Part shown: positions 1-64,000 of the stretch, piece after piece | Position numbering within the stretch: position 1 is the first letter of the stretch | Layout: the number at the start of each line of letters is the position of its first letter | Source of the DNA: Trypanosoma brucei | Lineage: Eukaryota | Assembly (NCBI GenBank): GCA_000002445.1 | Contig: CP000070.1 | Span: forward strand, 1,536,001 to 1,600,000 | Length of the DNA: 64,000 nt | Direction of reading: 5' to 3' | The notes under the pieces: generated by a model | Databases searched by the model: none | What the model was told of the DNA's origin: nothing | The model's input: the letters and a program-made list of their open reading frames with translations, nothing else | Position numbers and translations under genes: made by a program

Positions 1-1589
1 CGCTCCCGCAGTAAATACTAACGGATGTTTGTTGCTGAGTATGTGAAGGCTGTGACATATTTGATTTTGAATACAATAGTGGTTACAGGTGCGCGAATTG
101 GGGTGAGTGGGCGTCCGGGAGTGGTTTCAAGTTAATATTTATGTTTCCTTCTTTTTTTTTTCACTTTGGTGGTGTCAGGCCATTGTTATCACCTACACGC
201 CGTGTTCTGGTGGAACAGTAATGGTGGTGTTTGGGAGTGTTGTTTCCTATTTTTTTAATTCTGTTTTGATCATTCTGTGTAACCATTCACGGAGGTTCTG
301 GTGCTCTGTTTGATCTATTTTTTTTGTTTCGTTTTTATGTGATAACCATCAGGACTGTGTGCAGCGGTTACTCGGTTCTAACCTTTTATGTCACCTATTA
401 TTTTTGTTATTTATTTAAGTGGGGGGAAAACGTTCTAACTGAAGGAATGGCAAATGTTGGGAACAATCAGGCACTGGTAAATTTACGTTTCTGAATTTCC
501 ATATTTCTTTGAAATAAATAATGTATTCTGCGTACCTGCTTTTTGGTTATGTGGCTGTTGAATTTTTTTTTCCTTGTAAAGACGGTCATTTCACTTGTAT
601 GAATCACTTTCGCCTTTTGTGCAGCCTCGTAGAAAAGTTAAGAAAAAAAACGCTTATCTCTATACGGATACGCCGTTGGACGTCACGGAACTGTGCTTGG
701 CGCAATGCAGCTATGGTTATAGGAAAGATACATTTTGTTTAAGAAGAATTATGAATATGTGTCATGGCTGTGGACAAAAGAGAAAAAGAAGGGCATCTCC
801 GGTGACCGGAGGTGACGGATGGCCTACCGCCGCGGTTTAAAACTTCAAATTTGAAGTATTTCTTCAGTCTGAATATTTCGCCACCCAGGACCACTTAGAC
901 TAGTTACTCTACCCAATATTCATGGGTATTCTGTGAATGATGAACTTAAACATACTTTTTTCCTAACAAAACGCCTGAATGTGTTGAATGATGCACAACC
1001 AATACGTGTGTTCTGATAATTGGTATTTACCACCACCACCACCCTTAGTTAAACATATAAAAACATCATCCGCCGTAACGAACAGTTTTGGGACTTCACA
1101 TTTAGTTGGAGTTGCCCCAGCACTCTCGTGACACAAAATGTTAATACATCATTTCCCCCTAACTTGCAATCAATCCCCTATTTGTTTCGAAAGAGTATAA
1201 ATATTTTTTGAATGTCTGCGACGAGTGTATTAAATTTTTATTTATTTGCTCTCATGCGTTACGTATAGTACTTCGGCGATCGTCTTTTTGTTGCAATAAA
1301 TCATCCTCTTTGGGGGTGCTCTCCGCGTGCCTTGGAGATACCATGCAAATCATCCATTTTTGACTACCAGCCGTCACAGTCTCTTCACTTTTTTCATTTT
1401 CTTTTAAAACAGTGCAGCAGAGAGAGGGCAACGCATTCCGTTAAGAAGCTGTCAAGATATTTTTTGTCTCTTTGCCCTCCGGCAGGTTGCAGTTGTTCTT
1501 ACTCCGTTCAAGACAAGGCACGGGGGCGTGTAAGAGAAACAAAAGAAAATAAGTAAAAAAATAATAGCAAAGTAGGCAAGGTTGGCGTG

Positions 1590-3416
1590 ATGCCGACAAC
1601 GGCGGATATTGCGCAAAGCACAACCGAGCCACTGAGAGAACGACTACGCCGTACAACTGTACCTTCTTCCGTTACAACAACTTCGTCAACTGCGGAGGAC
1701 ACGGGAAGTGGTACAGAAGAAAGCTGCACTACACTCCTGCGAGGGGATCCGCAACTCGCTGCGGTGCTCGGTACGCTGCCAAGTTCATCGCGCGAGCTTC
1801 TGAGGCGCATTGAGCAACAGAAGGATGAAATTACCGTCTTAAAGGAGGAAAACACACGGCTACGGGCCCGGGAGGTTGAGGTATCGGCTTTAACACTTCG
1901 GCTGCAGCAGCAGTTCTCAGCAACGCAACTTCAAGTGGATCGCTTGAAATCACAAATACGTATGGAACTTATCAACCCCGTGACGGAAGATGAGTATAGG
2001 GCAATTGAGGCACTTGAAGAAAGCAAGAGGGATTTACTGGATACGGTGAAATGTGGTATTTTTCAACAACTTGGTTCCATGAGGGCTTCTAGGGATACTG
2101 CGGTCAGACGGGCAAGCGAGTTGGCAACTGAAGTCGCACGGCTCACTGATGAGAACAAAGAGCTTCAGCAGCGGATTAAAGAAACTGAAACAGTATTGGA
2201 TGTGGAGAGGCAGTCATTCCGAAGACAACTGCAGGAAGCAGAGCAAAGAGGTAGCTTAGTAACTGAATTAGAGGGGAAACTACGGGATGTGGAAACTCGA
2301 CTTAAAAATGCTTATATTGATCAAGAGCAGTTTCTCACAGCGAAACTGAATGCATCTGTGAAGACGGAGGATGCAACTAGACTTACACTGCGGGTACGTG
2401 AGGCAGAGATGGATGTTGAACGCTACAAAACCGCGGCAGAGTGTTCTGAGCAGAAACTTGATATACTGAAGGGAGAGTACTATGAACTGAAGCTGAAGAA
2501 CACCCAACGTATCATGGAACTGGAGGCATGCCTGAGAGCAGCGGAAGAAAAACTGAAAACCCTGTCAGACTTGGAACTTGAATCTGAGCTGTTCATATCG
2601 AATCTCGCTCAACAAGCGGACGGTCAACTAACCTTCTCCAGTATGTCTGCACCATCCGCTGGTGGGGGCGTTGTAGGAGACAAGGCTGCGCCTACATCAA
2701 CAAACGCATTGAGTAGCTATGAAAGTTGGTTGGCACTTCCACGCTCGCGTAAGTTGGCTCACACATTAACTGTGACGAAGCGTTGCTTGAATTTGGAAAA
2801 CCGCCTTACTGCGCTACAACATGACATTGAGTTTAAAGACAAACAACTCGCGCGACTCCAGACGTCGTTAGAAATGGCCCGGGAGGCTCTTAACAACACA
2901 AATAGCCCCTTTGCTATGGTGGAACGCACCGTCGAGAAGCTAACCGCTGATAATGAAGAGCTGCATAACAAAGTGATGAATCTTTCGGAAGAAAACGCAC
3001 TGCTTCGCCAGCGACTGGAGCAGAGAACCACCGATGTTCAAGTATTGTGCAATCACCGTAAGGAACTCCTTCGCATTCAGCGCATTCTTCGACGCCTCGG
3101 TCTTGAAAACCAAGTAGCTGATTCGGCCTCGCTGCCGTGTGGGACAAATAGAAAAGTGCAACGACCTCATGACCAAGGTGAAGTCGATGCCACTGGGGAA
3201 CTTGGAGGGAGCGGATACCGGCTAACGACAGCACATTTCGAATCACCAACTGATCCCTCAAAACAATACTCACGGTACCCAACTGATGATTCTCTGCGAA
3301 CCACTGCTGAAACAAAGATGTCAGCAACGGAGTGCAATATGCAGCAGACAATTGGTACGGAGGGGAACAGCTTCAATGCAGTAGTAACCCCAGGCGTTAT
3401 ACAGTTTTCCTCCTGA
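1590..3416 (+). CDS. Hypothetical coiled-coil protein, about 608 aa
   Basis: Long + strand ORF. The track start at 1587 is GTG; the first ATG is at 1590. Residues about 60-330 and 380-470 have heptad-like Leu/Glu/Arg/Gln-rich composition typical of coiled-coil, and the N-terminus is Ser/Thr-rich. A poly-pyrimidine tract about 1380-1410 upstream looks like a trans-splice acceptor. I recognise no catalytic motif. Confidence 0.65.
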   Translation: MPTTADIAQSTTEPLRERLRRTTVPSSVTTTSSTAEDTGSGTEESCTTLLRGDPQLAAVLGTLPSSSRELLRRIEQQKDEITVLKEENTRLRAREVEVSALTLRLQQQFSATQLQVDRLKSQIRMELINPVTEDEYRAIEALEESKRDLLDTVKCGIFQQLGSMRASRDTAVRRASELATEVARLTDENKELQQRIKETETVLDVERQSFRRQLQEAEQRGSLVTELEGKLRDVETRLKNAYIDQEQFLTAKLNASVKTEDATRLTLRVREAEMDVERYKTAAECSEQKLDILKGEYYELKLKNTQRIMELEACLRAAEEKLKTLSDLELESELFISNLAQQADGQLTFSSMSAPSAGGGVVGDKAAPTSTNALSSYESWLALPRSRKLAHTLTVTKRCLNLENRLTALQHDIEFKDKQLARLQTSLEMAREALNNTNSPFAMVERTVEKLTADNEELHNKVMNLSEENALLRQRLEQRTTDVQVLCNHRKELLRIQRILRRLGLENQVADSASLPCGTNRKVQRPHDQGEVDATGELGGSGYRLTTAHFESPTDPSKQYSRYPTDDSLRTTAETKMSATECNMQQTIGTEGNSFNAVVTPGVIQFSS

Positions 3417-3701
3417 GGTGATATTATTTTTTCTTTTTCCTTCTTGCAAGCAAATGAGTTGGACGAAAAGTGTTTCTGCGCGTCCGACTGCCTCTTCTGG
3501 CGGCTCTTTCGCTACGTGTGTAACTCCTCCTCTTCGTTTGGGGCACATCAGTTGGATGAGAACCTCCTTCACTATTTCCACAAAAGATGAAGAAATTTTA
3601 ATGGTTTGCTTACTGGTTCACCCTCGTAGATTTTTTGTCTTTTGCCTTTGGGCAGTGAATTGGTTCAATGTGGCTGACCGGTGTTGTGAGAGGAGGAAGG
3701 T

Positions 3702-3716
3702 GGGGGGGGGGGGGGG
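3702..3716. repeat. G15 homopolymer
   Basis: Seen directly in the 3-prime flank of the first gene. Other G or C runs of about 10 or more occur at about 18076 (C10), 27582 (G10), 30513 and 46425 (C11). Confidence 0.9.
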
Positions 3717-4475
3717 AATCCCAGTGATAGTTAATTGAAGTGGCACTCAACAGGTTATGGGTGTCAAAATGGTGACATTAAAGCCGCTGGTTTGTGTCTA
3801 CCGATCTTGGCGACGAGATTCTTCCGTGGAAGCAGGCGGGAAAGTTAACATTGTGGAGCGTTTTTTTTATTGTTTACAAAACCCCCAATGACAACAACAA
3901 CAACAAGCGTCGGTAGTGCTGCAAGGAATGCAGGCGGCTATAGGAACAGCGGGTATTTCAGGGTGGGAAACACATTTTACCAGCAAGGCGTCACACATTT
4001 TTGTTGCGTCGGTATACTTGAGATGAGTTCCTGTCCTGCCATATATGTGACAATAGGCGTGTTTCGCAGGCTGATGCAACTTTATGAGGGAAGGGGAAAT
4101 TTGGGAATCAAAATTTAAGGTTTACTTCCCTGCTGCTCGTATTGCAAATTTGCAGTCCTGTGCTTTGTGTCTGTACACACATGCGCGCATACACACACTC
4201 ATAAATATTGCACGGCACTAATGTGCATTTCGTTAGTTTTCTTTTTGTTTGTTTGTTTGTTTGTGTTTCGAACCTTTATGCAACCTCATCCCATTGGTTG
4301 TTTCTTTAAACTCTCTTTTCCCTTCTATTTTTCTTTTTGGGGTCCTCCATCTTCTCACGAAAACTACCTTGGCACGTATACTATTCTCAGTTCACCTCAC
4401 TGTGGCTCGTTGTTGTCTTCGGAACTACTGCTTTACTTGCACGGTGACAGAAAGGGAAAAGAAAAAAGGGGGAAA

Positions 4476-5438
4476 ATGTCATCAACACTCCTTGCAACAG
4501 CTAACCAGTTCTATTTACTGCAACAAAAAAAAGGCCGTTCTTTCCCGCACCATGGATTCACACCACGAGCCATCGCTGCCAAGCGATTTGCAGAGAACAC
4601 CACAACGCTATCGCTTTCCGTTGGGTTTTTCCTTCCCACAATGACTCAAGTGCACCAGCAGCTCGAGCAATTGACGGTTGAGAGAGATGATATACCAATG
4701 GAAAAGGTGGTAACTACAGTAGTGGAAGCTATCAAAGATAATTTGGTTTTATTTGGTGACAAACTAGCACGACTGGCAGTGCAAACAGTAATTGCCTGTG
4801 GACTGGCTAAGAAGAATAAACCCTACATGAATAGTGTGGTGTACCTATGGAACGTATATCCGGGTCTCCACGATCACTACGTGGGGGAGACGCTCAGATA
4901 CTTGAGGCTTCCACGATTCCTTTCCTCTCTCTTTGGCCCACACGCTTTGAAGAGTGATGTTGATGTTTTCATGCAAGATATTTCCGCTGCCGCGGCAGCG
5001 GAAGACTCAATGAAACGTGCGGTTTTGGACATGGTAGCTGATAGTGTTGTTGACATGGTACGCGTATTGCTACCACCGTGGTTACTAAGGGGTCCCGCGC
5101 TGTCGTTTAAGCGGCGGTTGAAGCTGTTTGGACATGATATTCTCATGCGTTTCACAGTTGCTGTAACGAAAGTTACGGGTGCGGGAGTGGGTCGGGCCAT
5201 TGCCGGCCATCGTGGAGAGTACTGGGGTGAAATTATAGGCGTAGCAACCGCTTCATTTTTGTTCGAGCGAATTTCTGCCATGTTTCTGGATTACAAGCGG
5301 GCGGGGAGAATAGGCAGCAAGTCGGAGGTTGAGCGGGGGCGCAGCCGAAGCCACAGTCATGGTAAAGACGATGTGAAAGGGCTCACCTCCAAGCCGCAGA
5401 AGACGGGAGAAAGGGGGCGCAGGGAGGGGCGTCGATGA
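4476..5438 (+). CDS. Hypothetical protein; start uncertain (alternative ATG at 4639)
   Basis: Track ORF 4167-5438 begins at GTG inside a poly-pyrimidine tract. Its first 100 aa are a low-complexity translation of CT-rich DNA. The first ATG after the pyrimidine tract and an AG is at 4476 (MSSTLL...). The downstream part has normal amino-acid composition and a basic C-terminus. Confidence 0.45.
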   Translation: MSSTLLATANQFYLLQQKKGRSFPHHGFTPRAIAAKRFAENTTTLSLSVGFFLPTMTQVHQQLEQLTVERDDIPMEKVVTTVVEAIKDNLVLFGDKLARLAVQTVIACGLAKKNKPYMNSVVYLWNVYPGLHDHYVGETLRYLRLPRFLSSLFGPHALKSDVDVFMQDISAAAAAEDSMKRAVLDMVADSVVDMVRVLLPPWLLRGPALSFKRRLKLFGHDILMRFTVAVTKVTGAGVGRAIAGHRGEYWGEIIGVATASFLFERISAMFLDYKRAGRIGSKSEVERGRSRSHSHGKDDVKGLTSKPQKTGERGRREGRR

Positions 5439-6175
5439 TTTCACCATCACAGAGGGAAAACTAAAGAAACGATGCAAAAGAAAACGAAATGAAATGAAAT
5501 GAAAAATGGAGAATAAGATAGTGGTACTGAGGGAAATGGAATGGTGACTGGGTGCGTGCAAAAGATGGTATGTCTCCTTCCCGTTGTCATAAGTCACTCT
5601 TGAATTCCCCCGTAGTGTTTTGCACCAACGTGTTGTTGACTCTGAGGGTCCACAAATCTTTTCTGTTTTAAATTACTATTATTTCTGTTATTGTGATTAT
5701 TCGTTTTCCATTTGTGTGTCTTTCTCTTCGGATTTTCCCTTGAAAGGGGGGTTACAGCATTTCTTTTTATAATGGCGGCGGTGGTGCCACACACTTTTGT
5801 TGTTGTGTTGTGTATGGGTTTGGTAATATTTTTCGGTACTGATGTTCCTCCGCCACTGGCAGTACATAGACTGCGTCGAATTGGTGCAATTCGTGTGTTT
5901 ATCCACTGCCTATGCTTAATGACTTCCCCCCTTTTTTTGCTGCTGTTGACTACATCTGCCTCCATATGAAAGCAGCAAGCGATAGAAATGATGAATTTGC
6001 TGTTGTAGTTTCGCCTCGTGATCCTGTAATCTTGTGTTGCTGTGTTTCTTTTTCACACGTGGTCTCAATGATTCGCTCGCATATTGGTTCTCTCATTCTG
6101 TTTTAAGATATGAAGTAAAGAATTGGGACCACGCAGTTTTAGCTCCTTTTTTGTTCCGCATTGTTCCAAGCACTT

Positions 6176-7072
6176 ATGTTTACCTCAACTGCTGCGTACT
6201 GCGGCTCTGCAGGGTCCCGGTTATTTGTTGTGGCGCTGTTGCTCGCATTTTGTGTTGTCACCGGTACAACTGTATCAGATGAAAGAGAAACAGTGAATTC
6301 ATCATGTGAAAATCCCTCCCTTCATGACACACATCACTGGGGATTTCTGGGCGGCGGGTATCACATGCAGTTGGAGGTCGAGTTCCCGCTTATTTTCAAT
6401 TCCGTAGACATTTCGCTTGACCTCCCGCGGACCTTCTTTTTTGATGCGGCAGAGCTTGAGCAGTTGTACAGCATCAAACTGCAGGGTAGTAAAGAAGACA
6501 TCACCTGGGCTTACCAACCACTCAGGATTTCCTCTGATTACTTCTTTGACATCGAGGCGCCAGTGTTTCATGTGGGGTATGAAGTGAATCGAGTGAACAT
6601 CACGTTTGAGCGCCTGCCGTCCGCTTCTCGAAGATATTCCAACGGAAGCGCTGCAGCTATTGATATTTTTGCATCGGCTGATGATGCAAGGGGAAGGCTG
6701 TTGGTACCAATACATGCGCGATACGAGGAGGTGGACTCAACCACACCCTTCTCTCTTCAGGCATTCTTTAGCCGCAATACTTCTGTGCGGCGGTGCATTC
6801 CTTCGATTACTGTTCGCGGTGTTGTTGTGGACCGAGGCGGGCGCTGCGTAAAGTTCGTCTCGGCTTTAATGAAGCGATATGATGACGCATTAACCTCATC
6901 ATTAACATCTCCTCCCGTATCGGTTTTGGATGGCAACATCCCGGAGACATCGCCGGGGTGCAGAAATGTACCCGTTGGCCTTTTGTCATCGCTGAGAGTT
7001 GTGTACACAACCGTGGTGGCGCTGCAGTGCATTGGAGCCGCTATTGTTATTTTGTCGCTGTTATTGTTGTAA
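6176..7072 (+). CDS. Hypothetical secretory or surface protein: N-terminal signal peptide, several N-x-S/T sites, C-terminal hydrophobic tail (possible GPI-anchor signal or transmembrane helix)
   Basis: Track ORF 6161 starts at TTG; the first ATG is at 6176. The N-terminus MFTSTAAYCGSAGSRLFVVALLLAFCVVTG is a hydrophobic signal-like segment. The last about 20 aa (VVALQCIGAAIVILSLLLL) are hydrophobic and end at the stop. N-glycosylation sequons are present (NSS, NIT, NGS, NTS). Confidence 0.5.
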   Translation: MFTSTAAYCGSAGSRLFVVALLLAFCVVTGTTVSDERETVNSSCENPSLHDTHHWGFLGGGYHMQLEVEFPLIFNSVDISLDLPRTFFFDAAELEQLYSIKLQGSKEDITWAYQPLRISSDYFFDIEAPVFHVGYEVNRVNITFERLPSASRRYSNGSAAAIDIFASADDARGRLLVPIHARYEEVDSTTPFSLQAFFSRNTSVRRCIPSITVRGVVVDRGGRCVKFVSALMKRYDDALTSSLTSPPVSVLDGNIPETSPGCRNVPVGLLSSLRVVYTTVVALQCIGAAIVILSLLLL

Positions 7073-7729
7073 GCAGAGAGGACTAGGGGATGCAAACAGA
7101 TAATTGAATACGGGCTGTCGGTTGGTTTACATTCGTGCATATATATATATATATATGCGTTGTAAGGGAGAGGAATTAGTGTACAATTCGTGGGAATCCG
7201 CAAGCTGGTCGGATGTGTGTACAATTAATTGTTGTTGTCCTCTCGCTGGAAGTGGCCTCAGGACGCAGCGGGTTTTTTTGTTGTGGCGGGAATTTACTTT
7301 TCTTTGGGCGAGTGTGTAGGGGGGGGGAGGTGAGACATCCACAATTACTCTTTTCGACTGTTTAATGGTGTACGCACGTATCCTCGACGAGTGTGCTTCA
7401 CAGTTTGTCGGTGTAGTATCTGCTGCGTTTTCTTCTGTATACGCGCTGTGGAGGTGCTTCTTTTTTTTTCAGCTGAAGGACCGCCTCGGTTGTTGTGTTT
7501 CCCTTAATAACTCCCTTATTATTGTTATTATTTTCTTCTTACTGTGTTTATTGCCTTTTGCATCACGACGTCTCGATGCGTCAGCTGCAGCGTGGCATTA
7601 AATTTCCTTCTTTATCGTCAAAGCTCGCAGGAAAAGCGGAGAGAGTGGGGGTGGGGGTATAGTTTGACGTGTGTTATCCAAACTGTGAACAGTAGAAGCG
7701 ATAACAACATCGAAGCAAGTAGACCAATC

Positions 7730-8779
7730 ATGGTCCGCGCCCTACGCTCTGTCACAACACACCGGCATCCCACCGTTCGTGCACCGGCCTCACTGCTTTA
7801 TAACAATCTTTCGTTTGTTGAGGAGCACTCCTTGCTGGTTTACACATCTCGCAGGGACTGTGTCATTGTGAACACCGAAACAAATCAGGCACATCTGCTC
7901 CCCATTGGATCAATGGAAAATGAAATGATTCTCCAATGTAGTGCCATTCATGCACCTGGTGCCGAGGACGGTATGGAACCGCAAGTACTTATCCTCATCA
8001 CCATGCACAAAACAACACAATTGTGGACGGCCAATAAACCCATTAGCCTTGTATCACATGGTGGTGTGCATGGGGAAGGTTCGTGCGGTGGTCTTGCCGC
8101 TTCCGCTGGGGGAGGGGCACACGTCATCATGGGCACAAGTAAAGGTGTGGTGATGTTTGCCGAATATTGTGGGGGGGCTGCACCAATGAAGGACGAGGCA
8201 GATCAAGATGCGGCAACATCGTCTTCAATCTTTCGTGTAGCTTCCGCAGTGAAGGGGCACAAGGAGCGGGCGGTCACGGCAGCGCAAATAAGTAGGTTTC
8301 CGGACTCCGAACTCCTTGCGGTAAGTGGTGACGCAGCCGGTCAGCTGCTCCTCTGGAGTCGAGACCAGCAGCCGCTCGTTTCCATCTCCACTTTGGAGTG
8401 TGTGACGGCGGTCCAAATTGTTAGTGGCGGTGACTTCGTAGTTGCAGCGAGTGGCGCCGGTCGTTTGCTGGTATTAGACTCCCATACTGGCAGCACATGC
8501 ATTGACGTATGTGCTCATTCAAGGTGGATACACAATTTGTCCTTCAACGCAGCATGTAACATGATTTTGTCTGCAGCGGAAGATGGCTATGTGACGGTGT
8601 GGGCACTTCCCAGCGATAAGAAACAAAGCATTGTGGACTTTAGACCTGCTGTGATGCATCACACTCCGCATTCATTGCCTACCGGTGCAGCAATATCTGC
8701 CGATGGGTCAACGGTTTTCGTAACTATTTATGATGTGGATGGTGTGAATCAGTACACGGTTACTGCGGACAGAGAGTGA
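7730..8779 (+). CDS. Hypothetical WD40-like repeat protein, about 349 aa
   Basis: Track ORF 7544 starts at GTG; the first ATG is at 7730. It has repeated Gly/Ala-rich beta-strand-like motifs ending in hydrophobic-W/L-D. Examples are GQLLLWSRD, GRLLVLDSHTG and ILSAAEDGYVTVWALP, which resembles a WD-repeat terminus. Confidence 0.5.
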   Translation: MVRALRSVTTHRHPTVRAPASLLYNNLSFVEEHSLLVYTSRRDCVIVNTETNQAHLLPIGSMENEMILQCSAIHAPGAEDGMEPQVLILITMHKTTQLWTANKPISLVSHGGVHGEGSCGGLAASAGGGAHVIMGTSKGVVMFAEYCGGAAPMKDEADQDAATSSSIFRVASAVKGHKERAVTAAQISRFPDSELLAVSGDAAGQLLLWSRDQQPLVSISTLECVTAVQIVSGGDFVVAASGAGRLLVLDSHTGSTCIDVCAHSRWIHNLSFNAACNMILSAAEDGYVTVWALPSDKKQSIVDFRPAVMHHTPHSLPTGAAISADGSTVFVTIYDVDGVNQYTVTADRE

Positions 8780-9249
8780 CAAGAGGGGACAAGCAGAAAT
8801 TTAACGGAATTGATGATATGACTTTCGTGCTGCGGTACAAAAGCAACAAAATGATAGAACACATGTGAATAGGCGGCGATACAGGCGTGTAATGAACTGA
8901 ATGAACCGTTTGCGGTGAGGTGCACCTTTTCTGCTCTCTTTGCATCCTGAGCACGGGGAGGGGCCGGAGTATTTCCCCCTGGTGTAGCGATCTCTCCGTC
9001 TGGCTTACTTTAATTGAATGTTATTCTGGTTCCCAACATTTAATGGTAGCTCTCATTGCAAAAGATCTTGGTTGTTTGCAATGTCTTTTTTTTCTATGTT
9101 GTGCGTGCAGATTCCTCTTTCTGTTACCACTGTATTTCGTTTCTGCGCTGATCTGCGGCATTACTCAAATAAATAAAGCAGCGATAGCAATAGCTATAGA
9201 TAGTGTGAAATAGAAGCCAAGGGAATCAATAATTCGAAGAAGCAAACGG

Positions 9250-11457
9250 ATGATGGAGGGAGCAACGCAGTCCTCACTGAGCCAAATACCCGTTCATGAC
9301 AGGGTTCTGTTGAGCGGTAACATGGACAGCGTAGATGATGATTTAGAAACTGTGATCTTTAGTGATGGGGAGGACAATCTTGAAACTTGTACAGTAGTGA
9401 CAGAAACGGATTCAGATGGAGACGCGGGGCAGCACCTTCGGGGGGCAACTAACGGCGGTGCAGCCAACCGCTTACACTCGCAACACACGTTAGGGGATTA
9501 CTCGGATCATACAGTACAGCGCACAAATAATATTCCCCCCACTCCCGCTCCGGCTATGGCCCCGGTCTCAGCTTCGTCCCTCGTTACTTCAATTGTTCCC
9601 GAACCTCAGCTACCCGTCTCCTTTTCTTCGCAAGCTTTTCCGGTTATCTTACCGGTTATGCAAATGACATGGGAACTGCTCGCACCAGTAGCCGCTGAGG
9701 AAGGGGTGGAGAGAGAAGGGGAAGTTGGGAAGCAACAGTCGGGTGGAAAATTTTGTGTGCGTTATTGTTTGGCATCAAAATATGGTGAACCCCTACGACC
9801 TACGGATATCAACGAATCGGCGCTACCGGAGAGACTTACCTGTGCGTGCAGAATGGGTCGGGATGACATTCCTCAGCCGATGAAGGCCCTGCGGACAAAT
9901 GGAAGAAATCAACAGACCTTACTATACAAGCACACAATTTCTCGCGAGCACTGTGTCGTGCGGTTTCATTTCAAATTGCAATGTGCCCCTCAAGGATCTG
10001 CTGCGGCGGCTCCTTCGGGACAGAAACCGTTCTACAAGTGGACATCCTTTGACGTCACGGATTTGTCATCCAGCAACGGTACATACTGCCGTACAGTAAG
10101 ATTGTTTCCTTCGCACCGCTACAGCTTCCCTTTAACGAGGACAAACGCTGCTCAGTGCGTGGAGTTGCAGCTTGGGACCCACTATCAATGCACCATACGT
10201 GTATTGGGTGGCAATTCTATTGCTAATTGTAGTCGCCTGGTCAGCTCATCGGATGCATCGTCCACAGCAGTGGCGGCAGTCGATGCTTCCGTGCAGTTCT
10301 CCCCTTCACCTGAAGTTGTGCTGACCAATTTTCCACCACCTAAGAAGGTGCCTAGGATTTACAACGGATGTTCCCCCTTTTACGTGGAAGATGAATATGA
10401 CAATGACAACAGCAATAATAATAATAATATTGATGGTGTTTCCTCTTCTCTGGCCACTAAACCTGGTTACACCCAGCAGGAGCCGAAGGAGAAGTTGGGT
10501 TGTGCAACAGTTGAGGAGTCCCCGATGCCTCGTCCAGTCAGACAAAGCTGTGAAGAGGTCAGTAATACTGCGCCGTCGACTCTTCCAAAGCAAACAACTG
10601 TGGAAGCGGAGGGGACGAGCGGAAATGCACACAGAACAAGTACTAACCAAACTGACAGTCGGCGCGGGACAGTGACACCCTCCGTCGAGGTGCTGTCAAG
10701 TAAGGTGAAGGAACCCAAGTGTTCATTAACTGTTGTCACCACTGGCATCCACTGCAAACAGGGTGTTATGCAAAGCTTGTTGCACATGAATATTTACATG
10801 AATCCTGACATTTCGAACTATAAGAAGGTAACGCATCTTGTTATTAAAGGCCCACTCGTGCGCAGCATCAAGCTTTTAACAGTGTTGCCATACGTGCATC
10901 ACCTTGTGAACGTTGAATGGTTTGAGGGTATCCTCTCGTGCATCCCAAAAGACCCCATGAAGCGGCCACCAAACCTAGCGGCAGTGCTCGAAAAGTTTAA
11001 TCCCAGTGACTTCACTTACAGTGAAGAGCCCAGCGCTGACAGTATTGAGGTTCTTAACGATTTTTCCCTGAAAGCGCTGATGGACACACCGCCAGAGAAG
11101 CGTCAGGCGCTCTTCGAGGGGCTTGTCTTTTATCTCCATCCCGCTGCGAAGCCGCAGAGTGACGCTGATAATAATCTTCGCCGTGTCATTGTTGCTTCTG
11201 GTGGTACCGTCACGCGAAGAGCCGCGTTGGCATCTGTTGCCATCCTACCGGAAGCTAACATGTGCGGCACCGGGGTGGCCTGGGAAGGGGTGGCGAAGTG
11301 CCGAAAGGAGCCCCTGTGCATTTTTGTTACAACTGAAGATTTATTTCGAAGCGTGCTTCAGCAGCGGCGGTTGACTGCAACGACAGTGCAACGTCCACCG
11401 GGTTGCACGGCATTACCACCTTCCCCGCAATCTAGACAAAAACGGAAAAGGAGTTGA
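9250..11457 (+). CDS. Hypothetical protein with an FHA-like domain (about aa 225-330) and a C-terminal BRCT-like domain (about aa 600-700), 735 aa
   Basis: ATG at 9250. The FHA consensus is visible: SREHCVVRF...FDVTDLSSSNGTYCRTVRL. This matches the conserved Ser-Arg-x-His, Asp-Leu-x-Ser-x-Asn-Gly-Thr and following hydrophobic residues. The C-terminal segment RQALFEGLVFYLHP...RRVIVASGGTV resembles the BRCT Phe-x-Gly...Gly-Gly pattern. The C-terminal KRKRS could act as a nuclear localisation signal. Domain calls are made by eye. Confidence 0.6.
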   Translation: MMEGATQSSLSQIPVHDRVLLSGNMDSVDDDLETVIFSDGEDNLETCTVVTETDSDGDAGQHLRGATNGGAANRLHSQHTLGDYSDHTVQRTNNIPPTPAPAMAPVSASSLVTSIVPEPQLPVSFSSQAFPVILPVMQMTWELLAPVAAEEGVEREGEVGKQQSGGKFCVRYCLASKYGEPLRPTDINESALPERLTCACRMGRDDIPQPMKALRTNGRNQQTLLYKHTISREHCVVRFHFKLQCAPQGSAAAAPSGQKPFYKWTSFDVTDLSSSNGTYCRTVRLFPSHRYSFPLTRTNAAQCVELQLGTHYQCTIRVLGGNSIANCSRLVSSSDASSTAVAAVDASVQFSPSPEVVLTNFPPPKKVPRIYNGCSPFYVEDEYDNDNSNNNNNIDGVSSSLATKPGYTQQEPKEKLGCATVEESPMPRPVRQSCEEVSNTAPSTLPKQTTVEAEGTSGNAHRTSTNQTDSRRGTVTPSVEVLSSKVKEPKCSLTVVTTGIHCKQGVMQSLLHMNIYMNPDISNYKKVTHLVIKGPLVRSIKLLTVLPYVHHLVNVEWFEGILSCIPKDPMKRPPNLAAVLEKFNPSDFTYSEEPSADSIEVLNDFSLKALMDTPPEKRQALFEGLVFYLHPAAKPQSDADNNLRRVIVASGGTVTRRAALASVAILPEANMCGTGVAWEGVAKCRKEPLCIFVTTEDLFRSVLQQRRLTATTVQRPPGCTALPPSPQSRQKRKRS

Positions 11458-12340
11458 ATGTTTTCTTTTTTTATTTTTCAGTTTTATTTTATTTTGTTTC
11501 TGTGTTGTTCCGGCTGTTTTGCGCTTATGCCACACACACACACACACACTAGAAAACATGAAGGACTTTATATGTTTGCTTAAGCCGGTGTACGATTATA
11601 CATATATATGCAATTATTATCTTTATTGTCATTACTATATGAATGCAACGTATATGTCGACCTGTGCGTCTGGAGGCCAAAGTAAAGAAATATATACCTA
11701 CATTTATATACATAAATGCAAATATAATAATATATATATGCATCTACCAACATCTTATTTATAGACGCATTCCTTTATATACCGTCGTATTTTGCCCGTA
11801 CCCCCATCCCATTCTTGTGCGTACTCCTCGTTTTTAAAAATATTTTCTCTTTTTTAACTCTATTTGACCGATTCCTTTTCTGTGTCCACATTTATGTTTT
11901 TGTACGTTGGTTGCGGAGAAGCATGATGATGCGTCGCTGTTTTCAACTTTAAATGCATTTAGCATTCACGTATGCGTGTATGTTTCGACGTTTGTGCGCA
12001 CGTGAACCTTTCTTGTATCTGTAGCTGCTGCTTTTCAAGCGTTGACACGTTAGCGTCCCCGGGCTATTGCTGGTTAGGGGGTGGCCCAGATATTTGCTCC
12101 CATTCATAAGTAAATAAACACAAGTATGTGTATATGTATGTGAAGCTGCAGACTCGTTGCATTCCTTCTCTCTTTCTTCCCTGTCATATTAATTTTGATT
12201 GCGTCGTGTGCGGAGGCGAAGGAGAACAGGCACAAGGTAAAAAAGACACCGACGCGCATATTTTGGTTGTCTGTGTACTTCAACAATATAGCGTAGTGAC
12301 TAACTCGAGACGAGGTAATCGATCTTCGTGCTCAAGGATC

Positions 12341-13840
12341 ATGCTACGGTCCTTTAGAAGTAATGCTTTTGGCCTATTAATACCCGGAGCTTGTACCATT
12401 CGTGGTCGGCATTTGCCTGTCTCTTCGTTGGAGGGCACTGTAGGTTTTACTCGTTTAACCTCCGCACGGGCTTTGTTTTCAGCCACACATTTACTCTGGC
12501 GGAGGCAGCATGGACCCACCAACGTCCTCTTCCAACTTGATGCGCTGCCACCAAACTTGCAGCGGGAATTTCACAAGGATGAAAATGCAGTGAACTTGAC
12601 ATATCTAGTCGACCTCCCTTCCTCCAAAATAGCATCGTCTCATGAGGACAGTAGTGACGGCACTACTAAGAGTGATACCAAGAGCCCGGTTATTAAGGTG
12701 CTTCCCACATGGGCCCACATTGTAACATGGTGTTGTGCCACTTGTGGATGCCAGTGGTCGGCTCGTCCAGTGGACCGTACAGATCCACAGGTGGCTGCAT
12801 TTTACAGTTGTCCGAGATGCGCGGCCCGCACGGCGAAAAAACACTGTTCAGACACCCCGCTGGCGGTCTCGCCCAGTACTCCTTCGTTCCCTCCGGGGAG
12901 ACGGTTTGCGGAGGCATTTCCCCTGCTTGCAGCACAGTGGGATGCATGTCGTAACAGTGTAATTCACAACAAGGTACTTTTTGAGTCCGTCGCCGATGTG
13001 CCACTGCCTTGCGCCACCATCGTGTGGTGGTCGTGTCCCCATTGCGGGGAGCCGTGGAGGGAGTCAGTAAACTCGCGCGTTCAGCGGTTAGTGCAACAAC
13101 AACAGAAACACTCGTCGAACGGGAATGTGAAAAGCAATAACACATGTATCCCGCTGTGCCCCTCATGCGAAGACCGTGGTTTGTCACTAACAGTTCCCAA
13201 AGATGGTAACGAGGGGTCAAAGGAGAAATCATCTAGTGAGCGGCGAAGCAAAAAGAAAGGTAACCAGAATAGTGAATTGAAACGCTTCTTGAAGGACAGT
13301 CCCCTGCTTCTCGCCGAGGCCCAGTTGCAACCACATGAAGATCCTGGAACCATTGCACTGCGTAGCAACAAGTTGGTTTGCTGGAAGTGCCGCAGGTGCA
13401 CCTATGAATTTGTTGCCTCAGTTGCCGACCGCTTCCTTCGTTACAAACGGTGTCCGCAGTGCACCGGGGAAAAACGCACACCACTTAACCTTCTTTCCAT
13501 CCAGCGTCCCGATGTCCTTCGTGAGATTGCACGAACAGTGGTCAGAGGAAAACTGTTGAAGATGACCGTCCACGATGACACAGTCGTCCCATTCGTTTGT
13601 CGCAGCTGTTTGTCCATCTACCGCATGCCCATTCGCCTCCGCTGCCTACTGCCTGAAGGGGCAACAGCTTGTTCAAAGTGTATGTGGAGTCGATCAAAGT
13701 TTACAAGAGAGGTCGTTTCCGTTGGTAAAGGACAAAAGGGTGCTCCCTTCCGTTCACCACCAAAGAAGAAAAGGGGGAGGGATTCGTATGCCGTAGTGGA
13801 TAATGAGTTGCACTTACGCGATACTGATCTCATGAATTGA
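12341..13840 (+). CDS. Hypothetical multi-zinc-ribbon protein with mitochondrial-presequence-like N-terminus, about 499 aa
   Basis: Track ORF 12128 starts at GTG in a pyrimidine tract; the first plausible ATG is at 12341. The N-terminus MLRSFRSNAFGLLIPGACTIRGRHL is Arg/Ser/Ala-rich with no acidic residues. There are at least four repeats of a W-x-C/CC-x2-C-G-x-x-W ... C-P-x-C pattern. Examples are WCCATCGCQW...CPRC, WWSCPHCGEPW...CPSC, CWKCRRCTYEF...CPQC and CRSC...CSKC. Confidence 0.6.
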   Translation: MLRSFRSNAFGLLIPGACTIRGRHLPVSSLEGTVGFTRLTSARALFSATHLLWRRQHGPTNVLFQLDALPPNLQREFHKDENAVNLTYLVDLPSSKIASSHEDSSDGTTKSDTKSPVIKVLPTWAHIVTWCCATCGCQWSARPVDRTDPQVAAFYSCPRCAARTAKKHCSDTPLAVSPSTPSFPPGRRFAEAFPLLAAQWDACRNSVIHNKVLFESVADVPLPCATIVWWSCPHCGEPWRESVNSRVQRLVQQQQKHSSNGNVKSNNTCIPLCPSCEDRGLSLTVPKDGNEGSKEKSSSERRSKKKGNQNSELKRFLKDSPLLLAEAQLQPHEDPGTIALRSNKLVCWKCRRCTYEFVASVADRFLRYKRCPQCTGEKRTPLNLLSIQRPDVLREIARTVVRGKLLKMTVHDDTVVPFVCRSCLSIYRMPIRLRCLLPEGATACSKCMWSRSKFTREVVSVGKGQKGAPFRSPPKKKRGRDSYAVVDNELHLRDTDLMN

Positions 13841-14414
13841 CATTATTTGCTCAATAAACGTTGGGAAGGGGACATACACGGCTGTGAAGGAAAAGTTATG
13901 TACGTCTATGACACTCTGTGTTGGTGGTGTTGTGTGCAGTCAGTACCTTTTTGTATCTGTATCTGTATCTGTATCAGTGTTTGTTTTGTGTATTTTCGAA
14001 GCTAGGGATAACTCAGCGTAATGTCCCCCTTGACTGTTTCGCTGTTTTAGGTGTGGGATAGGGCTTTCTACCTAAAGAATGTTCGTAATCTGTGATTGCC
14101 TTGCTCCAACTGCAAATGGTTCGCGTTTCTCTTGACCTCGACCTTTACCTTTACCTCTACCCTTCGGTCCCGCAGCCTCTACTCTCAAAGCAGCGGACGT
14201 GCTTGAGGAAAGGTATTTGATAATATCATCAAAGGGGAAAAAGGGTCGACAGACCTCATCCGACAGCAAAGGCAATAGCAGGGGTTCACCAGACAGCGGG
14301 AGCCTTCGCCTCTGGGCACGAGAAGTAATAGTAGTGTATAATTCAAAGGTGGGAAATACACGAGCGCACACGCGATACGCACACGCATCTCAATAAAGTT
14401 TAACCTTTTAAAGG

Positions 14415-17400
14415 ATGGTTTCACGTGCACCGTCTTTCAGCGTGCCTAACGCAGTAGGAGTTCCGCAGGTTGACGATATCGCCCTGTTTTTATGTGGCCG
14501 CGCGATTGCGGCGGAGTGGCCCAAAGTATCTGCTGCAAATGCATCGGCAGCGGAGGCACTGGCTGCATGGTACCTCACGAAGGTGGCGCAGATGCATGAG
14601 CGTCCAACCACAGACACCAAAGGGGCATCGAACCTCGGCATGGAAGAACGGTCACCCGTAAGGGAGGCGGAATACTACCAAACTAACGAAGCGAATTTTT
14701 CCGATGCGTTCGAAGCTCTGTCACGCCCTGCTGGTGAGATCGACGCACTCGTAACACAAAAACTAGACAGGGAAGATCATCAACGCGGGTGGGGTCTTTC
14801 AAAGAATCTTTTAGATGGTTTTGCAAAGACATCGGGTCTCTTATTAACTGAGAAAGATATCATGGCCATTGATGATGAAATGAAAAGGAGCTTCAGGTGC
14901 TTTGAAGAGTTACTTGACATTTGCCTCCACTTTGGAGAAACGACCCATTGCAACAATTTTATATACCATATCATCTGTTTCAACATCGATAACACAGCGC
15001 TGTCTAGCCACACCACCCAAATGCTTTGGAACGAAATGGGCATTGATGATCGCGCTGCCGTTATACTCCCTGTGCTGTCAAGACTTTTTAGTGTGTGCGA
15101 CGAATTAGGTTCTCAGCATGCTGCAGGAAGTATCACACATTCCTTTATTGTGTGGTTAGGCGTGAGTTGGAACTGTGCATCATTTAGTTGGCAGACCCAT
15201 GTTTCCCGGGTGACTGGCTGTCTACTCGCAGAGCTGGAAAAGAAATTAATACTTGTGAGAAAAGATCCTGCTGCGCTAACGGCTGGTTTGCGTGACGACT
15301 CCACACCGCATGCACGTAGAGGCTCGAGGGCGAAGCCATCGCAGAAGGCTTTTGGAGTATCTGGAAGCAATCGACAGTTAAATATCGTCAGCATGCACAA
15401 GGCAATGCGTCGCATCTGTGAGGGGCGTACTCTAGATTCAAAGGGTTTGCTCGAGGCACTTGTGGAGAGCGGATCTGGCGCTGCACTACCTTTGCGTGAC
15501 TACAACAATGTTTTAGAATATATTTTTAGTGAACAGGCTCATGGTGGAGCCGTGGGCACTCAGGAATCGCAACAACAGCAGTGGCACCACTCGATTCTTT
15601 CTAATATAATGAATGGTGTGCTCCTATACTCACAGTTTTACCTCTCTGTGAGGTCGCTCGAGGCCTCACTACGTTGCGCACAGATGGGAGTTCTAGTGGG
15701 TCATCAGTGGCGTTCCAGCGAGCTTCTCACCATAGCGCATTACAACAGTTTTCTTGTGCATGTTGCATGCCAAGACACTCCGGCCGCTGCTGGTGACATC
15801 GCTATTATGCTCCAACTTGCTGATGCAGCCACGCGGAGAGACGGGAATGCGGAAACAGACGTCAATGCTCCGCGATTCCGCGCTGGGTGCTTAGGTTACA
15901 TGGGTGCGGCTCTGTTACTTCTGATATCCCCTGGAACTGTAGACACATCACTTCGGTCCATTATAATCACTGGCATCGTGGCAGGGGTTCGCCCAACGTC
16001 AGAAACTGCAGGTGGTGCTGGAAACATGCGTTGTGGAGGCAGTGGTAGCGTTAGTAGTAATGCAAACGCCTTGCTTTGCACAGCCGCGGAGGCTGCGACA
16101 GGTGGTGGTTCTGTTGTGGTTCAGACAACAGCACAGACAGTACGCCACGCCTTATGGCTATCCGAAATGGAGGCCTTCCTTGATCCTTCGTCGACCGTTT
16201 CGACAGAGGTTATTACATCTGTTGCAAGGGCGACATTGATGCTGATTGCCGGTCACTACGGCGTTTGCACGTGCACGAAACCAATAGACAGCGACTCCCT
16301 CGCCCAGCAGTTGAGTCTAATCGAGGAATCCACACTTGACTCTACTAACAATGTACCCGAGCCCTCAGAGCTCCTCCTCCGTGAGACCATGCGACTGACG
16401 GCGCACCACGCTCTAGCCGTTCAAGTTGGCACAGCAGAGGCGCCATCCGGCGCCGGTCCCTTTAGGATCCTGCACACGTATTTAACAGCCGTGGAGAAAC
16501 ACTACGGCGCGAGCGGGCTGGCCGCAGTGGAGCAGAACTTCTTTTTTGTCTCTACTTACCGTTTCTTATGTGCCATGTGGTTACGCACGTGTGGTTACTT
16601 GAAGTCGGCTTATCAAGAGCTCACTCGGCTGGTAGAAAGCATGCTCTTCTACAGTCGCTGTGGATCCGATTCTCACAACGAAAATGTGTCAACACCGGCA
16701 CCAACTACCAGGAAGGCGTCCACGCAGCCAAACTTGCATACAAACGCAGACCTGCTTGGAGTTGACGAGCATTTGTTGGGCGAAAGTCCAGTGAAAATGG
16801 CTGGTTCCACCGTCAAGGAGGAGGAAACGCTGCAGTTTTGGCCGCCAGATCATCTCCTCCTTTGGCAACATGTGCAGTTTGAACGAGCGCAACTGGCTCA
16901 CTATCTTGGGTACTCTTGTGTGATTCTTGAAATAAGTGAAACGCTACGGCGTGTTAGTGCGGCGAGTCACTTCGTTATGGGTGTATTGTATGCCGACTTA
17001 ATTGCCGCAATGACATGGACGCAGCGGAAGAATTACTTTGGTGCTCTCCAGGCGCTAGAAAAGATAGAAAGCAACGCCGAGAGTATCGGACTGACGCTCG
17101 TGCAAACCCATGCTCGAGTGCGACGGGTTTCCATTCTTCTTGCCTGTAGCCGTTGGCAGGAAGCACTCGATACGCTTCGTGTCATGCAACCCATTCCTTC
17201 CCTGCTGGAGCATTGGTACCTCCTCACTCACTTGCACGCACAAAGTGAAGTGTTGATGGCGTGTCCCGACGCAACGGAGGGAGATCTTGCAACTGTTGTG
17301 GACCGGCATATACAAGAGATGGAGATGTGTGGATCTTTTGTGGACGTAACGGGAAAAGAGGATTCTGTAGGTATTACATTGCTCGATAAAATGTGCCTTT

Positions 17401-17606
17401 ATGCTTGCATCGATCGACACTCTGCGGCACTCCCCGGGCGGGGGCGGCAATCTTGGGATGAATGTTTAAATGTACTGGCACGGGAACTGCAGCAACGTCA
17501 GTTGCAAGAGGGGAAGTGGCAAGTGCTGTGGAACATGCCCATGCGGAATGTCTGCAATGAGGTGCTTTCGAATGCATTACTTAAGAGGGTGCTGAAAACA
17601 TCCTAA
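14415..17606 (+). CDS. Hypothetical protein, 1063 aa, no domain recognised
   Basis: Uninterrupted ATG-initiated + strand ORF of 3.2 kb with ordinary, non-repetitive amino-acid composition. A pyrimidine-rich tract lies upstream (14100-14200). An ORF this long is improbable by chance at this GC content. Confidence 0.7.
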   Translation: MVSRAPSFSVPNAVGVPQVDDIALFLCGRAIAAEWPKVSAANASAAEALAAWYLTKVAQMHERPTTDTKGASNLGMEERSPVREAEYYQTNEANFSDAFEALSRPAGEIDALVTQKLDREDHQRGWGLSKNLLDGFAKTSGLLLTEKDIMAIDDEMKRSFRCFEELLDICLHFGETTHCNNFIYHIICFNIDNTALSSHTTQMLWNEMGIDDRAAVILPVLSRLFSVCDELGSQHAAGSITHSFIVWLGVSWNCASFSWQTHVSRVTGCLLAELEKKLILVRKDPAALTAGLRDDSTPHARRGSRAKPSQKAFGVSGSNRQLNIVSMHKAMRRICEGRTLDSKGLLEALVESGSGAALPLRDYNNVLEYIFSEQAHGGAVGTQESQQQQWHHSILSNIMNGVLLYSQFYLSVRSLEASLRCAQMGVLVGHQWRSSELLTIAHYNSFLVHVACQDTPAAAGDIAIMLQLADAATRRDGNAETDVNAPRFRAGCLGYMGAALLLLISPGTVDTSLRSIIITGIVAGVRPTSETAGGAGNMRCGGSGSVSSNANALLCTAAEAATGGGSVVVQTTAQTVRHALWLSEMEAFLDPSSTVSTEVITSVARATLMLIAGHYGVCTCTKPIDSDSLAQQLSLIEESTLDSTNNVPEPSELLLRETMRLTAHHALAVQVGTAEAPSGAGPFRILHTYLTAVEKHYGASGLAAVEQNFFFVSTYRFLCAMWLRTCGYLKSAYQELTRLVESMLFYSRCGSDSHNENVSTPAPTTRKASTQPNLHTNADLLGVDEHLLGESPVKMAGSTVKEEETLQFWPPDHLLLWQHVQFERAQLAHYLGYSCVILEISETLRRVSAASHFVMGVLYADLIAAMTWTQRKNYFGALQALEKIESNAESIGLTLVQTHARVRRVSILLACSRWQEALDTLRVMQPIPSLLEHWYLLTHLHAQSEVLMACPDATEGDLATVVDRHIQEMEMCGSFVDVTGKEDSVGITLLDKMCLYACIDRHSAALPGRGRQSWDECLNVLARELQQRQLQEGKWQVLWNMPMRNVCNEVLSNALLKRVLKTS

Positions 17607-18225
17607 AATGCAGCGTGTAGGGTACTGTAAAAGAGGTGTGGATTGCGGAAACTCGGTGAGAGCAATAACTGGTATATTTTTTGAGGGAGTGGACGTTCTT
17701 TTTTTTTTTTTAAATAACGATTACCCAATAGTTTTGGTATTCGGGGAAGAACAGTAAATTCCTATTGTGGCATATGATGATAGAGGGAGAGGGAAGCGAT
17801 AGTTTCATGGAAATTTGCTGTTAGCAACTCGAACAGCTGCAACAAAAATACCATTGGACGTTTACACGCACACAAACAAACGCAAACTACATTCCCCTTT
17901 TCCCTGTGTACGGAACTTGGCTCACTCATTTAACCATCGCTTTCTTCACGCTCGCTTCCATATGGAGAACTGTATTGTTGTCTTTCCAAATGGTGTATCA
18001 TGCACCGGATACAATAAAATTCGTCTTTAACGCTTCCTGTTTCTATGTTTTTTTGATATGTCCCTACACCGCCCCCCCCCCTTCTCTTTCCCCTTCACCT
18101 CTTTATTTCATTGATGTATGCAACCCAAAGCTCCGCAGCAGTAGCAGTAAAGATATAAAAAGAAATATATTACATATATATATCAAGTGAAGGAACAGCT
18201 CTAACGACTCTCATCACTTATTACC

Positions 18226-18633
18226 ATGTCGGAATACGCAGATTGCACGGAAGTGGCTAAGAAGGCGCTTGAGTTTCGCCAGCAGTTTTACCAACTGTTA
18301 GATAACCCAGAGAGGCGGGGTGATATTGTTGCCTTGTATGCTCCAAACACACCTCTCCTTTGCGAATGGAATGGACATGCCCTCCCAGACACCGCTTCCA
18401 TCGCTGCATATCTCGGCGGATTACCCCGTACAAATCACAAAGTTGATTGTGTGGATGCGCAACCGCTTCCGGGTAATGAACGGGCGGACTCATTTCTCAT
18501 GACAGTCCATGGCGTAGTCACATATGATGATGAACATAAGAGGGAATTCTTTCAGAGGTTTGTTATTAGAAAGGTAGAAGAGCGGTATTACATAATGAAT
18601 GATTATTATCGCTGGTTAAGTGAAAAGGAGTAA
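18226..18633 (+). CDS. NTF2: Nuclear transport factor 2 (NTF2)-like protein, 135 aa
   Basis: Its length and motif order match the NTF2 fold: FxQQFYQLLDN, then Leu-Tyr and Leu-x-W-x-G, then I-x-x-L-x-x-LP and H-x-V-x-x-V-D-x-QP, then a terminal hydrophobic beta segment. Called by eye against the canonical NTF2 sequence. Confidence 0.6.
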   Translation: MSEYADCTEVAKKALEFRQQFYQLLDNPERRGDIVALYAPNTPLLCEWNGHALPDTASIAAYLGGLPRTNHKVDCVDAQPLPGNERADSFLMTVHGVVTYDDEHKREFFQRFVIRKVEERYYIMNDYYRWLSEKE

Positions 18634-20267
18634 AGACTGCAACGTTCATCTATTTGGTGGTGTAAGTGGCAAATCGCGGCCATCTGGCTCCTCAATTTCT
18701 TTTTGTGTCCATATTATAAAAGGAGGTTTCACTCAGCTCTCTTTTTTTTTCTTTTGTTACGCCCCATTTTTTGACAAGTGGGATACAAAAATACTAAAGA
18801 ATGATGCAAAAAAAAAAAATGACGAGGAGGAAGTTAAAGAAAAGAGTGAGGGAGGGGAGTATATATATATATATATATAATATGATAAGACGGACGAATC
18901 TTTTACAAAGGGGACCAATAGTGGTAAATAGGATGTATTTCTGCTTGTCGTGACGTCAGAAATATTGAAGGAAGTAGTTGGAGGGGAGAGCAATTGTACG
19001 ATTGGGGGTTTGTGGATAAATGAGTGTGTGTGTGGGGGAAAAAGATGTTTGTTTGTTTGTTTGTTTTCTTCAGTTGGTGCTATTATTTCCTTCAGGAAAA
19101 GGAAGGGACAGGCATGGTGTGGTGTGGTGTGATATCTAAAAAAAAAAAAGAAAGGAAGGAAGAAACAACTTATGTGTTTCGTTGGTGATGAAATTTAATC
19201 GGATAATATCGTCTCATCTTTGTCTCTCTGTCACTCTTCTTTTTCAAGTAGTGGTGAACTGAGAGCAGTGATGAAACGTAAGTTAGTGGTGAGTGTTGTG
19301 TGAACGCTTATATGTTGCTAAAAATAAATTAATAAATAGCACTAACGATAAACAAACTGTCAGTGTTTATTCGTATTATTATTCCCCTTTTTTATATATC
19401 TTTAAAGGGAAAACTCCTCTCTTTTTTTTTATATCTTTGATTCACTTCTCCTGTCTCCTCCACTTTTCTTCTTTTTTTATTCTCGTGGTTGCCATTGTCG
19501 CTGATTCTTATCCTCATCACCTCTTCAAAGCATAAATGCTGACAAGAGCATGAGATATATGGAGAGAGATATTAAAAAGAAGGACATAAAACTTATATTT
19601 GCAGTTTGTCTTATAACAAACTGATGATTAGAATGTAAAGAATAGTTAGAATGAATGCTTTTTAAAAAAAAAGAAAGAAAGGAAGGAAGGGAATGAAATA
19701 GCGAGCGGAAAAGGCAAGAGCAGGGATAAATGTCATCCCTTCTTGGAAAGGGGTGGGACTCACAAATATAAGTGCACAAAATAAGTAAACAAATGCAATT
19801 CTGGCCCGATTTCAAATTCCCCGTCTGTCGCCTTTTCCACATGCGTAATAAGCGCGGAAACGAACCGCGGTGGAGATTGGCACGTGGCGACGCGGTAATA
19901 ATAATAATAACTGACAGGAATTGTGAAAAGTGGGAATTAGCAGCTAAATGGTGACAAACTCACTGAAAGGGTTATGGAGGGAAATAACATCGGCTTCAGC
20001 AATAATAGAGGTAATTTTTTTTTCAACTTTTGCGTTTCGTGATATATTACCATCTAGTAATGGTTTGTGGCAAAAATATGAACGCACCCACTTTTTAGGT
20101 TTCCACATACACACACTTCCGCCACACGGAAAAGCACACGAGCCTGGTTCTTCTTTTAATGTTATTCGGTTAGTTCAAATATAGGTAGTAGAAAGCGAAG
20201 AGAAAGATCAAGAGAAGTATAGTAAAAAAAAAGAAGAAAAGAAAGATATACAAGGACAGTAGTTGAG

Positions 20268-21662
20268 ATGTCCACGCGGAAAGAGCCACCGAAGGTTCTT
20301 AAAGGCGCCGCCTATACGGAGTGCAGTCCCATATCTGATGTTTCTCATCACAAGGCTTCCGCAAGCAAGGCATTTCTGGAAAATCATTACCGTGGGATGT
20401 TGCGTGACACCCGAAGTGGAAACACCGCGCGCCCCGTTGGCCCTCGCCCGAGGGAACCATGTGTGGACGACTTTGTGCTCGTCAAACGCATCGGGAAGGG
20501 TGCTTTTGGTGAGGTGTACCTTTGCTATAAAAAATATGACAACGACAAACAGTTATATGCACTAAAGCGAATGCGCAAGACGGATATGATACGCAAGAAG
20601 CAGATTTCGCACGTTCGTTCGGAGAAGGATGTGATGGCCGAAGCGGCGTCCACAAATCCGTGGGTGGTGAAACTGTACCTCAGTTTCCAGGATGAACAAT
20701 ACTTATATATGGTGATGGAGTACATGCCAGGTGGTGATATGATCTCATGGTTGTGCATCAAACAGCGGTTTGACGTAGAGAGCACACGGTTTTATATTGC
20801 TGAGCTGTGCGCTGCGGTTGCAAGTGTTCATGACATGTTCTTCGTTCATCGTGATATCAAACCCGATAACATTCTTTTGGACGCCAAAGGGCACATCAAG
20901 CTAACTGACTTCGGGCTTTCCAAGCGTTTCGCAAAGGTAGGAGAGGAACTTCTTGACTTAGAGGAGGGCAACGACGCCTTGTGTAGTAGCAATAGCAGTG
21001 CAAACCTGTCAAATACCTGCGGTTCCACCTGCCAAGGGCCAAATTCCGTACCAGTCGTATCCCCCCACAACCCCCACTCACCCACTGCAAACTACAATAG
21101 TTTGACACCTGCCGGGTCTCATGCCTCCGCACATCCCCAGGCTCGTCGCATCTTTGAATCTATTGTTGGTAGTCCGGGTTACATCGCACCAGAGATTCTT
21201 CTGCGACAGCGATATGGTGTGAACTGTGATTGGTGGTCTGTTGGTGTTATCATGTATGAAATGCTTTACGGGATCCCACCCTTCTTTTCCAGTGACACGA
21301 GCTCCACCTGTCACAAAATAACACACTGGCGGGAGTACCTCACTTATCCATCAGATCGTGGCGTCCCACCGGAGGCGACAGATCTTTTGCGTCGCCTCAT
21401 GTGTGATCAGCGGGATCGTCTTGACTTTCAGGGCGTGAAGGAACATCCTTTCTTTAATGATATTGATTGGGAGCGATTGCGAGAGACTCCTCCGGCATTT
21501 GTTCCTGAATTATCAGACCCACTCGACACGCATTATTTCCCTGAAGTAGAAGATAATACACCGCAGCAACATCATCAGCGACCGGAGGAACGCAACGCCG
21601 TCAGGGAAGTGGATCCGCGGGGCGTGATATTTGCAGACTACAAATTCAACCTCAAACGGTAA
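20268..21662 (+). CDS. PK53: NDR/LATS-family AGC Ser/Thr protein kinase, 464 aa; probably the T. brucei NDR kinase PK53
   Basis: Kinase subdomains are clear: IGKGAFGEVYL (Gly loop), YALKRMRK (VAIK-type Lys), HRDIKPDNILLD (catalytic loop), DFGLSK, SIVGSPGYIAPE and DWWSVGVIMYEML. An insert of about 80 aa sits between DFG and APE, which is characteristic of NDR/LATS kinases. There is an N-terminal regulatory extension before the kinase domain. The symbol comes from my recollection of the chromosome 7 gene order and is not verified. Confidence 0.85.
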   Translation: MSTRKEPPKVLKGAAYTECSPISDVSHHKASASKAFLENHYRGMLRDTRSGNTARPVGPRPREPCVDDFVLVKRIGKGAFGEVYLCYKKYDNDKQLYALKRMRKTDMIRKKQISHVRSEKDVMAEAASTNPWVVKLYLSFQDEQYLYMVMEYMPGGDMISWLCIKQRFDVESTRFYIAELCAAVASVHDMFFVHRDIKPDNILLDAKGHIKLTDFGLSKRFAKVGEELLDLEEGNDALCSSNSSANLSNTCGSTCQGPNSVPVVSPHNPHSPTANYNSLTPAGSHASAHPQARRIFESIVGSPGYIAPEILLRQRYGVNCDWWSVGVIMYEMLYGIPPFFSSDTSSTCHKITHWREYLTYPSDRGVPPEATDLLRRLMCDQRDRLDFQGVKEHPFFNDIDWERLRETPPAFVPELSDPLDTHYFPEVEDNTPQQHHQRPEERNAVREVDPRGVIFADYKFNLKR

Positions 21663-21777
21663 CTGCTGTTTTTTTTTTAAGAAAAAGAAAGATAAGAAAA
21701 AAGAGAGGAAATAAATCAAGAGAAAAGTACAACGGCCCACGCTGCGCGTACATTTCGCATATGCATATGAAAGATGC

Positions 21778-21823
<46 letters not shown>

Positions 21824-24631
21824 TACATCTGCTCATGGGCGTGATCACAGTAAAATGGGGGCAAAAATGTTAAAAGATGAATTAGAAACGAACCTTGTGA
21901 TACATGTTTATGATATTCATCATCATCTCCTTCTTCCCAGTGTGCGAAATCGATACTCCTTCGCGTTCCCTGTTTCATTTCTCCTCGTCACTCCCTTTTG
22001 ATTTTTTTTCGATTGTTTGTTTTTTGTTTGCTCTTTTTTTTTCCTTTTTGATGCGGTATGCACACACACACACACACGTACAAATGCTTGTAAATAAACT
22101 GAAAAAGAGAGAGAGATTTCATTTTTTTTTGTTTTATTATATCCTCTTCTTATTTCTCTTCCTTTTCTTTTTTCGCATTAAAGTCGTTGACAATATTATA
22201 ATGTGGCGGCAGAATGATGGCGATATTTAAATTGGTGAGAAGAAGCAGAAGGAAGTTGAGGTTGAGGTCATGTGGTACCGTTTCGATGTTCTCATTACTG
22301 TTTCTCTTATTTTTCCTTTTGCTTTTGTTTCAGCTTTAACTTCTTTTCGTTTTTGTTTTTGCATTTTAGTTTTCACGGGGATTTGGTTCGTTACAGCGTG
22401 TGTGAAAGGGGAGTGGGGGAAGTTGGAGGAGAAGCAATGCAGAGGAAAAAAAAAACTGAGAAGAGAGAAGAGAAACTGTTATTTGTGTTTTTTTTCCCAT
22501 CAACTGATCTCGTCTTATTTTTTTTAAATATTTTCCGTTGGTTTTTTTTGTTTTGTTTTTATTGAGGGAGGGAGCGAGAGAAGAGGGAAGTGCGGCGTTT
22601 GGGTACTTGCGTGTAGAGTTTTAGTGTGGTATAACCGAAGGGAGGGGGAAGGGAGAAGAAAAATCACAGTGGAACTTTTTTAGTGACGGAGAGCATTTTT
22701 CCAGGTATAAATATATATTAAAATATATTGAAATATATTTTTTTTAAAATATATATATAATAAATCAAATGTCCTCCTTTTAGTTTATTGATTTCCCCCC
22801 CCCTCCCTCTTCTGCATTACATTACACTACACTACGCTGCGCTGTCTCGCTTCATTTCCTTTGATGTGTTGTGTTGTGTTATGTTTTTTTTTAATCTTAT
22901 TAGTTTTTGTTTTTGTTACTTTAAACACCGATAAAAATATGTTTGGTGTTGGATGATGAGCTGCAAGAAGAGAGAGAGAGTAGCGATTACCGCCACCTCA
23001 ATTTTCTCCCTTGCGTAATGTATTAGAGACATAAGTTCATGGACTTTTATATTTTGTTACGTGTAAATAGGTTTCGCTTTATGTGTTGGTTTTTTTTTGT
23101 TTTTCTTGCTTTTTTTCTTTTTTTCTTTTTTTTCCCCTCTTGATTTGCATGTCCCATGTGATATGGCGGGAAGGGAAGGGTAGCAACGTTATTAAATTAA
23201 AATAAGTGAACAAATGAATGTATAAGCGGAGAGTAAAAGCAAAAAAGAGAAAAAAAAGAAAAATAGTAATGAGTACAAAAGAGATGCAGGGAAAAGAAAC
23301 AGGGGCGGATGATAATAATAATAATAATAAAGGTTGTTTTAATGTTGTGGGTGTGTTGTTACTGTTGTTTCACTTTCCTTTTCTGTATTTTCCTTTCAGA
23401 GATTCTCCCCTTCAACCCGTCGCTCATTCAGTTATGATTCGCGGTTTGGTTTTAGCGCGTGTGTTTATTTTCATCACATCTGAATGTTTCTCTTTTTTTT
23501 CCTTTTCTTTTTCCTTTTCTTTTTTTTGTGCTGATTAGCTGTTGCTGACGCGGTTGATGAAAGATACGAGGTTTCGTTGGGTTTTTTTTGTGATCCGGTT
23601 TCAAAGCGGGGTCTTTACAGTGTTTAAAGGCTGTTGTTTTATTGTCTTCAGTCTCTTCTTTTCAACCAAAACAAAAAAAAGAAATTATATTTGGAAAATG
23701 AAAGGAAAGAAAAGGAAGAAAGAAATTATTTGATGATGGTGTAATAACAATTACAGTAATAATAAATCGAAAGTAAAGGAACCTCCCTTCTTTTTCGTAT
23801 TGTTGTTGTTGTCGTCGTTGTTTCTTGCTGTTGTTCCCTTCCAATTTCCTTTTTTTTTTTTGTTTTCTATTTGTTCTTTTTTTTAAAAAAAAAAAAAGAA
23901 AAAAAACTTGTGCTCTACTCTCAGAATGTCCAGTTACTTGTCCCTTCACCCCCACTTTTCTCTATTTTAAACCGGGGGGATTCTCATCGGCGTCTATTTC
24001 TTATTGTTGTTGTTGTTATTGTTGGTGTTTGTTTGTTTGTTTTTTCTTGTTTCTTCCTCCCTCTTTTACTGATAGGCGTTCCATTATTACATCACTTCTA
24101 CTTTGTTTCATTATTAAAACGACGCAACATGAAGTAACAAAAAGTTAAGTTGAGAAAAATTTGGTGCTTATTATCATTATTATTATTATTATTTTCCTGT
24201 TCATGTCTCTCAAAATACAATATGAACTTGCAACACTTTTTTTTTAATTTATTTCTCTCTTCTTTCTTTTTGTTGTTTTTGTTTGTTTGTTTGTTTGTTT
24301 TTGGTGGCGGTGGTGGGGCGGGATTGTGACTCGCCGAAAGACTTGTCACAAATTCCAAAAACAATTCGGAAGCTTTAGGTTTTTGTGCAATAGTTACATA
24401 ACCGCAAAACACTCAGCCATTTATTTATTTATTTCTTGTATTGAAAGTTGTATCATCATTGGTAGACGAGACGAGTTGAGTGTTATTACAATTAAGGACC
24501 GTAAAGAAAAAAAAAAGAAGAAAATAAATTTCAAAAGCAACACTTGGCGAGAAGAAGCATTTAAACCTTAGGAAATTTTATACCTTCGGACGAATCTTTT
24601 TTTTTAAATAAAAAAGAAGAAAACAGAGAAT
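21663..24631. other. About 3 kb ORF-free, U-rich low-complexity intergenic region, probably long UTRs
   Basis: Only short Phe/Leu/Ser-rich frames from T/CT-rich DNA occur here. There are long oligo-T, (TA)n, (TG)n, (CA)n and GTTT repeats. Its composition is unlike the coding regions on either side. Confidence 0.6.
21777..21823. repeat. Compound (TA)12(TG)11 microsatellite
   Basis: Seen directly. Confidence 0.95.
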
Positions 24632-25087
24632 ATGATATCACTACATTTGTCCTCGCACTCACTAATGCATGTGCTACTTTCATTCCTGCTGTTATGTTCT
24701 GGAGTTGTTATGGGATATTATGCAGATGTGGATTATGAAGTGCCATCACGTGTTGTGCAGCTCACTGATGCGACATTTGACACAATTGTGATGGATCCCA
24801 CAAAAGATGTATTTGTTTTGTATTGCGTGACGTGGTCCCGTCATTGCCGCTCTGCTGTAAAATTATGGGCGGATCTTTCCATAAGTCAATTTAAACGACC
24901 CACCGCTGATACATTTGTGGCTGCATTAATTGACGCGGAGGCATTTCCCGAAACGGCGAAGCGTATGGGCGTAAAAAGTTACCCAACAATGTTATTTTAT
25001 ACCCGTTTAGAAAAGGCAACACCACTGGAGTATAATGGACAGGGCCTCCTTCCATTACTGGACAGTTTTGTCTTTCAAAACTCATAA
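24632..25087 (+). CDS. Secretory thioredoxin-fold (PDI-like) protein with non-canonical W-S-R-H-C active-site motif, 151 aa
   Basis: ATG at 24632. The N-terminus [26 protein letters not shown] is signal-peptide-like. The thioredoxin-fold order is present: the [16 protein letters not shown] active-site region, then AEAFPE...[11 protein letters not shown] (cis-Pro loop). The first Cys of the CxxC is replaced by Ser. It is paralogous to the next gene. Confidence 0.6.
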
Positions 25088-26539
25088 AATTGTAAGAGGG
25101 GATGGAGGAGGAAAAGAGTTACCATTTGAAATCAATGAATCAGTTAAAGTTAGCGAAGGTAAGAGAAGGACTGTGAAGAATTTCAAAAAAACACACACAC
25201 ACATAACTATAAATAAATAAAATAATAATAATAATAAGCTTTACGGAAGTACCGAGTGAGCATCGTAAGTTGAGGAAACCGTAAAACACTCCTACGTAAT
25301 CAAACTCTTATATATATATATATATATGTGGGTGGGTCCGTCCGTTTTTCATAGTGTGTACCGTATGAGTGCCCTTTTTGTGTTTAGTTGATCAATTTTT
25401 TTATTTTTTATTTTGATTCCATGCAAAACTGTATGCGGAGCAATTTCATCGTTAAAATATTCACCACGGAGCAAACAAACGGATTTATACTTATGTACAT
25501 GTTAGTGTTCTTAATTCGTATTTGTATTACGTGCTTCACCGTGTTTATTTCTTTATTTCTTTATTTCTTTATTTCTTTTACTCTTTTGGGGCGGCATTCA
25601 ACACTTCTTCCTTTCTTATGTTCCTTTAACTCCTTTCCGAATATTAACGTCTGAAAGTGTGGAAGTGGAAGGAGGGACAATGACATCAAAAATACATGAA
25701 AATAAACAATATATTTATATTTATTTACAAGTGGGGAAGCGTCTATTGCGAAGGGGAAAAAATAAATAAATAAAATAAATTGCTTCATTTGAAGCAACGG
25801 GGGGGGGAAAAAAACGATAAAAATGTGTTAGTGCCGTCACCCGGACGGTTTCACTATTTTTTTTTGTTATGTGCTTCTGTTTCGGTAATAATGAGTTGTA
25901 TATTTTATTTTAAATTTTATTCTTGCAAAGAGAAGGAAGGTTTTCAAAATAACAGATAAAATATTTAAATTTATTTGTTTCATGTTTGCTTATTTGTGTT
26001 TTCCTCTCGTAAAGTTGAAGCTTTTGTGTCCTCACTGGCTTGAGGCGCTTCAACGCAAAGTATTAGTCATTTTTTTTACCCCCCTCTTTCATTGTTAAGT
26101 TGCTTAGGTTTCTTTTTTTTTTTTGTATATATATATATATATATATACATTTCAGAAAATTGTAAGTTACGTTGAGTCTTCACTTAAACTATTTCTTTTT
26201 CTTCCTTTCCTTTCCTTTCCTTTTGCGGATATTTTTCCACTTGTATTTTATATTGGTGGTTATTGTATGTGAAATCAAAAGTGAAGTTTATCAATCAGCT
26301 ACACTACACAGAAAATATCAACAGCAACATTCAAACAGGCTAAAAGGGCAGAAAGAAAATAAAAAAGGCATTACTTGAAAAAGTTCTAAATACAGAAAAA
26401 AGAAAAGGGTAATAATAATAATAATAGTAATAGTAATAATAATAGTAATACTATTACAACTAATAGTAACAATAACATCCACAAGAGCCCGATTTTTATT
26501 TGAAGGGAAGGCAAAAAACAAAAACAAAAACAAAAAAAG

Positions 26540-26947
26540 ATGAGGAACTCATTTGCACTTCTGCTTTTATCTGTTGCCATCGCTTTTGTTACTGTTGGCT
26601 CATTTGCTGATGAGGCGAAGGATTCCGTGGAGTTAACTCCTGATAATTTTGATAAGGTGGCGTTGGATACGGAGAAACATGTGTTTGTAATGTTTTATGC
26701 GCCATGGTGTGGACATTGCAAACGTCTTAAACCCAAATGGGAGGAACTCGCTAAAGAAATGAAAGATGAGACATCGGTGGTTATTGCTCGATTGGATGCT
26801 GACAAGCACCGCAATGTGGCGGAGCGTTTTGATGTTCGCGGGTACCCGACACTTCTGCTTTTTGCTCGAAGTAAAAAAGAAGGCCTCCGCTACGAAGGAG
26901 CCCGTGATGTGGCAGCACTGAAGGAATTTGTTAAAAGCAACATGTGA
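26540..26947 (+). CDS. Single-domain protein disulfide isomerase / thioredoxin with signal peptide and canonical WCGHC active site, 135 aa
   Basis: ATG at 26540. MRNSFALLLLSVAIAFVTVGSFA is signal-peptide-like. FVMFYAPWCGHCKRLKP is the PDI a-domain active site. GYPTLLLF is the cis-Pro loop. This fits the small bloodstream-form PDI described in T. brucei (recollection, not verified). Confidence 0.8.
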   Translation: MRNSFALLLLSVAIAFVTVGSFADEAKDSVELTPDNFDKVALDTEKHVFVMFYAPWCGHCKRLKPKWEELAKEMKDETSVVIARLDADKHRNVAERFDVRGYPTLLLFARSKKEGLRYEGARDVAALKEFVKSNM

Positions 26948-28370
26948 TGAAAATGAGCCTCATGATTTTTGATAGATAGGAGGCAAGTCTTATTTTATTT
27001 ATTTATTTATTTTCTTTCCTTGTTATTATTACTATCATTATTATTATTATTACTATTACTATTACTATTAAAGGAAACAGAAATAAAAAAGGAGTGAAAT
27101 AGAAAAAAAAAAAGGCGTAAGAAGATGAAGAGGATGAAGGGGGCAAGGGGAGGTTTTGAGGGGGGGAGGAAATAAACAAATAAATAAATTAAGGCGAATT
27201 TGAGATGAAAATGGTGGAATATGGAGGGTTATGCGTCCGCGAATGGGTGAATATGAGCAAATGAGGCAAAAGAAAAGAAAAGAAACAGATGGATAAATAA
27301 ATGAAAGAGGTAGATTCCTTTTTTTTAATATATATATATATATATATGTATGTTGTGTTTCCCTCTTTTTTTCAGTGTTTATGTTCTTTTTTTTTTTTTC
27401 CTTCGCTGTTGTGTTTGCTTCGGTGATTGGTTTTATTTTTCGTTTTGTTTTTGTTTTTATTTTTATTTTATACCACACACTCATACAACTTTTTTTTTTG
27501 TTTTTGCCGTTCATTCGTTTCTTTGTTCCCTTTTTTTTTTTTTGGTACTTCTCCGTTTGGTTGCGTGTGGGTGTGTGTGTGGGGGGGGGGGGCGTCTCAT
27601 TTATATTTTATTTTTTAGTTTCATGCGCTTTTTTTTCTTTTTTTTTTCATTATTATTTCGCCATTTTGCATTTGCTTTCGTTTTTTTTTTATGTTTTGCT
27701 TCTCATTTTTTTGTTTATGTTTTTTATTAATTTTTTTTTATGAAAGGAAGGAAAGTGAGGGGGGATGTAAACAGAAACAAGTAATGCATATGGTAAAAGT
27801 AATGAAATTAAGAGGGAAAAAAAATAAATAAATAACGGAAGGAGCAAAAAAAAAAAGAGGGGAGGATGAAACAATGATGACATGAATGAGAAGAGTGATT
27901 ATGTGGGAAAATAAGAATCAAAAACGAAAAAAAAATTTTAAGAAAAAAAAAGAAGGTGAAAAGAAAAAGGACTAAATTGAATTGAACTGAATTGGATGGA
28001 AGGGTGGAGTTTAATATTGTTTTCACGCAAACGTGCTGGAAAACCTCATCTAAAAGGGAAGCTTCCAAACCTAATATATAAATATATATAAAGAAAGAGG
28101 CGAAAAGTCAAAATGGTGTGTGTTCGGAAGAGGAAAAAGAAAAAAAAACAGAATTAAAAAATTGCGTTTTTGCCGCCCATCCGTCTCCTTTTATATCCCC
28201 TCTTTTTATTTTTCCTCTTCCTCATATTCCTCACTTCGTTTGCCAAATTGCGAGAATTTTTTTTTTGAAAAAAAAAAGAAAGAGAATGAGTGCGGTAATT
28301 TATATATTTCATCATGATTCTCTCGTAACATGATGTTGATATTGATTCCTATAATTAGGGTATGTCGGCA

Positions 28371-28404
<34 letters not shown>

Positions 28405-28802
28405 CTATGTATAAATATATTCTTATTTCTTCTTATTCCCCTTATTATCACCATTGTTATTATTACAACATATGATCTCACAAACGTAGTGAAGTGTGGC
28501 AGCGGGGGGAGCACCAACTTAAAAGAAAAAAACAAAAAAGGGAAGAAAAAAAACAGCAACAACAACAGCATTAGTACGGAAGGACAGCAAATTTCTTATT
28601 ATTTTTTTTTAAAAAAAGGGACAAGAATAGGTGACCATCATACCAAAAGTATATACGCGAAGGGAAACATTTAAGGGGAGAGCAGAAAACCACGCAAACA
28701 AGTAAATTAAAAAATAAAACAGACAAACAAACAAACAAAAAAAGAAAACGACAAGAAAAGTTGTGGTAAAAAACAAAAAAAACAAGAAGTAAAGAGGAGG
28801 AA

Positions 28803-29315
28803 ATGGCATATAGCGACTATAACAAACAGGAAGCATCGACGGAAACATCTCATAACGATTATTATGAACAATGTTATGGAGATGCGGCATTTGATTATCA
28901 TGAAGAAGTTGGTGAGGCGATAGCGGAGGAGATTCGAATTAATATGGGTCGCCGTAATGTTAAGGCATATGTAGTTCATAATGATGATCAATATAATGTC
29001 TATCGCACCCAACCGGAACGTTCACACATGCGAAGTACCATTTGTATGGATCATCACATTCAAGCTCGTGAGGAGAGCGCCTTGCCAGCAGTTAATCATC
29101 GCTTAGCGACAGATGTTTTGGGACGTGGGGCCCATCGCAGCTTAATTTGTCGTCCATTGGACCGTCACGGCTTCCAAACAGCAGTTTCCTCTCCAACATG
29201 TCTCATATTACCAAATATCGGCGCATGCAACCGAAGCCCGACATATCCACAAAATTATCAACATAACGGAAGGGACAACTTCATGCTTCCAGTCATTACA
29301 ATGCGAAAAAGATGA
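28803..29315 (+). CDS. Doubtful hypothetical protein, 170 aa
   Basis: ATG-initiated ORF on the coding strand with normal, non-repetitive, His/Tyr/Asn-rich composition. It is flanked by low-complexity DNA. The sequence just upstream is A-rich, not pyrimidine-rich. The nearest poly-pyrimidine tract is about 550 nt upstream. Confidence 0.3.
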   Translation: MAYSDYNKQEASTETSHNDYYEQCYGDAAFDYHEEVGEAIAEEIRINMGRRNVKAYVVHNDDQYNVYRTQPERSHMRSTICMDHHIQAREESALPAVNHRLATDVLGRGAHRSLICRPLDRHGFQTAVSSPTCLILPNIGACNRSPTYPQNYQHNGRDNFMLPVITMRKR

Positions 29316-29508
29316 TGCATAATGATGGAAGAATAGTAGACAAAAAATAATAGTATACCTCATATATATATATATATATATATTTATTTATATTTATATA
29401 TTTTTATATATTAATAAGGGAGTTTCATTATTTATTGTTGTTTTATTTGTTATTGTTGTTGTTGTTTTATGCGGAGGTGGAGGAAGGGAAATTTTTCCAT
29501 TTAATAAA

Positions 29509-29531
29509 ACACACACACACACACACACACA
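29509..29531. repeat. (AC)11 microsatellite
   Basis: Seen directly. Confidence 0.95.
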
Positions 29532-32500
29532 AAGGAAATGGGAATAAAACAAATCAAAACAAACAAACAAATTGGTTGTGGATGCAGCGATCAGTGAGTT
29601 GGTTTGTGGAATATATGGAAATGTGTAAGGAGAGGAATCCAAGGGAAATTTATAAACTCGTATAAATCGCATGTGTCCGCTTATTTATATATTTATGAAC
29701 TCGTATTTATATTTGTGTTTTTATTCCTCTCTTTTTTAAACAGAACTTCCACATCTGCTCGTAACTTCTCGGGAAAAAATCTAAAAAAAAAAGTAAAAAA
29801 AGTAGAAGGGGCTCTTTTGTTTTTTTTTGTTTGACTTAACACCTTCTGTTCCTCACTACCTTTATTTTTGTTTGATCAGTTTTTGACGGAGTAAAAAAAA
29901 AAAGAAAAAGAAAACAAATGGAAGAAATTTTTTTCGTGTTCACGTTCGTTAAATAGTTTGTTATGTGTGTGTGTGTGTGTGTTGATGTTGTGTTTTCCAT
30001 CTAACTTCCATCTTGCGCTCCAAAATCAATTTTTATTATTATCATGCTGCAATCAAAAGAAAGAAAAAGAGGAGGAAATGCTTTTGTTTTGTTGTAATTA
30101 TCATAATTATTACCATTATTATCAGTATTTTTCGTTGTTGCTGTTGCCAGAAGTTGGTTGTGGATTTGTTGTTACGTTATTATTTGATTTAACGTAAAAA
30201 AAAAAAAATCCCGCTTACACAAACACACAAAATATACGGGTGTTTAATCTCCTCATTTTTTTTTCTGAGGGAGTTGTTTTTGCACAACCCCTCTTTTACG
30301 CTTCCACCGTATTAAAAAAAGAAAAAGAAAAAATTAAAGTTGAAGTTAATGCTAAAGTTGAAAAGGAGCCAATTGTTATTATATTTAAAAAATACATATT
30401 ACTAGTATTATTATTATTATTAAAAGCAGGAAGTCACACACGTGTTTTATTGCGTGGGGAAAGTCATGAAGGAAGATAGGACGGTGTGTTTGTGTGTGTG
30501 TTTTTTTTTGGGGGGGGGGAGGGAGAAGGGTGTATTTTAGACATGTGCATTTGTGATTTATATATAAACGAATTAATAGGCAAGAACTACTGACAACTCA
30601 AAATAAATTGAAGAATAATTAAGTATAAATAATATATATATATATGTTTATATTTCTTAATATTTGGGTAGTGGCAATACACACGCCTTAAAGGAATAAA
30701 GCAGAAAACAAAAAAAAGACATTTAACTCCACCTTTTTTTTCTTTTTTCTTTTTTCTTTTCCTTTCTTCCTTCTCTCTCTTTCGCTCCGTGATGGCCTAC
30801 TCTCCCCGTAATTTGTGTATGTGCCTCTATAATAAATAAATGCAAATATATTTCCATTATTTCTGTTTCTCTCCACGCGTATGTTTGGCTATTTCATAAA
30901 CTTCATACCTTTCTCTCTTAATTATCAGCAGGGCGCAACCTTCAGGATTGGTTTCGTTGTATGTTTTTTTTTTGTTATGTGGTTTTCCTTTTCATAACTT
31001 TGTTGTACATGTTGTAGATGAGATGCAAATGTGATTGAAGGATGTGAAGAAACACAGCGTTTGAACACACTTTCAAGTTTCTTTGTAATTCCATTTCCAT
31101 TCTGCTTTTTAATAATTATTGTTATTCTAATAATTACTATTATTATCATTATCTGTGTATGTGTTTTTGCATGTTTTTTGTTCGGGCATTTTCATACGGT
31201 TTCTTTTCTTTTTTTTTTCTGATTTTAATTTATATATTTTTGATCCCCTTTTCTATACCGCTGATCTTTACGAGTGTCATCAGCGCCGCTGCATTGTTTT
31301 TTCCTATGCTTTTTCCTTTGTCAATGTGACCTTACGAATATAATAATAATAACAATATTAAAAATAATGATAAATTAAGTACATAACTTTGTTGTCACTT
31401 CTCTCGTTTTGCCTCTCCCCTCCCCTTTTGCGCTTCATTACCATGTTGCGTCAGTTTAATTTATTATATCATTTCTTTTTCGTTTTGCTTAATTTTTATT
31501 ATGAAAAAAGGAAAAATTTTCCTGATTTTGTAATGGCTTCTCCTCCCCTCTCTTCTTTTAACATCCGTCCAATCAATGCGAGGGGGAAAAAAGTATAAGC
31601 AAATATATAATGTATGCTTGTACACGAAAGGAAAAGAAAACACAATACCGCAGTTTTCAACATAATCCTCCACTTGTCTACATAAAACACAAGCACACAC
31701 GTGCCGTTTCTCTCTATTTCTTTTTTTTCTTATTTATTTATATTATATTTTGTATCTTTATTGTACCCGAACCTTTACTTATTTCTGGCTTTAACTCATT
31801 TGTTTCATTATTCCTTTCTGTTTCTTTCTATCTTTCTTTTTTCCCCCTTTCAACTCCTCCTCCTACTCCTCCTGTTCTTCTTCATTTTCACCTTTATTTA
31901 TCTATACCAAAACGGAGGCGGTTAATCAACTTTTTTTACACGTTTCATGTCATAAATATTTTTTAAAATATATATATATTTATTTTTGGGAGGGTGCAAC
32001 TGCAGATGTTTTCCTCTTTTTTTGCTGTTTCCATTACACTTCACCATCACCTCCCTTTTTCCCACATCTTCTTTAAGTTATTGCCTTCACTTTTACCCTA
32101 CACCCCGATGTTTTGGTTGTTGTTTAAAAAAAAAATTAAAGTGTCTCCAAAAATAAAAAAAATTGTATTTCTCTTCTTCACTTCTCCTCTTTTTTTTCTT
32201 TTTAAAATTACGCGCTTCTATTCTCACTGTCTGCTCGTCATTTTACCTTTTGCCCTGTTGTTCCCTCATTCATTATTATTATTACTGTTACTATTGCCAT
32301 AAGGCCCCAAAAAAAAATTGTGAGAGTAATTAACAAAAGGGGTAGTGGGAAACCTGCATTAGTGCCGAAGTCGTGTTATTATTTTTTTTTTAATTGAAAA
32401 AAAAAGAGTAGCAAACAAGCAAAACAAATATTTGTATCATATATATATATATTATTTATTTACATATAAGGGATAGAAAGAAGTAATTGCTTGGCTGGGG

Positions 32501-32710
32501 TTTGTGCTCCTTGAAGAAATTCATACAGCCACCATTTTCAAAGAGCCATAAAGTATTCCTTTACAAGCTAATAGAAATACCATAGAACGAGAAAGGAGGA
32601 AAAAAAGAAACACGCGAGATAAACTTTAGTTGCACGGTGTCAAATACAAGTGGCAAAAAGGGAAAAGAGAAAAAGAAAAAAGAAAATAGGCAGATATTTT
32701 TATTAAACAA

Positions 32711-32711
<1 letters not shown>

Positions 32712-32746
<35 letters not shown>

Positions 32747-32755
32747 CATTTACGT
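32712..32755. repeat. (TA)22 microsatellite
   Basis: A perfect dinucleotide run seen directly, immediately upstream of the ATG at 32770. Confidence 0.95.
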
Positions 32756-32769
32756 ATTTTGGATACCAG

Positions 32770-33432
32770 ATGGGCACACACATTATAGCGTATGACAGTG
32801 ATGAAGAATTCACTCCCATTAATGTGTTGAGGAAAAGAAGAGCTGCTGCAGCCAAAGCAGCGGCTCTGGTGGCCAGACAAAACCGAAAGGCCACAGCAAA
32901 GGCACGGCAGAAGATTAGAGAACGCCTGGCGCAACTTGGTGGTGTATATGAAGAACTTTGCAATGGATTACTACCAACTCTCCTCCACCCGCCAACGGGC
33001 GCAGGACCGGTAATTGGCTGCAGTAAACCACTGCCACGCAGGCACACCGATGATGAAAACGAAACGGCATTGGTTATTAATTCAGTGAAGGAGCCGTGTG
33101 AAAATGAGATACCTTCAATAACGAGTGGCCCTACAACTCCATTTGCCGGTGCTGCCGCGGCAACACTTCAGTTATCACCCGCAGAGCAAATGGCAGCAAC
33201 GATGTTAGCGATGGAAGCGGAAGGCGTCATGCCGGGAGGTGGTGGCGTCGCCGCGGTATTATTTTCCCCAAGTGAAATGTACGGTGATGTGGCGTATGGC
33301 GATGATGTGGAAATGGATGTTGGGGAGTCGGAATGTGGGCGTCCATTGGCAGCAGGGGCGGCGTTGCGGCAGTACAGTGAGAGGACACGTAATCGGATAG
33401 TACAATCCGGTAGCGATATGTTTCCGTGGTAG
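32770..33432 (+). CDS. Hypothetical protein, 220 aa, Ala/Gly-rich with a basic N-terminal region
   Basis: ATG at 32770, straight after a long (TA)n microsatellite. The ORF has GC-rich codon usage, clearly unlike the AT-rich intergenic DNA on either side. I recognise no domain. Confidence 0.45.
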   Translation: MGTHIIAYDSDEEFTPINVLRKRRAAAAKAAALVARQNRKATAKARQKIRERLAQLGGVYEELCNGLLPTLLHPPTGAGPVIGCSKPLPRRHTDDENETALVINSVKEPCENEIPSITSGPTTPFAGAAAATLQLSPAEQMAATMLAMEAEGVMPGGGGVAAVLFSPSEMYGDVAYGDDVEMDVGESECGRPLAAGAALRQYSERTRNRIVQSGSDMFPW

Positions 33433-33949
33433 TTGCCGCTTATTTATTTGTTTATAATATTAGTTGCTGTCGTTGGTGGTGGTGCCTTCGCATTTTTTCT
33501 TGTTACTTCTTTTAGTGTGTCACCGAATAGCTGCTATATTTCAAGCATTTTTATGCTATTTGCGCGTGCTTCCTATTCAGTGTTTCATTATTATTATTAT
33601 TTCCTGATGAATGTTTTCCCATTTTCTTCCTTTTTAATCTTCTGTGCGTGTTCGACCGACACTCCCTTTTGATCTGTACCTATATTTCTCCTTGGTGGTG
33701 TCATCTACTTTCACTATTTGAAACTGCTGTCGTTTTTGTCCGTACCGAAAGCCAAATGTTCGGTGTTTTTCCCGTTGTAAATCTCATATGATTTCACCTC
33801 TTATTCTTCACGACATTTTACCTCCCACCTCTCCTCTTTTGTTCGTACACATCTTTATCAATAGTCACACAAGCATACAAGAAATTTTATAAATTTGTAT
33901 GCGAAGGTAACCATGGTGACGGGAATACGTATGCCGCAAACTCCGTACA

Positions 33950-34140
33950 ATGTGCGTTGTTGTGCTTGTTAATATTGTGATTTATTATTATACCGTGAAC
34001 CGCTACTTCTTTTCTTCTTTGGGCAGCATGTTACTAACTCGTATTCTGCTTCTGTTTGTTTGCTCAGTTGGTTTGCTGCTGTCATATCTGCCGTCCTTAT
34101 ACTTGCATTTTCTTGCTTTCCTGACTTTAAAAAACACCGT
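33950..34140 (+). promoter_or_regulatory. Poly-pyrimidine tract typical of a trans-splicing / polyadenylation signal upstream of the ADO-like gene
   Basis: A CT-rich stretch of about 190 nt is followed by AG dinucleotides and the first ATG at 34259. The same arrangement precedes most CDSs in the window, for example 4230-4420, 12140-12200 and 46740-46860. Confidence 0.5.
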
Positions 34141-34258
34141 TATACGAACCGACTGGATGAAAGGCACCTAAAGGTTGAATCGCCTGCCCACGGTCAGCAT
34201 TAAATTTGTTATTGAAGAGAAGTTACGTTGTTATTATTGTTATTGGCATAAAATCTGC

Positions 34259-35029
34259 ATGTTGGCGCTTCGTGCTGCCCTTGAGGCCAATAGCGGTCAG
34301 TTGTGTGGTGACAGTATTGTGCGAGCCTTATGCCAACTGACGGTACGTGACCTTGGGCAATACATATCGGCAGTACCTCCTTTTCCGCAGGAGGGCGGTA
34401 GTTCCACCGCACCATCATCTGTTGTGACCGCCTTTTCCCTTCACGACCTCCTTCATTTCCCCGGCCCCACGATTTGGAACAGTAGTTCCTTGGGTAAACG
34501 TCGTGTTGGTTGCGCTACCCTTTACGAAACGGATAGCGTTCACGTTAGTTGGTTTCTCATGTCCCCTGGAAGCATGTTGCCACTTCATGATCACTGTTTA
34601 ATGGTTGTTTGGCAGCGCATGCTGTTCGGTAGTATTCGTGTTACGTCAATGGACTGGAGGGAAAAACCTCTAAGTGCCGAAGACGCCATACGGAAGCAGC
34701 GTGAAGGTGGTGAAGCGGCTATTGTTTCTTCTTCTGTTGTTACTGCGCAGCGTGAACCCTGCGACCCTTCTTCAGTGACGTCTTTCGGGCCAACAGAGGG
34801 CGGTGTGCTGCATGAAATAGTGAATGAAAGTGACGGACCTGCACTTTTCTTGGACGTCATAGCACCTCCGTATCATAGCCCGCCAGATTTTTTCGACTGC
34901 GGCTACTATAAGGCATCCTTTAGCCACAGCGAAGTTGCCGGGGGGGTTGCTCACTTGACGCCGTGTGCTTATGATTGTCCACCAATGGTCGAGTTTTTTC
35001 CGTTAGAGTCCCTGCGGCACGGAGCATAA
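34259..35029 (+). CDS. Thiol dioxygenase of the ADO/PCO family (2-aminoethanethiol dioxygenase / plant cysteine oxidase-like cupin), about 256 aa
   Basis: Track ORF 34175 starts at TTG; the first ATG is at 34259. The core motif HVSWFLMSPGSMLPLHDHCLMVVWQRMLFGSIRVTSMDW lines up residue by residue with the human ADO segment IGIFLLKPGASIPLHDHPGMHGMLKVLYGTVRISCMD. The C-terminal GPALFLDVIAPPYHSPPDFFDCGYYK matches the ADO GPAAFLDILAPPYDPDDGRDCHYYR. The metal-binding His residues (HDH plus a downstream LHE) are conserved. Confidence 0.8.
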   Translation: MLALRAALEANSGQLCGDSIVRALCQLTVRDLGQYISAVPPFPQEGGSSTAPSSVVTAFSLHDLLHFPGPTIWNSSSLGKRRVGCATLYETDSVHVSWFLMSPGSMLPLHDHCLMVVWQRMLFGSIRVTSMDWREKPLSAEDAIRKQREGGEAAIVSSSVVTAQREPCDPSSVTSFGPTEGGVLHEIVNESDGPALFLDVIAPPYHSPPDFFDCGYYKASFSHSEVAGGVAHLTPCAYDCPPMVEFFPLESLRHGA

Positions 35030-35528
35030 ATGGCACCTGCAGGTGTGTGTTCGCAGCTACATTCCAATCCCGGAAGGAGGTTGAGAAGGATGGTGTTGTG
35101 ACACAAAAGGGACAGCACCAAAAAGACAACGCACGTGGAGACAAATTTCTAACCTGCACAGGTGGGTGTTGATGGTTTACGGTTAAGTTGCATAGTGGTG
35201 GTTCGGGGGGGGTGGGTCTGTTTTTCAGACCCAAGTGAGTGGTGAAAAGGACTGGGAGGCGCACAAAAGTTGCGAGTAACAAGGAGATACGTCAATCAGT
35301 TACTTTGATGAGTGTAGCGCTATATGTTTTTTTTTGTTGTTAACATGTTAACAAAAGCATTATAAGAAGCTCTTTCTCCGGTGTATCGGACTGTGACTGC
35401 TAACCTGGCAGTTAATCTCTCACTCTTGTTGTTCATGCCTTGTAGTCGGTACAAAGATACATTTATACACACGTAAGGGTATTAGCCAGGAAAGGAAAAG
35501 ATAGTAAAACATCAGGTATACACCGATA

Positions 35529-37076
35529 ATGAATGGTCGTACACGGGTATTGTTTACTGCCGGGGTGCCAACACCTCCCAACTGTGCGCACAACGTTGTT
35601 ATTTCCGGTGGAGGAATTGTAGGAGCCGCCGCAATGGCTGCACTTCAGAAACTCAGAGCGCGTTTTCTCGCAGAAAGTGTCGGAGCTGAAGGTTCCGTTT
35701 CACATAATGTGCACTCGAGGTGTTTGTCTCGACTCCTCCTTGCGGATCCCATGGCACGACCGCATTACGACGCGGCGAATATCATGCATAACCTACGCAC
35801 TGTCAGTCTCACACCGGTATCGAGCAAGTTGTTGGATAACCTCGGCTCCTGGAAACGATTGCAAACGAAGCATGCCTATTATCGTATTGCCCTTCGGCAC
35901 GAGCGCACGAATGGGCCAGTCGCTCCGGACCAATCCTCACAAGAGAAGTCCAGAAATTTTTTTGTGAATGGCCCTTTGGGTAACGGCACATCCACGGCGG
36001 AGCCGCTGCTCGAGTTCACGAACTTAGACAGCCCACTTGGGTTCATTTGTTACAATTCAGACATTAACACCACACTGCTGGATGTTGTCGAGGAACAAAT
36101 GAAACAATATCAACAACCTTTGGGAAGTGACGGGTGTGGAGTTCAGGAGCAACCCACCGATTGCATTGAATTCGGCTCATCCTTGGGATCATATTCGCTT
36201 CCTCATCGTAATATCGTCGATGGTCCTGCAGGTCGGGCAATTCTGCGGAAGTCAGTGGGTGATCAGCCGGTTGAGTTTTCGCTGCTACTTGGCTGTGAAG
36301 GGCGTGGCGGTCACCTGCGCGAATCTCTCGGTTCAGCACTGGTGCAGCACGACTACGCGCAAACCGCCTTTGTTTGTACAGTTCAGTTGAAGCGGCCCGC
36401 GGATGGCAACGTTTGTTGCTTTCAAAACTTCTTCACGAATGGTGACATCATTGCGTTGTTACCAACGTCTGAAGACACTTCTAATATTGTCTTCTCCACA
36501 ACGGCCGAGCATGCCCGCGAGCTAGCCGCTGCGAAGCAATCGGAACTTGTAGAAGAACTTAACCGATGCCTTCATGCATTTGCCCCACGCGACATCCCGC
36601 TTATCATCAGTGTCCCGGAAGTTGAACTGGGCGGCAAGACAGTACGCGCGCAGGGAATGTTTCCGGTAAGACTCAGCGTTGCTCTTCAACCCTTCGGCCC
36701 CCGTTGCCTTCTCCTCGGTGATGCCGCGCATGGGATTCATCCTTTTGCCGGACAAGGATTAAATTTGGGACTCTACGATGTCTGCGCACTGGTGGAAGTG
36801 CTGGAACGGGCGGTAAGAAGTGGCCAAGATATTGGTAGTGTCATCGCCGTGGGGCAACCATTTGCCGCTGCAATGATGTCCCACACTGGGATCATGATTA
36901 CGGCAATGGAGAGTGTATTTGGGCTTCTCGCCACAATGCCTGGTTTGAGTTGTACTGGGATGAGTGTGTTGCAGAAGCTGCCACTGGTATCGTCATTGGG
37001 TAAACAATCTATCATTCATGTGGCATCAGGTGGCTTTTTCGCATCGCACCACCGGGAGTCATTTCTCCTTGCATAA
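35529..37076 (+). CDS. COQ6: FAD-dependent aromatic hydroxylase of the UbiH/UbiF/COQ6 family (ubiquinone biosynthesis monooxygenase), 515 aa
   Basis: The N-terminal Rossmann FAD motif VVISGGGIVGAAAMAALQ is present. The C-terminal FAD/substrate motif LLGDAAHGIHPFAGQGLNLGLYDVCALVEVL is typical of the UbiH/COQ6 clade. Length and domain order fit. The N-terminal extension could be a mitochondrial presequence. Confidence 0.75.
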   Translation: MNGRTRVLFTAGVPTPPNCAHNVVISGGGIVGAAAMAALQKLRARFLAESVGAEGSVSHNVHSRCLSRLLLADPMARPHYDAANIMHNLRTVSLTPVSSKLLDNLGSWKRLQTKHAYYRIALRHERTNGPVAPDQSSQEKSRNFFVNGPLGNGTSTAEPLLEFTNLDSPLGFICYNSDINTTLLDVVEEQMKQYQQPLGSDGCGVQEQPTDCIEFGSSLGSYSLPHRNIVDGPAGRAILRKSVGDQPVEFSLLLGCEGRGGHLRESLGSALVQHDYAQTAFVCTVQLKRPADGNVCCFQNFFTNGDIIALLPTSEDTSNIVFSTTAEHARELAAAKQSELVEELNRCLHAFAPRDIPLIISVPEVELGGKTVRAQGMFPVRLSVALQPFGPRCLLLGDAAHGIHPFAGQGLNLGLYDVCALVEVLERAVRSGQDIGSVIAVGQPFAAAMMSHTGIMITAMESVFGLLATMPGLSCTGMSVLQKLPLVSSLGKQSIIHVASGGFFASHHRESFLLA

Positions 37077-37657
37077 AGCGTGTGAGCAATATCCTCCTAC
37101 TTTTCCTCGCGTACACGCACCCCTGTGGTCTAATGAACTGAGGTGCATATATGTGTGCTGGAGAAAGTACATGATTGGTTTTCCGTTGGTGTTCTTGTTG
37201 TTTTTCGTTTTTGTCGTTGGCCACATAAATAGAGGATGTGACATTATGGCTTTCCTCTTGTTTTATTGGAAAGAAGAGTACATGGTTTATTCACCATAAA
37301 TTGTGCGTTTTCCAGTGCGCGCGCATACGTACTCATTCGCTCCCACCAGCTTTCTGACCGTTTGGGTCTTTTTTTCTTCTTCTATTTTTACTTTTCATCC
37401 GCTTGCAACTGACACGTATCGACGGTGTCCTCTTTATATGATTTATTTCCCCCTCTTCACTTTTTTTCATCTCTGTTTAACACGCGCATACACGCCTCCG
37501 TGTAATTTCATTCACGTAAAACTGCTGTAAGAAGGGGTGGCGAGCCAGTTCATTTATCGTGAAGTAGTGTGCTTTGTAGTTAGTACGGTTGCTTTTTTCA
37601 CTCTCGAGTTTATTCAAATTGTGCCTCATACATCATTGAACAACCGCTAAGTGCAAC

Positions 37658-37978
37658 ATGAAGCCCGCCACTATTCCACATGGCAAAAATGATGCGGAAG
37701 GGGCCGGGGCGAGGATGTACGAAGGAATGAATACACTTCAGAAGGAGGAGCTGAATGATTATTTAATCAGTCAAATGGGACCCGGAACTAAGTGGCATGA
37801 TGAAATGTCGGATGTTGTCAACACCATCATACGGCAAAGGTCTATCAATGGTGAGCCGCTTGACGTGCATGATGTATTGAGTGAAGCACTGCCGCACTGC
37901 CAACTTGCCATCTCGCATGAAGTACGGGATGGATTGTTTCGTCGTATCGCAGGAATGTGCACCACAACAGATGTTTGA
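37658..37978 (+). CDS. Small protein with similarity to ENY2/Sus1 (SAGA/TREX-2 subunit), 106 aa
   Basis: About 100 aa long. Its spaced hydrophobic pattern resembles ENY2. Ours reads LISQMGPGTKWHDEMSDVVNTIIRQRSINGEPLDVHDVLSEALPHCQLAISHEVRDGLFRRI. ENY2 reads [73 protein letters not shown]. Called by eye with moderate confidence. Confidence 0.4.
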   Translation: MKPATIPHGKNDAEGAGARMYEGMNTLQKEELNDYLISQMGPGTKWHDEMSDVVNTIIRQRSINGEPLDVHDVLSEALPHCQLAISHEVRDGLFRRIAGMCTTTDV

Positions 37979-38647
37979 GTGCACATGTTTGTTAGTTTGT
38001 TTGCTTTTGGAACTCTTGTGGAAACGGGCAAACTGTGGAGCGGCGACGCGAAACCGCTCTTTCGTCACAGCGGAGTTGCCAATACCACCGGCGATGTTTC
38101 TCTTCCTCCCTTTTTTTTTCTTCTTTGGCTTGTCCTCCCCTTTGCATGCAACACCTCCTTTGCTTTCCATATTATTCTGTGCGCAGCAAACTCGTCGTTG
38201 TTGTTGCTCTTCTTCACTTTGCTCGAGCAAAATGCTGAAATGAGTGAGTGTTGGACCTTATAGAAGGCAAAAAGAATGAAAGGGAAAAGCACCTTTCGTG
38301 CACGTACGCCCATGCACTGAAATATATATATATATATATATATATTTACATGGTTGATCTATACCCCTTGAATGAATCGTTGGTAATGATTTTAATATAA
38401 TATCTGCCTGCCAAATTATTTCCTTTACTCAGTTTAACAAACGATAGGTGAAAGACACGAGGTTAATCTGCTGTTGTATCTGTGTTCGTCTGTGTTGGCC
38501 ATTGCTGTTGGCAGACCACATTCACGCACGCGGTTCATCTGCAGAACAAATAACACCACTATCTGTAAAACCAATAATAATAATAATAGTAATAGTAACA
38601 ATAATTATAATCACAATCCTTAGAGTAGAGTGACGTTGGTGGACACC

Positions 38648-39337
38648 ATGAGCAGTTCCAATGATATCGCCAGTAAGATTCGGGAGGCGAACCGCCGCCG
38701 CGCGGAGGAGGGCAGTCGGATTCGGCAGCTGCAGCAGGAGCGGCGTGAGGAAATGTTGGAGCGCGAGGCGGAAAAGGCGGCCTCAAAACCATCCGGTTTT
38801 ATTCCATACATCATTATCTCGCTTATTTTCCTCAGTTTCCCCTTATCAGAGCCCATTGTGGACTGGGTGCTTGTCGCCTGCTTTGCTCTTCTGAACGGTG
38901 CGTGGGTTTTGTTCTTCCGCTCAGCCTCGTGGGTGAATTGGGGCACACTCGCCTTATGTGACTTCTCACTTATCCGAATTTCACATGTGATTCCACACAT
39001 TCCGCGCCTCATCAAAGAAACGCCGCCTCACGTTTTGGCTGCTTTCATTGGTGGAAACCTTGTTGCGATGGTGATATTATATTACGCATATGTGGTGCGG
39101 AGGCTGCCGTGGAAAACAGAAGTCGGTTCAAAAAAACCCAAACGTGTGAAGCGATCGGACGGGGAGGAGGTCGAAACATTGGAGGAGTTTGCCCGTCGCC
39201 GCGAGCGGGCGAATCGCATTGACAATATGTTCTCCGGCCTAATTGTTGCCAATGTGGTGGTTCTTGTGCTGGTTGGTGCCATCCCATTCCGAACTGTCTT
39301 TGACGCGGTCAGGCAAATCATTGGATTCTTCCATTGA
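38648..39337 (+). CDS. Hypothetical membrane protein: charged, coiled N-terminal region followed by about 4 predicted transmembrane segments, 229 aa
   Basis: Track ORF 38630 starts at GTG; the first ATG is at 38648. Residues about 10-60 are Arg/Glu-rich (RRRAEEGSRIRQLQQERREEMLEREAEKAA). Hydrophobic stretches follow: YIIISLIFLSF, WVLVACFALLNGAWVLFF, LVAMVILYYAYVV and LIVANVVVLVLVGAI. Confidence 0.5.
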   Translation: MSSSNDIASKIREANRRRAEEGSRIRQLQQERREEMLEREAEKAASKPSGFIPYIIISLIFLSFPLSEPIVDWVLVACFALLNGAWVLFFRSASWVNWGTLALCDFSLIRISHVIPHIPRLIKETPPHVLAAFIGGNLVAMVILYYAYVVRRLPWKTEVGSKKPKRVKRSDGEEVETLEEFARRRERANRIDNMFSGLIVANVVVLVLVGAIPFRTVFDAVRQIIGFFH

Positions 39338-39412
39338 GAAGGGCAAAGGAAAGAAGGAGGGGTTTCTTTTCTTTCTTTTTTCCCCCTCTTTGGGAAGCAG
39401 CACTGCATACAA

Positions 39413-39445
<33 letters not shown>

Positions 39446-39446
39446 C
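39413..39446. repeat. Compound (TA)n(TG)n microsatellite
   Basis: Seen directly. Confidence 0.95.
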
Positions 39447-40639
39447 AATAGAGTGTGTGTTTGCTGTGTTGCTTGGTTCGTATCTTAACCAAAGGGTCTC
39501 ACCAGGTAGCGAGTGGCCCTTTTTTTATTTTTAGTGTTTTGTTGTATTTTGATGGACAGAGGATGAATTTTCACTTTTCTAAAAAGGCTATCCACGTCAA
39601 CCTTCTGAGTGTGTTGTTACTGGATTTCCGCTCCTTGTCTTTGTATTTTTTTTTCTCTTGTTACATCTTTCGAAAACGAGAGAGTGAAAATTAAAGTGGA
39701 CAAGCTCATGAAGGAGTGATGGAAAAGAACCGTGGAGGTATCGTGAGGCGATTGAATTAAGGGTGAGTGATTACGTAATTGTGTTTTCATTCTTTTCTTT
39801 TTTAGGTTCAACAATTTTAATTAGCACCGCCACGACTATTATTATTATTATTACCATCATTATTTATCTTTTTTCCCCCTCGTCTAAAAAAATTCCTCTT
39901 CATCCAGTAGTATGTATACCGTCGGCTGTAACACAAATGTGAGCGGAGGGGCTGTAAACAAAAGGGAAAAAGAAGAGACAGAGAGGATGGAAAAGGAGGA
40001 AGAGAAGGGAATTTTGTTCGTTTGTTTGAGCTGCATGTCACCCTGTGGTACCACTCCCTTACTTTCTCACACGAAAACACAAAAAAAAATAATAATTAAT
40101 ATGTCCCTTTTTTGCATCACGTCATGTCGTTCCCACTTCATTTTTTTTGTCTCGTGGTGAGACATCCCGCTCATATGTGTGCCGGCTACTCAAAGATTTC
40201 TTACTCTGGTTTCAATTTGTCTTTTCTCCCTTCTTTTCCCTTATTATGTAGTTATTATTATTATTATTTTTTTGCTATTTCCTCCCTCCACTGCCTCCCT
40301 GACACCTCTTCCTACAGAAGGGAAAATAGTGTACCCAGTGTAGGAACTTATTGAAATAAAAGTCAAAAAGTGAAATAGAAAAATAAAAAAAAGGGATATT
40401 CTTTCTTATTCTTAGATTTGTGGTTCACGTGACCAAAGCACAAGGCTTTTGCTTTAAATATTTATTTCTTTCCCTTTTTCTTTCCCTCCCTTCTATTTAT
40501 TCCCATTGTCTCCCTTTGTGTGCGTGTGTATTGGTGTCGGTGCTGGTGGTAGGTCACAATAAACGAATAAATAAATACTTTAGGTAAATATAAATATTAT
40601 ATATATTTATATCAGTTCGTATATTTCTCCGCTGGTGTC

Positions 40640-42514
40640 ATGTTGCGTACATCCCGCGGCGGTAAAAATGGCAGGAGGTCCGCAAAGTTAGAGGAAATTG
40701 CCGCCGAGCGCATTGATGCCATCACAGCCGAGCCTCTTCACCCGTCGAAGTATGTTGAAATTTTGAGTCCGGACGGGTTTCTGCGTTTGTTTTACAATAC
40801 GTCGACGCTCATTCGCATAGCTATGGAAAAGGGGATGTTTATGCAGCCGCCGCACTTTCGTGAGCCCATGTGCTCCGAATTGCAGCGGAAGGTGGAGGAA
40901 GTAGAGGGCCGTACATTTAGGTTTGAGGCCAGAAATAGCACTATTTTTGGCAGAGGAAGTGGGGGTGGTACCACCATCCAACATAGACACGTTTATTTTG
41001 AACAAATCATGGATCAGTTTTATTTACTCAACCCGGCGGAGTTGTATGTCTGCCCCACGTGTTATCTTCACTGGTTATCCACGCGATACATTCCTAATGC
41101 GATAGACAACGGCTTGGAGGTTGAATACATGGAGGGTAACCCAAACCCTCTCATTGATCCGTTAGACGTCTTTGAGCAAATGCAGAGGGCCGTCGTGCCC
41201 GTATCATCCGATGCAACTAATGAAAGTGGCAGTCATGGAGCACAAGGCGACGGCGAACGGTGTAAAGGTCAGAAGGGCGCAGAGCCGGTGTCAAGAATAC
41301 ACCAGAGTCGTGACATCGAGTGGGACACACCCCTTTCGTATATTGTGTTTCGCCGCGCCATTCACTGGAAACAGCATGTCCGAAACATCCACAACGCGGC
41401 AGTCGTTACAGCTGAAGACTATCGCCTGAAGGAATTCATTTCTCAATACATTTCACATTATAATCATCTGCATGAGGAAAGGTATAAAAAGTCTGTTCAG
41501 GAGTTTGGGGATGCCGCCGTCGCCGTACCATCATTGACAGTCACGCGCTATTGGTACATCAATGCACGCTTTAACCGTCTGAGGTATAACCGAGTTGTCG
41601 AGGCTACAGAACGTGCTGAATTACATATATGTGAATGTGTGCAACGGACGTTGTTTGAGAACGAAGAAGTGATAAACACTTTTCCTTCCAATGATGTCGA
41701 TACATATGACGATTTCATCTGTAGTAGCGACACTGAAAGCGATGGTAGTGGTTATGGTGGGTTCCCCCGATACGAGGGTCCGAAGTACTCGAGTGATGAT
41801 GAAGAAGAGGAAGAGGAGACAAATAATAATAGTAGTAAGAAGCGAGGGAAGAAGAGTAAACCCCGGAAAAAGAGTGCCCCAAAACGTCAGCGCTCGGAAA
41901 AGAGTTCTAGGGGTTCTGACGGTGCAGAAACAGAGCTAGAGAAACGACGGCAGTTGTATAAACGAGGTTTGTTAGCTCCCTTGAAAGATGCATACAAAAC
42001 GCTCTCATACGAGGAGCGTCGTCTCCTGGACGTAGAATCACGCCGGGTTCACAAACCGGTAACAATTTATGTTCCCACAAGGGAACGGTACTCCGATAGT
42101 GATGATGATGATGATGGTGATGAAGGGGGCGAAGGAGGAGGGGATGGCGATGGGGATGACGAGGATGATAATGATGGCGGTGATTGGGAAGGGGATGACA
42201 ACAATCAGGGCATATGGGTTGTTACGGATGGCGAGGTAATTGATTGGGATGGTATTGGTGGGTGTATAGAAAACGCGGATGAATACGTTCGTGACATACA
42301 GAAGCGCAGTAATACAAATGGTGCCAGCAAATCGACAGCGGTGGGAGAAGCACAAGCAGAAAATGTCCAACCGAATGGTTTTCCGACTTTTTCAGGGGCT
42401 GAAGCTAACCGCAATGACTCCAACGCAACATCACCAGCCGCTGTAAAGGAATCCACAAAGGAAAAAGGAAGGGAGGAAAGAGGGCACAAGCTTTTGCTCG
42501 ACGATTCGGAATAA
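40640..42514 (+). CDS. Hypothetical protein with Lys-rich nuclear-localisation-like patch and poly-acidic (Asp/Gly) C-terminal region, 624 aa
   Basis: ATG at 40640. There is normal composition over 1.9 kb. A basic cluster KKRGKKSKPRKKSAPKRQR is followed by SDSDDDDDGDEGGEGGGDGDGDDEDDNDGGDWEGDDNN. I recognise no catalytic motif. Confidence 0.6.
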   Translation: MLRTSRGGKNGRRSAKLEEIAAERIDAITAEPLHPSKYVEILSPDGFLRLFYNTSTLIRIAMEKGMFMQPPHFREPMCSELQRKVEEVEGRTFRFEARNSTIFGRGSGGGTTIQHRHVYFEQIMDQFYLLNPAELYVCPTCYLHWLSTRYIPNAIDNGLEVEYMEGNPNPLIDPLDVFEQMQRAVVPVSSDATNESGSHGAQGDGERCKGQKGAEPVSRIHQSRDIEWDTPLSYIVFRRAIHWKQHVRNIHNAAVVTAEDYRLKEFISQYISHYNHLHEERYKKSVQEFGDAAVAVPSLTVTRYWYINARFNRLRYNRVVEATERAELHICECVQRTLFENEEVINTFPSNDVDTYDDFICSSDTESDGSGYGGFPRYEGPKYSSDDEEEEEETNNNSSKKRGKKSKPRKKSAPKRQRSEKSSRGSDGAETELEKRRQLYKRGLLAPLKDAYKTLSYEERRLLDVESRRVHKPVTIYVPTRERYSDSDDDDDGDEGGEGGGDGDGDDEDDNDGGDWEGDDNNQGIWVVTDGEVIDWDGIGGCIENADEYVRDIQKRSNTNGASKSTAVGEAQAENVQPNGFPTFSGAEANRNDSNATSPAAVKESTKEKGREERGHKLLLDDSE

Positions 42515-43368
42515 TCAAACGTGAAAACATGTCTTGGATTTTGTGCCTGTGGTTTTTTTTTCCATTGGATGTAAGGTTTACTGCCACTGAGAAGGGTGAC
42601 ATGTCAAAGAAAATGGTATAAGGCAGTGGTGACGGCGGTGGGACAGATGGAGAGACCCGCGGATGAGCCGCAGTCTTTTTTGTTTTTTTTTTTCCTATGT
42701 GCTCATTTGATCCTTCTCACAAACCATAGAGTAAGGGAAACTTCAAAAAAGAAAAATAGCAGTAACCCGAACAGGCGCTTTATCAACGGTCCCCACGTCC
42801 TCTTGTTTTCTTCCCCGTATTATAATTTTCTGTGTTGTCGTTGTTGCTGTTTTTTTCTTTACGCCTTAGGAAAGAGAGTTATTTCAGAGACTGTTTGTGT
42901 TTTCTTTTGTTTATTTGCTGTTTCATTTTTTTTTTCTCACATCAACACGAACCTCCTTTTCATTCTTTGTGCGTGTTTCGTTGGTCTCAGTCACATTCAC
43001 GCAAGAAAAGGAGATATTATTTTCCTCAATTTAAAATATGGTTGTTTTATAGTCGTGTTCTTCTTCAATCACATGCTTACTCCACACAGAAGGCATGTGT
43101 TACCTCTTTATTTACTTTCCATTTTTTTCTTTTTTAAAAAACCATGCAAAATATTTACTTACGATGTTTGTTTGAAAATTGAAGTGAAAAAAAAAACAGG
43201 TGTTGTTTTCGTTGGTGGCGTTTGACTTCTGGCGATGCGTTCTCCCTTCCTTCACTATCGTTTTCGTTTTTGTCGCTGGATTGCGGGAAAATGTGAGAGG
43301 AATTTAAAAAAACAAAGAGCGAAATCCAACAGAACAAGATAATGCATTAGGTAACTTTTAACGTAGTT

Positions 43369-43411
43369 CTTTGTTTGTTTGTTTGTTTGTTTGTTTGTTT
43401 TTGTGTGTGTA
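43369..43411. repeat. (TTTG)8 followed by (TG)5 microsatellite
   Basis: Seen directly. Shorter GTTT repeats also occur at about 4245, 19044, 24283 and 24010. Confidence 0.9.
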
Positions 43412-44200
43412 ACGGTAAAGTTGTGTGAGCGGGAACACAAAAATATCTGTAATAATTGCTATTACTATTATTGAAGGGAATTTTAAAGGGATGAAAAATA
43501 GTTGGAAATGAAGTTCTTCTTTTTCGTGTCAAAGGGAGGGAAAAGGAAAAGCAAGCTTTACTTGATAGTAGCGTCAAGTTGTTGTTGTTTTTTTAAGTCT
43601 GTAAAGAACATAGCCCGTGGTGTCACATTTTCTCTTTTCCTGTTGAGACTGCGGACCGGTTGCGAGTCATAATTCACAGATGAAAAAAGGGGGAAAATAC
43701 TTCTCCCATTTTCATATATTTTTTTAATTCTCCTCATTTGTGTTCTTTTCTTTCCCTGCTATGCATGCATGCAAAAAAAAAAAAATGTGGCTGCTGCGCA
43801 TTCCAGTGGTGGCACCTTTTGATCCCTTCTCTTTTGACTCATAACTAAGCGTTTTTTGTATTTATTTTTCTTTCTTTTTATTCAAAGTAAAGCTGATATG
43901 CTCTGCATGTAGACGACTTTACTGTGGAACCATTTGTGGGTGTCGGTATGCGGAGAGGACCTCCATTTCAGGTAAATATGGTGTTGCGCTAAATCTTTGT
44001 TGTTGTTGTTGTTCTTGTTTATTTGAGCTCCATCCACCTCCATGTCTTTTTTTTTTTAATTTTCATTTTTCTTGCAAACATTTATTTATTTAATTATTTT
44101 ACTCAGCATGTATTTAAGCGATAGCGTAGCGGCAAGTGGAACTTATCCACCAATCACAATCACGCTCTCGTAAATTTCGTGTATTAGACAAACTACGCTG

Positions 44201-44827
44201 ATGAAACGATGGGATGAAAAGTTAACGTTGGCTTTGCGACGCGGCAGCGGAAGTGATGACGTCACACCCAACCCTGTTTCTGAGGCGCTTCGCAACCTGG
44301 AAGAAACGATGGAGAGCATTAAGAGGCGATTGTCCCAACTGGAAAAGTGTGTTGAGCGGCAGCGTGTGGCCATAAATGAGGTGCGCACAAACACTTCGCC
44401 GTTTGATGACCTGCTCACAAAAACAAATGGAGATATTCAGTCTATTCAACAGCAACTCGAGTATGTTGTTATTAGTTTGGAGCGAGAGCGGGGAATTGTA
44501 ACCGACCATACGGAGCAGCTACGATTATTTGTTCGGGAATCCACGCGTCGTGATGGAGGTCGATCTGGTCTGTCCGATAGCGATCCATCTTTTCTATTCC
44601 TACTTGCCACATGGCTCTATCGACCGGTCGTAGATTTTGCAAATGGATGTTATGTTCTCCTTTCGCCACTGATTGGAACCCTTCAATCCTTGTCACTTTT
44701 TAACCCCGACGTGCAGGTGCGCCAAACGGAAAGTGGTGTGTACCTCAACAACGCCCAACCCAGTGAAGATCTGCTGTCGCGACTCCAAAAGGGACAGTTG
44801 GATCCCGTTCTCACATCAAAGACTTGA
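44201..44827 (+). CDS. Hypothetical protein with coiled-coil N-terminal half and one hydrophobic segment near the C-terminus, 208 aa
   Basis: ATG at 44201, downstream of an oligo-T tract (44040-44090). The N-terminal half has heptad-like charged/Leu repeats. The hydrophobic stretch is FLFLLATWLYRPVV...VLLSPLIGTL. Confidence 0.5.
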   Translation: MKRWDEKLTLALRRGSGSDDVTPNPVSEALRNLEETMESIKRRLSQLEKCVERQRVAINEVRTNTSPFDDLLTKTNGDIQSIQQQLEYVVISLERERGIVTDHTEQLRLFVRESTRRDGGRSGLSDSDPSFLFLLATWLYRPVVDFANGCYVLLSPLIGTLQSLSLFNPDVQVRQTESGVYLNNAQPSEDLLSRLQKGQLDPVLTSKT

Positions 44828-45147
44828 ACGTTTCTTGTTGTTGTTTTTTACTGCCGAACATCTGAACGTTAATCGTGTTTTCACCCACTCAGTGCGGGCG
44901 TATTGACCCGGATTCTCTACGTTGCGTTGCCTGAAGTCGTCAGCATGAAAGTTGTTCATTCCCTAGAGTTACCTTACTGTTGCATTTGCTTCATCTACCT
45001 CCTTATTTCGTATTTCTTTCTCTTTTTTTTTCTCCTCTTTCTTTTTTTTTCGACGATTCAACCTCGGTTTTATTGTTGCTCGTTTGTTTGTTTTGACTTT
45101 TTTAAAAATATATATATATATATATATATATAGATATATATAGTAAA

Positions 45148-46407
45148 ATGCAGCCTGTGCTGGTTGCCAACAGTGAAGATGCCCTGTCATGGATTTTAAT
45201 CGATAGCAGGGGCCATGGGTTGGCGAAGAGCCACCTTCCCATACGTGGCAACGTCACTGCAATTACCGAAGGATTTGAGGTCATTACTCTCCTGTTCTGG
45301 ACCATCTTTTTCTTCAGTTGTTTACTATGTTTGAGCGTACCTCTTTTTTACGGGACGCTTTCCGGGGTAATCCACCACTGTAACGTTGGCTTTCAGTTAC
45401 TTTCTGCTCTCACAACGAGTAATGAGCAACACTCAAATCAAAAAGGAGGTGTAAAGAAGGACAGGTTTAATATCACTACAGCTGGTAATGGCAATAACAG
45501 AAATGGCCATGTGCACCAACGGAGTAGTCGCGCTGCAACCACTCCGCATGATCACAATGTAAAACACCTTGCCGTTATTATGGACGGAAACCGAAGGTAC
45601 GGGCAGAGGCATTCTGTTGAAACCGTATGTGTGAAAGAGTTAGAAGATGTGTGTGAGTTTATCTTCAATGAAGATATGCCGTTGTTTGGTGTAGAACCAA
45701 TTTTCAAGCGACTGGCGTTTCTCCTCAAACGCACCAAGTTGGATGGGCATCGTGTGGGAGGTGAGAAATTGCTAGAGTTCGTGAAAGATTGCATTGATTT
45801 TAACATCAGTATGCTAACTGTGTATGCCTTCTCTACGGAGAACTGGTCTAGACCTGCGCTAGAGGTCAAGGTGCTCATGACGTTGTTTTACTGTTATTTT
45901 GAGCGCATGCGCCAAACGGCAAGAAAACAGGGGATTTTCATACGCTTCATATCACCTGCGTTTGAAATGATCCCTTCCCGTATTCGACGTATTATGGTGG
46001 ATATTGAAGAAGAAACACGACGGCATGTGCCGAGGCGTATTGTAGTTAACGTGTGTGTCAGCTACAGTGGGCGGGATGAGATCATCAACGCCTGCAACGG
46101 CCTCTTGCAGAAGAGGAGCGAATATTCCCCGATTTCAACCGGGGACTTGATGAGTCAAATGCTTCGTAGCGTAACGCAGGCTGATCACGAGGAGGAAGAT
46201 GCTTCTGTTCTGTTCGATGGCGGAGGTGCAGAGCCACAAATTCTACTACGAACTAGTGGAGAGCAGAGACTCAGCAACTTCCTATTGTTTGAATGTGCCT
46301 ACACAGAGTTCCTCTTCGTTGACAAAACCTGGCCCGAGATAAATAGAGAGGACCTTGTTAAACTCTTACAAGATCATGATAAGCGTGACAAACGCTACGG
46401 CAAATAA
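45148..46407 (+). CDS. cis-Prenyltransferase (dehydrodolichyl diphosphate synthase / UPP-synthase family) with an N-terminal hydrophobic extension, 419 aa
   Basis: Family signatures are present: HLAVIMDGNRRYG (substrate-binding P-loop), LTVYAFSTENWSRP, and C-terminal RLSNFLL...YTEFLFVDKTWPE (the RxG/dimer region of cis-IPTases). An N-terminal transmembrane-like segment (LLFWTIFFFSCLLCLSVPLFYG) precedes the catalytic domain. Confidence 0.8.
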   Translation: MQPVLVANSEDALSWILIDSRGHGLAKSHLPIRGNVTAITEGFEVITLLFWTIFFFSCLLCLSVPLFYGTLSGVIHHCNVGFQLLSALTTSNEQHSNQKGGVKKDRFNITTAGNGNNRNGHVHQRSSRAATTPHDHNVKHLAVIMDGNRRYGQRHSVETVCVKELEDVCEFIFNEDMPLFGVEPIFKRLAFLLKRTKLDGHRVGGEKLLEFVKDCIDFNISMLTVYAFSTENWSRPALEVKVLMTLFYCYFERMRQTARKQGIFIRFISPAFEMIPSRIRRIMVDIEEETRRHVPRRIVVNVCVSYSGRDEIINACNGLLQKRSEYSPISTGDLMSQMLRSVTQADHEEEDASVLFDGGGAEPQILLRTSGEQRLSNFLLFECAYTEFLFVDKTWPEINREDLVKLLQDHDKRDKRYGK

Positions 46408-46959
46408 CGTTGCCCTCCCCCCCCCCCCATCCGTTTAACATTGGATTACACTGTTAATATTTTTGTGACTTGTGTGGGTGACGTAAGTAGCGGTGATGCT
46501 CTCTTTTTCAATTTCGTCTGATCTCCAGCGCGTAAACTCGTCAGTTGACAAAGTGATAGCGGGAAGTTTTAGGTACGTGCAGTGCCAAACTCACGTGAGA
46601 TCCGGCACTGGCACGATCCGTACATTTCGCAGTTTATTCTTGCGTGTGTATGTGCGTGCGGGTATTTCCGATTTGCCAACCCTTGTTTTTTCCTCCCTCT
46701 TGACTCGCACATTTATTAAACCCATGCTATGAGTATATATATATTTATATATTGTCCTGCATGCTTTGTCCTCTGTACAAATGTCCAAGCACTCTTTCCC
46801 CCCTCTACAACTTGTCGTTCCGCCTCATCCACATCTGCATACACTTATCGGCGTGCGGATAGCGGCAGAGGTTGTGTGCGTATCGTTAAATCATTAAGCA
46901 AAACAAAGACAACCAAGAAAAGAGACAAGGCTGTACCCGCTGTTTTCTCGTTAGATTCA

Positions 46960-48960
46960 ATGAATGAGGATAAAAAAGCACCCTTGACCGTTGAAACGGG
47001 GGCTGATTCATCGGAGAAGAAGTCCATTTTTTCAGTTCCGAACGAGACACTCGTTGAGTTTGACGCGAAGAGTGATACTATTCGTGGGGAACTGGTTCAG
47101 GTGATAGCGGCCTGGCTCATTGAGCAAGGTCTGACATCATCTGCGCAGTTGTTATGTGATGAAGCCGCGGCACTCTTCCACCAGGAGCACAGCGAGCGGA
47201 AAACCCTTCGGGACGTCTCTCGGTCCGTGCAGGAAGGCAACTGGGAGGCTGCAAGTAGTAAATTGAAGAAACTTGAACCATTAATAGCACCGGAGGCTGA
47301 TGTGAGTCGTGACTCGTCATCTCAAACTGCATCACTCATTCGATCACTGCCTTTCTTGCTCGCTCAACAGCAATTCTTGGAGTATGTTGACGAAGACGAT
47401 GGGCAACGGGCGCATCATTTCTTTATGAGAAGAATTAAACCACTTGAGGGAACAATCAATAGGGAACATTTCCAGCAGCTAGTTTATTTGCTTACGTGCA
47501 GAAACGTTTCAGAGGCTGGAACGACCTTCCCAGTTTGGCGTGGTTGGACACCAATGAAGGGGCGCCTGCAGCTTCAATCCCTTATTGCGAACATCATTGG
47601 ACACTATAATACGAGTCCGTACTGCCACCAGTATAAGTACCATGTTGATGACGAACCAAACGCCACTGTCATAAACCTGGAACAAATATTAGCGAATTCT
47701 TTATCATATGAACTTTTAAAGTCGCAACATCCCAATCTATTGGCGGGTCTTCCTGTGCACCCCGTGTACTCCATTTGGAGACCCTTGGGTGAGCAGTTGC
47801 TTCCCACAAACCTCGTCATGACGCTGGATGTCAATACATTGTGCCACAGCGCCAAACTTCACACGGGGGAAAACGTACGGCTGACGGCTTGCCAGCCCTT
47901 CCTTCAGGTGCCCGCACTCGCTGTTGGGACGGATGCGGGGGAAATCTTGTGGGTGCCTCTGAAGAACAGAAAAGAAGACACAACACTGGAATCACATGGG
48001 GCGTGTACGTCCTTGTACCGTTACAAGGCTCCCGTGAGAGGAATGACGTACCATGAGCAACAATTGCTTCTCTCATGGAGTGGATGTCAAGCTGTAGTCC
48101 TTAACGTTGTTCAACTAAAGAAGTCAAGAGGCACTGTCCCGGAACAACAGGATTATTTGGCTGACTGTGTTGCGAACACATTTACTCATGCCGCAGAGGT
48201 GCGATCGGCTTGTTTGTTCCCATGCGGTTTTATTCTCGCAACGGGTTTGTCTGACGGAACCGTCACTGAATGGAATCTCATAACAGGGGCACAGATGTCT
48301 CAGCACGCATTTAGCGCCTCATCCATCGAGTCTTTAGCGGTGAATCGCTCAGGTAGTTGTTACTTCGCCGCCTCGCGAGAGGGTCTTGTCCGCGTTGTGG
48401 ATGCTTCCACGGGTGTGCTTCTCTTCACATTCGCGCTGTTGATAACCAGTGAAATATCTTCTATAGCTATTTCCCCTTCCTCCTCACTGCTGCTGGTGTG
48501 CTACAAAACTGGTACGCTTCGACTATGGGATGTGCTGACAGGCAATTCACTTGCTCAGCGACTGGAAGGCATGGAGAGCACAAAATGTCGATGCACCTGC
48601 GTCACGTTTGGTGCCAATGACTCGCATATTATAACGGGACACGACGACGGATGCCTTTATTTCTGGGACACGGGTCGTTCGCGGCTACGGCGGTGCCAAA
48701 CCGCCTCATCTCCGCTATCTTCTGCCTTTGGGAGTCGGGAGGGTGCTCACGGGGAGTCACCAGTGCTTTATTCGCCGAATAATCCAAGCATGCATAACTT
48801 CCCTCCGGGTGAAGCAGTGTCGCCGCAAACGTCTCTTCGACTTCATCGAGCGCAAATAACCGATGTGAAGTTTCAGCACAACTATGTGGTGACGTGTGGG
48901 GGTGACGGTAGGATATGCATATGTGCGAGCGTCATGAAGGACATGGAAAGGAGAGTGTGA
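46960..48960 (+). CDS. LisH-CTLH-WD40 repeat protein (WDR26/Gid7- or SMU1-like), about 666 aa
   Basis: Track ORF 46729 begins in pyrimidine-rich junk; the first plausible ATG is at 46960 (MNEDKK). VQVIAAWLIEQGLTSSAQLLCDEAA is a LisH-like helix pair. A CTLH-like region follows. The C-terminal half has WD-repeat hallmarks: LSDGTVTEWNL, GTLRLWDV and GHDDGCLYFWD. Confidence 0.7.
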   Translation: MNEDKKAPLTVETGADSSEKKSIFSVPNETLVEFDAKSDTIRGELVQVIAAWLIEQGLTSSAQLLCDEAAALFHQEHSERKTLRDVSRSVQEGNWEAASSKLKKLEPLIAPEADVSRDSSSQTASLIRSLPFLLAQQQFLEYVDEDDGQRAHHFFMRRIKPLEGTINREHFQQLVYLLTCRNVSEAGTTFPVWRGWTPMKGRLQLQSLIANIIGHYNTSPYCHQYKYHVDDEPNATVINLEQILANSLSYELLKSQHPNLLAGLPVHPVYSIWRPLGEQLLPTNLVMTLDVNTLCHSAKLHTGENVRLTACQPFLQVPALAVGTDAGEILWVPLKNRKEDTTLESHGACTSLYRYKAPVRGMTYHEQQLLLSWSGCQAVVLNVVQLKKSRGTVPEQQDYLADCVANTFTHAAEVRSACLFPCGFILATGLSDGTVTEWNLITGAQMSQHAFSASSIESLAVNRSGSCYFAASREGLVRVVDASTGVLLFTFALLITSEISSIAISPSSSLLLVCYKTGTLRLWDVLTGNSLAQRLEGMESTKCRCTCVTFGANDSHIITGHDDGCLYFWDTGRSRLRRCQTASSPLSSAFGSREGAHGESPVLYSPNNPSMHNFPPGEAVSPQTSLRLHRAQITDVKFQHNYVVTCGGDGRICICASVMKDMERRV

Positions 48961-49332
48961 TAGTTTATAATGTGGGATGGAGTATTGCTCGCATCAACGG
49001 AGGACATGGTTATTGGTAGAATGAAAAGGCAGAAAGTCTCCTATTTATACCCCCACTTTACTGTGTATGTTCTGGTGTTTGTCGTGCACGTCACCTTTCA
49101 CTGCTCCGAGCAAACGAATGTATGGTTTTCAGGATGGTTACATGTTTTGGTCTCCCACATCTTCTTTTTTCTCATTTTGCTCTTATTGCTTCATTGTAGC
49201 AAAGTGGGGGAGGCAAAGGGGTAAACACCTGCCTTCATACACCGCACAATTACAGATATTACGCTAGGGTAGGGAGAAGAAGGGAAAGCTGTGGTAAGTC
49301 AAAGGAGAGCAAGGGGGGACAGGGACAAAATT

Positions 49333-49683
49333 ATGAAGTATAACTTCAAGGATTCACATTCTCTGGTAAAGCGATTGAATGAATCCGCAAAGGTGCGCAA
49401 GAGTCACCCCAACCATTTTCCCGTCATATGTGAAAAGGTGTATAACTCCGATATTGGTGAGTTAGACAGGTGTAAATTTCTCGTCCCATCTGATCTAACG
49501 GTCGGACAGTTTGTCAGCGTGCTACGCAAACGTGTGCAGCTGGAAGCCGAATCTGCACTCTTCGTTTATACCAATGACACAGTACTCCCCTCCAGTGCGC
49601 AAATGGCGGACATTTACTCCAAATATAAGGATGAAGACGGTTTCCTATACATGAAATATTCAGGTGAGGCGGCATTTGGATAA
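49333..49683 (+). CDS. ATG8.1: Autophagy ubiquitin-like protein ATG8, ending in the exposed Gly (ATG8.1-type), 116 aa
   Basis: Track ORF 49291 starts at GTG; the ATG is at 49333 (MKYNFKDSH...). It aligns at full length to ATG8/GABARAP: FPVICEKVYNSDIGELDRCKFLVPSDLTVGQFVSVLRKRVQLEAESALFVYTNDTVLPSSAQMADIYSKYKDEDGFLYMKYSGEAAFG, then stop. The terminal Gly is immediately followed by the stop codon. Confidence 0.9.
   Translation: MKYNFKDSHSLVKRLNESAKVRKSHPNHFPVICEKVYNSDIGELDRCKFLVPSDLTVGQFVSVLRKRVQLEAESALFVYTNDTVLPSSAQMADIYSKYKDEDGFLYMKYSGEAAFG
49424..49680 (+). repeat. Block of about 250 nt inside ATG8.1 that is nucleotide-identical to 51068-51324 in ATG8.2 (a gene-conversion tract)
   Basis: A direct comparison of the two stretches shows identity from tcatatgtgaaaaggtg through caggtgaggcg. 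There is one mismatch 9 nt before the stop. The flanks are unrelated. Confidence 0.85.
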
Positions 49684-50189
49684 TGGGGTATCGTCCGTGT
49701 GCGAGTAGTGATTGCGTTACTGTGCAAATATATGTCACACCCCACGGCGGTGGTGAGGGCACCTCGTTGGATTCTCTACCATGTTTAAGTGTTTATCGTG
49801 TTGTGGAAGGAAGGAAGGAAGAGGTGGAGGGGGGGAAATGCGGTGATTAGTGTGACGTAAGGAGGAGGTGAGGAGTTGAACTGCTCGACTCCCGAAATGA
49901 AGTTGTGCTTTTGTTTCCATTTTGTTTTTATACCATGCTTTTACCCTTTTTTTTTGTTTTTGCGTTGACAGCGGGAAAATGAACTGCGGAAAACACAAAC
50001 TATATGTGTGTGGTGTATCTTTCAGTGTTTATGTGAGAAGTGTCAACACACCCGCACCCTCTTCTTTGTCACCTATAGCGGAGAGAACAAAGGAGCGCGT
50101 AGAAAAAGAAAGTGAAACACTCTTTTTGATGTAGTTTCACACCCCACCCCCTAGCCTCCATGGAGCGTCCGTGAATAACGTATACGCAC

Positions 50190-50193
<4 letters not shown>

Positions 50194-50222
<29 letters not shown>
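50194..50222. repeat. (TA)14 microsatellite between the two ATG8 genes
   Basis: Seen directly. Confidence 0.95.
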
Positions 50223-50223
<1 letters not shown>

Positions 50224-50968
50224 GTGCACCTGCATAGTTTTTTTGGTGGTTTTTTTAGGAGTTGATTGCTTTGTAGTTATTTTGTTCCTCTCTCACACGT
50301 GCGCCCTGCAACCTCTTTGAGTGTTTCACTTACTTCAGTTTCTTGCCCTAGTGATGACCGTTGTAATCGGTCTCTTTTTTTTTGTCTTATTTTCCCCTTC
50401 GGTCTTACAGTTAGACTTCTCTTGTTGTAGTCTCCATCTTCACTATTTCTCGTTTGTGCTTCTTTTACTTACTTCATTCATTTCATGTGTCACTGGAGCC
50501 CCATTGTCTGTTCAGCACAACAAACGGATGAAATTTATTTCCCCTGCTGTCGTATGGACCATCTTGTGGGGTTGCTTTTTTGCTTGTTTAGTTCTTTGTT
50601 CATATATATTTATTTGTCAACAGAGTTGCCATATAATCAATTTTGTCGAATTTACTCTTGAACGAGCTTTGTATCCCTTTGCCTCTCTCTGCTGCACTTC
50701 ATTTTCAATTGTCATTGCATACCAACTAATATGAACGTTCTTTCATTCAACATTCGCTCGTTTGTTGTTGTTGTTGTTGTTTTCTTTTTTGCCTCACTTC
50801 GCTTCGCTTGTGCCGGCTGGTGTGATAACACACACTGCAATAATACCAATTAGGACCAGCGCTAGAAAACAAATTTTATTAGTAAACAGTAAGTAACCCG
50901 CTACAGCCTGAATTGATATTCACCACTGGTACATATAAAAAGAAAGCACAGAAGAATTAGTGTACATA

Positions 50969-51331
50969 ATGAGTAAAAAAGATAGCAAGTACAAAATGAG
51001 CCACACCTTTGAGAGCCGACAGTCGGATGCCGCAAAGGTGCGTGAAAGGCATCCGGATCGTTTGCCCATCATATGTGAAAAGGTGTATAACTCCGATATT
51101 GGTGAGTTAGACAGGTGTAAATTTCTCGTCCCATCTGATCTAACGGTCGGACAGTTTGTCAGCGTGCTACGCAAACGTGTGCAGCTGGAAGCCGAATCTG
51201 CACTCTTCGTTTATACCAATGACACAGTACTCCCCTCCAGTGCGCAAATGGCGGACATTTACTCCAAATATAAGGATGAAGACGGTTTCCTATACATGAA
51301 ATATTCAGGTGAGGCGACATTTGGATGCTAA
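50969..51331 (+). CDS. ATG8.2: Autophagy ubiquitin-like protein ATG8 with one extra residue (Cys) after the conjugation Gly (ATG8.2-type), about 120 aa; alternative start at 50996
   Basis: Track ORF 50960 starts at GTG; the ATGs are at 50969 and 50996. From IICEKVY onward the protein is identical to the upstream copy, except for Ala to Thr near the end and the C-terminal ...GEATFGC. The N-terminal about 25 aa differ. Confidence 0.9.
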   Translation: MSKKDSKYKMSHTFESRQSDAAKVRERHPDRLPIICEKVYNSDIGELDRCKFLVPSDLTVGQFVSVLRKRVQLEAESALFVYTNDTVLPSSAQMADIYSKYKDEDGFLYMKYSGEATFGC

Positions 51332-52515
51332 TTTCCTTCAGTGTTAGTAAACCATTAGTTGCTTTGATGCGCAATAAAACATTTGAGTGCCTCTCCTTAT
51401 ATTCTGTTGCCTGCGCCTCATCTATTCGTTGTTGGGTGGAAAGGGAGTTCTGTGTTTCCGTGCATGTGATGCGAAAAGCACGGTAGGGGGGGGAAATGCA
51501 TCGCGTGCTTCCTTCGTTGTTTGCTTTATAGTGGAATTATCTTTTTTTTTTGCCGACGTTTTCGTTGTCACTGCTCCTTTGTGTGCCGGCACGAATGTTC
51601 CCACAACTTCTCTACATGTTGTTCTGCAGGTAATTGAGGAGGCAAGGTGCTGCACTGAGAGTTGAGTGCAAGTGACTTGTTATGAGATGTCAACAATTCC
51701 GTGATTGGAAAAGTTGGGGAAGTGAAGAGAGGAAAGGGATGAATGGTGACTGAGTCTTCTATTTCCTCATCGTATTTTCACCGGCTCAACTTTGAATACG
51801 ATGGATGACGTCCCTTCCAAATTTTATACGCGAAGGATAAGTCAGCCGAAGGCATCTCCTTTTTAGCGAAGTACGAGGTGAGCTATTACCTTAAGTGTGC
51901 AACCCACTGACCCCTCATCAAGTGATCAAACAGATAAACACATTTATTTGCGCGTGCATGTGTTTGATTGTATTTCCACCCTTAGTTTTTTATTTACTTA
52001 ATTTCTTTTTTGTGTGGTGACAGTGAGGGAGACAGTTGTCCCTTGGAGGCTGACGGTCAACCACCTGCGGCGTTATTGGTCAGCTGTTTAACTGCCACAG
52101 TCGATTTCGGAAAAGGCAATTCAACACGTGCGTGTGGAGGATATGGAAGTTACGTTAAATAAAAACAAAAAAGGCAGAGCGGAGGAAAGGTAAATTAGAT
52201 GCGGAAAGGGAATGTACATATGTTTTGTCCTCATCTCTTCCTGCCTGATTTGTTCACTCACACTTGATTCCTCTGCCCAGCACGTCCCTGTTTGCTGTCG
52301 TTTGGTCGCGTTCGGGTGCACACTGTGGTTTTGGTGCTGCTAACAACACAAAGCGCTTTACTCTCCAAATTGAGCAGGACTAAAGCAAACAAAAAGGGAG
52401 GAAGAAGAAGACCCTTTTAAGTGCATTTGGGTATAGATATACAAAAAAAACTTCCACTTCCTTCCACACTGCGAGCTCCATCACAACCACTGCCGGTTAG
52501 TACGCGTATATACTG

Positions 52516-53640
52516 ATGCACGGTGACGGTTTGGGGCGTCTGCACCCCGGTAAGGTGTTCCTTACCATTGACGAGATTAAAAATGGCATATCTTCCTATC
52601 AGATCTTCGATGTCCGCTACGACCTCCGCAATAAAGAGTACGGTATCAACCAATACAACAAAGGGCATGTCGCGCGCGCCACATTTGTCGACTTGGATCG
52701 ACACCTTAGCGGTCCCGTCGTGGAATGCAGCAAAGCACGGCACCCCATGCCAGACCCGCACGAGTTTGTCGAGTGGTGCAAATCCAAGGGAATTGGCCAC
52801 TTCAAGCCCGTCCTTTGCTACGATGACGAATGTGGGGCGATGGGGGCGTGTCGGATGTGGTGGATGCTCAACGCCCTTGGTGTCGAGGCTTACGTAATGA
52901 CATGTGGATTCAAAGCATATGAAGCAGCAGGTCTGCCCGTCGAGTCCACACCGTATGACAAGAACCAATCGACAAGCTATTGGCCTTACGCAACAGAGTT
53001 TAAGAGGCTGTTGAAAATCAAAGACATTCCTCCCTGCGCACATATGGTCGACACACGACCCGCGCTGCGCTTCAACACGACCGTGCGACCATACGGACCC
53101 GACGATATCCCTGGTCATATCGAAGGCGCGGTCAACCTTCCGTACGATGTGAACATATTGTTAGTAAATCGGCACGAAAAACGTTTGAGACCCAATGACG
53201 AATGTCGTAGTAACACTCTTAAGCTTCTTCAAGGAATGTGGGGTGGCGGTGAGCCTAATATTTCCCACTGCGTATTTTACTGCGGTAGTGGGGTGACCGC
53301 TGCATTCAGCATTGCAGTTGCATATCACGTCGGACTCGGCGAGCCCTATCTATATGCCGGTTCGTGGTCCGAATATGCAGACACATTTAACTTTACACTG
53401 GCGCGCCGTATCATTAAAGAGCACGGCTTGCTCATAAGCATGGTCTCATCAAGTTTGCCGTATAACATGAAAGCTACTCTTAACAACGTTACCCTTGTTG
53501 TTGATGGTGTGGTTGTAAACAATCCTGATGAGGAACTGAAACAGGCGCTAGTGCACCTCCACATTGGTGAAAAAGCACATGTAACGTTCAAAAGTCAGCG
53601 ACAGGCTGTCATAGAGGCTCATCCTCGCATAGACACGTAA
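52516..53640 (+). CDS. MST: 3-Mercaptopyruvate sulfurtransferase (tandem rhodanese domains) with trypanosomatid-type C-terminal extension of about 80 aa, 374 aa
   Basis: It has two rhodanese-like halves. The active-site loop is CGSGVTA (FYCGSGVTAAFSIAVAYHVGLG). CG[ST]GVTA is diagnostic of mercaptopyruvate sulfurtransferases, whereas thiosulfate rhodaneses have CRKGVTA. The C-terminal tail ARRIIKEHGLL...EAHPRIDT extends beyond the second domain, as described for Leishmania MST. Confidence 0.85.
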   Translation: MHGDGLGRLHPGKVFLTIDEIKNGISSYQIFDVRYDLRNKEYGINQYNKGHVARATFVDLDRHLSGPVVECSKARHPMPDPHEFVEWCKSKGIGHFKPVLCYDDECGAMGACRMWWMLNALGVEAYVMTCGFKAYEAAGLPVESTPYDKNQSTSYWPYATEFKRLLKIKDIPPCAHMVDTRPALRFNTTVRPYGPDDIPGHIEGAVNLPYDVNILLVNRHEKRLRPNDECRSNTLKLLQGMWGGGEPNISHCVFYCGSGVTAAFSIAVAYHVGLGEPYLYAGSWSEYADTFNFTLARRIIKEHGLLISMVSSSLPYNMKATLNNVTLVVDGVVVNNPDEELKQALVHLHIGEKAHVTFKSQRQAVIEAHPRIDT

Positions 53641-54035
53641 AAACATGGACAGTCAACATCTCCATATGAAGAAAGTTGGGCATCCGCAGATAGTAAGGCT
53701 GAGTCACTTTGTTTTTATATTTGAAAACGGCAACAAAAAATGTGCAAACGGGGCTGCAAAGTAGTAACTACTCACAGGAAGATAGCAGCAACTCTTACAC
53801 ACCAAACAATTCAACGGGCAACCATTTACAAATCCTATAGCACTACTAGAAAAAAACTCTCGGAGTCAATAAATTTTGCCGTCCCCTCACAAAACGCCGC
53901 AAGTAATAAAGGAAAATAACTTTTTTTTTTGGAAATTGTCAACCACACAAGCAACGACGGAATGATAAACAGACATTTAAGGAAGAGTTCTAAAAATTAT
54001 TGTTATTTTTCAACAATAAACACGACCAAAAAAAC

Positions 54036-54222
54036 TTAATGCTCTCATTTCTCCCTTTTTTGACTTATTGAACCTTTGAACAATACCACAGACTAACAGC
54101 AATAAACAAGCACGCAGTCACGTAAAGGAACCTAACATTTTAGGGAAACAAAAATTATCTGGCAGCACACTGGGCGAAACATCAGGAGGAATACAACTGA
54201 GCGTACTGTACAAAACATTGCC
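54036..54222 (+). promoter_or_regulatory. Conserved PAD 5-prime flank / 5-prime UTR block (copy 1); probably holds the trans-splice acceptor and 5-prime UTR
   Basis: About 187 nt is near-identical at 54036-54222, 56793-56979 and 63090-63277 (cttaatgct[c/t]tcatttctccc...cagcacactggg[c/t]gaaacatc[a/g]ggaggaatacaactgagcgtactgtacaaaacattgcc ATG). Sequence further upstream and downstream of each stop codon differs. Confidence 0.6.
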
Positions 54223-56013
54223 ATGAGCGCACCCGTCGACAACGTCGTGGTGGAGCGGCTCTCTACAGCCAACCAAAAACCCATCAACGAGCCCCGCCGC
54301 TTTGCGCTGTTGGTTCTTGGAACCTTCTGCTGTATATGCACATCCTTCATGTATGCTTTCAATCTTATATCTGGAGCAATGCAAGCGCGCTACAACCTCA
54401 CACAGCGAGATCTCTCCACCATCACTACTGTTGGTATCGCAGTTGGATATTTCTTGCTGCCCTACAGCTTCATCTTTGACTATCTGGGGCCGAAGCCTAT
54501 CTTCGTGATCGCAATGACAGTTTTCTGCCTGGGTGCGCTTCTGTTTGCCTTGACATTCCAAGAAGTGATTGAAGGATCTGTTGTGAGACTCAGTGTCTAC
54601 AATGGTTTTTTAACATTGGGATGTATGTTGTTTGACTTGGGTTCAGTGGTAACAGTACTCAGCGTGTTTCCATCCAACCGTGGTGCCGTGATGGCTATCG
54701 TGAAGACATTTACGGGTCTTGGTTCCGCAATCGTCGGCAGTATTCAGTTGGCCTTCTTCAGCAAGAGTGTTGCCAACTACTTTTTCTTCCTGATGTCGTT
54801 TTCACTGGTCGTTGGTACCCTCGCCGTCGTGTTCATGAATCTACCACCATTCCATTTGACGGGTTATCAGAAGACACACCTTGATGAAGAAGAGAAGGCA
54901 CAGAGGCTTGCGCGCAAGGGTGTGTACCTGAAGCAGAAGGCACCCATGTGGCGTTTCGTTCATGGTTTCGCCATTCTCGTAACCCTCATTGTGTTCCTCC
55001 CCCTGCAGGGAGCGCTCGTAGCGTATCTCAAACTCGGAAGCAACTTCAAGGTGGGGTTTGCTGTGACAGTTATTGTGTTGACGGTAATATTCCCTTTTAT
55101 GGCATACCCACTTACTACCTTCGACGGAAAACGCCCACATGACGATTCTGAGGGTGAAACGTGTTGTAGGAGAGAAGTGGCTGAGGAAGTTTCCGCGTCT
55201 GATGACACGGGTGTTGAGACTGATGTCGACTATATTGCTCCACAGTTCCAGGAAACATTTATCGAAGGATTGAAAACAGCACGGTTATGGTGCCTACTGT
55301 GGTCAATTTTCTGTTGCGTCGGTGTGCACTATGTTATCATCTACAATGCTCGTTTCATCTACACGGCACTTGCGGGTGAGGCCCCCGACGACGCGCTCAA
55401 TGCCCTCCTTACTGTTCTCAACGGTGTGGGTAGTGCTGTAGGACGACTTTGTATGAGTTACTTCGAAGTCTGGTCGCAGAAGCGCCGTGCTGAAGATCGC
55501 GTCCCCATCACCTTCTCTATGTTTGTTCCTTCGGTTTGTATCATCACCATGTTGACACTCTTCCTCACTCTCCCGAAGGCTGCATTACCTTTACCATACT
55601 TCATCGCGGCACTTTCAAATGGTTTCACAGCGGCGATTATTGCATTGGTAACGCGCACAATATTCGCCAAGGATCCTGCAAAGCATTACAACTTCTGCTT
55701 TCTTGGCTCCGTGCTTTCAGCCATCTTCCTTAATCGACTACTGTACGGTGAGTGGTACACGCAACAAGCCGATAAGTTGGGTCAGGATGTTTGCACCGAG
55801 CGTGTTTGTGTGGTGATGCCGCTTGCATTTATGTTAGGTCTCGCCTTCCCAGCATTTGCTACTAGCACCTACTTGCATCTGCAGTACCGCCGCCTTTGCA
55901 TGCTTGCGCTTGACGAGCGTCGTCGCATCCGGGAGGGCGAACGTGGACCAAAGGAACCTTCTTCCTGCCCAAAAGAACCGACGAGGGATGCCCGTGAGGC
56001 TGCTCCGCAATGA
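54223..56013 (+). CDS. PAD: PAD-family (Protein Associated with Differentiation) MFS-type carboxylate transporter, copy 1, 596 aa
   Basis: An ATG-initiated ORF encoding a polytopic membrane protein of 12 or more hydrophobic segments. It is 95 percent identical to the next copy. Tandem duplication next to ATG8 and MST matches the T. brucei chromosome 7 PAD array, so this could be PAD1 by position. That is from memory and not verified. Confidence 0.85.
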   Translation: MSAPVDNVVVERLSTANQKPINEPRRFALLVLGTFCCICTSFMYAFNLISGAMQARYNLTQRDLSTITTVGIAVGYFLLPYSFIFDYLGPKPIFVIAMTVFCLGALLFALTFQEVIEGSVVRLSVYNGFLTLGCMLFDLGSVVTVLSVFPSNRGAVMAIVKTFTGLGSAIVGSIQLAFFSKSVANYFFFLMSFSLVVGTLAVVFMNLPPFHLTGYQKTHLDEEEKAQRLARKGVYLKQKAPMWRFVHGFAILVTLIVFLPLQGALVAYLKLGSNFKVGFAVTVIVLTVIFPFMAYPLTTFDGKRPHDDSEGETCCRREVAEEVSASDDTGVETDVDYIAPQFQETFIEGLKTARLWCLLWSIFCCVGVHYVIIYNARFIYTALAGEAPDDALNALLTVLNGVGSAVGRLCMSYFEVWSQKRRAEDRVPITFSMFVPSVCIITMLTLFLTLPKAALPLPYFIAALSNGFTAAIIALVTRTIFAKDPAKHYNFCFLGSVLSAIFLNRLLYGEWYTQQADKLGQDVCTERVCVVMPLAFMLGLAFPAFATSTYLHLQYRRLCMLALDERRRIREGERGPKEPSSCPKEPTRDAREAAPQ

Positions 56014-56792
56014 AGCTTAGGGGAGCCAGTGGAGGGCGGCTTCCTGACGTTTATTCAACATTTTGTGTATTTATATAATGTTAGCGACGACAGGAGAAAG
56101 TAAAATGAACAGATATACTTTGATTCCTTTTTACTATACTTTTCCTTTTTTTTTGCTTCTTTGTCTATACATATCGCATACCATTAGTGAGTTCCTTTAT
56201 TATCGCCTCCGACAATGAAGACGGTGCGCCAACTCTGGTAAACGATAAATAAACGGTTTTAAAAAATCATCTTTACACATATTGTACGAGCAGTCCATGC
56301 ATTATTATTCTTTTTTTTTGAGTTTTCTCATCAGAAGAGATCGATACAACAACACCAGTCACTATATGAACACACCAACTTATATCGTTAAATTCTTCAC
56401 TTAGCTCTCGTTTATGATCGATAAAAGTTCGAATTCACCTCAAAAAATTTCCAGAATTAATATTATATTTTCTTTCCATTCTTTGCTATTTTCAGAGCGA
56501 TCTCCTTACTCTCACCCACTCTTCACCCGTGGAAACACCATGTAATCCTTTTCTTCTTGCGGTGGGAGAGAGGAGAGTGCAGACCAACACAGGCACCCCA
56601 ACACCGTTGATCCGTAGTGCTACCTATCTCGTCTTCATATCTTTACTGCTTGTTATAATTTTGTCTTTTTTACCTTTTTTTTTCGGCTGCGCTGTCACGG
56701 TTTTATAAATGTCCATTGCAAAATAGTTGCTCTCAAGACACACATCAATAGCATTATATCCGCCCAATACCTCTTCTTTCATTCTCCCAAAA

Positions 56793-56979
56793 CTTAATGC
56801 TTTCATTTCTCCCTTTTTGACTTATTGAACCTTTGAACAATACCACAGACTAACAGCAATAAACAAGCACGCAGTCACGTAAAGGAACCTAACATTTTAG
56901 GGAAACAAAAATTATCTGGCAGCACACTGGGCGAAACATCAGGAGGAATACAACTGAGCGTACTGTACAAAACATTGCC
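56793..56979 (+). promoter_or_regulatory. Conserved PAD 5-prime flank block (copy 2)
   Basis: The same block as at 54036-54222, with one T indel. Confidence 0.6.
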
Positions 56980-58797
56980 ATGAGCGCACCCGTCGACAAC
57001 GTCGTGGTGGAGCGGCTCTCTACAGCCAACCAAAAACCCATCAACGAGCCCCGCCGCTTTGCGCTCTTGGTTCTCGGAACCTTCTGCTGTATATGCACAT
57101 CCTTCATGTATGCTTTCAATCTTATATCTGGAGCAATGCAAGCGCGCTACAACCTCACACAGCGAGATCTCTCCACCATCACTACTGTTGGTATCGCAGT
57201 TGGATATTTCTTGCTGCCCTACAGCTTCATCTTTGACTATCTGGGGCCGAAGCCTATCTTCGTGATCGCAATGACAGTTTTCTGCCTGGGTGCGCTTCTG
57301 TTTGCCTTGACATTCCAAGAAGTGATTGAAGGATCTGTTGTGAGACTCAGTGTCTACAATGGTTTTTTAACATTGGGATGTATGTTGTTTGACTTGGGTT
57401 CAGTGGTAACAGTACTCAGCGTGTTTCCATCCAACCGTGGTGCCGTGATGGCTATCGTGAAGACATTTACGGGTCTTGGTGCCGCAATCGTCGGCAGTAT
57501 TCAGTTGGCCTTCTTCAGCAAGAGTGTTGCCAACTACTTTTTCTTCCTGATGTCGTTTTCACTGGTCGTTGGTACCCTCGCCGTCGTGTTCATGAATCTA
57601 CCACCATTCCATTTGACGGGTTATCAGAAGACACACCTTGATGAAGAAGAGAAGGCACAGAGGCTTGCGCGCAAGGGTGTGTACCTGAAGCAGAAGGCAC
57701 CCATGTGGCGTTTCATCTATGGTTTCGTCGTTCTTTTGATTCTTGTTGTCTTCCTCCCCTTGGAGGGAGCGCTCGTAGCGTATCTCAAACTCGGAAGCAA
57801 CTTCAAGGTGGGGTTTGCTGTGACAGTTATTGTGTTGACCGTAATATTCCCTTTTATGGCATTCCCACTTACTACCTTCGACGGAAAACGCCCACATGAC
57901 GATTCTGAGGGTGATGCCAAAGAACACGTTGAAGCGGATGATGAAGTTTCCGCGGCGGAAGATAAGGTAGTTGAGACTGATGTCGACTATATTGCTCCAC
58001 AGTTCCAGGAAACATTTATCGAAGGATTGAAAACAGCACGGTTATGGTGCCTACTGTGGTCAATTTTCTGTTGCGTCGGTGTGCACTATGTTATCATCTA
58101 CAATGCTCGTTTCATCTACACGGCACTTGCGGGTGAGGCCCCCGACGACGCGCTCAATGCCCTCCTTACTGTTCTCAACGGTGTGGGTAGTGCTGTAGGA
58201 CGACTTTGTATGGGCTACTTCGAAGTCTGGTCGCAGAAGCGCCGTGCTGAAGATCGCGTCCCCATCACCTTGTCTATGTTTGTTCCTTCGGTTTGTATCA
58301 TCACCATGTTGACACTCTTCCTCACTCTCCCGAAGGCTGCATTACCTTTACCATACTTCATCGCAGCGTTCTCAAATGGCTTTATGGCGGCTACGATGGC
58401 ACTCGTAACACGCACAATATTCGCCAAGGATCCTGCAAAGCATTACAACTTCTGCTTTCTTGGCTCCGTGCTTTCAGCCATCTTCCTTAATCGACTACTG
58501 TACGGTGAGTGGTACACGCAACAAGCCGATAAGTTGGATCAGGATGTTTGCACCGAGCGTGTTTGTGTGGTGATGCCGCTTGCATTTATGTTAGGTCTCG
58601 CCTTCCCAGCATTTGCTACTAGCACCTACTTGCATCTGCAGTACCGAAATCTTTGTTTGAAGGCCCTTGAGGAGCGACGGAGGATAAAGGAAGCTGAAGA
58701 TAACCAAACAAATGCTGAAAATGTTTGTGCTGAACCTACCTGCGACGATAACGCTGATGCTTGTCTGGAGGAGAAAGCTGCTGATTCAAGCAAGTAA
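56980..58797 (+). CDS. PAD: PAD-family MFS-type carboxylate transporter, copy 2, 605 aa
   Basis: It begins 2757 nt downstream of copy 1 and is in register with it, including the 5-prime flank. The first about 735 nt of the CDS are near-identical to copy 1. Two central clusters of substitutions fall in hydrophilic loops, and there is a 3-codon indel. The C-terminal tail is different (…YRNLCLKALEERRRIKEAEDNQTNAENV...). Confidence 0.85.
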   Translation: MSAPVDNVVVERLSTANQKPINEPRRFALLVLGTFCCICTSFMYAFNLISGAMQARYNLTQRDLSTITTVGIAVGYFLLPYSFIFDYLGPKPIFVIAMTVFCLGALLFALTFQEVIEGSVVRLSVYNGFLTLGCMLFDLGSVVTVLSVFPSNRGAVMAIVKTFTGLGAAIVGSIQLAFFSKSVANYFFFLMSFSLVVGTLAVVFMNLPPFHLTGYQKTHLDEEEKAQRLARKGVYLKQKAPMWRFIYGFVVLLILVVFLPLEGALVAYLKLGSNFKVGFAVTVIVLTVIFPFMAFPLTTFDGKRPHDDSEGDAKEHVEADDEVSAAEDKVVETDVDYIAPQFQETFIEGLKTARLWCLLWSIFCCVGVHYVIIYNARFIYTALAGEAPDDALNALLTVLNGVGSAVGRLCMGYFEVWSQKRRAEDRVPITLSMFVPSVCIITMLTLFLTLPKAALPLPYFIAAFSNGFMAATMALVTRTIFAKDPAKHYNFCFLGSVLSAIFLNRLLYGEWYTQQADKLDQDVCTERVCVVMPLAFMLGLAFPAFATSTYLHLQYRNLCLKALEERRRIKEAEDNQTNAENVCAEPTCDDNADACLEEKAADSSK

Positions 58798-61700
58798 CAT
58801 CTTTTTTTTCTTTTCACTAACTTATGTTTTTAGCGGCACGTTACAGTGTACTAATTATCGTTTTACCCTCTCTTTTTTATTTTTTAATTTGTTAAAAAAT
58901 TTTCCCTCAAAACGTCTTTTCTTTTTGTGAATTACTATTCCTTCCCTTTTTTTTTTGTTTTTGTGGGGAAGGGGGAGGAAATTGTGGTAATGTAAACTGG
59001 TATATGTGTTTAATAACTTAAATGCCTTATGATGTGCAATTTCATTAGTAGTTCCGCTGCTTTCCAGTACCGAATATATTTTATGTTACTTAGCCTTCGC
59101 TGCGATGTAACAAGTAGTGGGGTGGTTGATTACTTGGCATATATAATGCACAGCATCAGGGCAGAGGCCACAGTTGTTTAGTTACACATTTTCCTACCTT
59201 CCATAATGTTGTTTTTTTTAGATTGAGCGATTCTTCCCCTTAAACTAATAATGTTTTTTAATTACCTCCTTCTTCCATCTTTTTTTTATTTTTGAAGGTC
59301 AGATTCCTTTTTATTATTATTATTTCTTCTCCCCTTTTCTGTGACTGTCTTTCAACCGCTTAGCACGTTGTTAGCGGAAGGACAAACGAAAACCTTAAAG
59401 GTTTTTGTTAATTTTGTCTATTTACTCTGTTTTGTATCGATTTTCTTTTGAAACGCCACTGAAAATGTGGAGCACATTTACTTTTTTTCCGGCTGTTCAC
59501 ACATGTACACATGCTTGGCCTTTCAAATCCACGCAAACCTTTGAACGCCTCTTTTTTTTTAAGTTTCTTCTTAAGAGAACGTTTTTTTTGATTATTTTTC
59601 TTTTTTAGTTTGAATACTACAAAACTACTTGTTCCCAATGTATTGGTTAATTGCCGGTCGTGGGATTTTGGTCCTTAACACGTAGCGGATAGATGCGTCG
59701 CTCATGATTAACCTGTGCTTTACTGCTTAATTCCTTTAGTCATAGTGTAGGAAAATATACGAATAGGAAAATGCAAACCACATCATGAGAGCATGGCATT
59801 CATTGTTCAATGTCTGCGGTGATGATGAAAGGTGCAGAAGCCAACTTTCGTTGCTTCGTCGGGGAACCCGTGTGCAGCGAAGGTTCCTCTTAACCGTCGG
59901 GTGCTCGGCATTTGACAGGCAGTAGCTTTATACCGCGTTCATCCCATTAATTATTCTTTTGCTTTGTTGCCTCTACAACATGCTCGCTTGGGAATCAGCC
60001 GATGCTGATGTTATTGCACACGTTTATATTTGTGTTTACGTGTATGCTCACCTGTGTACAAGAGGAAGAAGCATGTGGGCCTATCCATCACTACCAGAGC
60101 GGAAACCTGTTGCACCTAAAAGGTGATAACCCATTGAAAAAATATTGCTATGTAGGTGAAAAACAAACGGCAAAGAAAAAAAGGAAGGGAAAGCTAAGCA
60201 AAGCATATCCCTCACCCAGACGTCTGAGATAAACGTGAAACTGGACGAAGTGAAATAACACACAAAAGAGTAATTGAACAAATGGTTTCTTCTTTGTCCC
60301 CAAATGCCACTCAGAGGGAAGATGGTACGACCCAACGCTACGAAGCACCAAAGCCCTATTTGTAAGGTAGCGAAGGGAGACGAGGAAAGGGGCTAACGCT
60401 GAGGCGGGAAATTTTAGCGGAGGCAGCGGGAGGAACGTTGGGATTTACAGGGCGCAAGTGACGTCATCATTCTCTGGCAAGTTTTTGTGGTAAAACAGCG
60501 AATGCTCCGGGTGGGAATGAAGTGCTTTTAGAGTGCCCTATACCTTTTTAACGTGCTTTTCTTTCTTTCTGACTTTCGTTTGCTTCGCGGCGGCAATGTA
60601 CGTGCTCACTTTGGTAGTATTTCCAATACCATTGGTAACACTATTTACTGGGGAAAAACGTTAAAACTCTGTATGCGATGTGTTGACGGCGATTAGTGGT
60701 GTTGGAGCGAGGAGGTCTCGTTTTCTCAATATTCCACGATGGGTGTGTGGGTGTGTCGCAAGGGCGGGAAAATTTCTCGTAGCAATTCCTACATATTTGT
60801 CGTGAGCAATTCACCAACGCAGCAAGATGAGGGAACCGCGCATTGGGGAAACAGGGGTTTACATTTCGCAGAAGCGCTTAATAGACATGCACAAATAACA
60901 CATGTTTGTTGGATGTTTGATCATGCACATGTAGTGGAGAAAGTAGACGCACACCCTTCCGCGCACCAAGCTAGGAGAGATCAAGGATTCCATCCTTAAA
61001 AGCGATGATGCTTGGTGTAAAGCATATTTCTTGATGTGACATAACTTTCGGGTGAACTACGTATTGGTTGGGGAGGGTTTCCCCTTGAATGCAAGGCGAA
61101 ATTTAGGTGGTTACAATTGAATGTATTTTTACTTTTTTTTTTCCAATGGCGTGCCTCCCAGCCAACGTTATTGGTGAACGCTCTTCAGATGTGAATACGT
61201 GAGCGCACCTACAGTGCGAGTTCTTTCACCCATCAGCACGGGTATGTTCCTACTCCGAGGTCAGTCCAGCTTGGCACCTCGGTGCATCGGGAGGCCCGCT
61301 GTGAGGTAGAGTCACCTCATTTTTTTTCCTTGTGTCAGTTAAAAAGCCGCTTCGCTGTATCAATGGTAAAGCTCTGTGACGACGACACTGCGGCAGGAGG
61401 TGAAGCTTGGGCTCAAAGTGTCCAATTTGTGTGTTGAGGTGCCCCATCAACCTGAAAATCTGTGCGCACGTTGGGTGCCACTCTGGTGATTTGGTGCGCG
61501 TGTCCCCAAGCGTAATCAGCGATCCACTTGGCGGTGCCACCCTCTCCTGCGATCAAACGGCTGCGTCTGGCGCCAATGCGGCTGACGTTGTGCCAACTCC
61601 CATGGTAAGAGGCCCTGGTAGGAAGGGTCTACCCGCCTTTGGATTTGGTGGTGAAACTGCGGTGCGTCCACTGTTTTATATTTTCCTCTGCAATCGTATC

Positions 61701-63089
61701 AGTGTTTAATGAGAAGTATGAAGGGGCTTTCTGTTTCGTTGCTTGCATCTTATTCACGCTCATCTTGTCTTTTTGCCGAACAAGTCGGTGTTTGAGGTAC
61801 CTCATCCTACTACGAACGGCCGGGTCCCTCTACGTTCGGAACTGAAGATACACGATATCCACTTTATGTCGCTCTCATCACCAACGTGATGGGTAATGCT
61901 GTGCGCGTTGAAGGGAGAATGCCTTCAAGTTAACATGAGGGTGTTGCCACCCTGCCTGCAATGATACACCCCTGGGCTCCTTCAACTCATCACCACAAAA
62001 AGGACTGCGAATTCATAACCCCGGAAGGTCTCCCTCAATATCTCTTGGACAATTCAGCACCTCTCCGTTTACATACTTCAGACGTGTCCCTCTGATGTTC
62101 GGCGATGTGATAAGTCATTCCTTGCAACTGCAAGACTTATTGCGTCTCTATGCGGGCATAGCTCCAGTTTATTAGGGAGGGGGAATCAGGTGCGAGTCCA
62201 GGTTCGTCACCTCGCTGTGAAGCACGTTGTAAATGCCACGATGCTCGGTTGTAGAAACCGCTGCGTAACTTTGCGCTCATGTGTCCTGCCGGGTCGCGTC
62301 ACGTGGCAGTGATTCTCAGCGTCAAAGGGGTCCCCGACGGTATTACAAGCTTGAACCGTGCTGTTTTCAGTTGCGCAACCATGGCCATCATATCAGTGAA
62401 CCGTAGCCTCCCCGAAGGAATCGTAGGGAAGCGACTGGGGGCGTGCGAGCACTCACCAACGACTAATGTTTAGTTTCCTTCCACCCAATTATGTGCCGCA
62501 CTGCGTAGAGGATGTCTTTGCGCCCTGTGGGGAAATCGGAGCCTTCTCAGCCGAGAGATAACTGAGTGCAGATGTAAACTACCACAGCCACTCAACAGCC
62601 ACTGCCAAGTGAAACGGTTTACGTCATACCGTTTTCACTGCATCCGTATTTTACTCGTCTTTGATGCCATCAGCATCAAACAACATCATAAATACAGTAG
62701 TGTGCCACAAACTCCGAGTTATGCTTACTCTAACCGTAGAAGCAGAAAGGGTATGACAACAAAGGAGTCATTAACCCCTCAAACCACGTAGAATACATAA
62801 CAGTCCCCCTCTCCACCCCTACGCCAGGAAAGCACATTTCACATAATGTCGGAGAGACTAATGTGACTACAATGCGCGCACAGCACCTTTATTACCAAAA
62901 AGAAATGGACAAGCGAAGCAAAAAAAAAAAAAGAGACATTTGATCAACGCGCAAAAAATGAGGGATTGAACCTTCCAAATGGAAAGCACCTCCCGTCTTT
63001 TTCATGAAAAACAGCAAGCAAGATGTATTCTCCCAGACAACAATAGAGCTATGATTAACTTCTCACCACCTAGTTTCGTTCTCCCAAAA

Positions 63090-63277
63090 CTTAATGCTCT
63101 CATTTCTCCCCTTTTCGACTTATTGAACCTTTGAACAATACCACAGACTAACAGCAATAAGCAAGCACGCAGTCACGTAAAGGAACCTAACATTTTAGGG
63201 AAACAAAAATTATCTGGCAGCACACTGGGTGAAACATCGGGAGGAATACAACTGAGCGTACTGTACAAAACATTGCC
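63090..63277 (+). promoter_or_regulatory. Conserved PAD 5-prime flank block (copy 3)
   Basis: The same block as at 54036-54222, with a few substitutions and a one-base indel. Confidence 0.6.
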
Positions 63278-64000
63278 ATGAGCGCACCCGTCGACAACGT
63301 CGTGGTGGAGCGGCTCTCTACAGCCAACCAAAAACCCATCAACGAGCCCCGCCGCTTTGCGCTGTTGGTTCTCGGAACATGTTGCTCAATCTGTACATCC
63401 TTCATGTATGCTTTCAATCTTATATCTGGAACAATGCAAGCACGCTACAGGTTTTCCGTAAAAGATATAATGAATGTCAATGCGGTAGGGCTTGCAGTTG
63501 GATATTTCATGCTGCCTTATGGTTTCATCTATGACTATCTGGGGCCGAGACCCATATTTATGCTCTCACTAACGGTGCTGTGTCTCGGTGCGTTGCTGTT
63601 TGCCTTGACATTACGAGGTGACATCGAAGGAACTGTTGTGAGACTCAGTGTCTACAATGGTCTCATGACATTGGGATGTATGTTGTTTGACTTAGGCGGT
63701 GTGGTGACAGTACTCAGCGTGTTTCCATCCAACCGTGGTGCCATTGTGGCTATCATGAAGAGCTTTGTGGGTCTTGGTGCTGCGATCCTAGGCAGTATTC
63801 AGTTGGCCTTCTTCAGTGACAGGCCAGATATATATTTCTTTTCTATCATGTCGTTTGCCCTAACGGTTGGTATCCTCGGCATTGTATTCATGCGTCTGCC
63901 ACCATTCCATTTGACGGGCTATCAGGAAAAGCACCTTGATGAAGAAGAGAAGGCACAGCTTCGCATGACCAAGACCGTGTACCTGAAGCAGAAGGCACCC
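63278..64000 (+). CDS. PAD: PAD-family transporter, copy 3, 5-prime partial; the ORF runs off the window end
   Basis: The same conserved 5-prime flank and the same first 30 codons occur as in copies 1 and 2 (MSAPVDNVVVERLSTANQKPINEPRRFAL). After that it diverges to about 75 percent amino-acid identity over the 241 codons in the window. There is no stop before position 64000. Confidence 0.8.
   Translation, partial: MSAPVDNVVVERLSTANQKPINEPRRFALLVLGTCCSICTSFMYAFNLISGTMQARYRFSVKDIMNVNAVGLAVGYFMLPYGFIYDYLGPRPIFMLSLTVLCLGALLFALTLRGDIEGTVVRLSVYNGLMTLGCMLFDLGGVVTVLSVFPSNRGAIVAIMKSFVGLGAAILGSIQLAFFSDRPDIYFFSIMSFALTVGILGIVFMRLPPFHLTGYQEKHLDEEEKAQLRMTKTVYLKQKAP

What the first reader, a model, noticed from the sequence alone, without database searches (positions are those of the whole stretch)
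9250..11457. FHA plus BRCT domain protein: candidate DNA-damage-response scaffold
A 735-aa protein carries a recognisable FHA core (SREHCVVRF...DLSSSNGTY) and a C-terminal BRCT-like fold (LVFYLHP...RRVIVASGGTV). It ends in a basic KRKRS tail that resembles a nuclear localisation signal. FHA plus BRCT architecture characterises phospho-dependent checkpoint and repair mediators such as Nbs1, MDC1 and PNKP-like proteins. Here the FHA is central, not N-terminal, so this is not a straightforward Nbs1 orthologue. Most of the sequence is low-homology and Ser/Pro-rich, which fits a scaffold.
Basis: inference. Interest (0 to 1): 0.55.

Follow-up and report, generated by a model that had tools for sequence, protein, structure and literature searches.

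The report
Trypanosome MDC1-like FHA plus tandem-BRCT protein
This Trypanosoma brucei gene encodes an uncharacterised protein built like the human DNA-damage mediator MDC1 (an FHA domain, a floppy linker and a pair of BRCT domains), and it is the best candidate so far for the unknown protein that reads the parasite's DNA-damage mark on histone H2A.

The parts
9084..9110 (+). Polypyrimidine tract (9084-9095) and first downstream AG (9109-9110): likely trans-splice acceptor, 139 nt upstream of the ATG
   Evidence: Read directly from the sequence. Function inferred from general kinetoplastid mRNA processing.
9250..11457 (+). Complete ORF, 735 aa plus stop. T. brucei XP_846196.1 / Q582I8; Tb927.7.5730 by gene order (inferred).
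   Evidence: Anchors pATOM36 = Tb927.7.5700, TbPBN1 = .5710 and PK53 = .5770 come.
9250..9639 (+). N-terminal disordered region (aa 1-130). Contains an acidic Ser/Thr cluster (aa 27-58, nt 9328-9423) and a 'GAAH[DN]SQ'-type SQ site (S77-Q78, nt 9478-9483), both shared by Trypanosoma orthologues.
   Evidence: pLDDT 25-37. Motif conservation seen by eye in orthologue N-termini. Phosphorylation not tested.
9640..10224 (+). FHA module (aa 131-325): an 11-strand beta sandwich with two extra N-terminal strands and two insertions (aa 205-230 and 241-266). Pfam FHA core is aa 219-287 (nt 9904-10110). Signature residues are G203-R204 (R204 at nt 9859-9861), S231-R232-x-H234 (S231 at nt 9940-9942) and S275-N276-G277-T278 (N276 at nt 10075-10077).
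10225..10716 (+). Disordered Ser/Thr/Pro/Asn-rich linker (aa 326-489), poorly conserved, with no internal repeats
   Evidence: pLDDT 33-46. No repeats by TRF or self-BLAST.
10717..10944 (+). BRCT1 (aa 490-565), carrying the phosphopeptide pocket: T498-G499 (nt 10741-10746), R538 (10861-10863), S539, K541 (10870-10872)
   Evidence: Pfam RTT107_BRCT_5 at aa 483-563. pLDDT >93. R538/S539/K541 align with MDC1 R1933/T1934/K1936. T498-G499 aligns with the PTIP 'FTG' and Crb2 'TG' motifs. G499 is conserved 31/31, R538, S539 and K541 each 30/30, and T/S498 27/31.
10945..11109 (+). Inter-BRCT linker (aa 566-620) with the conserved 'SIE..N.FSL..L...R' motif (E600, F605, R618). It aligns with the MDC1/PTIP linker '..E..FGFSL..'.
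11110..11409 (+). BRCT2 (aa 621-720).
   Evidence: Pfam BRCT_2 at aa 621-707. pLDDT mostly >90. The tandem packing matches PTIP, MDC1 and Mdb1 with target-normalised TM 0.66-0.71.
11440..11454 (+). Basic C-terminal tail KRKRS (aa 731-735): NLS-like
   Evidence: Basic clusters occur at or near the C-terminus in most family members. Nuclear import not tested.

Best explanation
The gene encodes a kinetoplastid-wide, probably nuclear, adaptor with the MDC1/Mdb1 architecture: an acidic disordered N-terminus, an FHA domain, a disordered linker of about 165 aa, a canonical C-terminal tandem BRCT and a basic tail. Proposed mechanism: after DNA damage or replication stress, histone H2A is phosphorylated on Thr130, giving the tail ...KA-pT-P-S-V-COOH. 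The tBRCT would dock on this tail. T498/G499 and K541 would hold the phosphate, R538 would hold the free carboxylate of the +3 residue, and the BRCT1-BRCT2 cleft would take the +3 Val. The FHA domain (phosphate-binding R204 and S231 conserved) and the phosphorylatable acidic and SQ motifs in the disordered parts would then recruit or oligomerise further repair and checkpoint factors on damaged chromatin. Shown here: the two folds, their order, the invariant pocket residues, and membership of the structural and sequence group of gammaH2A(X)-binding BRCT pairs. Inferred: the ligand (gammaH2A), nuclear localisation, and everything downstream.
Confidence: 0.5

Rival explanations
1. It is a phospho-dependent adaptor whose tBRCT reads a non-histone pS/pT-x-x-hydrophobic motif, as the BRCA1 tBRCT reads pS-P-x-F. 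It would act in replication, mitosis or chromosome segregation rather than, or in addition to, at gammaH2A.
Against: All three ranking methods put gammaH2A(X)-binding pairs first, with non-histone readers below. The gene is not one of the chromosome-7 KKT genes, which are Tb927.7.4850.4860 and .2110. The Arg that binds the free +3 carboxylate in MDC1 is invariant.
Confidence: 0.3
2. It is a reduced PTIP/Brc1/Rtt107-type replication-stress scaffold, in which only the C-terminal gammaH2A-binding BRCT pair is retained and an FHA replaces the N-terminal BRCTs.
Against: From my own knowledge, the defining four N-terminal BRCTs of PTIP, Brc1 and Rtt107 are absent here. The model contains only one BRCT pair plus an FHA. 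FHA plus C-terminal tBRCT is the MDC1/Mdb1/Dictyostelium architecture. In mechanism this rival overlaps with the best explanation, since both read gammaH2A.
Confidence: 0.1
3. It is the kinetoplastid NBS1/Xrs2 subunit of the MRN complex (FHA plus two BRCTs).
Confidence: 0.04
4. The domain resemblances are chance matches in a largely disordered, lineage-specific protein.
For: All single-sequence Pfam hits are below the gathering thresholds, with E about 1e-3.
Confidence: 0.01

Closest known systems
MDC1 family (human MDC1, Drosophila MU2, S. pombe Mdb1, Dictyostelium EAL70982)
   Different: Sequence identity is low (about 16-20% over the tBRCT). The R1932 equivalent is hydrophobic. There are no SDT, TQXF or PST repeat arrays. 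A 130-aa disordered extension precedes the FHA. The FHA has two insertions and extra strands that give it SMAD-MH2/IRF-like matches. The presumed ligand is pThr-Pro rather than pSer-Gln. The lineage is Discoba, whereas the family was previously reported only in Opisthokonta and Amoebozoa.
PTIP BRCT5/6, S. pombe Brc1 BRCT5/6, S. cerevisiae Rtt107 BRCT5/6
   Different: Those proteins have six BRCTs and no FHA. This one has a single BRCT pair and an FHA.
NBS1 / Xrs2
   Same: It also contains one FHA and two BRCTs.
   Different: The domains are not contiguous or packed together here. The BRCT pair is C-terminal, there is no room for a C-terminal Mre11/ATM-binding region, and the structural match is weak.
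Kinetoplastid kinetochore proteins KKT4 (tandem BRCT) and KKT13 (FHA)
   Same: They belong to the same lineage and use the same phospho-reader domain types.
   Different: They are different genes: KKT4 is Tb927.8.3680 and KKT13 is Tb927.7.4860. Each has only one of the two domain types. No chain named KKT4 appears among the listed sequence or structure hits.

Membership tests
MDC1/Mdb1 family | C-terminal tandem BRCT with canonical head-to-tail packing | tested here: met
   [not shown]
MDC1/Mdb1 family | Phosphate-binding Thr/Ser-Gly at the end of beta1 and Lys in alpha2 (MDC1 T1898, K1936; Mdb1 S392, K434) | tested here: met
   T498-G499 aligns with the PTIP and Crb2 TG motifs. K541 aligns with K1936. 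Conservation is 27/31, 31/31 and 30/30.
MDC1/Mdb1 family | Arg that binds the free carboxylate of the +3 residue (MDC1 R1933) | tested here: met
   R538 aligns with R1933 and is invariant, 30/30.
MDC1/Mdb1 family | Arg contacting the +2 residue (MDC1 R1932, conserved in Mdb1) | tested here: not met
   Position 537 is I, M, V or A in most members and never R. The kinetoplastid +2 residue is Ser, not Glu, so this may reflect the ligand rather than non-membership.
MDC1/Mdb1 family | FHA domain N-terminal to the tBRCT | tested here: met
   [not shown]
MDC1/Mdb1 family | Direct phospho-specific binding to the gammaH2A(X) C-terminal peptide, and gammaH2A-dependent damage foci | not testable with these tools
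   This needs peptide pull-down, ITC and imaging. No published data were found.
MDC1/Mdb1 family | Orthology (common descent) rather than a convergent architecture | tested here: inconclusive
   The best PDB sequence match is PTIP, not MDC1. No non-kinetoplastid relative was recovered by phmmer at E<=1e-3. No eukaryote-wide tBRCT phylogeny could be built.
Metazoan MDC1 specifically | SDT repeats, TQXF cluster and PST repeat array in the middle region | tested here: not met
   There are no internal repeats and no SQ/TQ enrichment. Only a single acidic Ser/Thr cluster (aa 27-58) is present.
NBS1/Xrs2 | FHA fused directly to BRCT1-BRCT2 as one compact N-terminal module, plus C-terminal Mre11/ATM-binding motifs | tested here: not met
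   [not shown]
PTIP/Brc1/Rtt107 | Six BRCT domains (four N-terminal plus the C-terminal gammaH2A-binding pair) | tested here: not met
   Only one BRCT pair is found by Pfam and in the model. The N-terminal folded domain is an FHA.
Pfam FHA (PF00498) | Score at or above gathering, and the signature G-R ... S-x-x-H ... N-G | tested here: inconclusive
   [not shown]
Kinetoplastid kinetochore proteins KKT1-19 | Gene identity with a listed KKT locus | tested here: not met
   The chromosome-7 KKT genes are Tb927.7.4850.4860 and .2110. This locus lies between Tb927.7.5710 and .5770. KKT20-25 and the KKIPs were not checked.

The most novel reading that the evidence does not exclude
This is the missing reader of trypanosomal gammaH2A and a true MDC1 orthologue in Discoba. 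Its tandem BRCT would be adapted to a pThr-Pro-x-Val-COOH tail instead of pSer-Gln-Glu-Tyr/Leu-COOH. That would place the FHA-tBRCT mediator architecture at or near the last eukaryotic common ancestor. It would also give a direct handle on how DNA breaks are signalled during VSG recombination and antigenic variation.
Probability: 0.4. Interest if true: 0.6.

Novelty: new member of a known kind. Interest (0 to 1): 0.45.

Why it matters
Trypanosomes mark damaged chromatin with an unusual gammaH2A (pThr130, not an SQ site), and DNA breaks and their repair drive antigenic variation. My literature searches found no protein that reads this mark. A conserved protein with the MDC1 architecture, an invariant phosphopeptide pocket and a BRCT pair of the gammaH2A-reader class is a concrete candidate that can be tested directly. 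If confirmed, it would fill the step between the damage kinases and effector recruitment in kinetoplastids. It would extend the MDC1 family beyond Opisthokonta and Amoebozoa, where it was previously reported (PMC4013092). It would also provide a natural example of a tandem BRCT that reads pThr-Pro with a free C-terminus. If it binds something else, it is still an uncharacterised, lineage-wide dual phospho-reader.

Tried and rejected
- Word-indexed homologue searches returned only one cluster each, for the single protein and for the BRCT profile. The exhaustive phmmer search supplied the family instead.
- The AFDB fold library was unavailable, so no annotated non-kinetoplastid full-length analogues could be retrieved.
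- Literature searches by accession and by gene ID found nothing. The DNA-damage phosphoproteome supplements have no entry for Tb927.7.571-.575. The stored MMS RIT-seq table is truncated and lists only the neighbours .5710.5720 and .5740, all 'No effects'.
- SQ/TQ enrichment is absent. SDT/PST-like repeats are absent.
- Lmj_04_BRCT, a published Leishmania BRCT drug target, is a single BRCT and a different protein.
- Identity with kinetochore protein KKT13 or KKT4 was rejected by gene ID.
- NBS1 identity was rejected on architecture and structural fit.
- An N-terminal T6-Q7 reminiscent of MDC1 T4 (my recollection) is not conserved among orthologues, so I dropped it as evidence.
- The neighbouring genes (pATOM36, PBN1, a WD40 protein, a treble-clef zinc-finger protein, an NTF2-like protein, an NDR kinase) give no functional clue, because kinetoplastid polycistrons are not operons.
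- The contig of the divergent member P0035 shows same-strand gene order but no taxonomic label.

Full report
**Observation.** The window is Trypanosoma brucei chromosome 7. All large ORFs lie on the + strand. The ORF at 4167-5438 is pATOM36 and the one at 6161-7072 is PIG-X/PBN1-like. A small NTF2-like ORF sits at 18226-18633, and an NDR-type kinase at 20268-21662. These match published IDs Tb927.7.5700 (pATOM36).5710 (TbPBN1) and .5770 (PK53), and .5760 is also cited in the literature. It is 99% identical to the representative of a cluster that contains XP_846196.1 / AAZ12637.1 / UniProt Q582I8 of strain TREU927. The sources call these proteins only 'hypothetical protein, conserved' or 'FHA domain-containing protein'. 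By gene order it should be Tb927.7.5730, which is my inference. A polypyrimidine tract and AG 139 nt upstream fit a trans-splice acceptor.

**Is it more than chance?** On the single sequence, Pfam is marginal. FHA (aa 219-287) gives E=1.1e-3, 19.7 bits against a 20.7 cut-off. BRCT_2 (aa 621-707) gives E=1.1e-3. RTT107_BRCT_5 (aa 483-563) gives 2.6e-3. The only PDB sequence hit was PTIP BRCT5/6, and it aligned with two separate stretches (aa 495-564 and 599-655). That suggested two BRCT repeats rather than one.

**The family.** An exhaustive phmmer search of 1.84 billion representatives found 32 relatives. The named ones are T. rangeli, T. vivax, T. grayi, T. melophagium, Leishmania tarentolae, Leptomonas pyrrhocoris, Lotmaria passim, Phytomonas and Strigomonas. 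All are hypothetical or auto-labelled. The rest come from metagenomes or read-archive assemblies, and one sits on a contig with same-strand, polycistron-like gene order. Scanned individually, 20 of 32 members hit RTT107_BRCT_5 (best 1.3e-7), 18 hit BRCT_2 (3.9e-8) and 8 hit FHA (2.6e-8). The domains are therefore real.

**The tandem BRCT.** A profile of aa 488-712 hits PTIP BRCT5/6 (1.5e-12), S. pombe Brc1 BRCT5/6 (1.5e-7), MDC1 (about 8e-6, four constructs), S. pombe Mdb1 (2.3e-4) and Crb2 (0.019). After that the hits are noise. From my own knowledge, every one of these is a documented gammaH2A(X)-binding pair. hhalign against the MDC1 tBRCT gives 96% probability, E=2.3e-9.

**The pocket.** Wei et al. 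(PMC4013092) state the roles of the MDC1 residues: T1898 and K1936 bind the phosphate, R1933 binds the +3 carboxylate, and R1932 contacts the +2 residue. Here R538-S539-V-K541 aligns with R1933-T1934-V-K1936. T498-G499 aligns with the PTIP 'FTG' and Crb2 'TG' motifs. Across the family, G499 is 31/31, R538, S539 and K541 are each 30/30, and T/S498 is 27/31. The R1932-equivalent position is always non-basic. The inter-BRCT linker motif SIE..N.FSL also aligns with the MDC1/PTIP linker.

In Trypanosoma species the N-terminal disordered part carries a conserved acidic Ser/Thr cluster (aa 27-58) and a conserved SQ site (S77-Q78). Basic clusters close most family members. SQ/TQ sites are not enriched, and there are no repeat arrays.

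**Mechanism.** Glover and Horn showed that trypanosomal gammaH2A is H2A phosphorylated on Thr130, three residues from the C-terminus (peptide KHAKA[pT]PSV), and that it forms foci at breaks and at stalled forks (PMC3334830). That is the same geometry as pS-Q-E-Y-COOH. From my own knowledge, a +1 Pro is tolerated by tBRCTs, since the BRCA1 ligands are pS-P-x-F.

I therefore propose that the tBRCT docks on gammaH2A, and that the FHA and the phosphorylated disordered segments recruit or oligomerise partners. The folds, the pocket conservation and the class assignment are shown. The ligand, the localisation and the downstream events are inferred.

The main reservations are these. The pocket is generic to phosphopeptide-binding tBRCTs. 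tBRCTs usually prefer pSer. PTIP, not MDC1, is the closest sequence. No experimental data exist for this gene.

**Literature and novelty.** I searched for trypanosome or Leishmania work mentioning MDC1, tandem BRCT, FHA or a gammaH2A reader. No description of this protein or of any kinetoplastid gammaH2A reader turned up. The published Leishmania 'Lmj_04_BRCT' is a single BRCT. The FHA and BRCT kinetochore proteins KKT13 and KKT4 are other loci. The library covers open-access papers and bioRxiv only, so an unseen report cannot be excluded. The finding is a new member of a known kind: an MDC1-type mediator candidate in Discoba. Interest is moderate. It would not surprise a DNA-damage specialist, but it makes the question of who reads pThr130 directly testable.

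Noticed in passing
window 21700-32700: There is an 11-kb stretch with GC 0.31-0.34, against 0.44-0.50 elsewhere. It has no ORF of 200 aa or more on either strand, only short simple repeats (AT, TAA, T-rich units), and no tRNA or Rfam hit. It lies between the PK53-like kinase gene and the next + strand ORF. This is unusually long for an intergenic or UTR region inside a polycistronic unit, and it remains unexplained.
   Followed up: partly
window 12128-13840 (+): The immediate downstream neighbour is a 570-aa protein with two matched stretches of DUF4379, the 'probable treble-clef zinc finger' (E=2.1e-20). It is otherwise uncharacterised.
   Followed up: no
window 7544-8779 (+): The upstream neighbour is a beta-propeller protein whose only near-threshold specific match is WDR54 (26.0 bits against a 26.6 cut-off).
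   Followed up: no
window 14415-17606 (+) and 1587-3416 (+): Two large ORFs (1063 aa and 609 aa) have no Pfam match at E<=1e-3.
   Followed up: no
window 54223-56013 and 56980-58797 (+): Two tandem paralogous MFS/Nodulin-like transporter ORFs (596 and 605 aa). They resemble the start of the PAD (proteins associated with differentiation) carboxylate-transporter array that I recall on T. brucei chromosome 7 (the identification is from memory).
   Followed up: no
window 9250-9290 (aa 1-13 of the target): The T. brucei protein starts MMEGATQSSLSQ, with a TQ at residues 6-7. This recalls MDC1 Thr4, the ATM site bound by the MDC1 FHA during dimerisation (my recollection). It is not conserved in T. 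rangeli, T. grayi or T. melophagium, so it is probably coincidental.
   Followed up: partly
[not shown]
   Followed up: no

What the first reader, a model, noticed from the sequence alone, without database searches (positions are those of the whole stretch)
34259..35029. ADO/PCO-type thiol dioxygenase (N-degron Cys-oxidase family) in a kinetoplastid
The protein conserves the diagnostic PLHDH...LFG cupin core and the C-terminal GPAxFLDxxAPPY...DCxYY motif of human 2-aminoethanethiol dioxygenase and plant cysteine oxidases. These enzymes oxidise cysteamine. In animals and plants they also oxidise N-terminal Cys of proteins as an oxygen sensor. What such an enzyme does in trypanosomes is, as far as I know, not characterised. 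Candidate roles are cysteamine/hypotaurine metabolism or oxygen sensing during host transitions. It sits in the same transcription unit as a mercaptopyruvate sulfurtransferase about 18 kb downstream, which may be coincidence.
Basis: partly seen in the sequence, partly recalled or inferred. Interest (0 to 1): 0.55.

Follow-up and report, generated by a model that had tools for sequence, protein, structure and literature searches.

The report
Trypanosome ADO/PCO-type thiol dioxygenase gene
This is an intact, single-copy Trypanosoma brucei gene for an iron-dependent thiol dioxygenase of the human ADO / plant cysteine oxidase family; databases already assign it to that family by homology, but I found no experimental study of it in trypanosomes.

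Summary

The window is T. brucei brucei TREU927 chromosome 7. The protein is XP_846204.1 / UniProt Q582J6. Its NCBI name is "hypothetical protein, conserved". The UniRef name "Cysteine dioxygenase" is probably wrong in detail. Orthologs occur across Trypanosoma, Leishmania, Angomonas and diplonemids, and many are already named "cysteamine dioxygenase" or "PCO_ADO".

So this is an ordinary, vertically inherited member of a known enzyme family. Its substrate (N-terminal Cys of proteins or cysteamine) and its role (oxygen sensing or sulfur metabolism) cannot be decided from sequence. Ten literature searches found nothing on kinetoplastids. The mercaptopyruvate sulfurtransferase 18 kb downstream is real, but its position says nothing about function. 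Interest is modest.

The parts
34259..35029 (+). Complete coding sequence (256 aa plus stop) of the T. brucei PCO/ADO-family thiol dioxygenase (XP_846204.1 / UniProt Q582J6)
   Evidence: ORF and translation. PF07847 E=4.3e-51. Exact identity to the TREU927 protein. Start conserved in orthologs.
34580..34630 (+). First cupin motif, P108-L-H110-D-H112-C...L-F-G124, carrying two of the three metal-binding His (H110 at 34586-34588, H112 at 34592-34594)
   Evidence: Aligned to human ADO H112/H114. His present in 167 of 168 family sequences and G124 in 167 of 168.
34811..34813 (+). Codon of H185, the third metal-binding His (= human ADO H193)
   Evidence: His in 168 of 168 family sequences.
34835..34909 (+). 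C-terminal signature G193-PALFLDVIAPPYHSPPDFFDCGY-Y217. It holds D199 (34853-34855, = ADO D206 / PCO4 D176), Y205 (= ADO Y212), the hairpin loop Y205-C214, and the pair C214 (34898-34900) and Y216 (34904-34906) (= ADO C220/Y222)
   Evidence: Alignment to ADO. Family conservation out of 168: D 163, Y205 168, C214 161, Y216 158. Roles of the ADO/PCO residues from PMC8503633.
34511..34513 (+). Codon of C85, at the position of human ADO Tyr87 and of the carboxylate-binding Arg60 of cysteine dioxygenase. No Arg is present here.
   Evidence: Alignment (query V83-G-C85 against ADO V85-T-Y87). Structural equivalence ADO Y87 = CDO R60 from PMC8503633.
34006..34067 (+). Candidate trans-splicing signals upstream of the ATG: a polypyrimidine run at 34006-34019, with AG dinucleotides at 34025-34026 and 34066-34067. 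This is an inference from the sequence, not a tested feature.
   Evidence: Read directly from the sequence. No transcript data were available.

Best explanation
The ORF encodes the single T. brucei ortholog of the PCO/ADO family of non-heme iron thiol dioxygenases.

Proposed mechanism. The residues are shown; the chemistry is inferred from the family. A cupin barrel holds one Fe(II) on His110, His112 and His185. The substrate is an aminothiol with a free amine and no free carboxylate: either the N-terminal Cys of a protein after initiator-Met removal, or cysteamine. It binds through its thiolate to the iron, next to Asp199 and under the Y205-C214 hairpin loop. O2 binds the iron, and both oxygen atoms are added to the sulfur, giving a sulfinic acid (Cys-sulfinic acid at a protein N-terminus, or hypotaurine).

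Physiological substrate. I favour N-terminal Cys of proteins, at about 0.45. Cysteamine alone is about 0.3, and another aminothiol or a non-catalytic role makes up the rest. The confidence of 0.85 below refers to the enzyme class and chemistry, not to the physiological substrate.
For: PF07847 matches at E=4.3e-51, 173.6 bits against a cut-off of 27.

The closest solved proteins by sequence are PCO4, PCO5, PCO2 and human and mouse ADO, at E about 1e-14. BLASTP against human ADO gives 30% identity over 173 aa, E=9e-20.

Every residue that is near-invariant in 168 family members is present: H110, H112, G124, H185, D199, P203, P204, Y205, C214, Y216.

Features that separate ADO/PCO from carboxylate-binding thiol dioxygenases are present. 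An Asp replaces the His of the Ser-His-Tyr motif, no Arg sits at the CDO Arg60 position (Cys85 instead), and the hairpin loop is present.

Orthologs with the same catalytic residues occur in T. vivax, T. congolense, T. grayi, T. theileri, T. melophagium, Angomonas and Leishmania tarentolae. Orthologs in T. cruzi, T. rangeli and T. conorhini keep them too, except Asn at D199. Related sequences occur in diplonemids. This points to long-term purifying selection.

The preference for N-terminal Cys rests on the open ADO/PCO-type architecture, which was described as a rationale for protein substrates (PMC8503633).
Against: There is no biochemical or genetic evidence for this protein, and none was found in the searched literature.

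The residue after the second His ligand is Cys113, where 153 of 168 family members have Pro. The effect of this is unknown.

The protein diverges quickly: only 48% identity to T. congolense, and a segment of about 22 residues present in other trypanosomatids is missing.

Orthologs in the T. cruzi clade carry Asn at the D199 position. In PCO4, altering that Asp lowered iron occupancy and activity (PMC8503633). Catalysis may therefore not be equally maintained across the genus.

I could not check whether T. brucei has the downstream Arg/N-degron machinery (ATE1, a UBR-type ligase) or suitable Met-Cys proteins.
Confidence: 0.85

Rival explanations
1. It is purely a small-molecule cysteamine dioxygenase. 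It makes hypotaurine from cysteamine (for example from CoA or pantetheine turnover, or taken from the host) and has no protein substrates and no signalling role.
For: Orthologs are named 'cysteamine dioxygenase' in NCBI records. Phe197 matches ADO Phe204 rather than PCO4 Ile174. This is one of the cavity residues suggested to relate to cysteamine use (PMC8503633; alignment).
Against: Those names are transferred by homology and were not tested. Other cavity positions are PCO-like or unique: V117 matches PCO4 Val105 rather than ADO Gly119, and Q119 stands where ADO has Leu121 and PCO4 has Ser107. I found no paper reporting a cysteamine or hypotaurine pathway in T. brucei.
Confidence: 0.3
2. It is a cysteine dioxygenase (CDO type) that oxidises free L-cysteine to cysteine sulfinic acid, as the UniRef name 'Cysteine dioxygenase' implies.
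For: The UniRef cluster name. CDO has the same cupin fold and three-His site, and it is the next-best structural match.
Confidence: 0.03
3. It is a catalytically dead or repurposed cupin (a pseudoenzyme, scaffold or metal-binding protein) that only retains the family fold.
For: Divergence within Trypanosoma is fast, at 39-49% identity. The HDHC motif replaces HDHP. Orthologs in the T. cruzi clade have Asp to Asn at the active-site Asp.
Against: In T. brucei every metal ligand and every near-invariant family residue is intact. These residues are conserved from diplonemids to trypanosomes, which would be hard to explain without catalysis.
Confidence: 0.07
4. It is a chance ORF or pseudogene rather than a functional gene.
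For: None.
Against: Full-length, uninterrupted orthologs lie at a syntenic position, followed by the same FAD-dependent monooxygenase gene, in T. b. gambiense, in a second T. brucei-group assembly (GCA_003543875.1) and in Leishmania tarentolae. The HMM E-value is 4.3e-51.
Confidence: 0.01

Closest known systems
Human/mouse 2-aminoethanethiol (cysteamine) dioxygenase, ADO (PDB 7REI, 7LVZ, 8U9J)
   Different: Only 30% identity over 173 aa. Cys113 replaces Pro115 after the second His. Val117 and Gln119 stand where ADO has Gly119 and Leu121. Cys85 stands where ADO has Tyr87. In the 168-sequence alignment, Cys16 does not align with ADO Cys18. No substrates are known.
Arabidopsis plant cysteine oxidases PCO4/PCO5/PCO2 (PDB 6S0P, 6S7E, 7CHJ, 6SBP, 7CXZ)
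   Different: HDH rather than the plant HNH at the metal motif. Phe197 is ADO-like rather than PCO4 Ile174. PCO targets (ERF-VII factors, VRN2, ZPR2) are plant-specific, so any trypanosome substrates must be different proteins.
Cysteine dioxygenase type I (CDO) and bacterial 3-mercaptopropionate / mercaptosuccinate dioxygenases
   Different: Below the CDO_I Pfam threshold. Lacks the Ser-His-Tyr motif and the substrate-carboxylate Arg. Has the ADO/PCO hairpin loop instead.

Membership tests
PCO_ADO (Pfam PF07847; N-terminal cysteine / cysteamine dioxygenases) | Profile-HMM match above the curated gathering score | tested here: met
   173.6 bits against a cut-off of 27, E=4.3e-51, residues 55-226 on profile positions 1-165 of 201.
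PCO_ADO (Pfam PF07847; N-terminal cysteine / cysteamine dioxygenases) | Three His metal ligands (human ADO H112, H114, H193) | tested here: met
   H110, H112 and H185 align to them. They are invariant in 167-168 of 168 family sequences.
PCO_ADO (Pfam PF07847; N-terminal cysteine / cysteamine dioxygenases) | Active-site Asp in place of the His of the CDO Ser-His-Tyr motif (ADO D206, PCO4 D176) | tested here: met
   D199 sits in FLDVIAPPY. The role of this Asp is taken from PMC8503633.
PCO_ADO (Pfam PF07847; N-terminal cysteine / cysteamine dioxygenases) | No substrate-carboxylate-binding Arg (CDO R60 position; Tyr87 in ADO) | tested here: met
   Cys85 occupies this position.
PCO_ADO (Pfam PF07847; N-terminal cysteine / cysteamine dioxygenases) | Hairpin loop ending in the conserved Cys-x-Tyr pair (ADO Y212-C220, C220/Y222) | tested here: met
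   Y205-HSPPDFFD-C214-G-Y216. Whether a Cys-Tyr cross-link forms cannot be tested here.
PCO_ADO (Pfam PF07847; N-terminal cysteine / cysteamine dioxygenases) | Cupin fold closer to ADO/PCO structures than to other thiol dioxygenases | tested here: met
PCO_ADO (Pfam PF07847; N-terminal cysteine / cysteamine dioxygenases) | Fe(II)- and O2-dependent conversion of an aminothiol to a sulfinic acid | not testable with these tools
   Needs a recombinant enzyme assay.
Cys branch of the Arg/N-degron pathway (enzymatic oxygen sensing) | Met-Cys-initiating substrates, ATE1 arginyltransferase and a UBR-type N-recognin in the same organism; substrate stability that depends on O2 | not tested
The locus collections hold no eukaryotic genomes. 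No paper on N-degron pathways in trypanosomes was found.
Cysteine dioxygenase type I (Pfam PF05995) | Profile-HMM match above the gathering score; Arg60 and the Ser-His-Tyr motif | tested here: not met
   12 bits against a cut-off of 23, E=0.15. Cys85 replaces the Arg and Asp199 replaces the His.

The most novel reading that the evidence does not exclude
Trypanosomatids, and Euglenozoa more widely, use this enzyme as a direct enzymatic oxygen sensor. It oxidises the N-terminal Cys of a set of parasite-specific Met-Cys proteins and so makes their stability depend on O2 through an Arg/N-degron route. This would couple oxygen tension (bloodstream, tissues, tsetse gut) to differentiation or metabolism. 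It would also place the Cys N-degron oxygen-sensing system, so far demonstrated in animals and plants, near the root of eukaryotes.
Probability: 0.15. Interest if true: 0.7.

Novelty: already known. Interest (0 to 1): 0.27.

Why it matters
If the enzyme acts on protein N-termini, trypanosomes would have an oxygen-sensing proteolytic switch of the animal and plant type. No oxygen sensor of this type was found described for these parasites in the searched literature, although they move between very different oxygen environments. The presence of orthologs in diplonemids and kinetoplastids would then argue that the system is ancient.

If it only oxidises cysteamine, it is a minor step in sulfur metabolism.

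In either case the sequence adds nothing beyond a homology assignment that databases already hold. Its value is as a well-defined, single-copy, easily testable candidate. The 'Cysteine dioxygenase' label in UniRef should read ADO/PCO-type.

Tried and rejected
1. CDO identity, as in the UniRef name. Rejected: below the Pfam threshold, no Arg60 or Ser-His-Tyr equivalents, and lower structural similarity.

2. A functional link to the 3-mercaptopyruvate sulfurtransferase at 52516..53640. The gene is real, but it lies 18 kb away with about nine ORFs of 200 aa or more in between, in a polycistronic unit. By general knowledge, kinetoplastid gene order does not reflect function. The conserved neighbour is the FAD monooxygenase immediately downstream, also present in L. 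tarentolae. I did not check whether the sulfurtransferase is syntenic in Leishmania, because flanks were limited to 10 kb.

3. Reading the N-terminus MLALRAAL... as a mitochondrial presequence. Not favoured. Residues 2-9 and 17-26 are confident helices in the model. The segment is conserved in orthologs and resembles the N-terminal helix of animal ADO-like sequences. Localisation was not tested.

4. dN/dS between T. b. brucei and T. b. gambiense. There are only four codon differences, two synonymous and two not (F211Y, S224G), which is uninformative.

5. Met-Cys ORFs in the window as candidate substrates. There is only one ATG-start ORF of 150 aa or more beginning MC (ATG at 4221, inside the 4167..5438 ORF). 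It is not informative without the whole proteome.

6. Literature. Ten searches, the whole quota, found nothing on ADO/PCO, N-degron pathways or hypotaurine synthesis in kinetoplastids. Two phylogenetic or review papers on PCOs do not mention kinetoplastids or related protist terms. Masson et al. 2019 could not be opened under the PMC id I recalled.

7. Rfam and tRNA scans of the window found nothing.

8. An exact-product contig look-up for the window protein found nothing. The cluster look-up did identify it.

Full report
**The observation**

Window 34259..35029 on the + strand is an uninterrupted ORF of 256 codons ending in TAA. An in-frame stop lies at 34169-34171, and 34259 is the first in-frame ATG after it. 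The encoded N-terminus MLAL... is shared by orthologs from T. congolense, T. theileri and T. conorhini, so the coordinates and the start are right.

**Source of the window**

The protein is identical to T. brucei brucei TREU927 XP_846204.1 / AAZ12645.1 / UniProt Q582J6, on a contig of 2,205,233 bases. NCBI names it "hypothetical protein, conserved" and UniRef names it "Cysteine dioxygenase". It differs at two residues (F211Y, S224G) from the T. b. gambiense DAL972 protein, which is encoded on record FN554970.1. I recognise that record as chromosome 7 from my own knowledge of the accession series. All ORFs of 200 aa or more lie on the + strand, apart from one that overlaps the sulfurtransferase ORF. 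This is the usual picture of a kinetoplastid polycistronic unit.

**Family assignment by sequence**

- Pfam PCO_ADO (PF07847) matches at E=4.3e-51, 173.6 bits against a curated cut-off of 27. CDO_I reaches only 12 bits against its cut-off of 23.
- Against all PDB sequences, the only significant hits are plant cysteine oxidases 4, 5 and 2 and human and mouse ADO, at E=7e-15 to 2e-10. Generic cupins follow at E>0.06.
- BLASTP against human ADO gives 30% identity over 173 residues, E=9e-20. One search showed it to be identical to PDB 7REI except for the engineered C18S and C239S changes.

**Residue map**

From:

| T. brucei | Human ADO | Role |
|---|---|---|
| H110, H112, H185 | H112, H114, H193 | Metal ligands |
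| D199 | D206 (PCO4 D176) | Active-site Asp |
| Y205 | Y212 | Start of hairpin loop |
| C214, Y216 | C220, Y222 | Cys/Tyr pair |
| C85 | Y87 (CDO R60 position) | No carboxylate-binding Arg |

In an alignment of 168 family sequences, the three His are present in 167-168, G124 in 167, D199 in 163, Y205 in 168, C214 in 161 and Y216 in 158. The T. brucei protein has the consensus residue at each of these positions.

According to the human ADO structure paper (PMC8503633), four features set ADO and PCO apart from thiol dioxygenases that bind carboxylate substrates:

- an Asp in place of the His of the Ser-His-Tyr motif;
- no Arg at the CDO Arg60 position (Tyr87 in ADO);
- a hairpin loop (ADO residues 212-220);
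- an open cavity.

The T. brucei protein has the first three: Asp199, Cys85 at the Arg60/Tyr87 position, and a 10-residue loop from Y205 to C214. The UniRef label "Cysteine dioxygenase" is therefore probably imprecise.

**Structure**

An AlphaFold2 model built on 23 sequences has mean pLDDT 84.7 and pTM 0.84. Low confidence is confined to residues 42-54 and the last three residues.

- Foldseek agrees: 22 ADO/PCO chains at E=3e-15 to 4e-13, then CDO at about 4e-9.

I could not measure the geometry of the His triad because model coordinates are not exposed.

**Distribution**

- An exhaustive search of 1.84 billion representative proteins found 675 relatives at E of 1e-3 or better.
- Named close relatives come from T. 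vivax, T. congolense, T. cruzi, T. rangeli, T. conorhini, T. grayi, T. theileri, T. melophagium, Angomonas deanei and Leishmania tarentolae. Many are already called "cysteamine dioxygenase", "PCO ADO" or "Cysteine oxygenase/2-aminoethanethiol dioxygenase".
- The next tier includes the diplonemids Diplonema ambulator, Namystynia karyoxenos and Flectonema neradi.
- Only one T. brucei cluster was found, so the gene appears to be single-copy.
- The gene is followed by the same FAD-dependent monooxygenase gene in T. b. gambiense, in a second T. brucei-group assembly and in L. tarentolae.

Together these point to vertical inheritance within Euglenozoa and to long-term constraint on the catalytic residues.

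**Lineage-specific features**

1. The residue after the second His ligand is Cys113 (HDHC). In 153 of 168 family sequences it is Pro. Cys occurs in only 11 sequences, and those identified in the alignments are Trypanosoma. T. grayi and Leishmania have Pro.
2. T. cruzi, T. rangeli and T. conorhini have Asn at the D199 position. Altering the equivalent Asp in PCO4 lowered iron occupancy and activity (PMC8503633).
3. T. brucei lacks a segment of about 22 residues that other trypanosomatids have between the DCxYY motif and the C-terminal strands.
4. The cavity-lining residues are a mosaic. V117 matches PCO4 Val105. F197 matches ADO Phe204. Q119 matches neither ADO Leu121 nor PCO4 Ser107.

Sequence identity to other trypanosomes is only 39-49% by BLASTP, so the protein evolves fairly fast outside the core.

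**Mechanism**

Shown:
- family membership;
- an intact metal site and second-sphere residues;
- the ADO/PCO fold.

Inferred from the family:
- Fe(II) is bound by the three His;
- the thiolate of an aminothiol lacking a free carboxylate binds the iron next to Asp199 and under the hairpin loop;
- O2 is activated, and both oxygen atoms go to sulfur to give a sulfinic acid.

The physiological substrate cannot be read from the sequence. I favour protein N-terminal Cys at about 0.45, because the architecture is the open, hairpin-bearing ADO/PCO type described as suited to protein substrates (PMC8503633). Cysteamine to hypotaurine is about 0.3. The remainder covers other aminothiols or loss of catalysis. 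I could not test whether oxidation feeds an Arg/N-degron pathway in trypanosomes.

**The sulfurtransferase remark**

The gene at 52516..53640 has two rhodanese domains plus DUF1930, the architecture of a 3-mercaptopyruvate sulfurtransferase. It is on the same strand, with no strand switch in between. About nine ORFs of 200 aa or more separate the two genes. By general knowledge, kinetoplastid polycistrons do not group genes by function.

**Literature**

Ten full-text searches and several targeted readings found no study of an ADO/PCO homolog, of N-degron pathways or of hypotaurine synthesis in kinetoplastids. The library omits most subscription journals and supplementary tables of genome-wide screens. 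"Uncharacterised" therefore means "nothing found", not "proven absent".

**Verdict**

The family assignment is already in public databases: PF07847 is precomputed for this protein, and its orthologs are named accordingly. The enzyme is an ordinary, vertically inherited member of a widespread eukaryotic family. I classify it as already known in kind and give it modest interest (0.27). The interesting possibility is an enzymatic Cys N-degron oxygen sensor in trypanosomes. My evidence does not exclude it, but nothing beyond homology supports it. I put it at about 0.15.

Noticed in passing
window 52516..53640 (+): A 374-aa protein with two rhodanese domains plus a C-terminal DUF1930 domain (E=3e-38). 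A 233-aa ORF on the opposite strand (52417..53118) overlaps it and is presumably spurious.
   Followed up: partly
window 35529..37076 (+); L005 11392..12903: The gene immediately downstream encodes a 515-aa FAD-binding monooxygenase (PF01494, E=1e-11). The PCO_ADO then FAD-monooxygenase gene order is conserved in T. b. gambiense and Leishmania tarentolae.
   Followed up: partly
orthologs P0004 (T. conorhini), P0006 (T. rangeli), P0007 (T. cruzi), alignment A3: These T. cruzi-clade orthologs have Asn where T. brucei has the active-site Asp199 (ADO D206 / PCO4 D176): F-x-N-V-T/M-T-P-P-Y instead of F-L-D-V-I-A-P-P-Y. Only 4 of 168 family sequences have Asn here. Altering this Asp in PCO4 lowered iron occupancy and activity, so these orthologs may differ in activity.
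   Followed up: partly
window 34595..34597 (codon of Cys113): The residue after the second His ligand is Cys (HDHC). It is Pro in 153 of 168 family members. Cys occurs in only 11 sequences; the ones identified in the alignments are Trypanosoma, while T. grayi and Leishmania have Pro. A thiol this close to the metal site could matter for redox regulation or autoxidation.
   Followed up: no
window about 34920..34945 (residues 221-229) compared with orthologs in alignments A1 and A3: T. brucei lacks a segment of about 22 residues that other trypanosomatids carry between the DCxYY motif and the C-terminal strands.
   Followed up: no
window 24632..25087 (+) and 26540..26947 (+): Two small thioredoxin-fold proteins with hydrophobic N-termini. 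Pfam Thioredoxin is recorded for the equal-length genes of T. b. gambiense. The second has a canonical WCGHC motif. The first has a degenerate WSRHC at the same place.
   Followed up: no
window 21700..32700: About 11 kb with only short genes and long intergenic stretches rich in low-complexity sequence, such as TA/CA dinucleotide runs that appear as 'YIYIYI' and 'HTHTHT' in spurious ORFs. No tRNA gene or Rfam family was found anywhere in the window.
   Followed up: partly
window 45148..46407 (+), 20268..21662 (+), 46729..48960 (+), 54223..56013 (+): Other neighbours, seemingly unrelated in function: a cis-prenyltransferase (PF01255, E=6e-56), a Ser/Thr protein kinase, a WD40 protein and an MFS transporter.
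   Followed up: no

What the first reader, a model, noticed from the sequence alone, without database searches (positions are those of the whole stretch)
49333..51331. Tandem ATG8 paralogues sharing about 250 nt of identical sequence, with different N-termini and different C-terminal ends (G-stop versus GC-stop)
Regions 49424-49680 and 51068-51324 are identical apart from one base. The first about 90 nt of the two CDSs encode unrelated N-termini, MKYNFKDSHSLVKRLNESAKVRKSHPNHF against MSKKDSKYKMSHTFESRQSDAAKVRERHPDRL. Both the 5-prime and 3-prime flanks diverge immediately. The upstream copy ends exactly at the conjugation glycine, so it would need no ATG4 processing. The downstream copy carries a single Cys after the Gly. 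The sharp edges of the identical block indicate recent gene conversion. That conversion has spared the N-terminal helices, which in ATG8 proteins determine partner and membrane interactions, and the ATG4-dependent tail. This matches what is described for T. brucei ATG8.1 and ATG8.2.
Basis: partly seen in the sequence, partly recalled or inferred. Interest (0 to 1): 0.6.

Follow-up and report, generated by a model that had tools for sequence, protein, structure and literature searches.

The report
Trypanosoma brucei ATG8.1/ATG8.2 gene pair
These are the two already-characterised tandem autophagy genes ATG8.1 and ATG8.2 of Trypanosoma brucei; their identical middle is kept identical by repeated copying between the neighbours (gene conversion), an ordinary process in trypanosome gene arrays that I could confirm by comparison with six other trypanosome species.

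Summary
Two + strand CDSs (49333-49683, 116 aa, ending ...AAFG-stop; 50969-51331, 120 aa, ending ...ATFGC-stop) share a 248-nt block with no difference (49424-49671 = 51069-51316). The window is T. brucei TREU927 chromosome 7, and the genes are Tb927.7.5900 (ATG8.1) and Tb927.7.5910 (ATG8.2). ATG8.2 has a crystal structure (3H9D).

Their tandem arrangement, distinct N-termini, exposed Gly and Gly-Cys end are already published. The gene-conversion reading is supported:
- In the first 30 codons, synonymous sites are saturated. In the core, 0 of 55 synonymous sites differ.
- In T. congolense the same two N-termini and the residue-114 Ala/Thr difference are orthologous to those of T. brucei. Its two cores are identical to each other and differ from the T. 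brucei core at 8 residues.
- The same split is seen at DNA level for T. cruzi versus T. rangeli.
- T. vivax keeps an unhomogenised upstream copy.

- The N-termini are homologous, not unrelated (11/30 residues, same register).
- The single mismatch is an old paralogue-specific site at the 3' edge of the tract.
- Copy-2 coordinates are off by 1-2 nt.

Concerted evolution of T. brucei tandem arrays is well documented; this pair was catalogued but not analysed. Low interest.

The parts
49333..49683 (+). ATG8.1 (Tb927.7.5900) CDS, 116 aa, stop directly after the conjugation Gly (GGA TAA)
   Evidence: ORF and translation. Pfam ATG8 PF02991, 136.6 bits, residues 13-116. 100% identical to P0003 / XP_846213, T. 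brucei TREU927.
50969..51331 (+). ATG8.2 (Tb927.7.5910) CDS, 120 aa, one Cys after the Gly (GGA TGC TAA)
   Evidence: ORF and translation. Pfam ATG8, 140.6 bits. Identical to Q582K6 and to PDB 3H9D over residues 1-119.
49424..49671 (+). Homogenised core, copy 1 (codons 32-113 and the last base of codon 31; ubiquitin-like core from ICEK to GEA)
   Evidence: 248 nt with no difference from 51069-51316. 0 of 55 synonymous sites differ. All 8 species-specific residues shared by both paralogues fall here.
51069..51316 (+). Homogenised core, copy 2
   Evidence: Same evidence as copy 1.
49333..49423 (+). ATG8.1-type N-terminal segment (helices alpha1-alpha2), outside the conversion tract
   Evidence: 53% nt identity to 50978-51068 in register, with synonymous sites saturated. 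Closest relative is the T. congolense 8.1 N-terminus, 20/31.
50969..51068 (+). ATG8.2-type N-terminal segment, 3 codons longer, outside the conversion tract
   Evidence: Closest relative is the T. congolense 8.2 N-terminus, 29/34. 9 orthology-supporting columns lie in this segment.
49672..49683 (+). ATG8.1 tail: Ala114 (GCA)-Phe-Gly-stop; 3' edge of the tract
   Evidence: The Ala (8.1) versus Thr (8.2) difference is shared with T. congolense 8.1/8.2 (alignment column 121).
51317..51331 (+). ATG8.2 tail: Thr (ACA)-Phe-Gly-Cys-stop
49684..50968 (+). Intergenic spacer with unrelated 3' and 5' flanks, pyrimidine-rich tracts and a (TA)15 microsatellite at 50193-50222
   Evidence: 24-30% identity between flanks in register. 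The microsatellite is length-polymorphic among T. brucei assemblies. The ORF at 50357-50734 has no Pfam match and is probably spurious.
46729..48960 (+). Upstream synteny anchor: WD40-repeat protein gene
   Evidence: Pfam WD40. The same neighbour is present in T. cruzi, T. vivax, T. grayi, T. rangeli and T. melophagium.
52516..53640 (+). Downstream synteny anchor: rhodanese/DUF1930 protein gene
   Evidence: Pfam Rhodanese and DUF1930. The same neighbour is present in T. cruzi, T. vivax and T. rangeli. The T. grayi and T. melophagium contigs end before it.

Best explanation
The two genes are T. brucei ATG8.1 and ATG8.2, ubiquitin-like proteins that are lipidated on their C-terminal Gly and mark autophagosomes.

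The duplication is old. It predates the T. brucei / T. congolense split with strong support. It probably predates T. vivax, and may date to the base of the genus, because every Trypanosoma locus I could fetch has 2-3 copies between the same neighbours.

Since then, non-reciprocal homologous recombination (gene conversion) between the neighbours has repeatedly overwritten an internal tract. In T. brucei this is the 248 nt encoding the ubiquitin-like core. The donor sequence type was that of ATG8.2.

The tract ends inside the CDS on both sides. Each gene therefore keeps its own N-terminal helices (first 30-34 codons), its own residue 114, its own tail (Gly-stop versus Gly-Cys-stop) and its own untranslated flanks.

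Shown here: the homogenisation, its boundaries, orthology of the ends, and species-specific cores.

Inferred: the recombination mechanism, and the reason the ends are spared. My view is that two things act together. The roughly 45% diverged ends block heteroduplex extension, and purifying selection acts on two functional N-termini.
For: Identity of the genes. Jackson 2007 Table S3 lists this pair at chr7 1585333-1587331, which equals window 49333-51331.

Homogenisation rather than constraint:
- N-terminal 30 codons: 42/90 nt differ and 14.2 of 17.7 synonymous sites differ. Core: 0 of 55 synonymous sites differ (p about 2e-39).
- Cores compared between species are saturated at synonymous sites, so synonymous sites are not constrained.

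Concerted pattern:
- T. brucei / T. congolense quartet: 10 orthology columns, all outside the block; 8 concerted columns, all inside; no third topology (p = 2.3e-5).
- Independent DNA-level replicate in T. cruzi / T. rangeli: 12 orthology sites, all at nt 1-59; 34 concerted sites, all at nt 69-364 (p = 2.6e-11).

Unhomogenised state: T. vivax copy a versus copy c, core 63% nt identity.

Donor type: at 22 discriminating core sites the T. brucei / T. congolense core matches T. vivax c (8.2-like) 18 times and T. vivax a 4 times.

Ongoing process:
- Tract ends differ between two T. cruzi strains (186 versus about 301 nt past the stop).
- CL Brener has a shifted 5' junction.

Functional N-termini: dN/dS of 0.02 and 0.23 between T. 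cruzi and T. rangeli.

General precedent: concerted evolution of T. brucei tandem arrays (PMC1855330).
Against: - T. congolense could be compared only at protein level, because no DNA was retrievable. Nucleotide identity of its two cores is therefore not shown.
- No conversion event is directly observed in T. brucei. The only hint of a polymorphic boundary is one site: 49423 G>A, the copy-2 state, in assembly GCA_003543875.1. It could be an independent transition.
- Orthology of the T. vivax, T. grayi and T. cruzi-clade upstream copies with ATG8.1 rests on gene position and a few N-terminal residues.
- T. vivax copy a is somewhat faster-evolving (41/82 versus 48/82 identity to Bodo). This weakens the donor-direction inference.
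Confidence: 0.9

Rival explanations
1. Ancient duplication with strong purifying selection only. The core is identical because every change, including synonymous ones, is deleterious, and no conversion is involved.
For: The ATG8 core is highly conserved at protein level across eukaryotes. The 13-nt island 49385-49397 (AKVR) is also identical outside the block.
Against: 0 of 55 synonymous sites differ within T. brucei, yet the same core is saturated at synonymous sites between species. The T. cruzi / T. rangeli cores have dS of about 0.55-0.62 but no difference within T. cruzi. Eight amino-acid changes separate the T. brucei and T. congolense cores, and each is present in both paralogues. Without conversion that would require 8 parallel substitutions.
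Confidence: 0.01
2. A recent whole-gene duplication in T. brucei, followed by rapid divergence or replacement of the N-terminus, tail and flanks of one copy.
For: The sharp edges and complete identity of the block are what a young duplicate would show.
Against: Both N-terminal types, and the Ala/Thr at residue 114, exist in T. congolense with 20/31 and 29/34 identity to their T. brucei counterparts, so both ends predate the species split. Synonymous sites in the N-terminal segment are saturated. The tandem arrangement is present across the genus.
Confidence: 0.03
3. Homogenisation by unequal crossing-over (array contraction and re-expansion) rather than by an internal conversion tract.
For: Copy number varies in the genus: 3 copies in T. 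vivax, where b and c share the N-terminus and 180 nt of 5' flank. In T. cruzi and T. rangeli the identical block runs from inside the CDS into the 3' flank.
Against: In T. brucei (and T. melophagium) both edges of the block lie inside the CDS. Each gene keeps paralogue-specific sequence on both sides: the N-terminus, and residue 114 plus tail plus flank. A single unequal crossover homogenises everything on one side of the breakpoint, so two precisely placed exchanges would be needed.
Confidence: 0.05
4. The identical block is an assembly artefact: reads of two similar genes merged into one consensus.
For: Short identical repeats are a classic source of consensus errors in draft assemblies.
Against: Three independent T. 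brucei-group assemblies give the same two cores (TREU927 = the window, DAL972 = L008, GCA_003543875.1 = L007), with distinct ends and a 1.3-kb unique spacer. Published cloning from strain 427 genomic DNA reports divergence only at the N-termini (PMC5349162). A 248-nt repeat is shorter than Sanger reads.
Confidence: 0.01

Closest known systems
T. brucei ATG8.1 (Tb927.7.5900) and ATG8.2 (Tb927.7.5910); ATG8.2 crystal structure PDB 3H9D
   Same: These are the same genes: 100% protein identity and the same chromosomal coordinates. Already published: tandem genes on chromosome 7; 80-82% identity with divergence only at the N-termini; ATG8.1 ends in Gly; ATG8.2 has an extra Cys presumed to need ATG4; both form starvation-induced puncta (PMC3974859, PMC4474607, PMC5349162, PMC8161075).
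   Different: Nothing differs in the object itself. The papers I could read describe the proteins. They do not describe the nucleotide-level identity of the core or its cause (searches found no paper linking trypanosome ATG8 with gene conversion or concerted evolution).
Concerted evolution and gene conversion in T. brucei tandem gene arrays (Jackson 2007, BMC Evol Biol 7:54, PMC1855330)
   Same: The phenomenon is the same. Paralogues within a species cluster together while divergent parts keep orthology, and structural heterogeneity limits homogenisation. The ATG8 pair is entry 60 of that paper's catalogue. The neighbouring array Tb61, which begins in this window, is one of its worked examples.
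   Different: That study analysed only arrays with more than 3 copies, so this pair was listed but not tested. Here the tract is internal to a 350-nt CDS and coincides with a protein-domain boundary.
Apicomplexan ATG8 (Plasmodium, Toxoplasma), encoded with the Gly already exposed
   Same: The C-terminus ends at the conjugation Gly with no ATG4-removable tail, as in ATG8.1 (PMC8161075).
   Different: In apicomplexans it is the only ATG8. In T. brucei it sits beside a paralogue with a one-residue tail. In the genus the tail is labile: exposed Gly in T. brucei 8.1, T. vivax a, both T. grayi copies and T. melophagium b, but Gly-Cys in T. congolense 8.1.
Mammalian LC3/GABARAP paralogue families
   Same: Several ATG8 paralogues share one ubiquitin-like fold. 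Much of their functional difference is attributed to the N-terminal helices and the adjoining docking surface (established knowledge; summarised in PMC10104450).
   Different: The mammalian paralogues are dispersed and diverged along their whole length. Here the cores are kept identical by conversion, so only about 30 N-terminal residues, residue 114 and the tail differ.

Membership tests
ATG8 / LC3 / GABARAP ubiquitin-like family | Full-length match to the family profile above the curated threshold | tested here: met
   Pfam PF02991: 136.6 bits (8.1, model positions 1-104) and 140.6 bits (8.2, model positions 2-104), against a cut-off of 27.
ATG8 / LC3 / GABARAP ubiquitin-like family | Ubiquitin-like fold preceded by two N-terminal helices | tested here: met
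   ATG8.2 residues 1-119 are identical to the solved structure 3H9D. The description of the fold comes from PMC5349162. For ATG8.1 this is inferred from 85% identity over 112 residues and the profile match from position 1.
ATG8 / LC3 / GABARAP ubiquitin-like family | C-terminal aromatic-Gly conjugation site, exposed or followed by a short removable tail | tested here: met
   ...AAFG-stop in 8.1 and ...ATFGC-stop in 8.2, read directly from the sequence.
ATG8 / LC3 / GABARAP ubiquitin-like family | Lipidation and recruitment to autophagosomes; ATG4 dependence of the tailed form and independence of the Gly-ended form | not testable with these tools
   Literature only. Both form ATG3/ATG5/ATG7-dependent puncta (PMC8161075). 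ATG4 independence of 8.1 is stated as an inference (PMC4474607, PMC3974859).
Concerted evolution of tandem paralogues by gene conversion | Within the tract, paralogues of one species are closer to each other than to their orthologues | tested here: met
   Core identity is 82/82 within T. brucei and within T. congolense, and 74/82 between them. All 8 concerted columns lie in the core. The T. cruzi / T. rangeli DNA replicate gives 34 concerted sites.
Concerted evolution of tandem paralogues by gene conversion | Outside the tract, orthology is retained, so the duplication predates speciation | tested here: met
   N-termini: T. brucei 8.1 to T. congolense 8.1, 20/31; 8.2 to 8.2, 29/34. 10 orthology columns, all outside the block.
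Concerted evolution of tandem paralogues by gene conversion | Homogenisation includes synonymous sites that are free to vary between species | tested here: met
   0 of 55 synonymous sites differ in the core, against saturation in the N-terminal segment and between species. This was not testable for T. congolense because no DNA was retrievable.
Concerted evolution of tandem paralogues by gene conversion | Direct signs of ongoing exchange (tract boundaries polymorphic within a species) | tested here: inconclusive
   In T. cruzi the 3' boundary differs between two strains and one 5' junction variant exists. In T. brucei there is only one candidate site, 49423 in L007.

The most novel reading that the evidence does not exclude
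Across the genus Trypanosoma, one syntenic tandem ATG8 array has been homogenised independently in at least five lineages: T. brucei, T. congolense, T. cruzi, T. rangeli and T. melophagium. There is partial homogenisation in T. grayi and T. vivax.

The first roughly 20-34 codons always escape. In T. brucei, T. congolense and T. melophagium the extreme C-terminus also escapes.

If this sparing is maintained by selection rather than by a passive mismatch barrier, trypanosomes keep two ATG8 isoforms whose only differences are the N-terminal helices and the tail. One candidate functional difference is that the 8.1 type has His/Tyr where other ATG8s have a conserved Arg (I recall this Arg contacting cargo-receptor motifs; not checked here). 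The pair would then be a natural domain-swap experiment on what the ATG8 N-terminus and ATG4 priming contribute. This genus-wide pattern, and the tandem pair in T. cruzi, were not described in the papers I could search.
Probability: 0.4. Interest if true: 0.35.

Novelty: already known. Interest (0 to 1): 0.2.

Why it matters
For the scan, this is a correct call on a known locus. The genes, their unequal ends and their near-identical cores are in the T. brucei autophagy literature, and concerted evolution of trypanosome tandem arrays is textbook for the field.

What this check adds is small:
- The pair, listed but not analysed by Jackson 2007, does evolve in concert.
- The conversion tract is internal and ends close to the junction between the helical N-terminus and the ubiquitin-like core.
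- The lone mismatch is an old paralogue-specific site.
- The same behaviour recurs across the genus.

The practical consequences are also modest. Any functional difference between ATG8.1 and ATG8.2 must map to about 30 N-terminal residues, residue 114, the terminal Cys or the untranslated regions. RNAi or probes against the core cannot distinguish the two genes.

Tried and rejected
- T. congolense DNA: exact-protein look-ups for both T. congolense proteins found nothing, so that species was used at protein level only.
- Bootstrapped neighbour-joining trees per segment timed out. I replaced them with nearest-neighbour tables and quartet site counts.
- Literature searches for ATG8 with 'gene conversion' or 'concerted evolution' in trypanosomes returned nothing relevant. 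The Leishmania linear-motif paper does not treat the Trypanosoma pair.
- An Rfam scan of the whole window at gathering thresholds found nothing.
- The ORF between the two genes, annotated as a 126-aa protein in T. b. gambiense, has no Pfam match and lies in pyrimidine-rich spacer. I treated it as spurious.
- I considered a longer tract in assembly L007, from sites 49407 and 49423 carrying copy-2 states. I did not adopt it, because the five paralogue differences between those two sites keep the copy-1 state, so two independent transitions are as likely.
Full report
**1. What is in the sequence**

Two + strand ORFs lie 1.3 kb apart.
- CDS1 is 49333-49683. It encodes 116 aa and ends GGA TAA (...GEAAFG-stop).
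- CDS2 is 50969-51331. It encodes 120 aa and ends GGA TGC TAA (...GEATFGC-stop).

At a fixed offset of 1645 nt the loci are identical over 49424-49671 = 51069-51316 (248 nt). They differ at 49672/51317 (GCA Ala versus ACA Thr). They are then identical for 9 more bases, up to the first base after the Gly codon.

Identity in the same register is 30% in the 5' flank, 53% over the first 91 nt of the CDS, 100% in the block and 24% in the 3' flank. Only these two copies exist in the window. At the divergence seen in the N-terminal part, a 248-nt run without a difference has probability about 2e-68.

**2. What the genes are**

Both proteins match Pfam ATG8 over its full length (136.6 and 140.6 bits, cut-off 27).
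- CDS1 is 100% identical to T. brucei TREU927 XP_846213.
- CDS2 is 100% identical to Q582K6 and, over residues 1-119, to the crystal structure 3H9D.

[quoted passage not shown] That places the window at chr7 1,536,001-1,600,000. The genes are Tb927.7.5900 (ATG8.1) and Tb927.7.5910 (ATG8.2).

The following is already published:
- They are tandem genes on chromosome 7.
- They are 80-82% identical, with divergence only at the N-termini.
- ATG8.1 ends in an exposed Gly and is presumed not to need ATG4.
- ATG8.2 carries one extra Cys.
- Both form starvation-induced puncta.

Sources: PMC3974859, PMC4474607, PMC5349162, PMC8161075.

**3. Are the N-termini unrelated?**

No. The two proteins align without internal gaps. 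ATG8.2 simply has 3 extra residues at the start and one at the end. In the diverged first 30 aligned codons, 11 residues are identical, and a 13-nt identical island encodes AKVR. These are diverged versions of the same two N-terminal helices.

**4. Selection or homogenisation?**

In the first 30 codons, 42 of 90 nt differ and 14.2 of 17.7 synonymous sites differ, which is saturation. In the core, none of about 55 synonymous sites differ (p about 2e-39).

Between species the same core is saturated at synonymous sites (T. brucei versus T. cruzi, T. vivax and T. grayi). Synonymous sites are therefore free to change, and constraint cannot explain the identity.

**5.

T. congolense has the same pair.
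- P0004 has an 8.1-type N-terminus (MKYSFKDTHSL...) and ends ...AALGC.
- P0002 has an 8.2-type N-terminus (MKLKDSKYKMGHTFESRQ...) and ends ...ATFGRRPCA.

In the N-terminal segment each T. brucei protein is closest to its T. congolense counterpart (20/31 and 29/34). In the core the two paralogues are 82/82 identical within each species and 74/82 between species.

Quartet site counts give 10 columns supporting orthology. Nine are in the N-terminus and one is residue 114 (Ala versus Thr). Eight columns support concerted evolution, and all are inside the block defined from T. brucei DNA alone. No column supports the third topology (Fisher p = 2.3e-5).

This is the signature of an old duplication whose core was homogenised separately in each lineage. 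It also shows that the single mismatch at 49672 is an old paralogue-specific difference. It marks the 3' edge of the tract, and the 9 identical bases after it are ordinary conservation.

T. congolense DNA could not be retrieved. This is the main gap.

**6. A DNA-level replicate and the genus-wide picture**

The array sits between the same neighbours in T. cruzi, T. vivax, T. grayi, T. rangeli and T. melophagium: prenyltransferase and a WD40 protein upstream, and a rhodanese/DUF1930 protein downstream where the contig reaches that far. Copy number is 2, except 3 in T. vivax. Bodo saltans has a single copy in a different context.

- **T. cruzi.** The two copies differ only in the first ~21 codons. 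They are then identical through the stop and 186 nt (one strain) or about 301 nt (another strain) into the 3' flank. The CL Brener protein has a shifted 5' junction.
- **T. cruzi versus T. rangeli, at DNA level.** All 12 orthology-supporting sites lie at nt 1-59 and all 34 concerted sites lie at nt 69-364, with one site for the third topology (p = 2.6e-11). Between-species dS in the core is 0.55-0.62, yet within T. cruzi there are no differences.
- **T. melophagium.** It has a 253-nt block with 2 mismatches and edges in almost the same places as in T. brucei.
- **T. grayi.** It shows only a short, highly similar C-terminal stretch.
- **T. vivax.** The upstream copy a has an 8.1-like N-terminus (SFKNTHSL) and an exposed Gly. 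Its core is only 63% identical in nucleotides to copy c, which is what an unhomogenised pair looks like.

At 22 core sites that distinguish T. vivax a from c, the T. brucei / T. congolense core matches c 18 times and a 4 times. The homogenised core is therefore of the 8.2 type. This inference is moderately secure, because copy a is somewhat faster-evolving.

**7. Mechanism**

*Shown:* an internal tract, bounded on both sides within the CDS, is identical between neighbours. The sequence on either side keeps paralogue-specific, orthologously conserved states.

*Inferred:*
- This is gene conversion (non-reciprocal homologous recombination) rather than a single unequal crossover. A single crossover would homogenise everything on one side of the breakpoint.
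- Once identical, the 248-nt core is a perfect recombination substrate. The ends are about 45% diverged and should block heteroduplex extension. From my own knowledge, recombination in T. brucei is known to be sensitive to mismatches through mismatch repair.
- Selection probably also contributes. The two N-terminal types are under purifying selection in the T. cruzi clade (dN/dS 0.02 and 0.23). In T. brucei, T. congolense and T. melophagium the 5' edge lies at the junction between the helical N-terminus and the first strand of the ubiquitin-like core.

I cannot separate the passive barrier from selection with these data.

Within the T. brucei group (TREU927, T. b. gambiense DAL972, GCA_003543875.1) both cores are invariant, apart from a 1-nt deletion in one assembly. 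The N-terminal segments carry 4 substitutions. One of them (49423 G>A) changes ATG8.1 to the ATG8.2 state and may represent a shifted boundary. This is suggestive only.

**8. Comparison with what is known, and novelty**

The object is already known, and it is these very genes. The process is the well-described concerted evolution of T. brucei tandem arrays (PMC1855330). That study catalogued this pair but analysed only arrays with more than 3 copies. I found no paper linking trypanosome ATG8 genes with gene conversion or concerted evolution.

The increment is:
- confirmation for this pair;
- precise tract edges;
- the reinterpretation of the single mismatch;
- the recurrence of the pattern across the genus.

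An exposed Gly is not a fixed property of the 8.1-type copy. T. congolense 8.1 ends Gly-Cys. T. vivax a, both T. grayi copies and T. melophagium b end at Gly.

**9. Verdict**

Novelty is 'already known', and interest is low (0.2).

The most novel reading still open is that selection, not only a mismatch barrier, keeps two N-terminal types on an otherwise shared core throughout the genus. That would make the pair a natural domain-swap experiment (probability about 0.4, interest about 0.35).

Noticed in passing
L001 5046-5417 and 6001-6369; L002 5034-5405 and 6001-6369: T. cruzi long-read assemblies carry two tandem canonical ATG8 genes (123 and 122 aa) at the syntenic locus. They differ only in the first ~21 codons. 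The reviews I read list a single TcATG8.1 at this locus. The identical block reaches 186 nt past the stop in one strain and about 301 nt in the other, and the CL Brener protein P0123 has a shifted 5' junction.
   Followed up: partly
L005 4126-4497, 4959-5354, 6001-6369 (T. vivax): T. vivax has three tandem ATG8 copies. Copy a is diverged throughout and ends at an exposed Gly. Copies b and c share an identical 5' flank (about 180 nt) and N-terminus, then show a mosaic of identical and diverged patches. Copy b has an unusual 11-residue tail, NSPSSSEVLRI.
   Followed up: partly
L010 5001-5312 (T. melophagium upstream copy): The upstream ATG8 copy has no N-terminal helices in any reading frame; 12 unrelated residues precede LPVVCEK. 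Its core is nevertheless 251/253 nt identical to the neighbouring full-length copy. It may be a truncated gene or pseudogene kept intact by conversion. The downstream copy ends ...AALG-stop.
   Followed up: partly
window 49577 (L007, assembly GCA_003543875.1): In this third T. brucei-group assembly, ATG8.1 has a 1-nt deletion (AATGACACAG to AATGCACAG) and no gene is called there. This is either a real frameshift or a long-read assembly error. The same assembly has the copy-2 base at 49407 and 49423.
   Followed up: partly
window 54054-64000: A tandem array of MFS/nodulin-like transporter genes begins here (ORFs 54223-56013 and 56980-58797). The first two units are 2757 nt apart, a third copy of two of the blocks lies 6298 nt further on, and the repeated blocks are 81-100% identical. 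It corresponds to Jackson 2007 array Tb61, a published example of gene conversion.
   Followed up: partly
window 50193-50222: A (TA)15 microsatellite in the ATG8.1-ATG8.2 spacer is length-polymorphic among the three T. brucei-group assemblies. The spacer ORF at 50357-50734, annotated as a 126-aa protein in T. b. gambiense, has no Pfam match and is probably not a gene.
   Followed up: partly
window 49410-49418 (ATG8.1 residues 26-28, NHF) versus 51055-51063 (ATG8.2, DRL): The 8.1-type N-terminus has His where ATG8.2 and other ATG8s have a conserved Arg (T. congolense HHF, T. vivax a DYV). From memory, that Arg contacts acidic residues of cargo-receptor motifs. This is a possible basis for different partner preference and was not tested.
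   Followed up: no
window 1-64000: All 16 ORFs of at least 250 aa are on the + strand, consistent with a single polycistronic transcription unit. The Rfam scan at gathering thresholds found no RNA family.
   Followed up: no

What the first reader, a model, noticed from the sequence alone, without database searches (positions are those of the whole stretch)
54036..64000. Tandem PAD-like transporter array with mosaic identity: conserved 5-prime flank, patchy coding conversion, divergent tails and 3-prime flanks
There are three tandem copies of a transporter of about 600 aa with 12 transmembrane segments. Each copy begins with a near-identical 187-nt 5-prime flank and the same first 30 codons. 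Copies 1 and 2 stay about 99 percent identical for about 735 nt of coding sequence. They then differ in two short hydrophilic-loop patches (aa about 244-260 and 308-328, including a 3-codon indel). Their cytoplasmic C-terminal tails and 3-prime flanks are unrelated. Copy 3 is only about 75 percent identical after codon 30. This patchwork fits repeated gene conversion that homogenises the 5-prime processing region and the membrane core. The surface-loop and tail variants and the 3-prime UTRs stay free to diverge. In T. brucei the PAD family is known to be differentially expressed across life-cycle stages through 3-prime UTR elements, which matches what the sequence shows. The location next to ATG8.1/ATG8.2 matches the known chromosome 7 array.
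Basis: partly seen in the sequence, partly recalled or inferred. Interest (0 to 1): 0.75.

Follow-up and report, generated by a model that had tools for sequence, protein, structure and literature searches.

The report
Known trypanosome PAD transporter gene array
This is the start (PAD1, PAD2 and the first 241 codons of PAD3) of the well-studied PAD transporter gene array on Trypanosoma brucei chromosome 7, and its patchwork similarity comes from recombination between the gene copies, which was published for this array in 2007.

Summary
The window is T. brucei brucei TREU927 chromosome 7. Copy 1 (54223-56013) is PAD1 (XP_846216, Tb927.7.5930). Copy 2 (56980-58797) is PAD2. Copy 3 (63278 to the window end) is the first 241 codons of PAD3.

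The core observation holds:
- A shared 5' flank of about 192-204 nt, and 30 identical first codons.
- PAD1 and PAD2 are 99.6% identical over 735 nt. After that, their differences fall in sharp patches, and the tails and 3' flanks are unrelated.
- PAD3 is 78% identical after codon 30.

Three details are wrong:
- The protein models with 14 membrane helices, not 12.
- The first patch lies inside a membrane helix, not a loop.
- There is no 3-codon indel.

A third patch (aa 462-477) was missed.

Recombination is well supported. Synonymous divergence is 0.007-0.03 in the backbone and 0.7-2.0 in the patches. Most patch versions match other PAD copies. Comparison with T. b. gambiense shows seven "concerted" sites in the backbone, while the patches stay gene-specific. 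The patches are therefore old cassettes that resist or were brought in by conversion. They are not freely diverging loops.

Jackson (2007) reported gene conversion in this array (as "Tb61"). Stage-specific control through the PAD1 3' UTR is also published. The finding is already known and of low interest.

The parts
52516..53640 (+). Mercaptopyruvate sulfurtransferase gene. It is the synteny anchor immediately upstream of the array.
   Evidence: Exact match to XP_846215. Pfam Rhodanese and DUF1930.
54031..54222 (+). Shared 5' block of PAD1. It contains a pyrimidine tract (54042-54061), candidate splice-acceptor AGs and the 5' UTR. The homology ends here because PAD1 is the first copy in the array.
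   Evidence: The splicing role is inferred from the sequence and was not tested.
54164..54281 (+). Nearly invariant block from -59 to +59 around the ATG, shared by all six paralogues compared. It begins with the AG of an ACAG (AG at -59/-58), and the same block occurs at 56921-57038 and 63219-63336.
   Evidence: Only 2 variable sites from -59 to -1 and none in coding positions 1-59, among PAD1, PAD2 and DAL972 PAD3-6. No stable RNA fold (z = +0.70).
54223..56013 (+). PAD1 coding sequence (596 aa), Tb927.7.5930.
   Evidence: Exact match to XP_846216/AAZ12657. Pfam MFS_1 and Nodulin-like. Published PAD1 primers map at 55946-55966 and 56015-56037.
54958..55006 (+). Patch A in PAD1 (aa 246-262, inside helix 7). 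The PAD2 counterpart is 57715-57763.
   Evidence: 15 differences in 49 nt. PAD1 matches the PAD4 type and PAD2 is close to the PAD3 type. dS 0.88. Helix 242-269.
55158..55212 (+). Patch B in PAD1 (aa 312-330, disordered loop). The PAD2 counterpart is 57915-57969.
   Evidence: The PAD1 version GETCCRREVAEEVSASDDTG is private to PAD1 but conserved in DAL972 and T. equiperdum. PAD2 matches the PAD4/6/8 type. dS 0.71 and dN 0.65. pLDDT below 50 for 302-329.
55608..55653 (+). Patch C in PAD1 (aa 462-477, helix 12, which corresponds to canonical MFS TM10). The PAD2 counterpart is 58365-58410.
   Evidence: PAD1 matches the PAD8-like copy. PAD2 is a mosaic of the PAD4 and PAD3/5 types. dS 2.05.
55890..56013 (+). 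PAD1 C-terminal tail. It starts like the PAD4/6/8 type and then becomes PAD1-specific. The PAD2 tail is 58647-58797: it starts like the PAD3/5/7 type and is then unique.
56014..56776 (+). PAD1 3' UTR and intergenic region. 56014-56515 is PAD1-specific. 56516 onward is shared with the region downstream of PAD5. By my conversion of published positions, the poly(A) sites fall at about 56720-56723 and 56735-56736.
   Evidence: intergenic positions 503-966 match the DAL972 PAD5-6 spacer at 98.5%. PMC3439917 gives poly(A) sites at 707-710 and 722-723 nt after the stop codon and silencing elements within the 3' UTR.
56777..56979 (+). Shared 5' block of PAD2.
56980..58797 (+). PAD2 coding sequence (605 aa), Tb927.7.5940.
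   Evidence: Exact match to XP_846217/AAZ12658. Pfam.
58798..63073 (+). Unique 4.28-kb spacer. It is presumably the PAD2 3' UTR plus intergenic DNA.
   Evidence: No PAD remnant, no repeat elsewhere in the window, and 98.95% identity in DAL972. No ORF longer than 100 aa. No significant Rfam match. The UTR assignment is an inference.
63074..63277 (+). Shared 5' block of PAD3.
63278..64000 (+). First 241 codons of PAD3 (Tb927.7.5950). The gene is cut by the end of the window.
   Evidence: It matches P0137 = XP_846218 over the overlapping region. It carries a PAD4-type micro-tract at 63959-63976 that DAL972 PAD3 lacks.

Best explanation
The region is the 5' end of the PAD (Proteins Associated with Differentiation) array of T. 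brucei TREU927 chromosome 7. It holds PAD1, PAD2 and the start of PAD3. These encode 14-helix major-facilitator transporters that are reported to carry citrate/cis-aconitate and to convey the signal for differentiation from stumpy to procyclic forms.

The mosaic pattern is produced by homologous recombination among the paralogues, acting in three ways:
1. Ongoing conversion between PAD1 and PAD2 keeps the 5' flank and most of the coding backbone nearly identical.
2. Short tracts of about 18-60 nt are exchanged with other PAD copies.
3. Unequal crossing-over changes copy number and creates chimeric genes.

Three small cassettes resist homogenisation: helix 7, the central disordered loop and helix 12. 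The C-terminal tails and the 3' flanks also resist it. The likely reasons are that their high divergence blocks heteroduplex formation, or that selection keeps them gene-specific; this step is inferred.

Trypanosome genes are transcribed polycistronically. The gene-specific 3' UTRs therefore set each copy's stage-specific expression. This has been shown experimentally for PAD1 in the literature and is inferred for the other copies.
For: Identity:
- Exact protein matches to TREU927 XP_846215, XP_846216 and XP_846217 and to ATG8.
- Pfam MFS_1 and Nodulin-like above the curated cut-offs.
- Homologues named "Protein Associated with Differentiation".
- Published PAD1 primers map uniquely to copy 1.
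- PAD1-8 are Tb927.7.5930-6000 (PMC2771046).

Mosaicism:
- The sliding identity profile is patchy.
- dS is 0.007-0.03 in the backbone and 0.7-2.0 in the patches. PAD1 against PAD3 gives dS 0.59.
- Patch haplotypes are shared with other paralogues.
- A GENECONV-style permutation test gives many tracts with p below 0.001.

Ongoing homogenisation:
- Seven sites show W1=W2 but G1=G2 with a different base, all in the backbone. Of the 56 sites with the orthologous pattern, 51 lie in patches A-C.
- Backbone dS (0.012) is no larger than the TREU927-DAL972 intergenic divergence of 1.1-1.9%.

Recent micro-conversions between orthologues:
- PAD3 coding positions 682-699: 12 differences in 18 nt, with TREU927 matching the PAD4 type.
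- PAD2 coding positions 135-172 and 930-936.

Unequal crossing-over:
- PAD5 and PAD7 proteins are identical.
- DAL972 has six PAD genes against eight in TREU927.
- T. equiperdum has PAD1 x2 plus a PAD1/PAD4 chimera.

Prior publication and context:
- Jackson 2007 (PMC1855330) found conversion of copy 2 by 4 (937-1042), of copy 1 by 8 (1393-1477) and of copy 2 by 5 or 7 (1648-1814). These match my patches B, C and the start of the tail. He also reported three unrelated UTR types.
- The T. brucei PADs form one clade apart from two T. congolense array members. The unlinked chromosome 8 paralogue keeps its orthology.
- Regulation: PAD1 3' UTR silencing elements and poly(A) sites (PMC3439917). Expression groups follow the 3' flank types.
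Against: - The direction of each exchange cannot be read from identity alone. "Escaped homogenisation" and "imported from another paralogue" give the same dS pattern.
- PAD3-8 DNA came from T. b. gambiense DAL972, not TREU927, because no TREU927 DNA beyond the window could be fetched.
- The seven concerted sites probably represent only 3-5 events. In principle they could reflect shared ancestral polymorphism.
- The T. equiperdum arrangement comes from one long-read assembly that contains frameshifts, so it may include assembly errors.
- The reason why the cassettes resist homogenisation was not tested.
- The neighbour-joining tree has no bootstrap support.
Confidence: 0.85

Rival explanations
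1. Conversion homogenises the 5' region and the membrane core. The loop patches, the tails and the 3' UTRs lie outside the conversion tracts and diverge freely by point mutation.
For: - Backbone homogenisation is real: seven concerted sites.
- Patches A-C are gene-specific and stable between TREU927 and DAL972.
- The PAD1 loop cassette is private to PAD1, with dN about equal to dS (0.65 and 0.71), as expected for a relaxed or diversifying disordered loop.
Against: - Patches A and C lie in membrane helices, not loops.
- Synonymous divergence in the patches (0.7-2.0) is as old as or older than PAD1 against PAD3 (0.59), next to flanks at 0.01.
- Both versions of patch A, the PAD2 version of patch B and the PAD1 version of patch C recur nearly unchanged in other paralogues. 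They are exchanged or ancient haplotypes, not local free drift.
Confidence: 0.3
2. A simple recent tandem duplication of one gene, followed by ordinary divergence under uneven selective constraint, with no conversion.
For: PAD1 and PAD2 are each other's closest relatives over most of their length.
Against: - dS is bimodal with sharp edges.
- The 3' flanks and tails are unrelated although the units are adjacent.
- Patch haplotypes are shared with other copies.
- Concerted site patterns are seen between subspecies.
- The runs test is significant.
Confidence: 0.03
3. Reciprocal unequal crossing-over alone, without non-reciprocal conversion, generated the mosaic.
For: - Copy number differs: eight genes in TREU927 and six in DAL972.
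- PAD5 and PAD7 are identical.
- T. equiperdum has PAD1 x2 plus a PAD1/PAD4 chimera.
- 1-kb intergenic modules are shared at 99.5%.
Against: Internal tracts of 18-60 nt flanked on both sides by near-identity would each need two closely spaced crossovers. Examples are patches A-C, PAD3 positions 682-699 and PAD2 positions 930-936. Short-tract conversion is the simpler explanation.
Confidence: 0.1
4. An assembly artefact: near-identical repeats were collapsed or stitched together wrongly, creating an apparent mosaic.
For: - Tandem arrays are prone to misassembly.
- The T. equiperdum assembly shows frameshifted copies.
Against: - The same PAD1 and PAD2 proteins, with the same patches and the same 4.3-kb spacer, are present in the DAL972 assembly.
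- Published PAD1-specific primers and 3' UTR mapping agree with the window.
Confidence: 0.02

Closest known systems
T. brucei PAD array, Tb927.7.5930-6000 (PAD1-PAD8). Described by Dean et al. 2009 as cited in PMC3827541 and PMC2771046; the original paper is not held in the library.
   Same: It is the same locus. The proteins, the synteny and the published primers all match exactly.
   Different: Nothing differs. The window covers only PAD1, PAD2 and 241 codons of PAD3.
Array "Tb61" in Jackson 2007, BMC Evol Biol 7:54 (PMC1855330): gene conversion in T. brucei tandem arrays.
   Same: It is the same array analysed with the same idea. GENECONV and SISCAN found conversion tracts at 937-1042, 1393-1477 and 1648-1814 between copies 1 or 2 and copies 4, 8 and 5/7, and three unrelated UTR types. 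My patches B, C and the start of the tail coincide with these tracts.
   Different: New details from this work:
- Patch A at coding positions 736-784.
- dS values for each segment.
- Placement of the patches on a 14-helix model.
- The four-sequence TREU927/DAL972 site-pattern test.
- Micro-tracts that differ between orthologues.
- The T. equiperdum rearrangement.
Control of PAD1 expression through its 3' UTR (MacGregor and Matthews 2012, PMC3439917).
   Same: The PAD1-specific 3' flank at 56014-56515 largely overlaps the mapped silencing regions (1-354 and 354-624 nt). [quoted passage not shown]
   Different: That work concerns regulation, not the evolution of the array. The other PAD 3' UTRs, including the 4.3-kb region after PAD2, were not examined there.
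14-helix MFS transporters (DHA2-type EfpA and QacA) and MFS carboxylate transporters (OxlT, SfMCT lactate transporter).
   Same: The predicted fold is MFS with two extra helices between the two six-helix bundles. The top Foldseek matches are EfpA, OxlT, SfMCT and QacA. The only sequence-level PDB match is the SfMCT lactate transporter 6g9x (E = 1.5e-7).
   Different: Sequence identity is only 10-15%. No substrate can be inferred from these matches. PAD proteins also carry a roughly 50-residue disordered loop after the extra hairpin.
Gene conversion between the tandem TbrPDEB1 and TbrPDEB2 genes (PMC2689650).
   Same: It is another T. brucei tandem pair in which a conversion tract moves a domain-sized segment between paralogues. 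The comparison rests on the title and abstract only.
   Different: It is a different gene family with a single long tract, and it is strain-specific.

Membership tests
T. brucei PAD array (Tb927.7.5930-6000) | Protein sequences identical to the annotated TREU927 PAD1 and PAD2. | tested here: met
   exact matches to XP_846216.1 and XP_846217.1. Numbering follows PMC2771046.
T. brucei PAD array (Tb927.7.5930-6000) | Chromosomal context: downstream of the ATG8 pair and mercaptopyruvate sulfurtransferase on chromosome 7. | tested here: met
   The same gene order is seen in T. equiperdum and DAL972.
T. brucei PAD array (Tb927.7.5930-6000) | Published PAD1-specific reagents map to copy 1. | tested here: met
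   Primers from PMC3439917 each hit once, at 55946-55966 and 56015-56037.
T. brucei PAD array (Tb927.7.5930-6000) | Carboxylate (citrate/cis-aconitate) transport and a role in differentiation. | not testable with these tools
   Literature only (PMC3827541).
T. brucei PAD array (Tb927.7.5930-6000) | Stage-specific expression set by gene-specific 3' UTRs. | not testable with these tools
   The sequence shows unrelated 3' flanks. Function is shown for PAD1 only, in PMC3439917. Expression groups are reported in PMC2771046 and PMC5176191.
Major facilitator superfamily | Match to Pfam MFS_1 or Nodulin-like above the curated cut-off. | tested here: met
   MFS_1 scores 58.7-61.8 bits for the two complete proteins and 44.3 for the PAD3 fragment (cut-off 33.4). 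Nodulin-like scores 37.8-39.7 bits (cut-off 24.7).
Major facilitator superfamily | MFS fold: two six-helix bundles. | tested here: met
   AlphaFold model with pLDDT 83.8 and pTM 0.83. 322 PDB matches at E <= 0.001; all 50 top-ranked matches listed are MFS transporters.
   The model has 14 long helices. The extra pair is 242-269 and 273-294. This fits the 14-helix MFS subgroup.
Tandem arrays under concerted evolution and gene conversion (sensu Jackson 2007) | Differences are clustered, and shared tracts are longer than expected by chance. | tested here: met
   Permutation test on 598 polymorphic sites. Sliding identity profile.
Tandem arrays under concerted evolution and gene conversion (sensu Jackson 2007) | Closest relative changes along the alignment, judged from shared haplotypes (donor identity). 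| tested here: met
   The result agrees with the published SISCAN analysis.
Tandem arrays under concerted evolution and gene conversion (sensu Jackson 2007) | Paralogues within one genome share states that the orthologues in another genome lack. | tested here: met
   seven such sites, all in the backbone, for example N58 in both TREU927 genes and D58 in both DAL972 genes. These represent few independent events, and ancestral polymorphism is not formally excluded.
Tandem arrays under concerted evolution and gene conversion (sensu Jackson 2007) | Direct observation of a conversion event. | not testable with these tools
   This needs marked-gene or break-induced repair experiments.

The most novel reading that the evidence does not exclude
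PAD isoform identity may be carried by a few small cassettes plus the tail and the 3' UTR. The cassettes are helix 7, the disordered loop and helix 12, which corresponds to the cavity-lining TM10. Selection would hold these cassettes against a conversion process that is still homogenising everything else on the time scale of subspecies divergence. The same process would still be shuffling cassettes between isoforms in different strains. Examples are the PAD4-type LRMTKT tract in TREU927 PAD3 but not in DAL972 PAD3, and the T. equiperdum first copy, which carries a PAD4/8-type loop on a PAD1 body. If this is right, PAD substrate or sensing specificity, and the epitopes of the widely used PAD1 stumpy-form marker, could differ between strains.
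Probability: 0.25. Interest if true: 0.4.

Novelty: already known. Interest (0 to 1): 0.18.

Why it matters
PAD1 is the standard molecular marker of the transmissible stumpy form of the sleeping-sickness parasite, and PAD proteins convey the differentiation signal. Knowing which parts of PAD1 and PAD2 are interchangeable and which are gene-specific helps in designing specific probes, antibodies, RNAi and CRISPR guides. The specific parts are three short cassettes, the tail and the 3' UTR.

The evolutionary explanation, gene conversion in this very array, and the role of the 3' UTR are both already published. The finding therefore adds confirmation and some finer detail, not a new phenomenon.

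Tried and rejected
- **TREU927 DNA beyond the window.** Look-ups of PAD1, PAD2, PAD8 (P0012) and PAD5/7 (P0013) found no record. DAL972 (L002, L003) and T. equiperdum (L001) DNA were used instead.
- **Dean et al. 2009.** The paper could not be read, either by PubMed id or by a guessed PMC id. Its content is cited only through later papers.
- **The 4.28-kb spacer as a decayed PAD copy or repeat.** tblastn found only a 22-aa match at E = 3.2. blastn found no repeat in the window apart from a 54-nt match at 78% identity. The idea was rejected.
- **Known RNA families.** Nothing reached a gathering score anywhere in the window. In 53600-64000 there was one chance-level match at E = 0.059.
- **The invariant -59 to +59 block as a structured RNA element.** The fold gave z = +0.70, and 147 of 200 shuffles folded at least as well. 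There is no support for this idea.
- **The private PAD1 loop cassette as a frameshifted or inverted form of the PAD2 cassette.** Translations in the other five frames show no relation. The idea was rejected. At the DNA level the cassette looks like a diverged blend of the PAD3/5 and PAD4 types.
- **Antisense ORFs of 147 aa** (54118-54561 and 56875-57318, minus strand). They lie opposite the shared 5' coding sequence of the two copies, no evidence for a gene was sought or seen, and they are treated as by-products of the repeat.
- **The 3-codon indel.** It was looked for and not found.

Full report
**What is there.**
The last 10 kb of the window holds three same-strand genes.
- Two are complete: 54223-56013 (596 aa) and 56980-58797 (605 aa).
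- The third starts at 63278 and is cut after 241 codons by the end of the window.
- All three match Pfam MFS_1 and Nodulin-like above the curated cut-offs.

An exact-sequence look-up identifies the source as Trypanosoma brucei brucei TREU927 chromosome 7 (2,205,233 bp).
- Copy 1 is XP_846216.
- Copy 2 is XP_846217.
- The gene just upstream (52516-53640) is mercaptopyruvate sulfurtransferase, XP_846215.
- The ORF at 50969-51328 is an ATG8 protein.

The next TREU927 accessions, XP_846218 to XP_846223, are six more paralogues. The literature names the eight genes PAD1-PAD8, Tb927.7.5930-6000 (PMC2771046). Two published PAD1-specific primers each hit the window once, in the tail and at the start of the 3' flank of copy 1. 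The window therefore holds PAD1, PAD2 and the start of PAD3.

**Checking the observation.**
- Homology between the units starts 192 nt upstream of the PAD1 ATG, at 54031. This is the edge of the array. For PAD2 and PAD3 it starts 204 nt upstream, at 56777 and 63074.
- The flanks are 97-99% identical.
- Codons 1-30 are identical in all three genes.
- PAD1 and PAD2 differ at 3 of the first 735 coding positions.
- Their remaining differences fall in sharp patches:
  - Patch A, coding positions 736-784 (aa 246-262).
  - Patch B, positions 936-990 (aa 312-330).
  - A few isolated sites.
- From position 1668 the tails drop to 45% identity, and the 3' flanks are unrelated.
- PAD3 is 77.9% identical to PAD1 over positions 91-723.

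Three details are wrong.
- The offset between PAD1 and PAD2 stays at 2757 nt through the whole aligned coding sequence. The proteins align without gaps until the C-terminal end, so there is no 3-codon indel.
- An AlphaFold model built on 51 homologues (pLDDT 83.8, pTM 0.83) has 14 long helices arranged 6+2+6, not 12.
- Patch A lies inside helix 242-269 and patch C inside helix 456-480. Only patch B lies in a hydrophilic loop, the disordered 302-329 segment.

PAD3 is also not regularly spaced. It follows a 4.28-kb unique spacer.

**Is the patchiness more than uneven constraint?**
Yes. Nei-Gojobori synonymous divergence (dS) between PAD1 and PAD2 is as follows.

| Segment | dS |
|---|---|
| Backbone segments | 0.007-0.03 |
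| Patch A | 0.88 |
| Patch B | 0.71 |
| Patch C | 2.05 |
| PAD1 vs PAD3, codons 31-241 (for comparison) | 0.59 |

Silent sites therefore change from almost no divergence to old-paralogue divergence within a few bases. Variable protein constraint cannot produce this pattern.

I also ran a GENECONV-style test. I shuffled the order of 598 polymorphic columns from PAD1, PAD2 and DAL972 PAD3-6, 5000 times. The runs of shared states were far longer than chance for almost every pair. Examples are 142 sites for PAD1=PAD2, 81 sites for PAD3=PAD5 and 71 sites for PAD5=PAD8-like. None of the 5000 shuffles reached any of these.

**Where the patch sequences come from.**
I lined up every PAD1/PAD2 difference against the other paralogues. 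I used DAL972 DNA (L002), because no TREU927 DNA beyond the window could be fetched.
- Patch A: PAD1 is identical to PAD4. PAD2 is PAD3-like at about 12 of 15 sites.
- Patch B: PAD2 is nearly identical to PAD4/6/8. The PAD1 version (GETCCRREVAEEVSASDDTG) occurs in no other TREU927 paralogue.
- Patch C: PAD1 matches the PAD8-like copy. PAD2 is a mosaic of the PAD4 and PAD3/5 types.
- Start of the tail: PAD2 matches the PAD3/5/7 type and PAD1 matches the PAD4/6/8 type.

The patches are thus cassettes that circulate within the array. They are not loops drifting on their own.

This reproduces a published result. Jackson (2007, PMC1855330) analysed this array as "Tb61" and reported three events:
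- conversion of copy 2 by copy 4 at 937-1042;
- conversion of copy 1 by copy 8 at 1393-1477;
- conversion of copy 2 by copy 5 or 7 at 1648-1814.

He also reported events affecting 7 of the 8 copies, and three unrelated UTR types.

**Is homogenisation still going on?**
I fetched DAL972 PAD1 and PAD2 (L003) and classified the variable sites from -192 to +1667 among the four sequences.
- 56 sites follow orthology (W1=G1, W2=G2). Of these, 51 lie in patches A-C.
- Seven sites show the concerted pattern (W1=W2, G1=G2). All seven lie in the backbone, at -109, -39, 135, 168, 172, 489 and 1374.
- At the protein level, residue 58 is N in both TREU927 genes and D in both DAL972 genes.
- Backbone dS (0.012 over codons 1-245) is no larger than the TREU927-DAL972 intergenic divergence of 1.1-1.9%.

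So the backbone has been homogenised since, or around, the split of these lineages. The three cassettes stayed gene-specific through the same period.

Orthologues also differ by micro-tracts.
- TREU927 PAD3 carries a PAD4-type tract at coding positions 682-699, with 12 differences in 18 nt (LRMTKT against RLARKG in DAL972).
- PAD2 differs between the two lineages at positions 135-172 and 930-936.

**Larger rearrangements.**
- PAD5 and PAD7 proteins are identical in TREU927, and DAL972 has six PAD genes rather than eight.
- The T. equiperdum assembly has two full PAD1 units with the same 2757-nt period. They are followed by a frameshifted gene with a PAD1-like body and a PAD4 tail and 3' flank.
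- The PAD2 tail, the spacer and PAD3 are absent from the 21.8 kb that was read.
- This looks like unequal crossing-over, but it comes from a single assembly that contains frameshifts.
- Intergenic DNA is also modular. The last 464 nt before PAD2 match the DAL972 PAD5-6 spacer at 98.5%. This agrees with the published remark that the PAD1 poly(A) region also occurs downstream of PAD5 and PAD7.

**The 5' block.**
There are two flank types.
- PAD1, PAD2, PAD3 and the PAD8-like gene share about 192-204 nt.
- PAD4 and PAD5 share a different 1-kb flank.

All copies converge at an AG at -59/-58. From -59 to +59 there are only two variable sites among six paralogues, and none in coding positions 1-59.

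T. congolense array members and the unlinked T. brucei chromosome 8 paralogue have different N-termini. Protein constraint alone therefore does not explain this block. The block shows no stable RNA fold (z = +0.70). I read it as the common 5' UTR plus the start of the gene, kept uniform by conversion. The splice-site assignment is an inference.

**How it works.**
The fold is a 14-helix MFS.
- The best PDB matches are EfpA, OxlT, the SfMCT lactate transporter and QacA.
- The only sequence-level PDB match is SfMCT, at E = 1.5e-7.

Transport of citrate/cis-aconitate and a role in differentiation are known from the literature only (PMC3827541).

Trypanosome genes are transcribed polycistronically, so the gene-specific 3' flanks are where differential expression can be encoded.
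- PAD1 silencing elements and poly(A) sites at 707-710 and 722-723 nt after the stop codon have been mapped experimentally (PMC3439917).
- The mapped silencing regions (1-354 and 354-624 nt) largely overlap the PAD1-specific part of the flank (56014-56515).
- Expression groups reported elsewhere are PAD1/2 in stumpy forms, PAD5/7 in procyclic forms and PAD4/6/8 in salivary-gland forms. These follow the tail and 3' flank types that I see.

Why the cassettes resist homogenisation is inferred. Either selection keeps them distinct, or local divergence of 30-50% blocks heteroduplex extension.

**Verdict.**
The conversion idea is right in outline but wrong about the nature of the patches. Both the conversion analysis of this array and the 3' UTR regulation are already published, so this is a known feature of low interest.

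The finer points added here are:
- patch A;
- dS values for each segment;
- placement of the patches on the helices;
- the four-sequence site-pattern test;
- micro-tracts that differ between orthologues;
- the T. equiperdum chimera.

Noticed in passing
window 21663-32769: About 11 kb with no ORF of 200 aa or more. GC is 0.31-0.34 across 22-32 kb, against about 0.39-0.50 in the rest of the window, inside a run of same-strand genes. No Rfam family matches. The only tandem repeat is a T-rich 25-26 nt unit repeated 2-3 times at 27671-27739.
   Followed up: no
window 58798-63073: A 4.28-kb unique spacer between PAD2 and PAD3, much longer than the 0.97-kb PAD1-PAD2 spacer. It has no PAD remnant and no ORF longer than 100 aa, and it is 98.95% identical in T. 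b. gambiense. It may be a very long PAD2 3' UTR or hold an unannotated transcript.
   Followed up: partly
L001 7244-20780 (T. equiperdum GCA_003543875, CM010678.1): The array is rearranged. It has two full PAD1 units, then a frameshifted chimera with a PAD1 body and a PAD4 tail, then PAD5-like and frameshifted PAD8-like genes. The PAD2 tail, the spacer and PAD3 are missing. The first copy carries a PAD4/8-type loop cassette on a PAD1 body. T. equiperdum is not transmitted by tsetse flies, so decay of the array is plausible, but assembly error is not excluded.
   Followed up: partly
window 63959-63976; L002 near 7377-7394: TREU927 PAD3 and DAL972 PAD3 differ at 12 of 18 consecutive positions (LRMTKT against RLARKG). 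The TREU927 version is identical to PAD4. This is a micro-conversion that distinguishes orthologues.
   Followed up: yes
window 54164-54281 (also 56921-57038 and 63219-63336): A 118-nt block from -59 to +59 around the ATG is almost invariant in all PAD copies, silent sites included. It begins with an AG at the point where the two 5' flank types converge. It has no stable RNA fold.
   Followed up: partly
window 49385-49681 and 51030-51326: The two tandem ATG8 genes share a roughly 297-nt stretch at about 96% identity. This is another small duplicated pair just upstream of the array.
   Followed up: no
window 54118-54561 and 56875-57318, minus strand: Near-identical 147-aa antisense ORFs lie opposite the shared 5' flank and the start of the PAD1 and PAD2 coding sequences (a shorter 52-aa antisense ORF lies opposite the start of PAD3 at 63173-63331). 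They are most likely by-products of the repeat and not genes.
   Followed up: no
L002 15472-15852 and L003 130-510 (DAL972): The DAL972 annotation-aa genes with no Pfam match, one in the spacer between PAD5 and the PAD8-like gene and one upstream of ATG8. Their reality was not checked.
   Followed up: no
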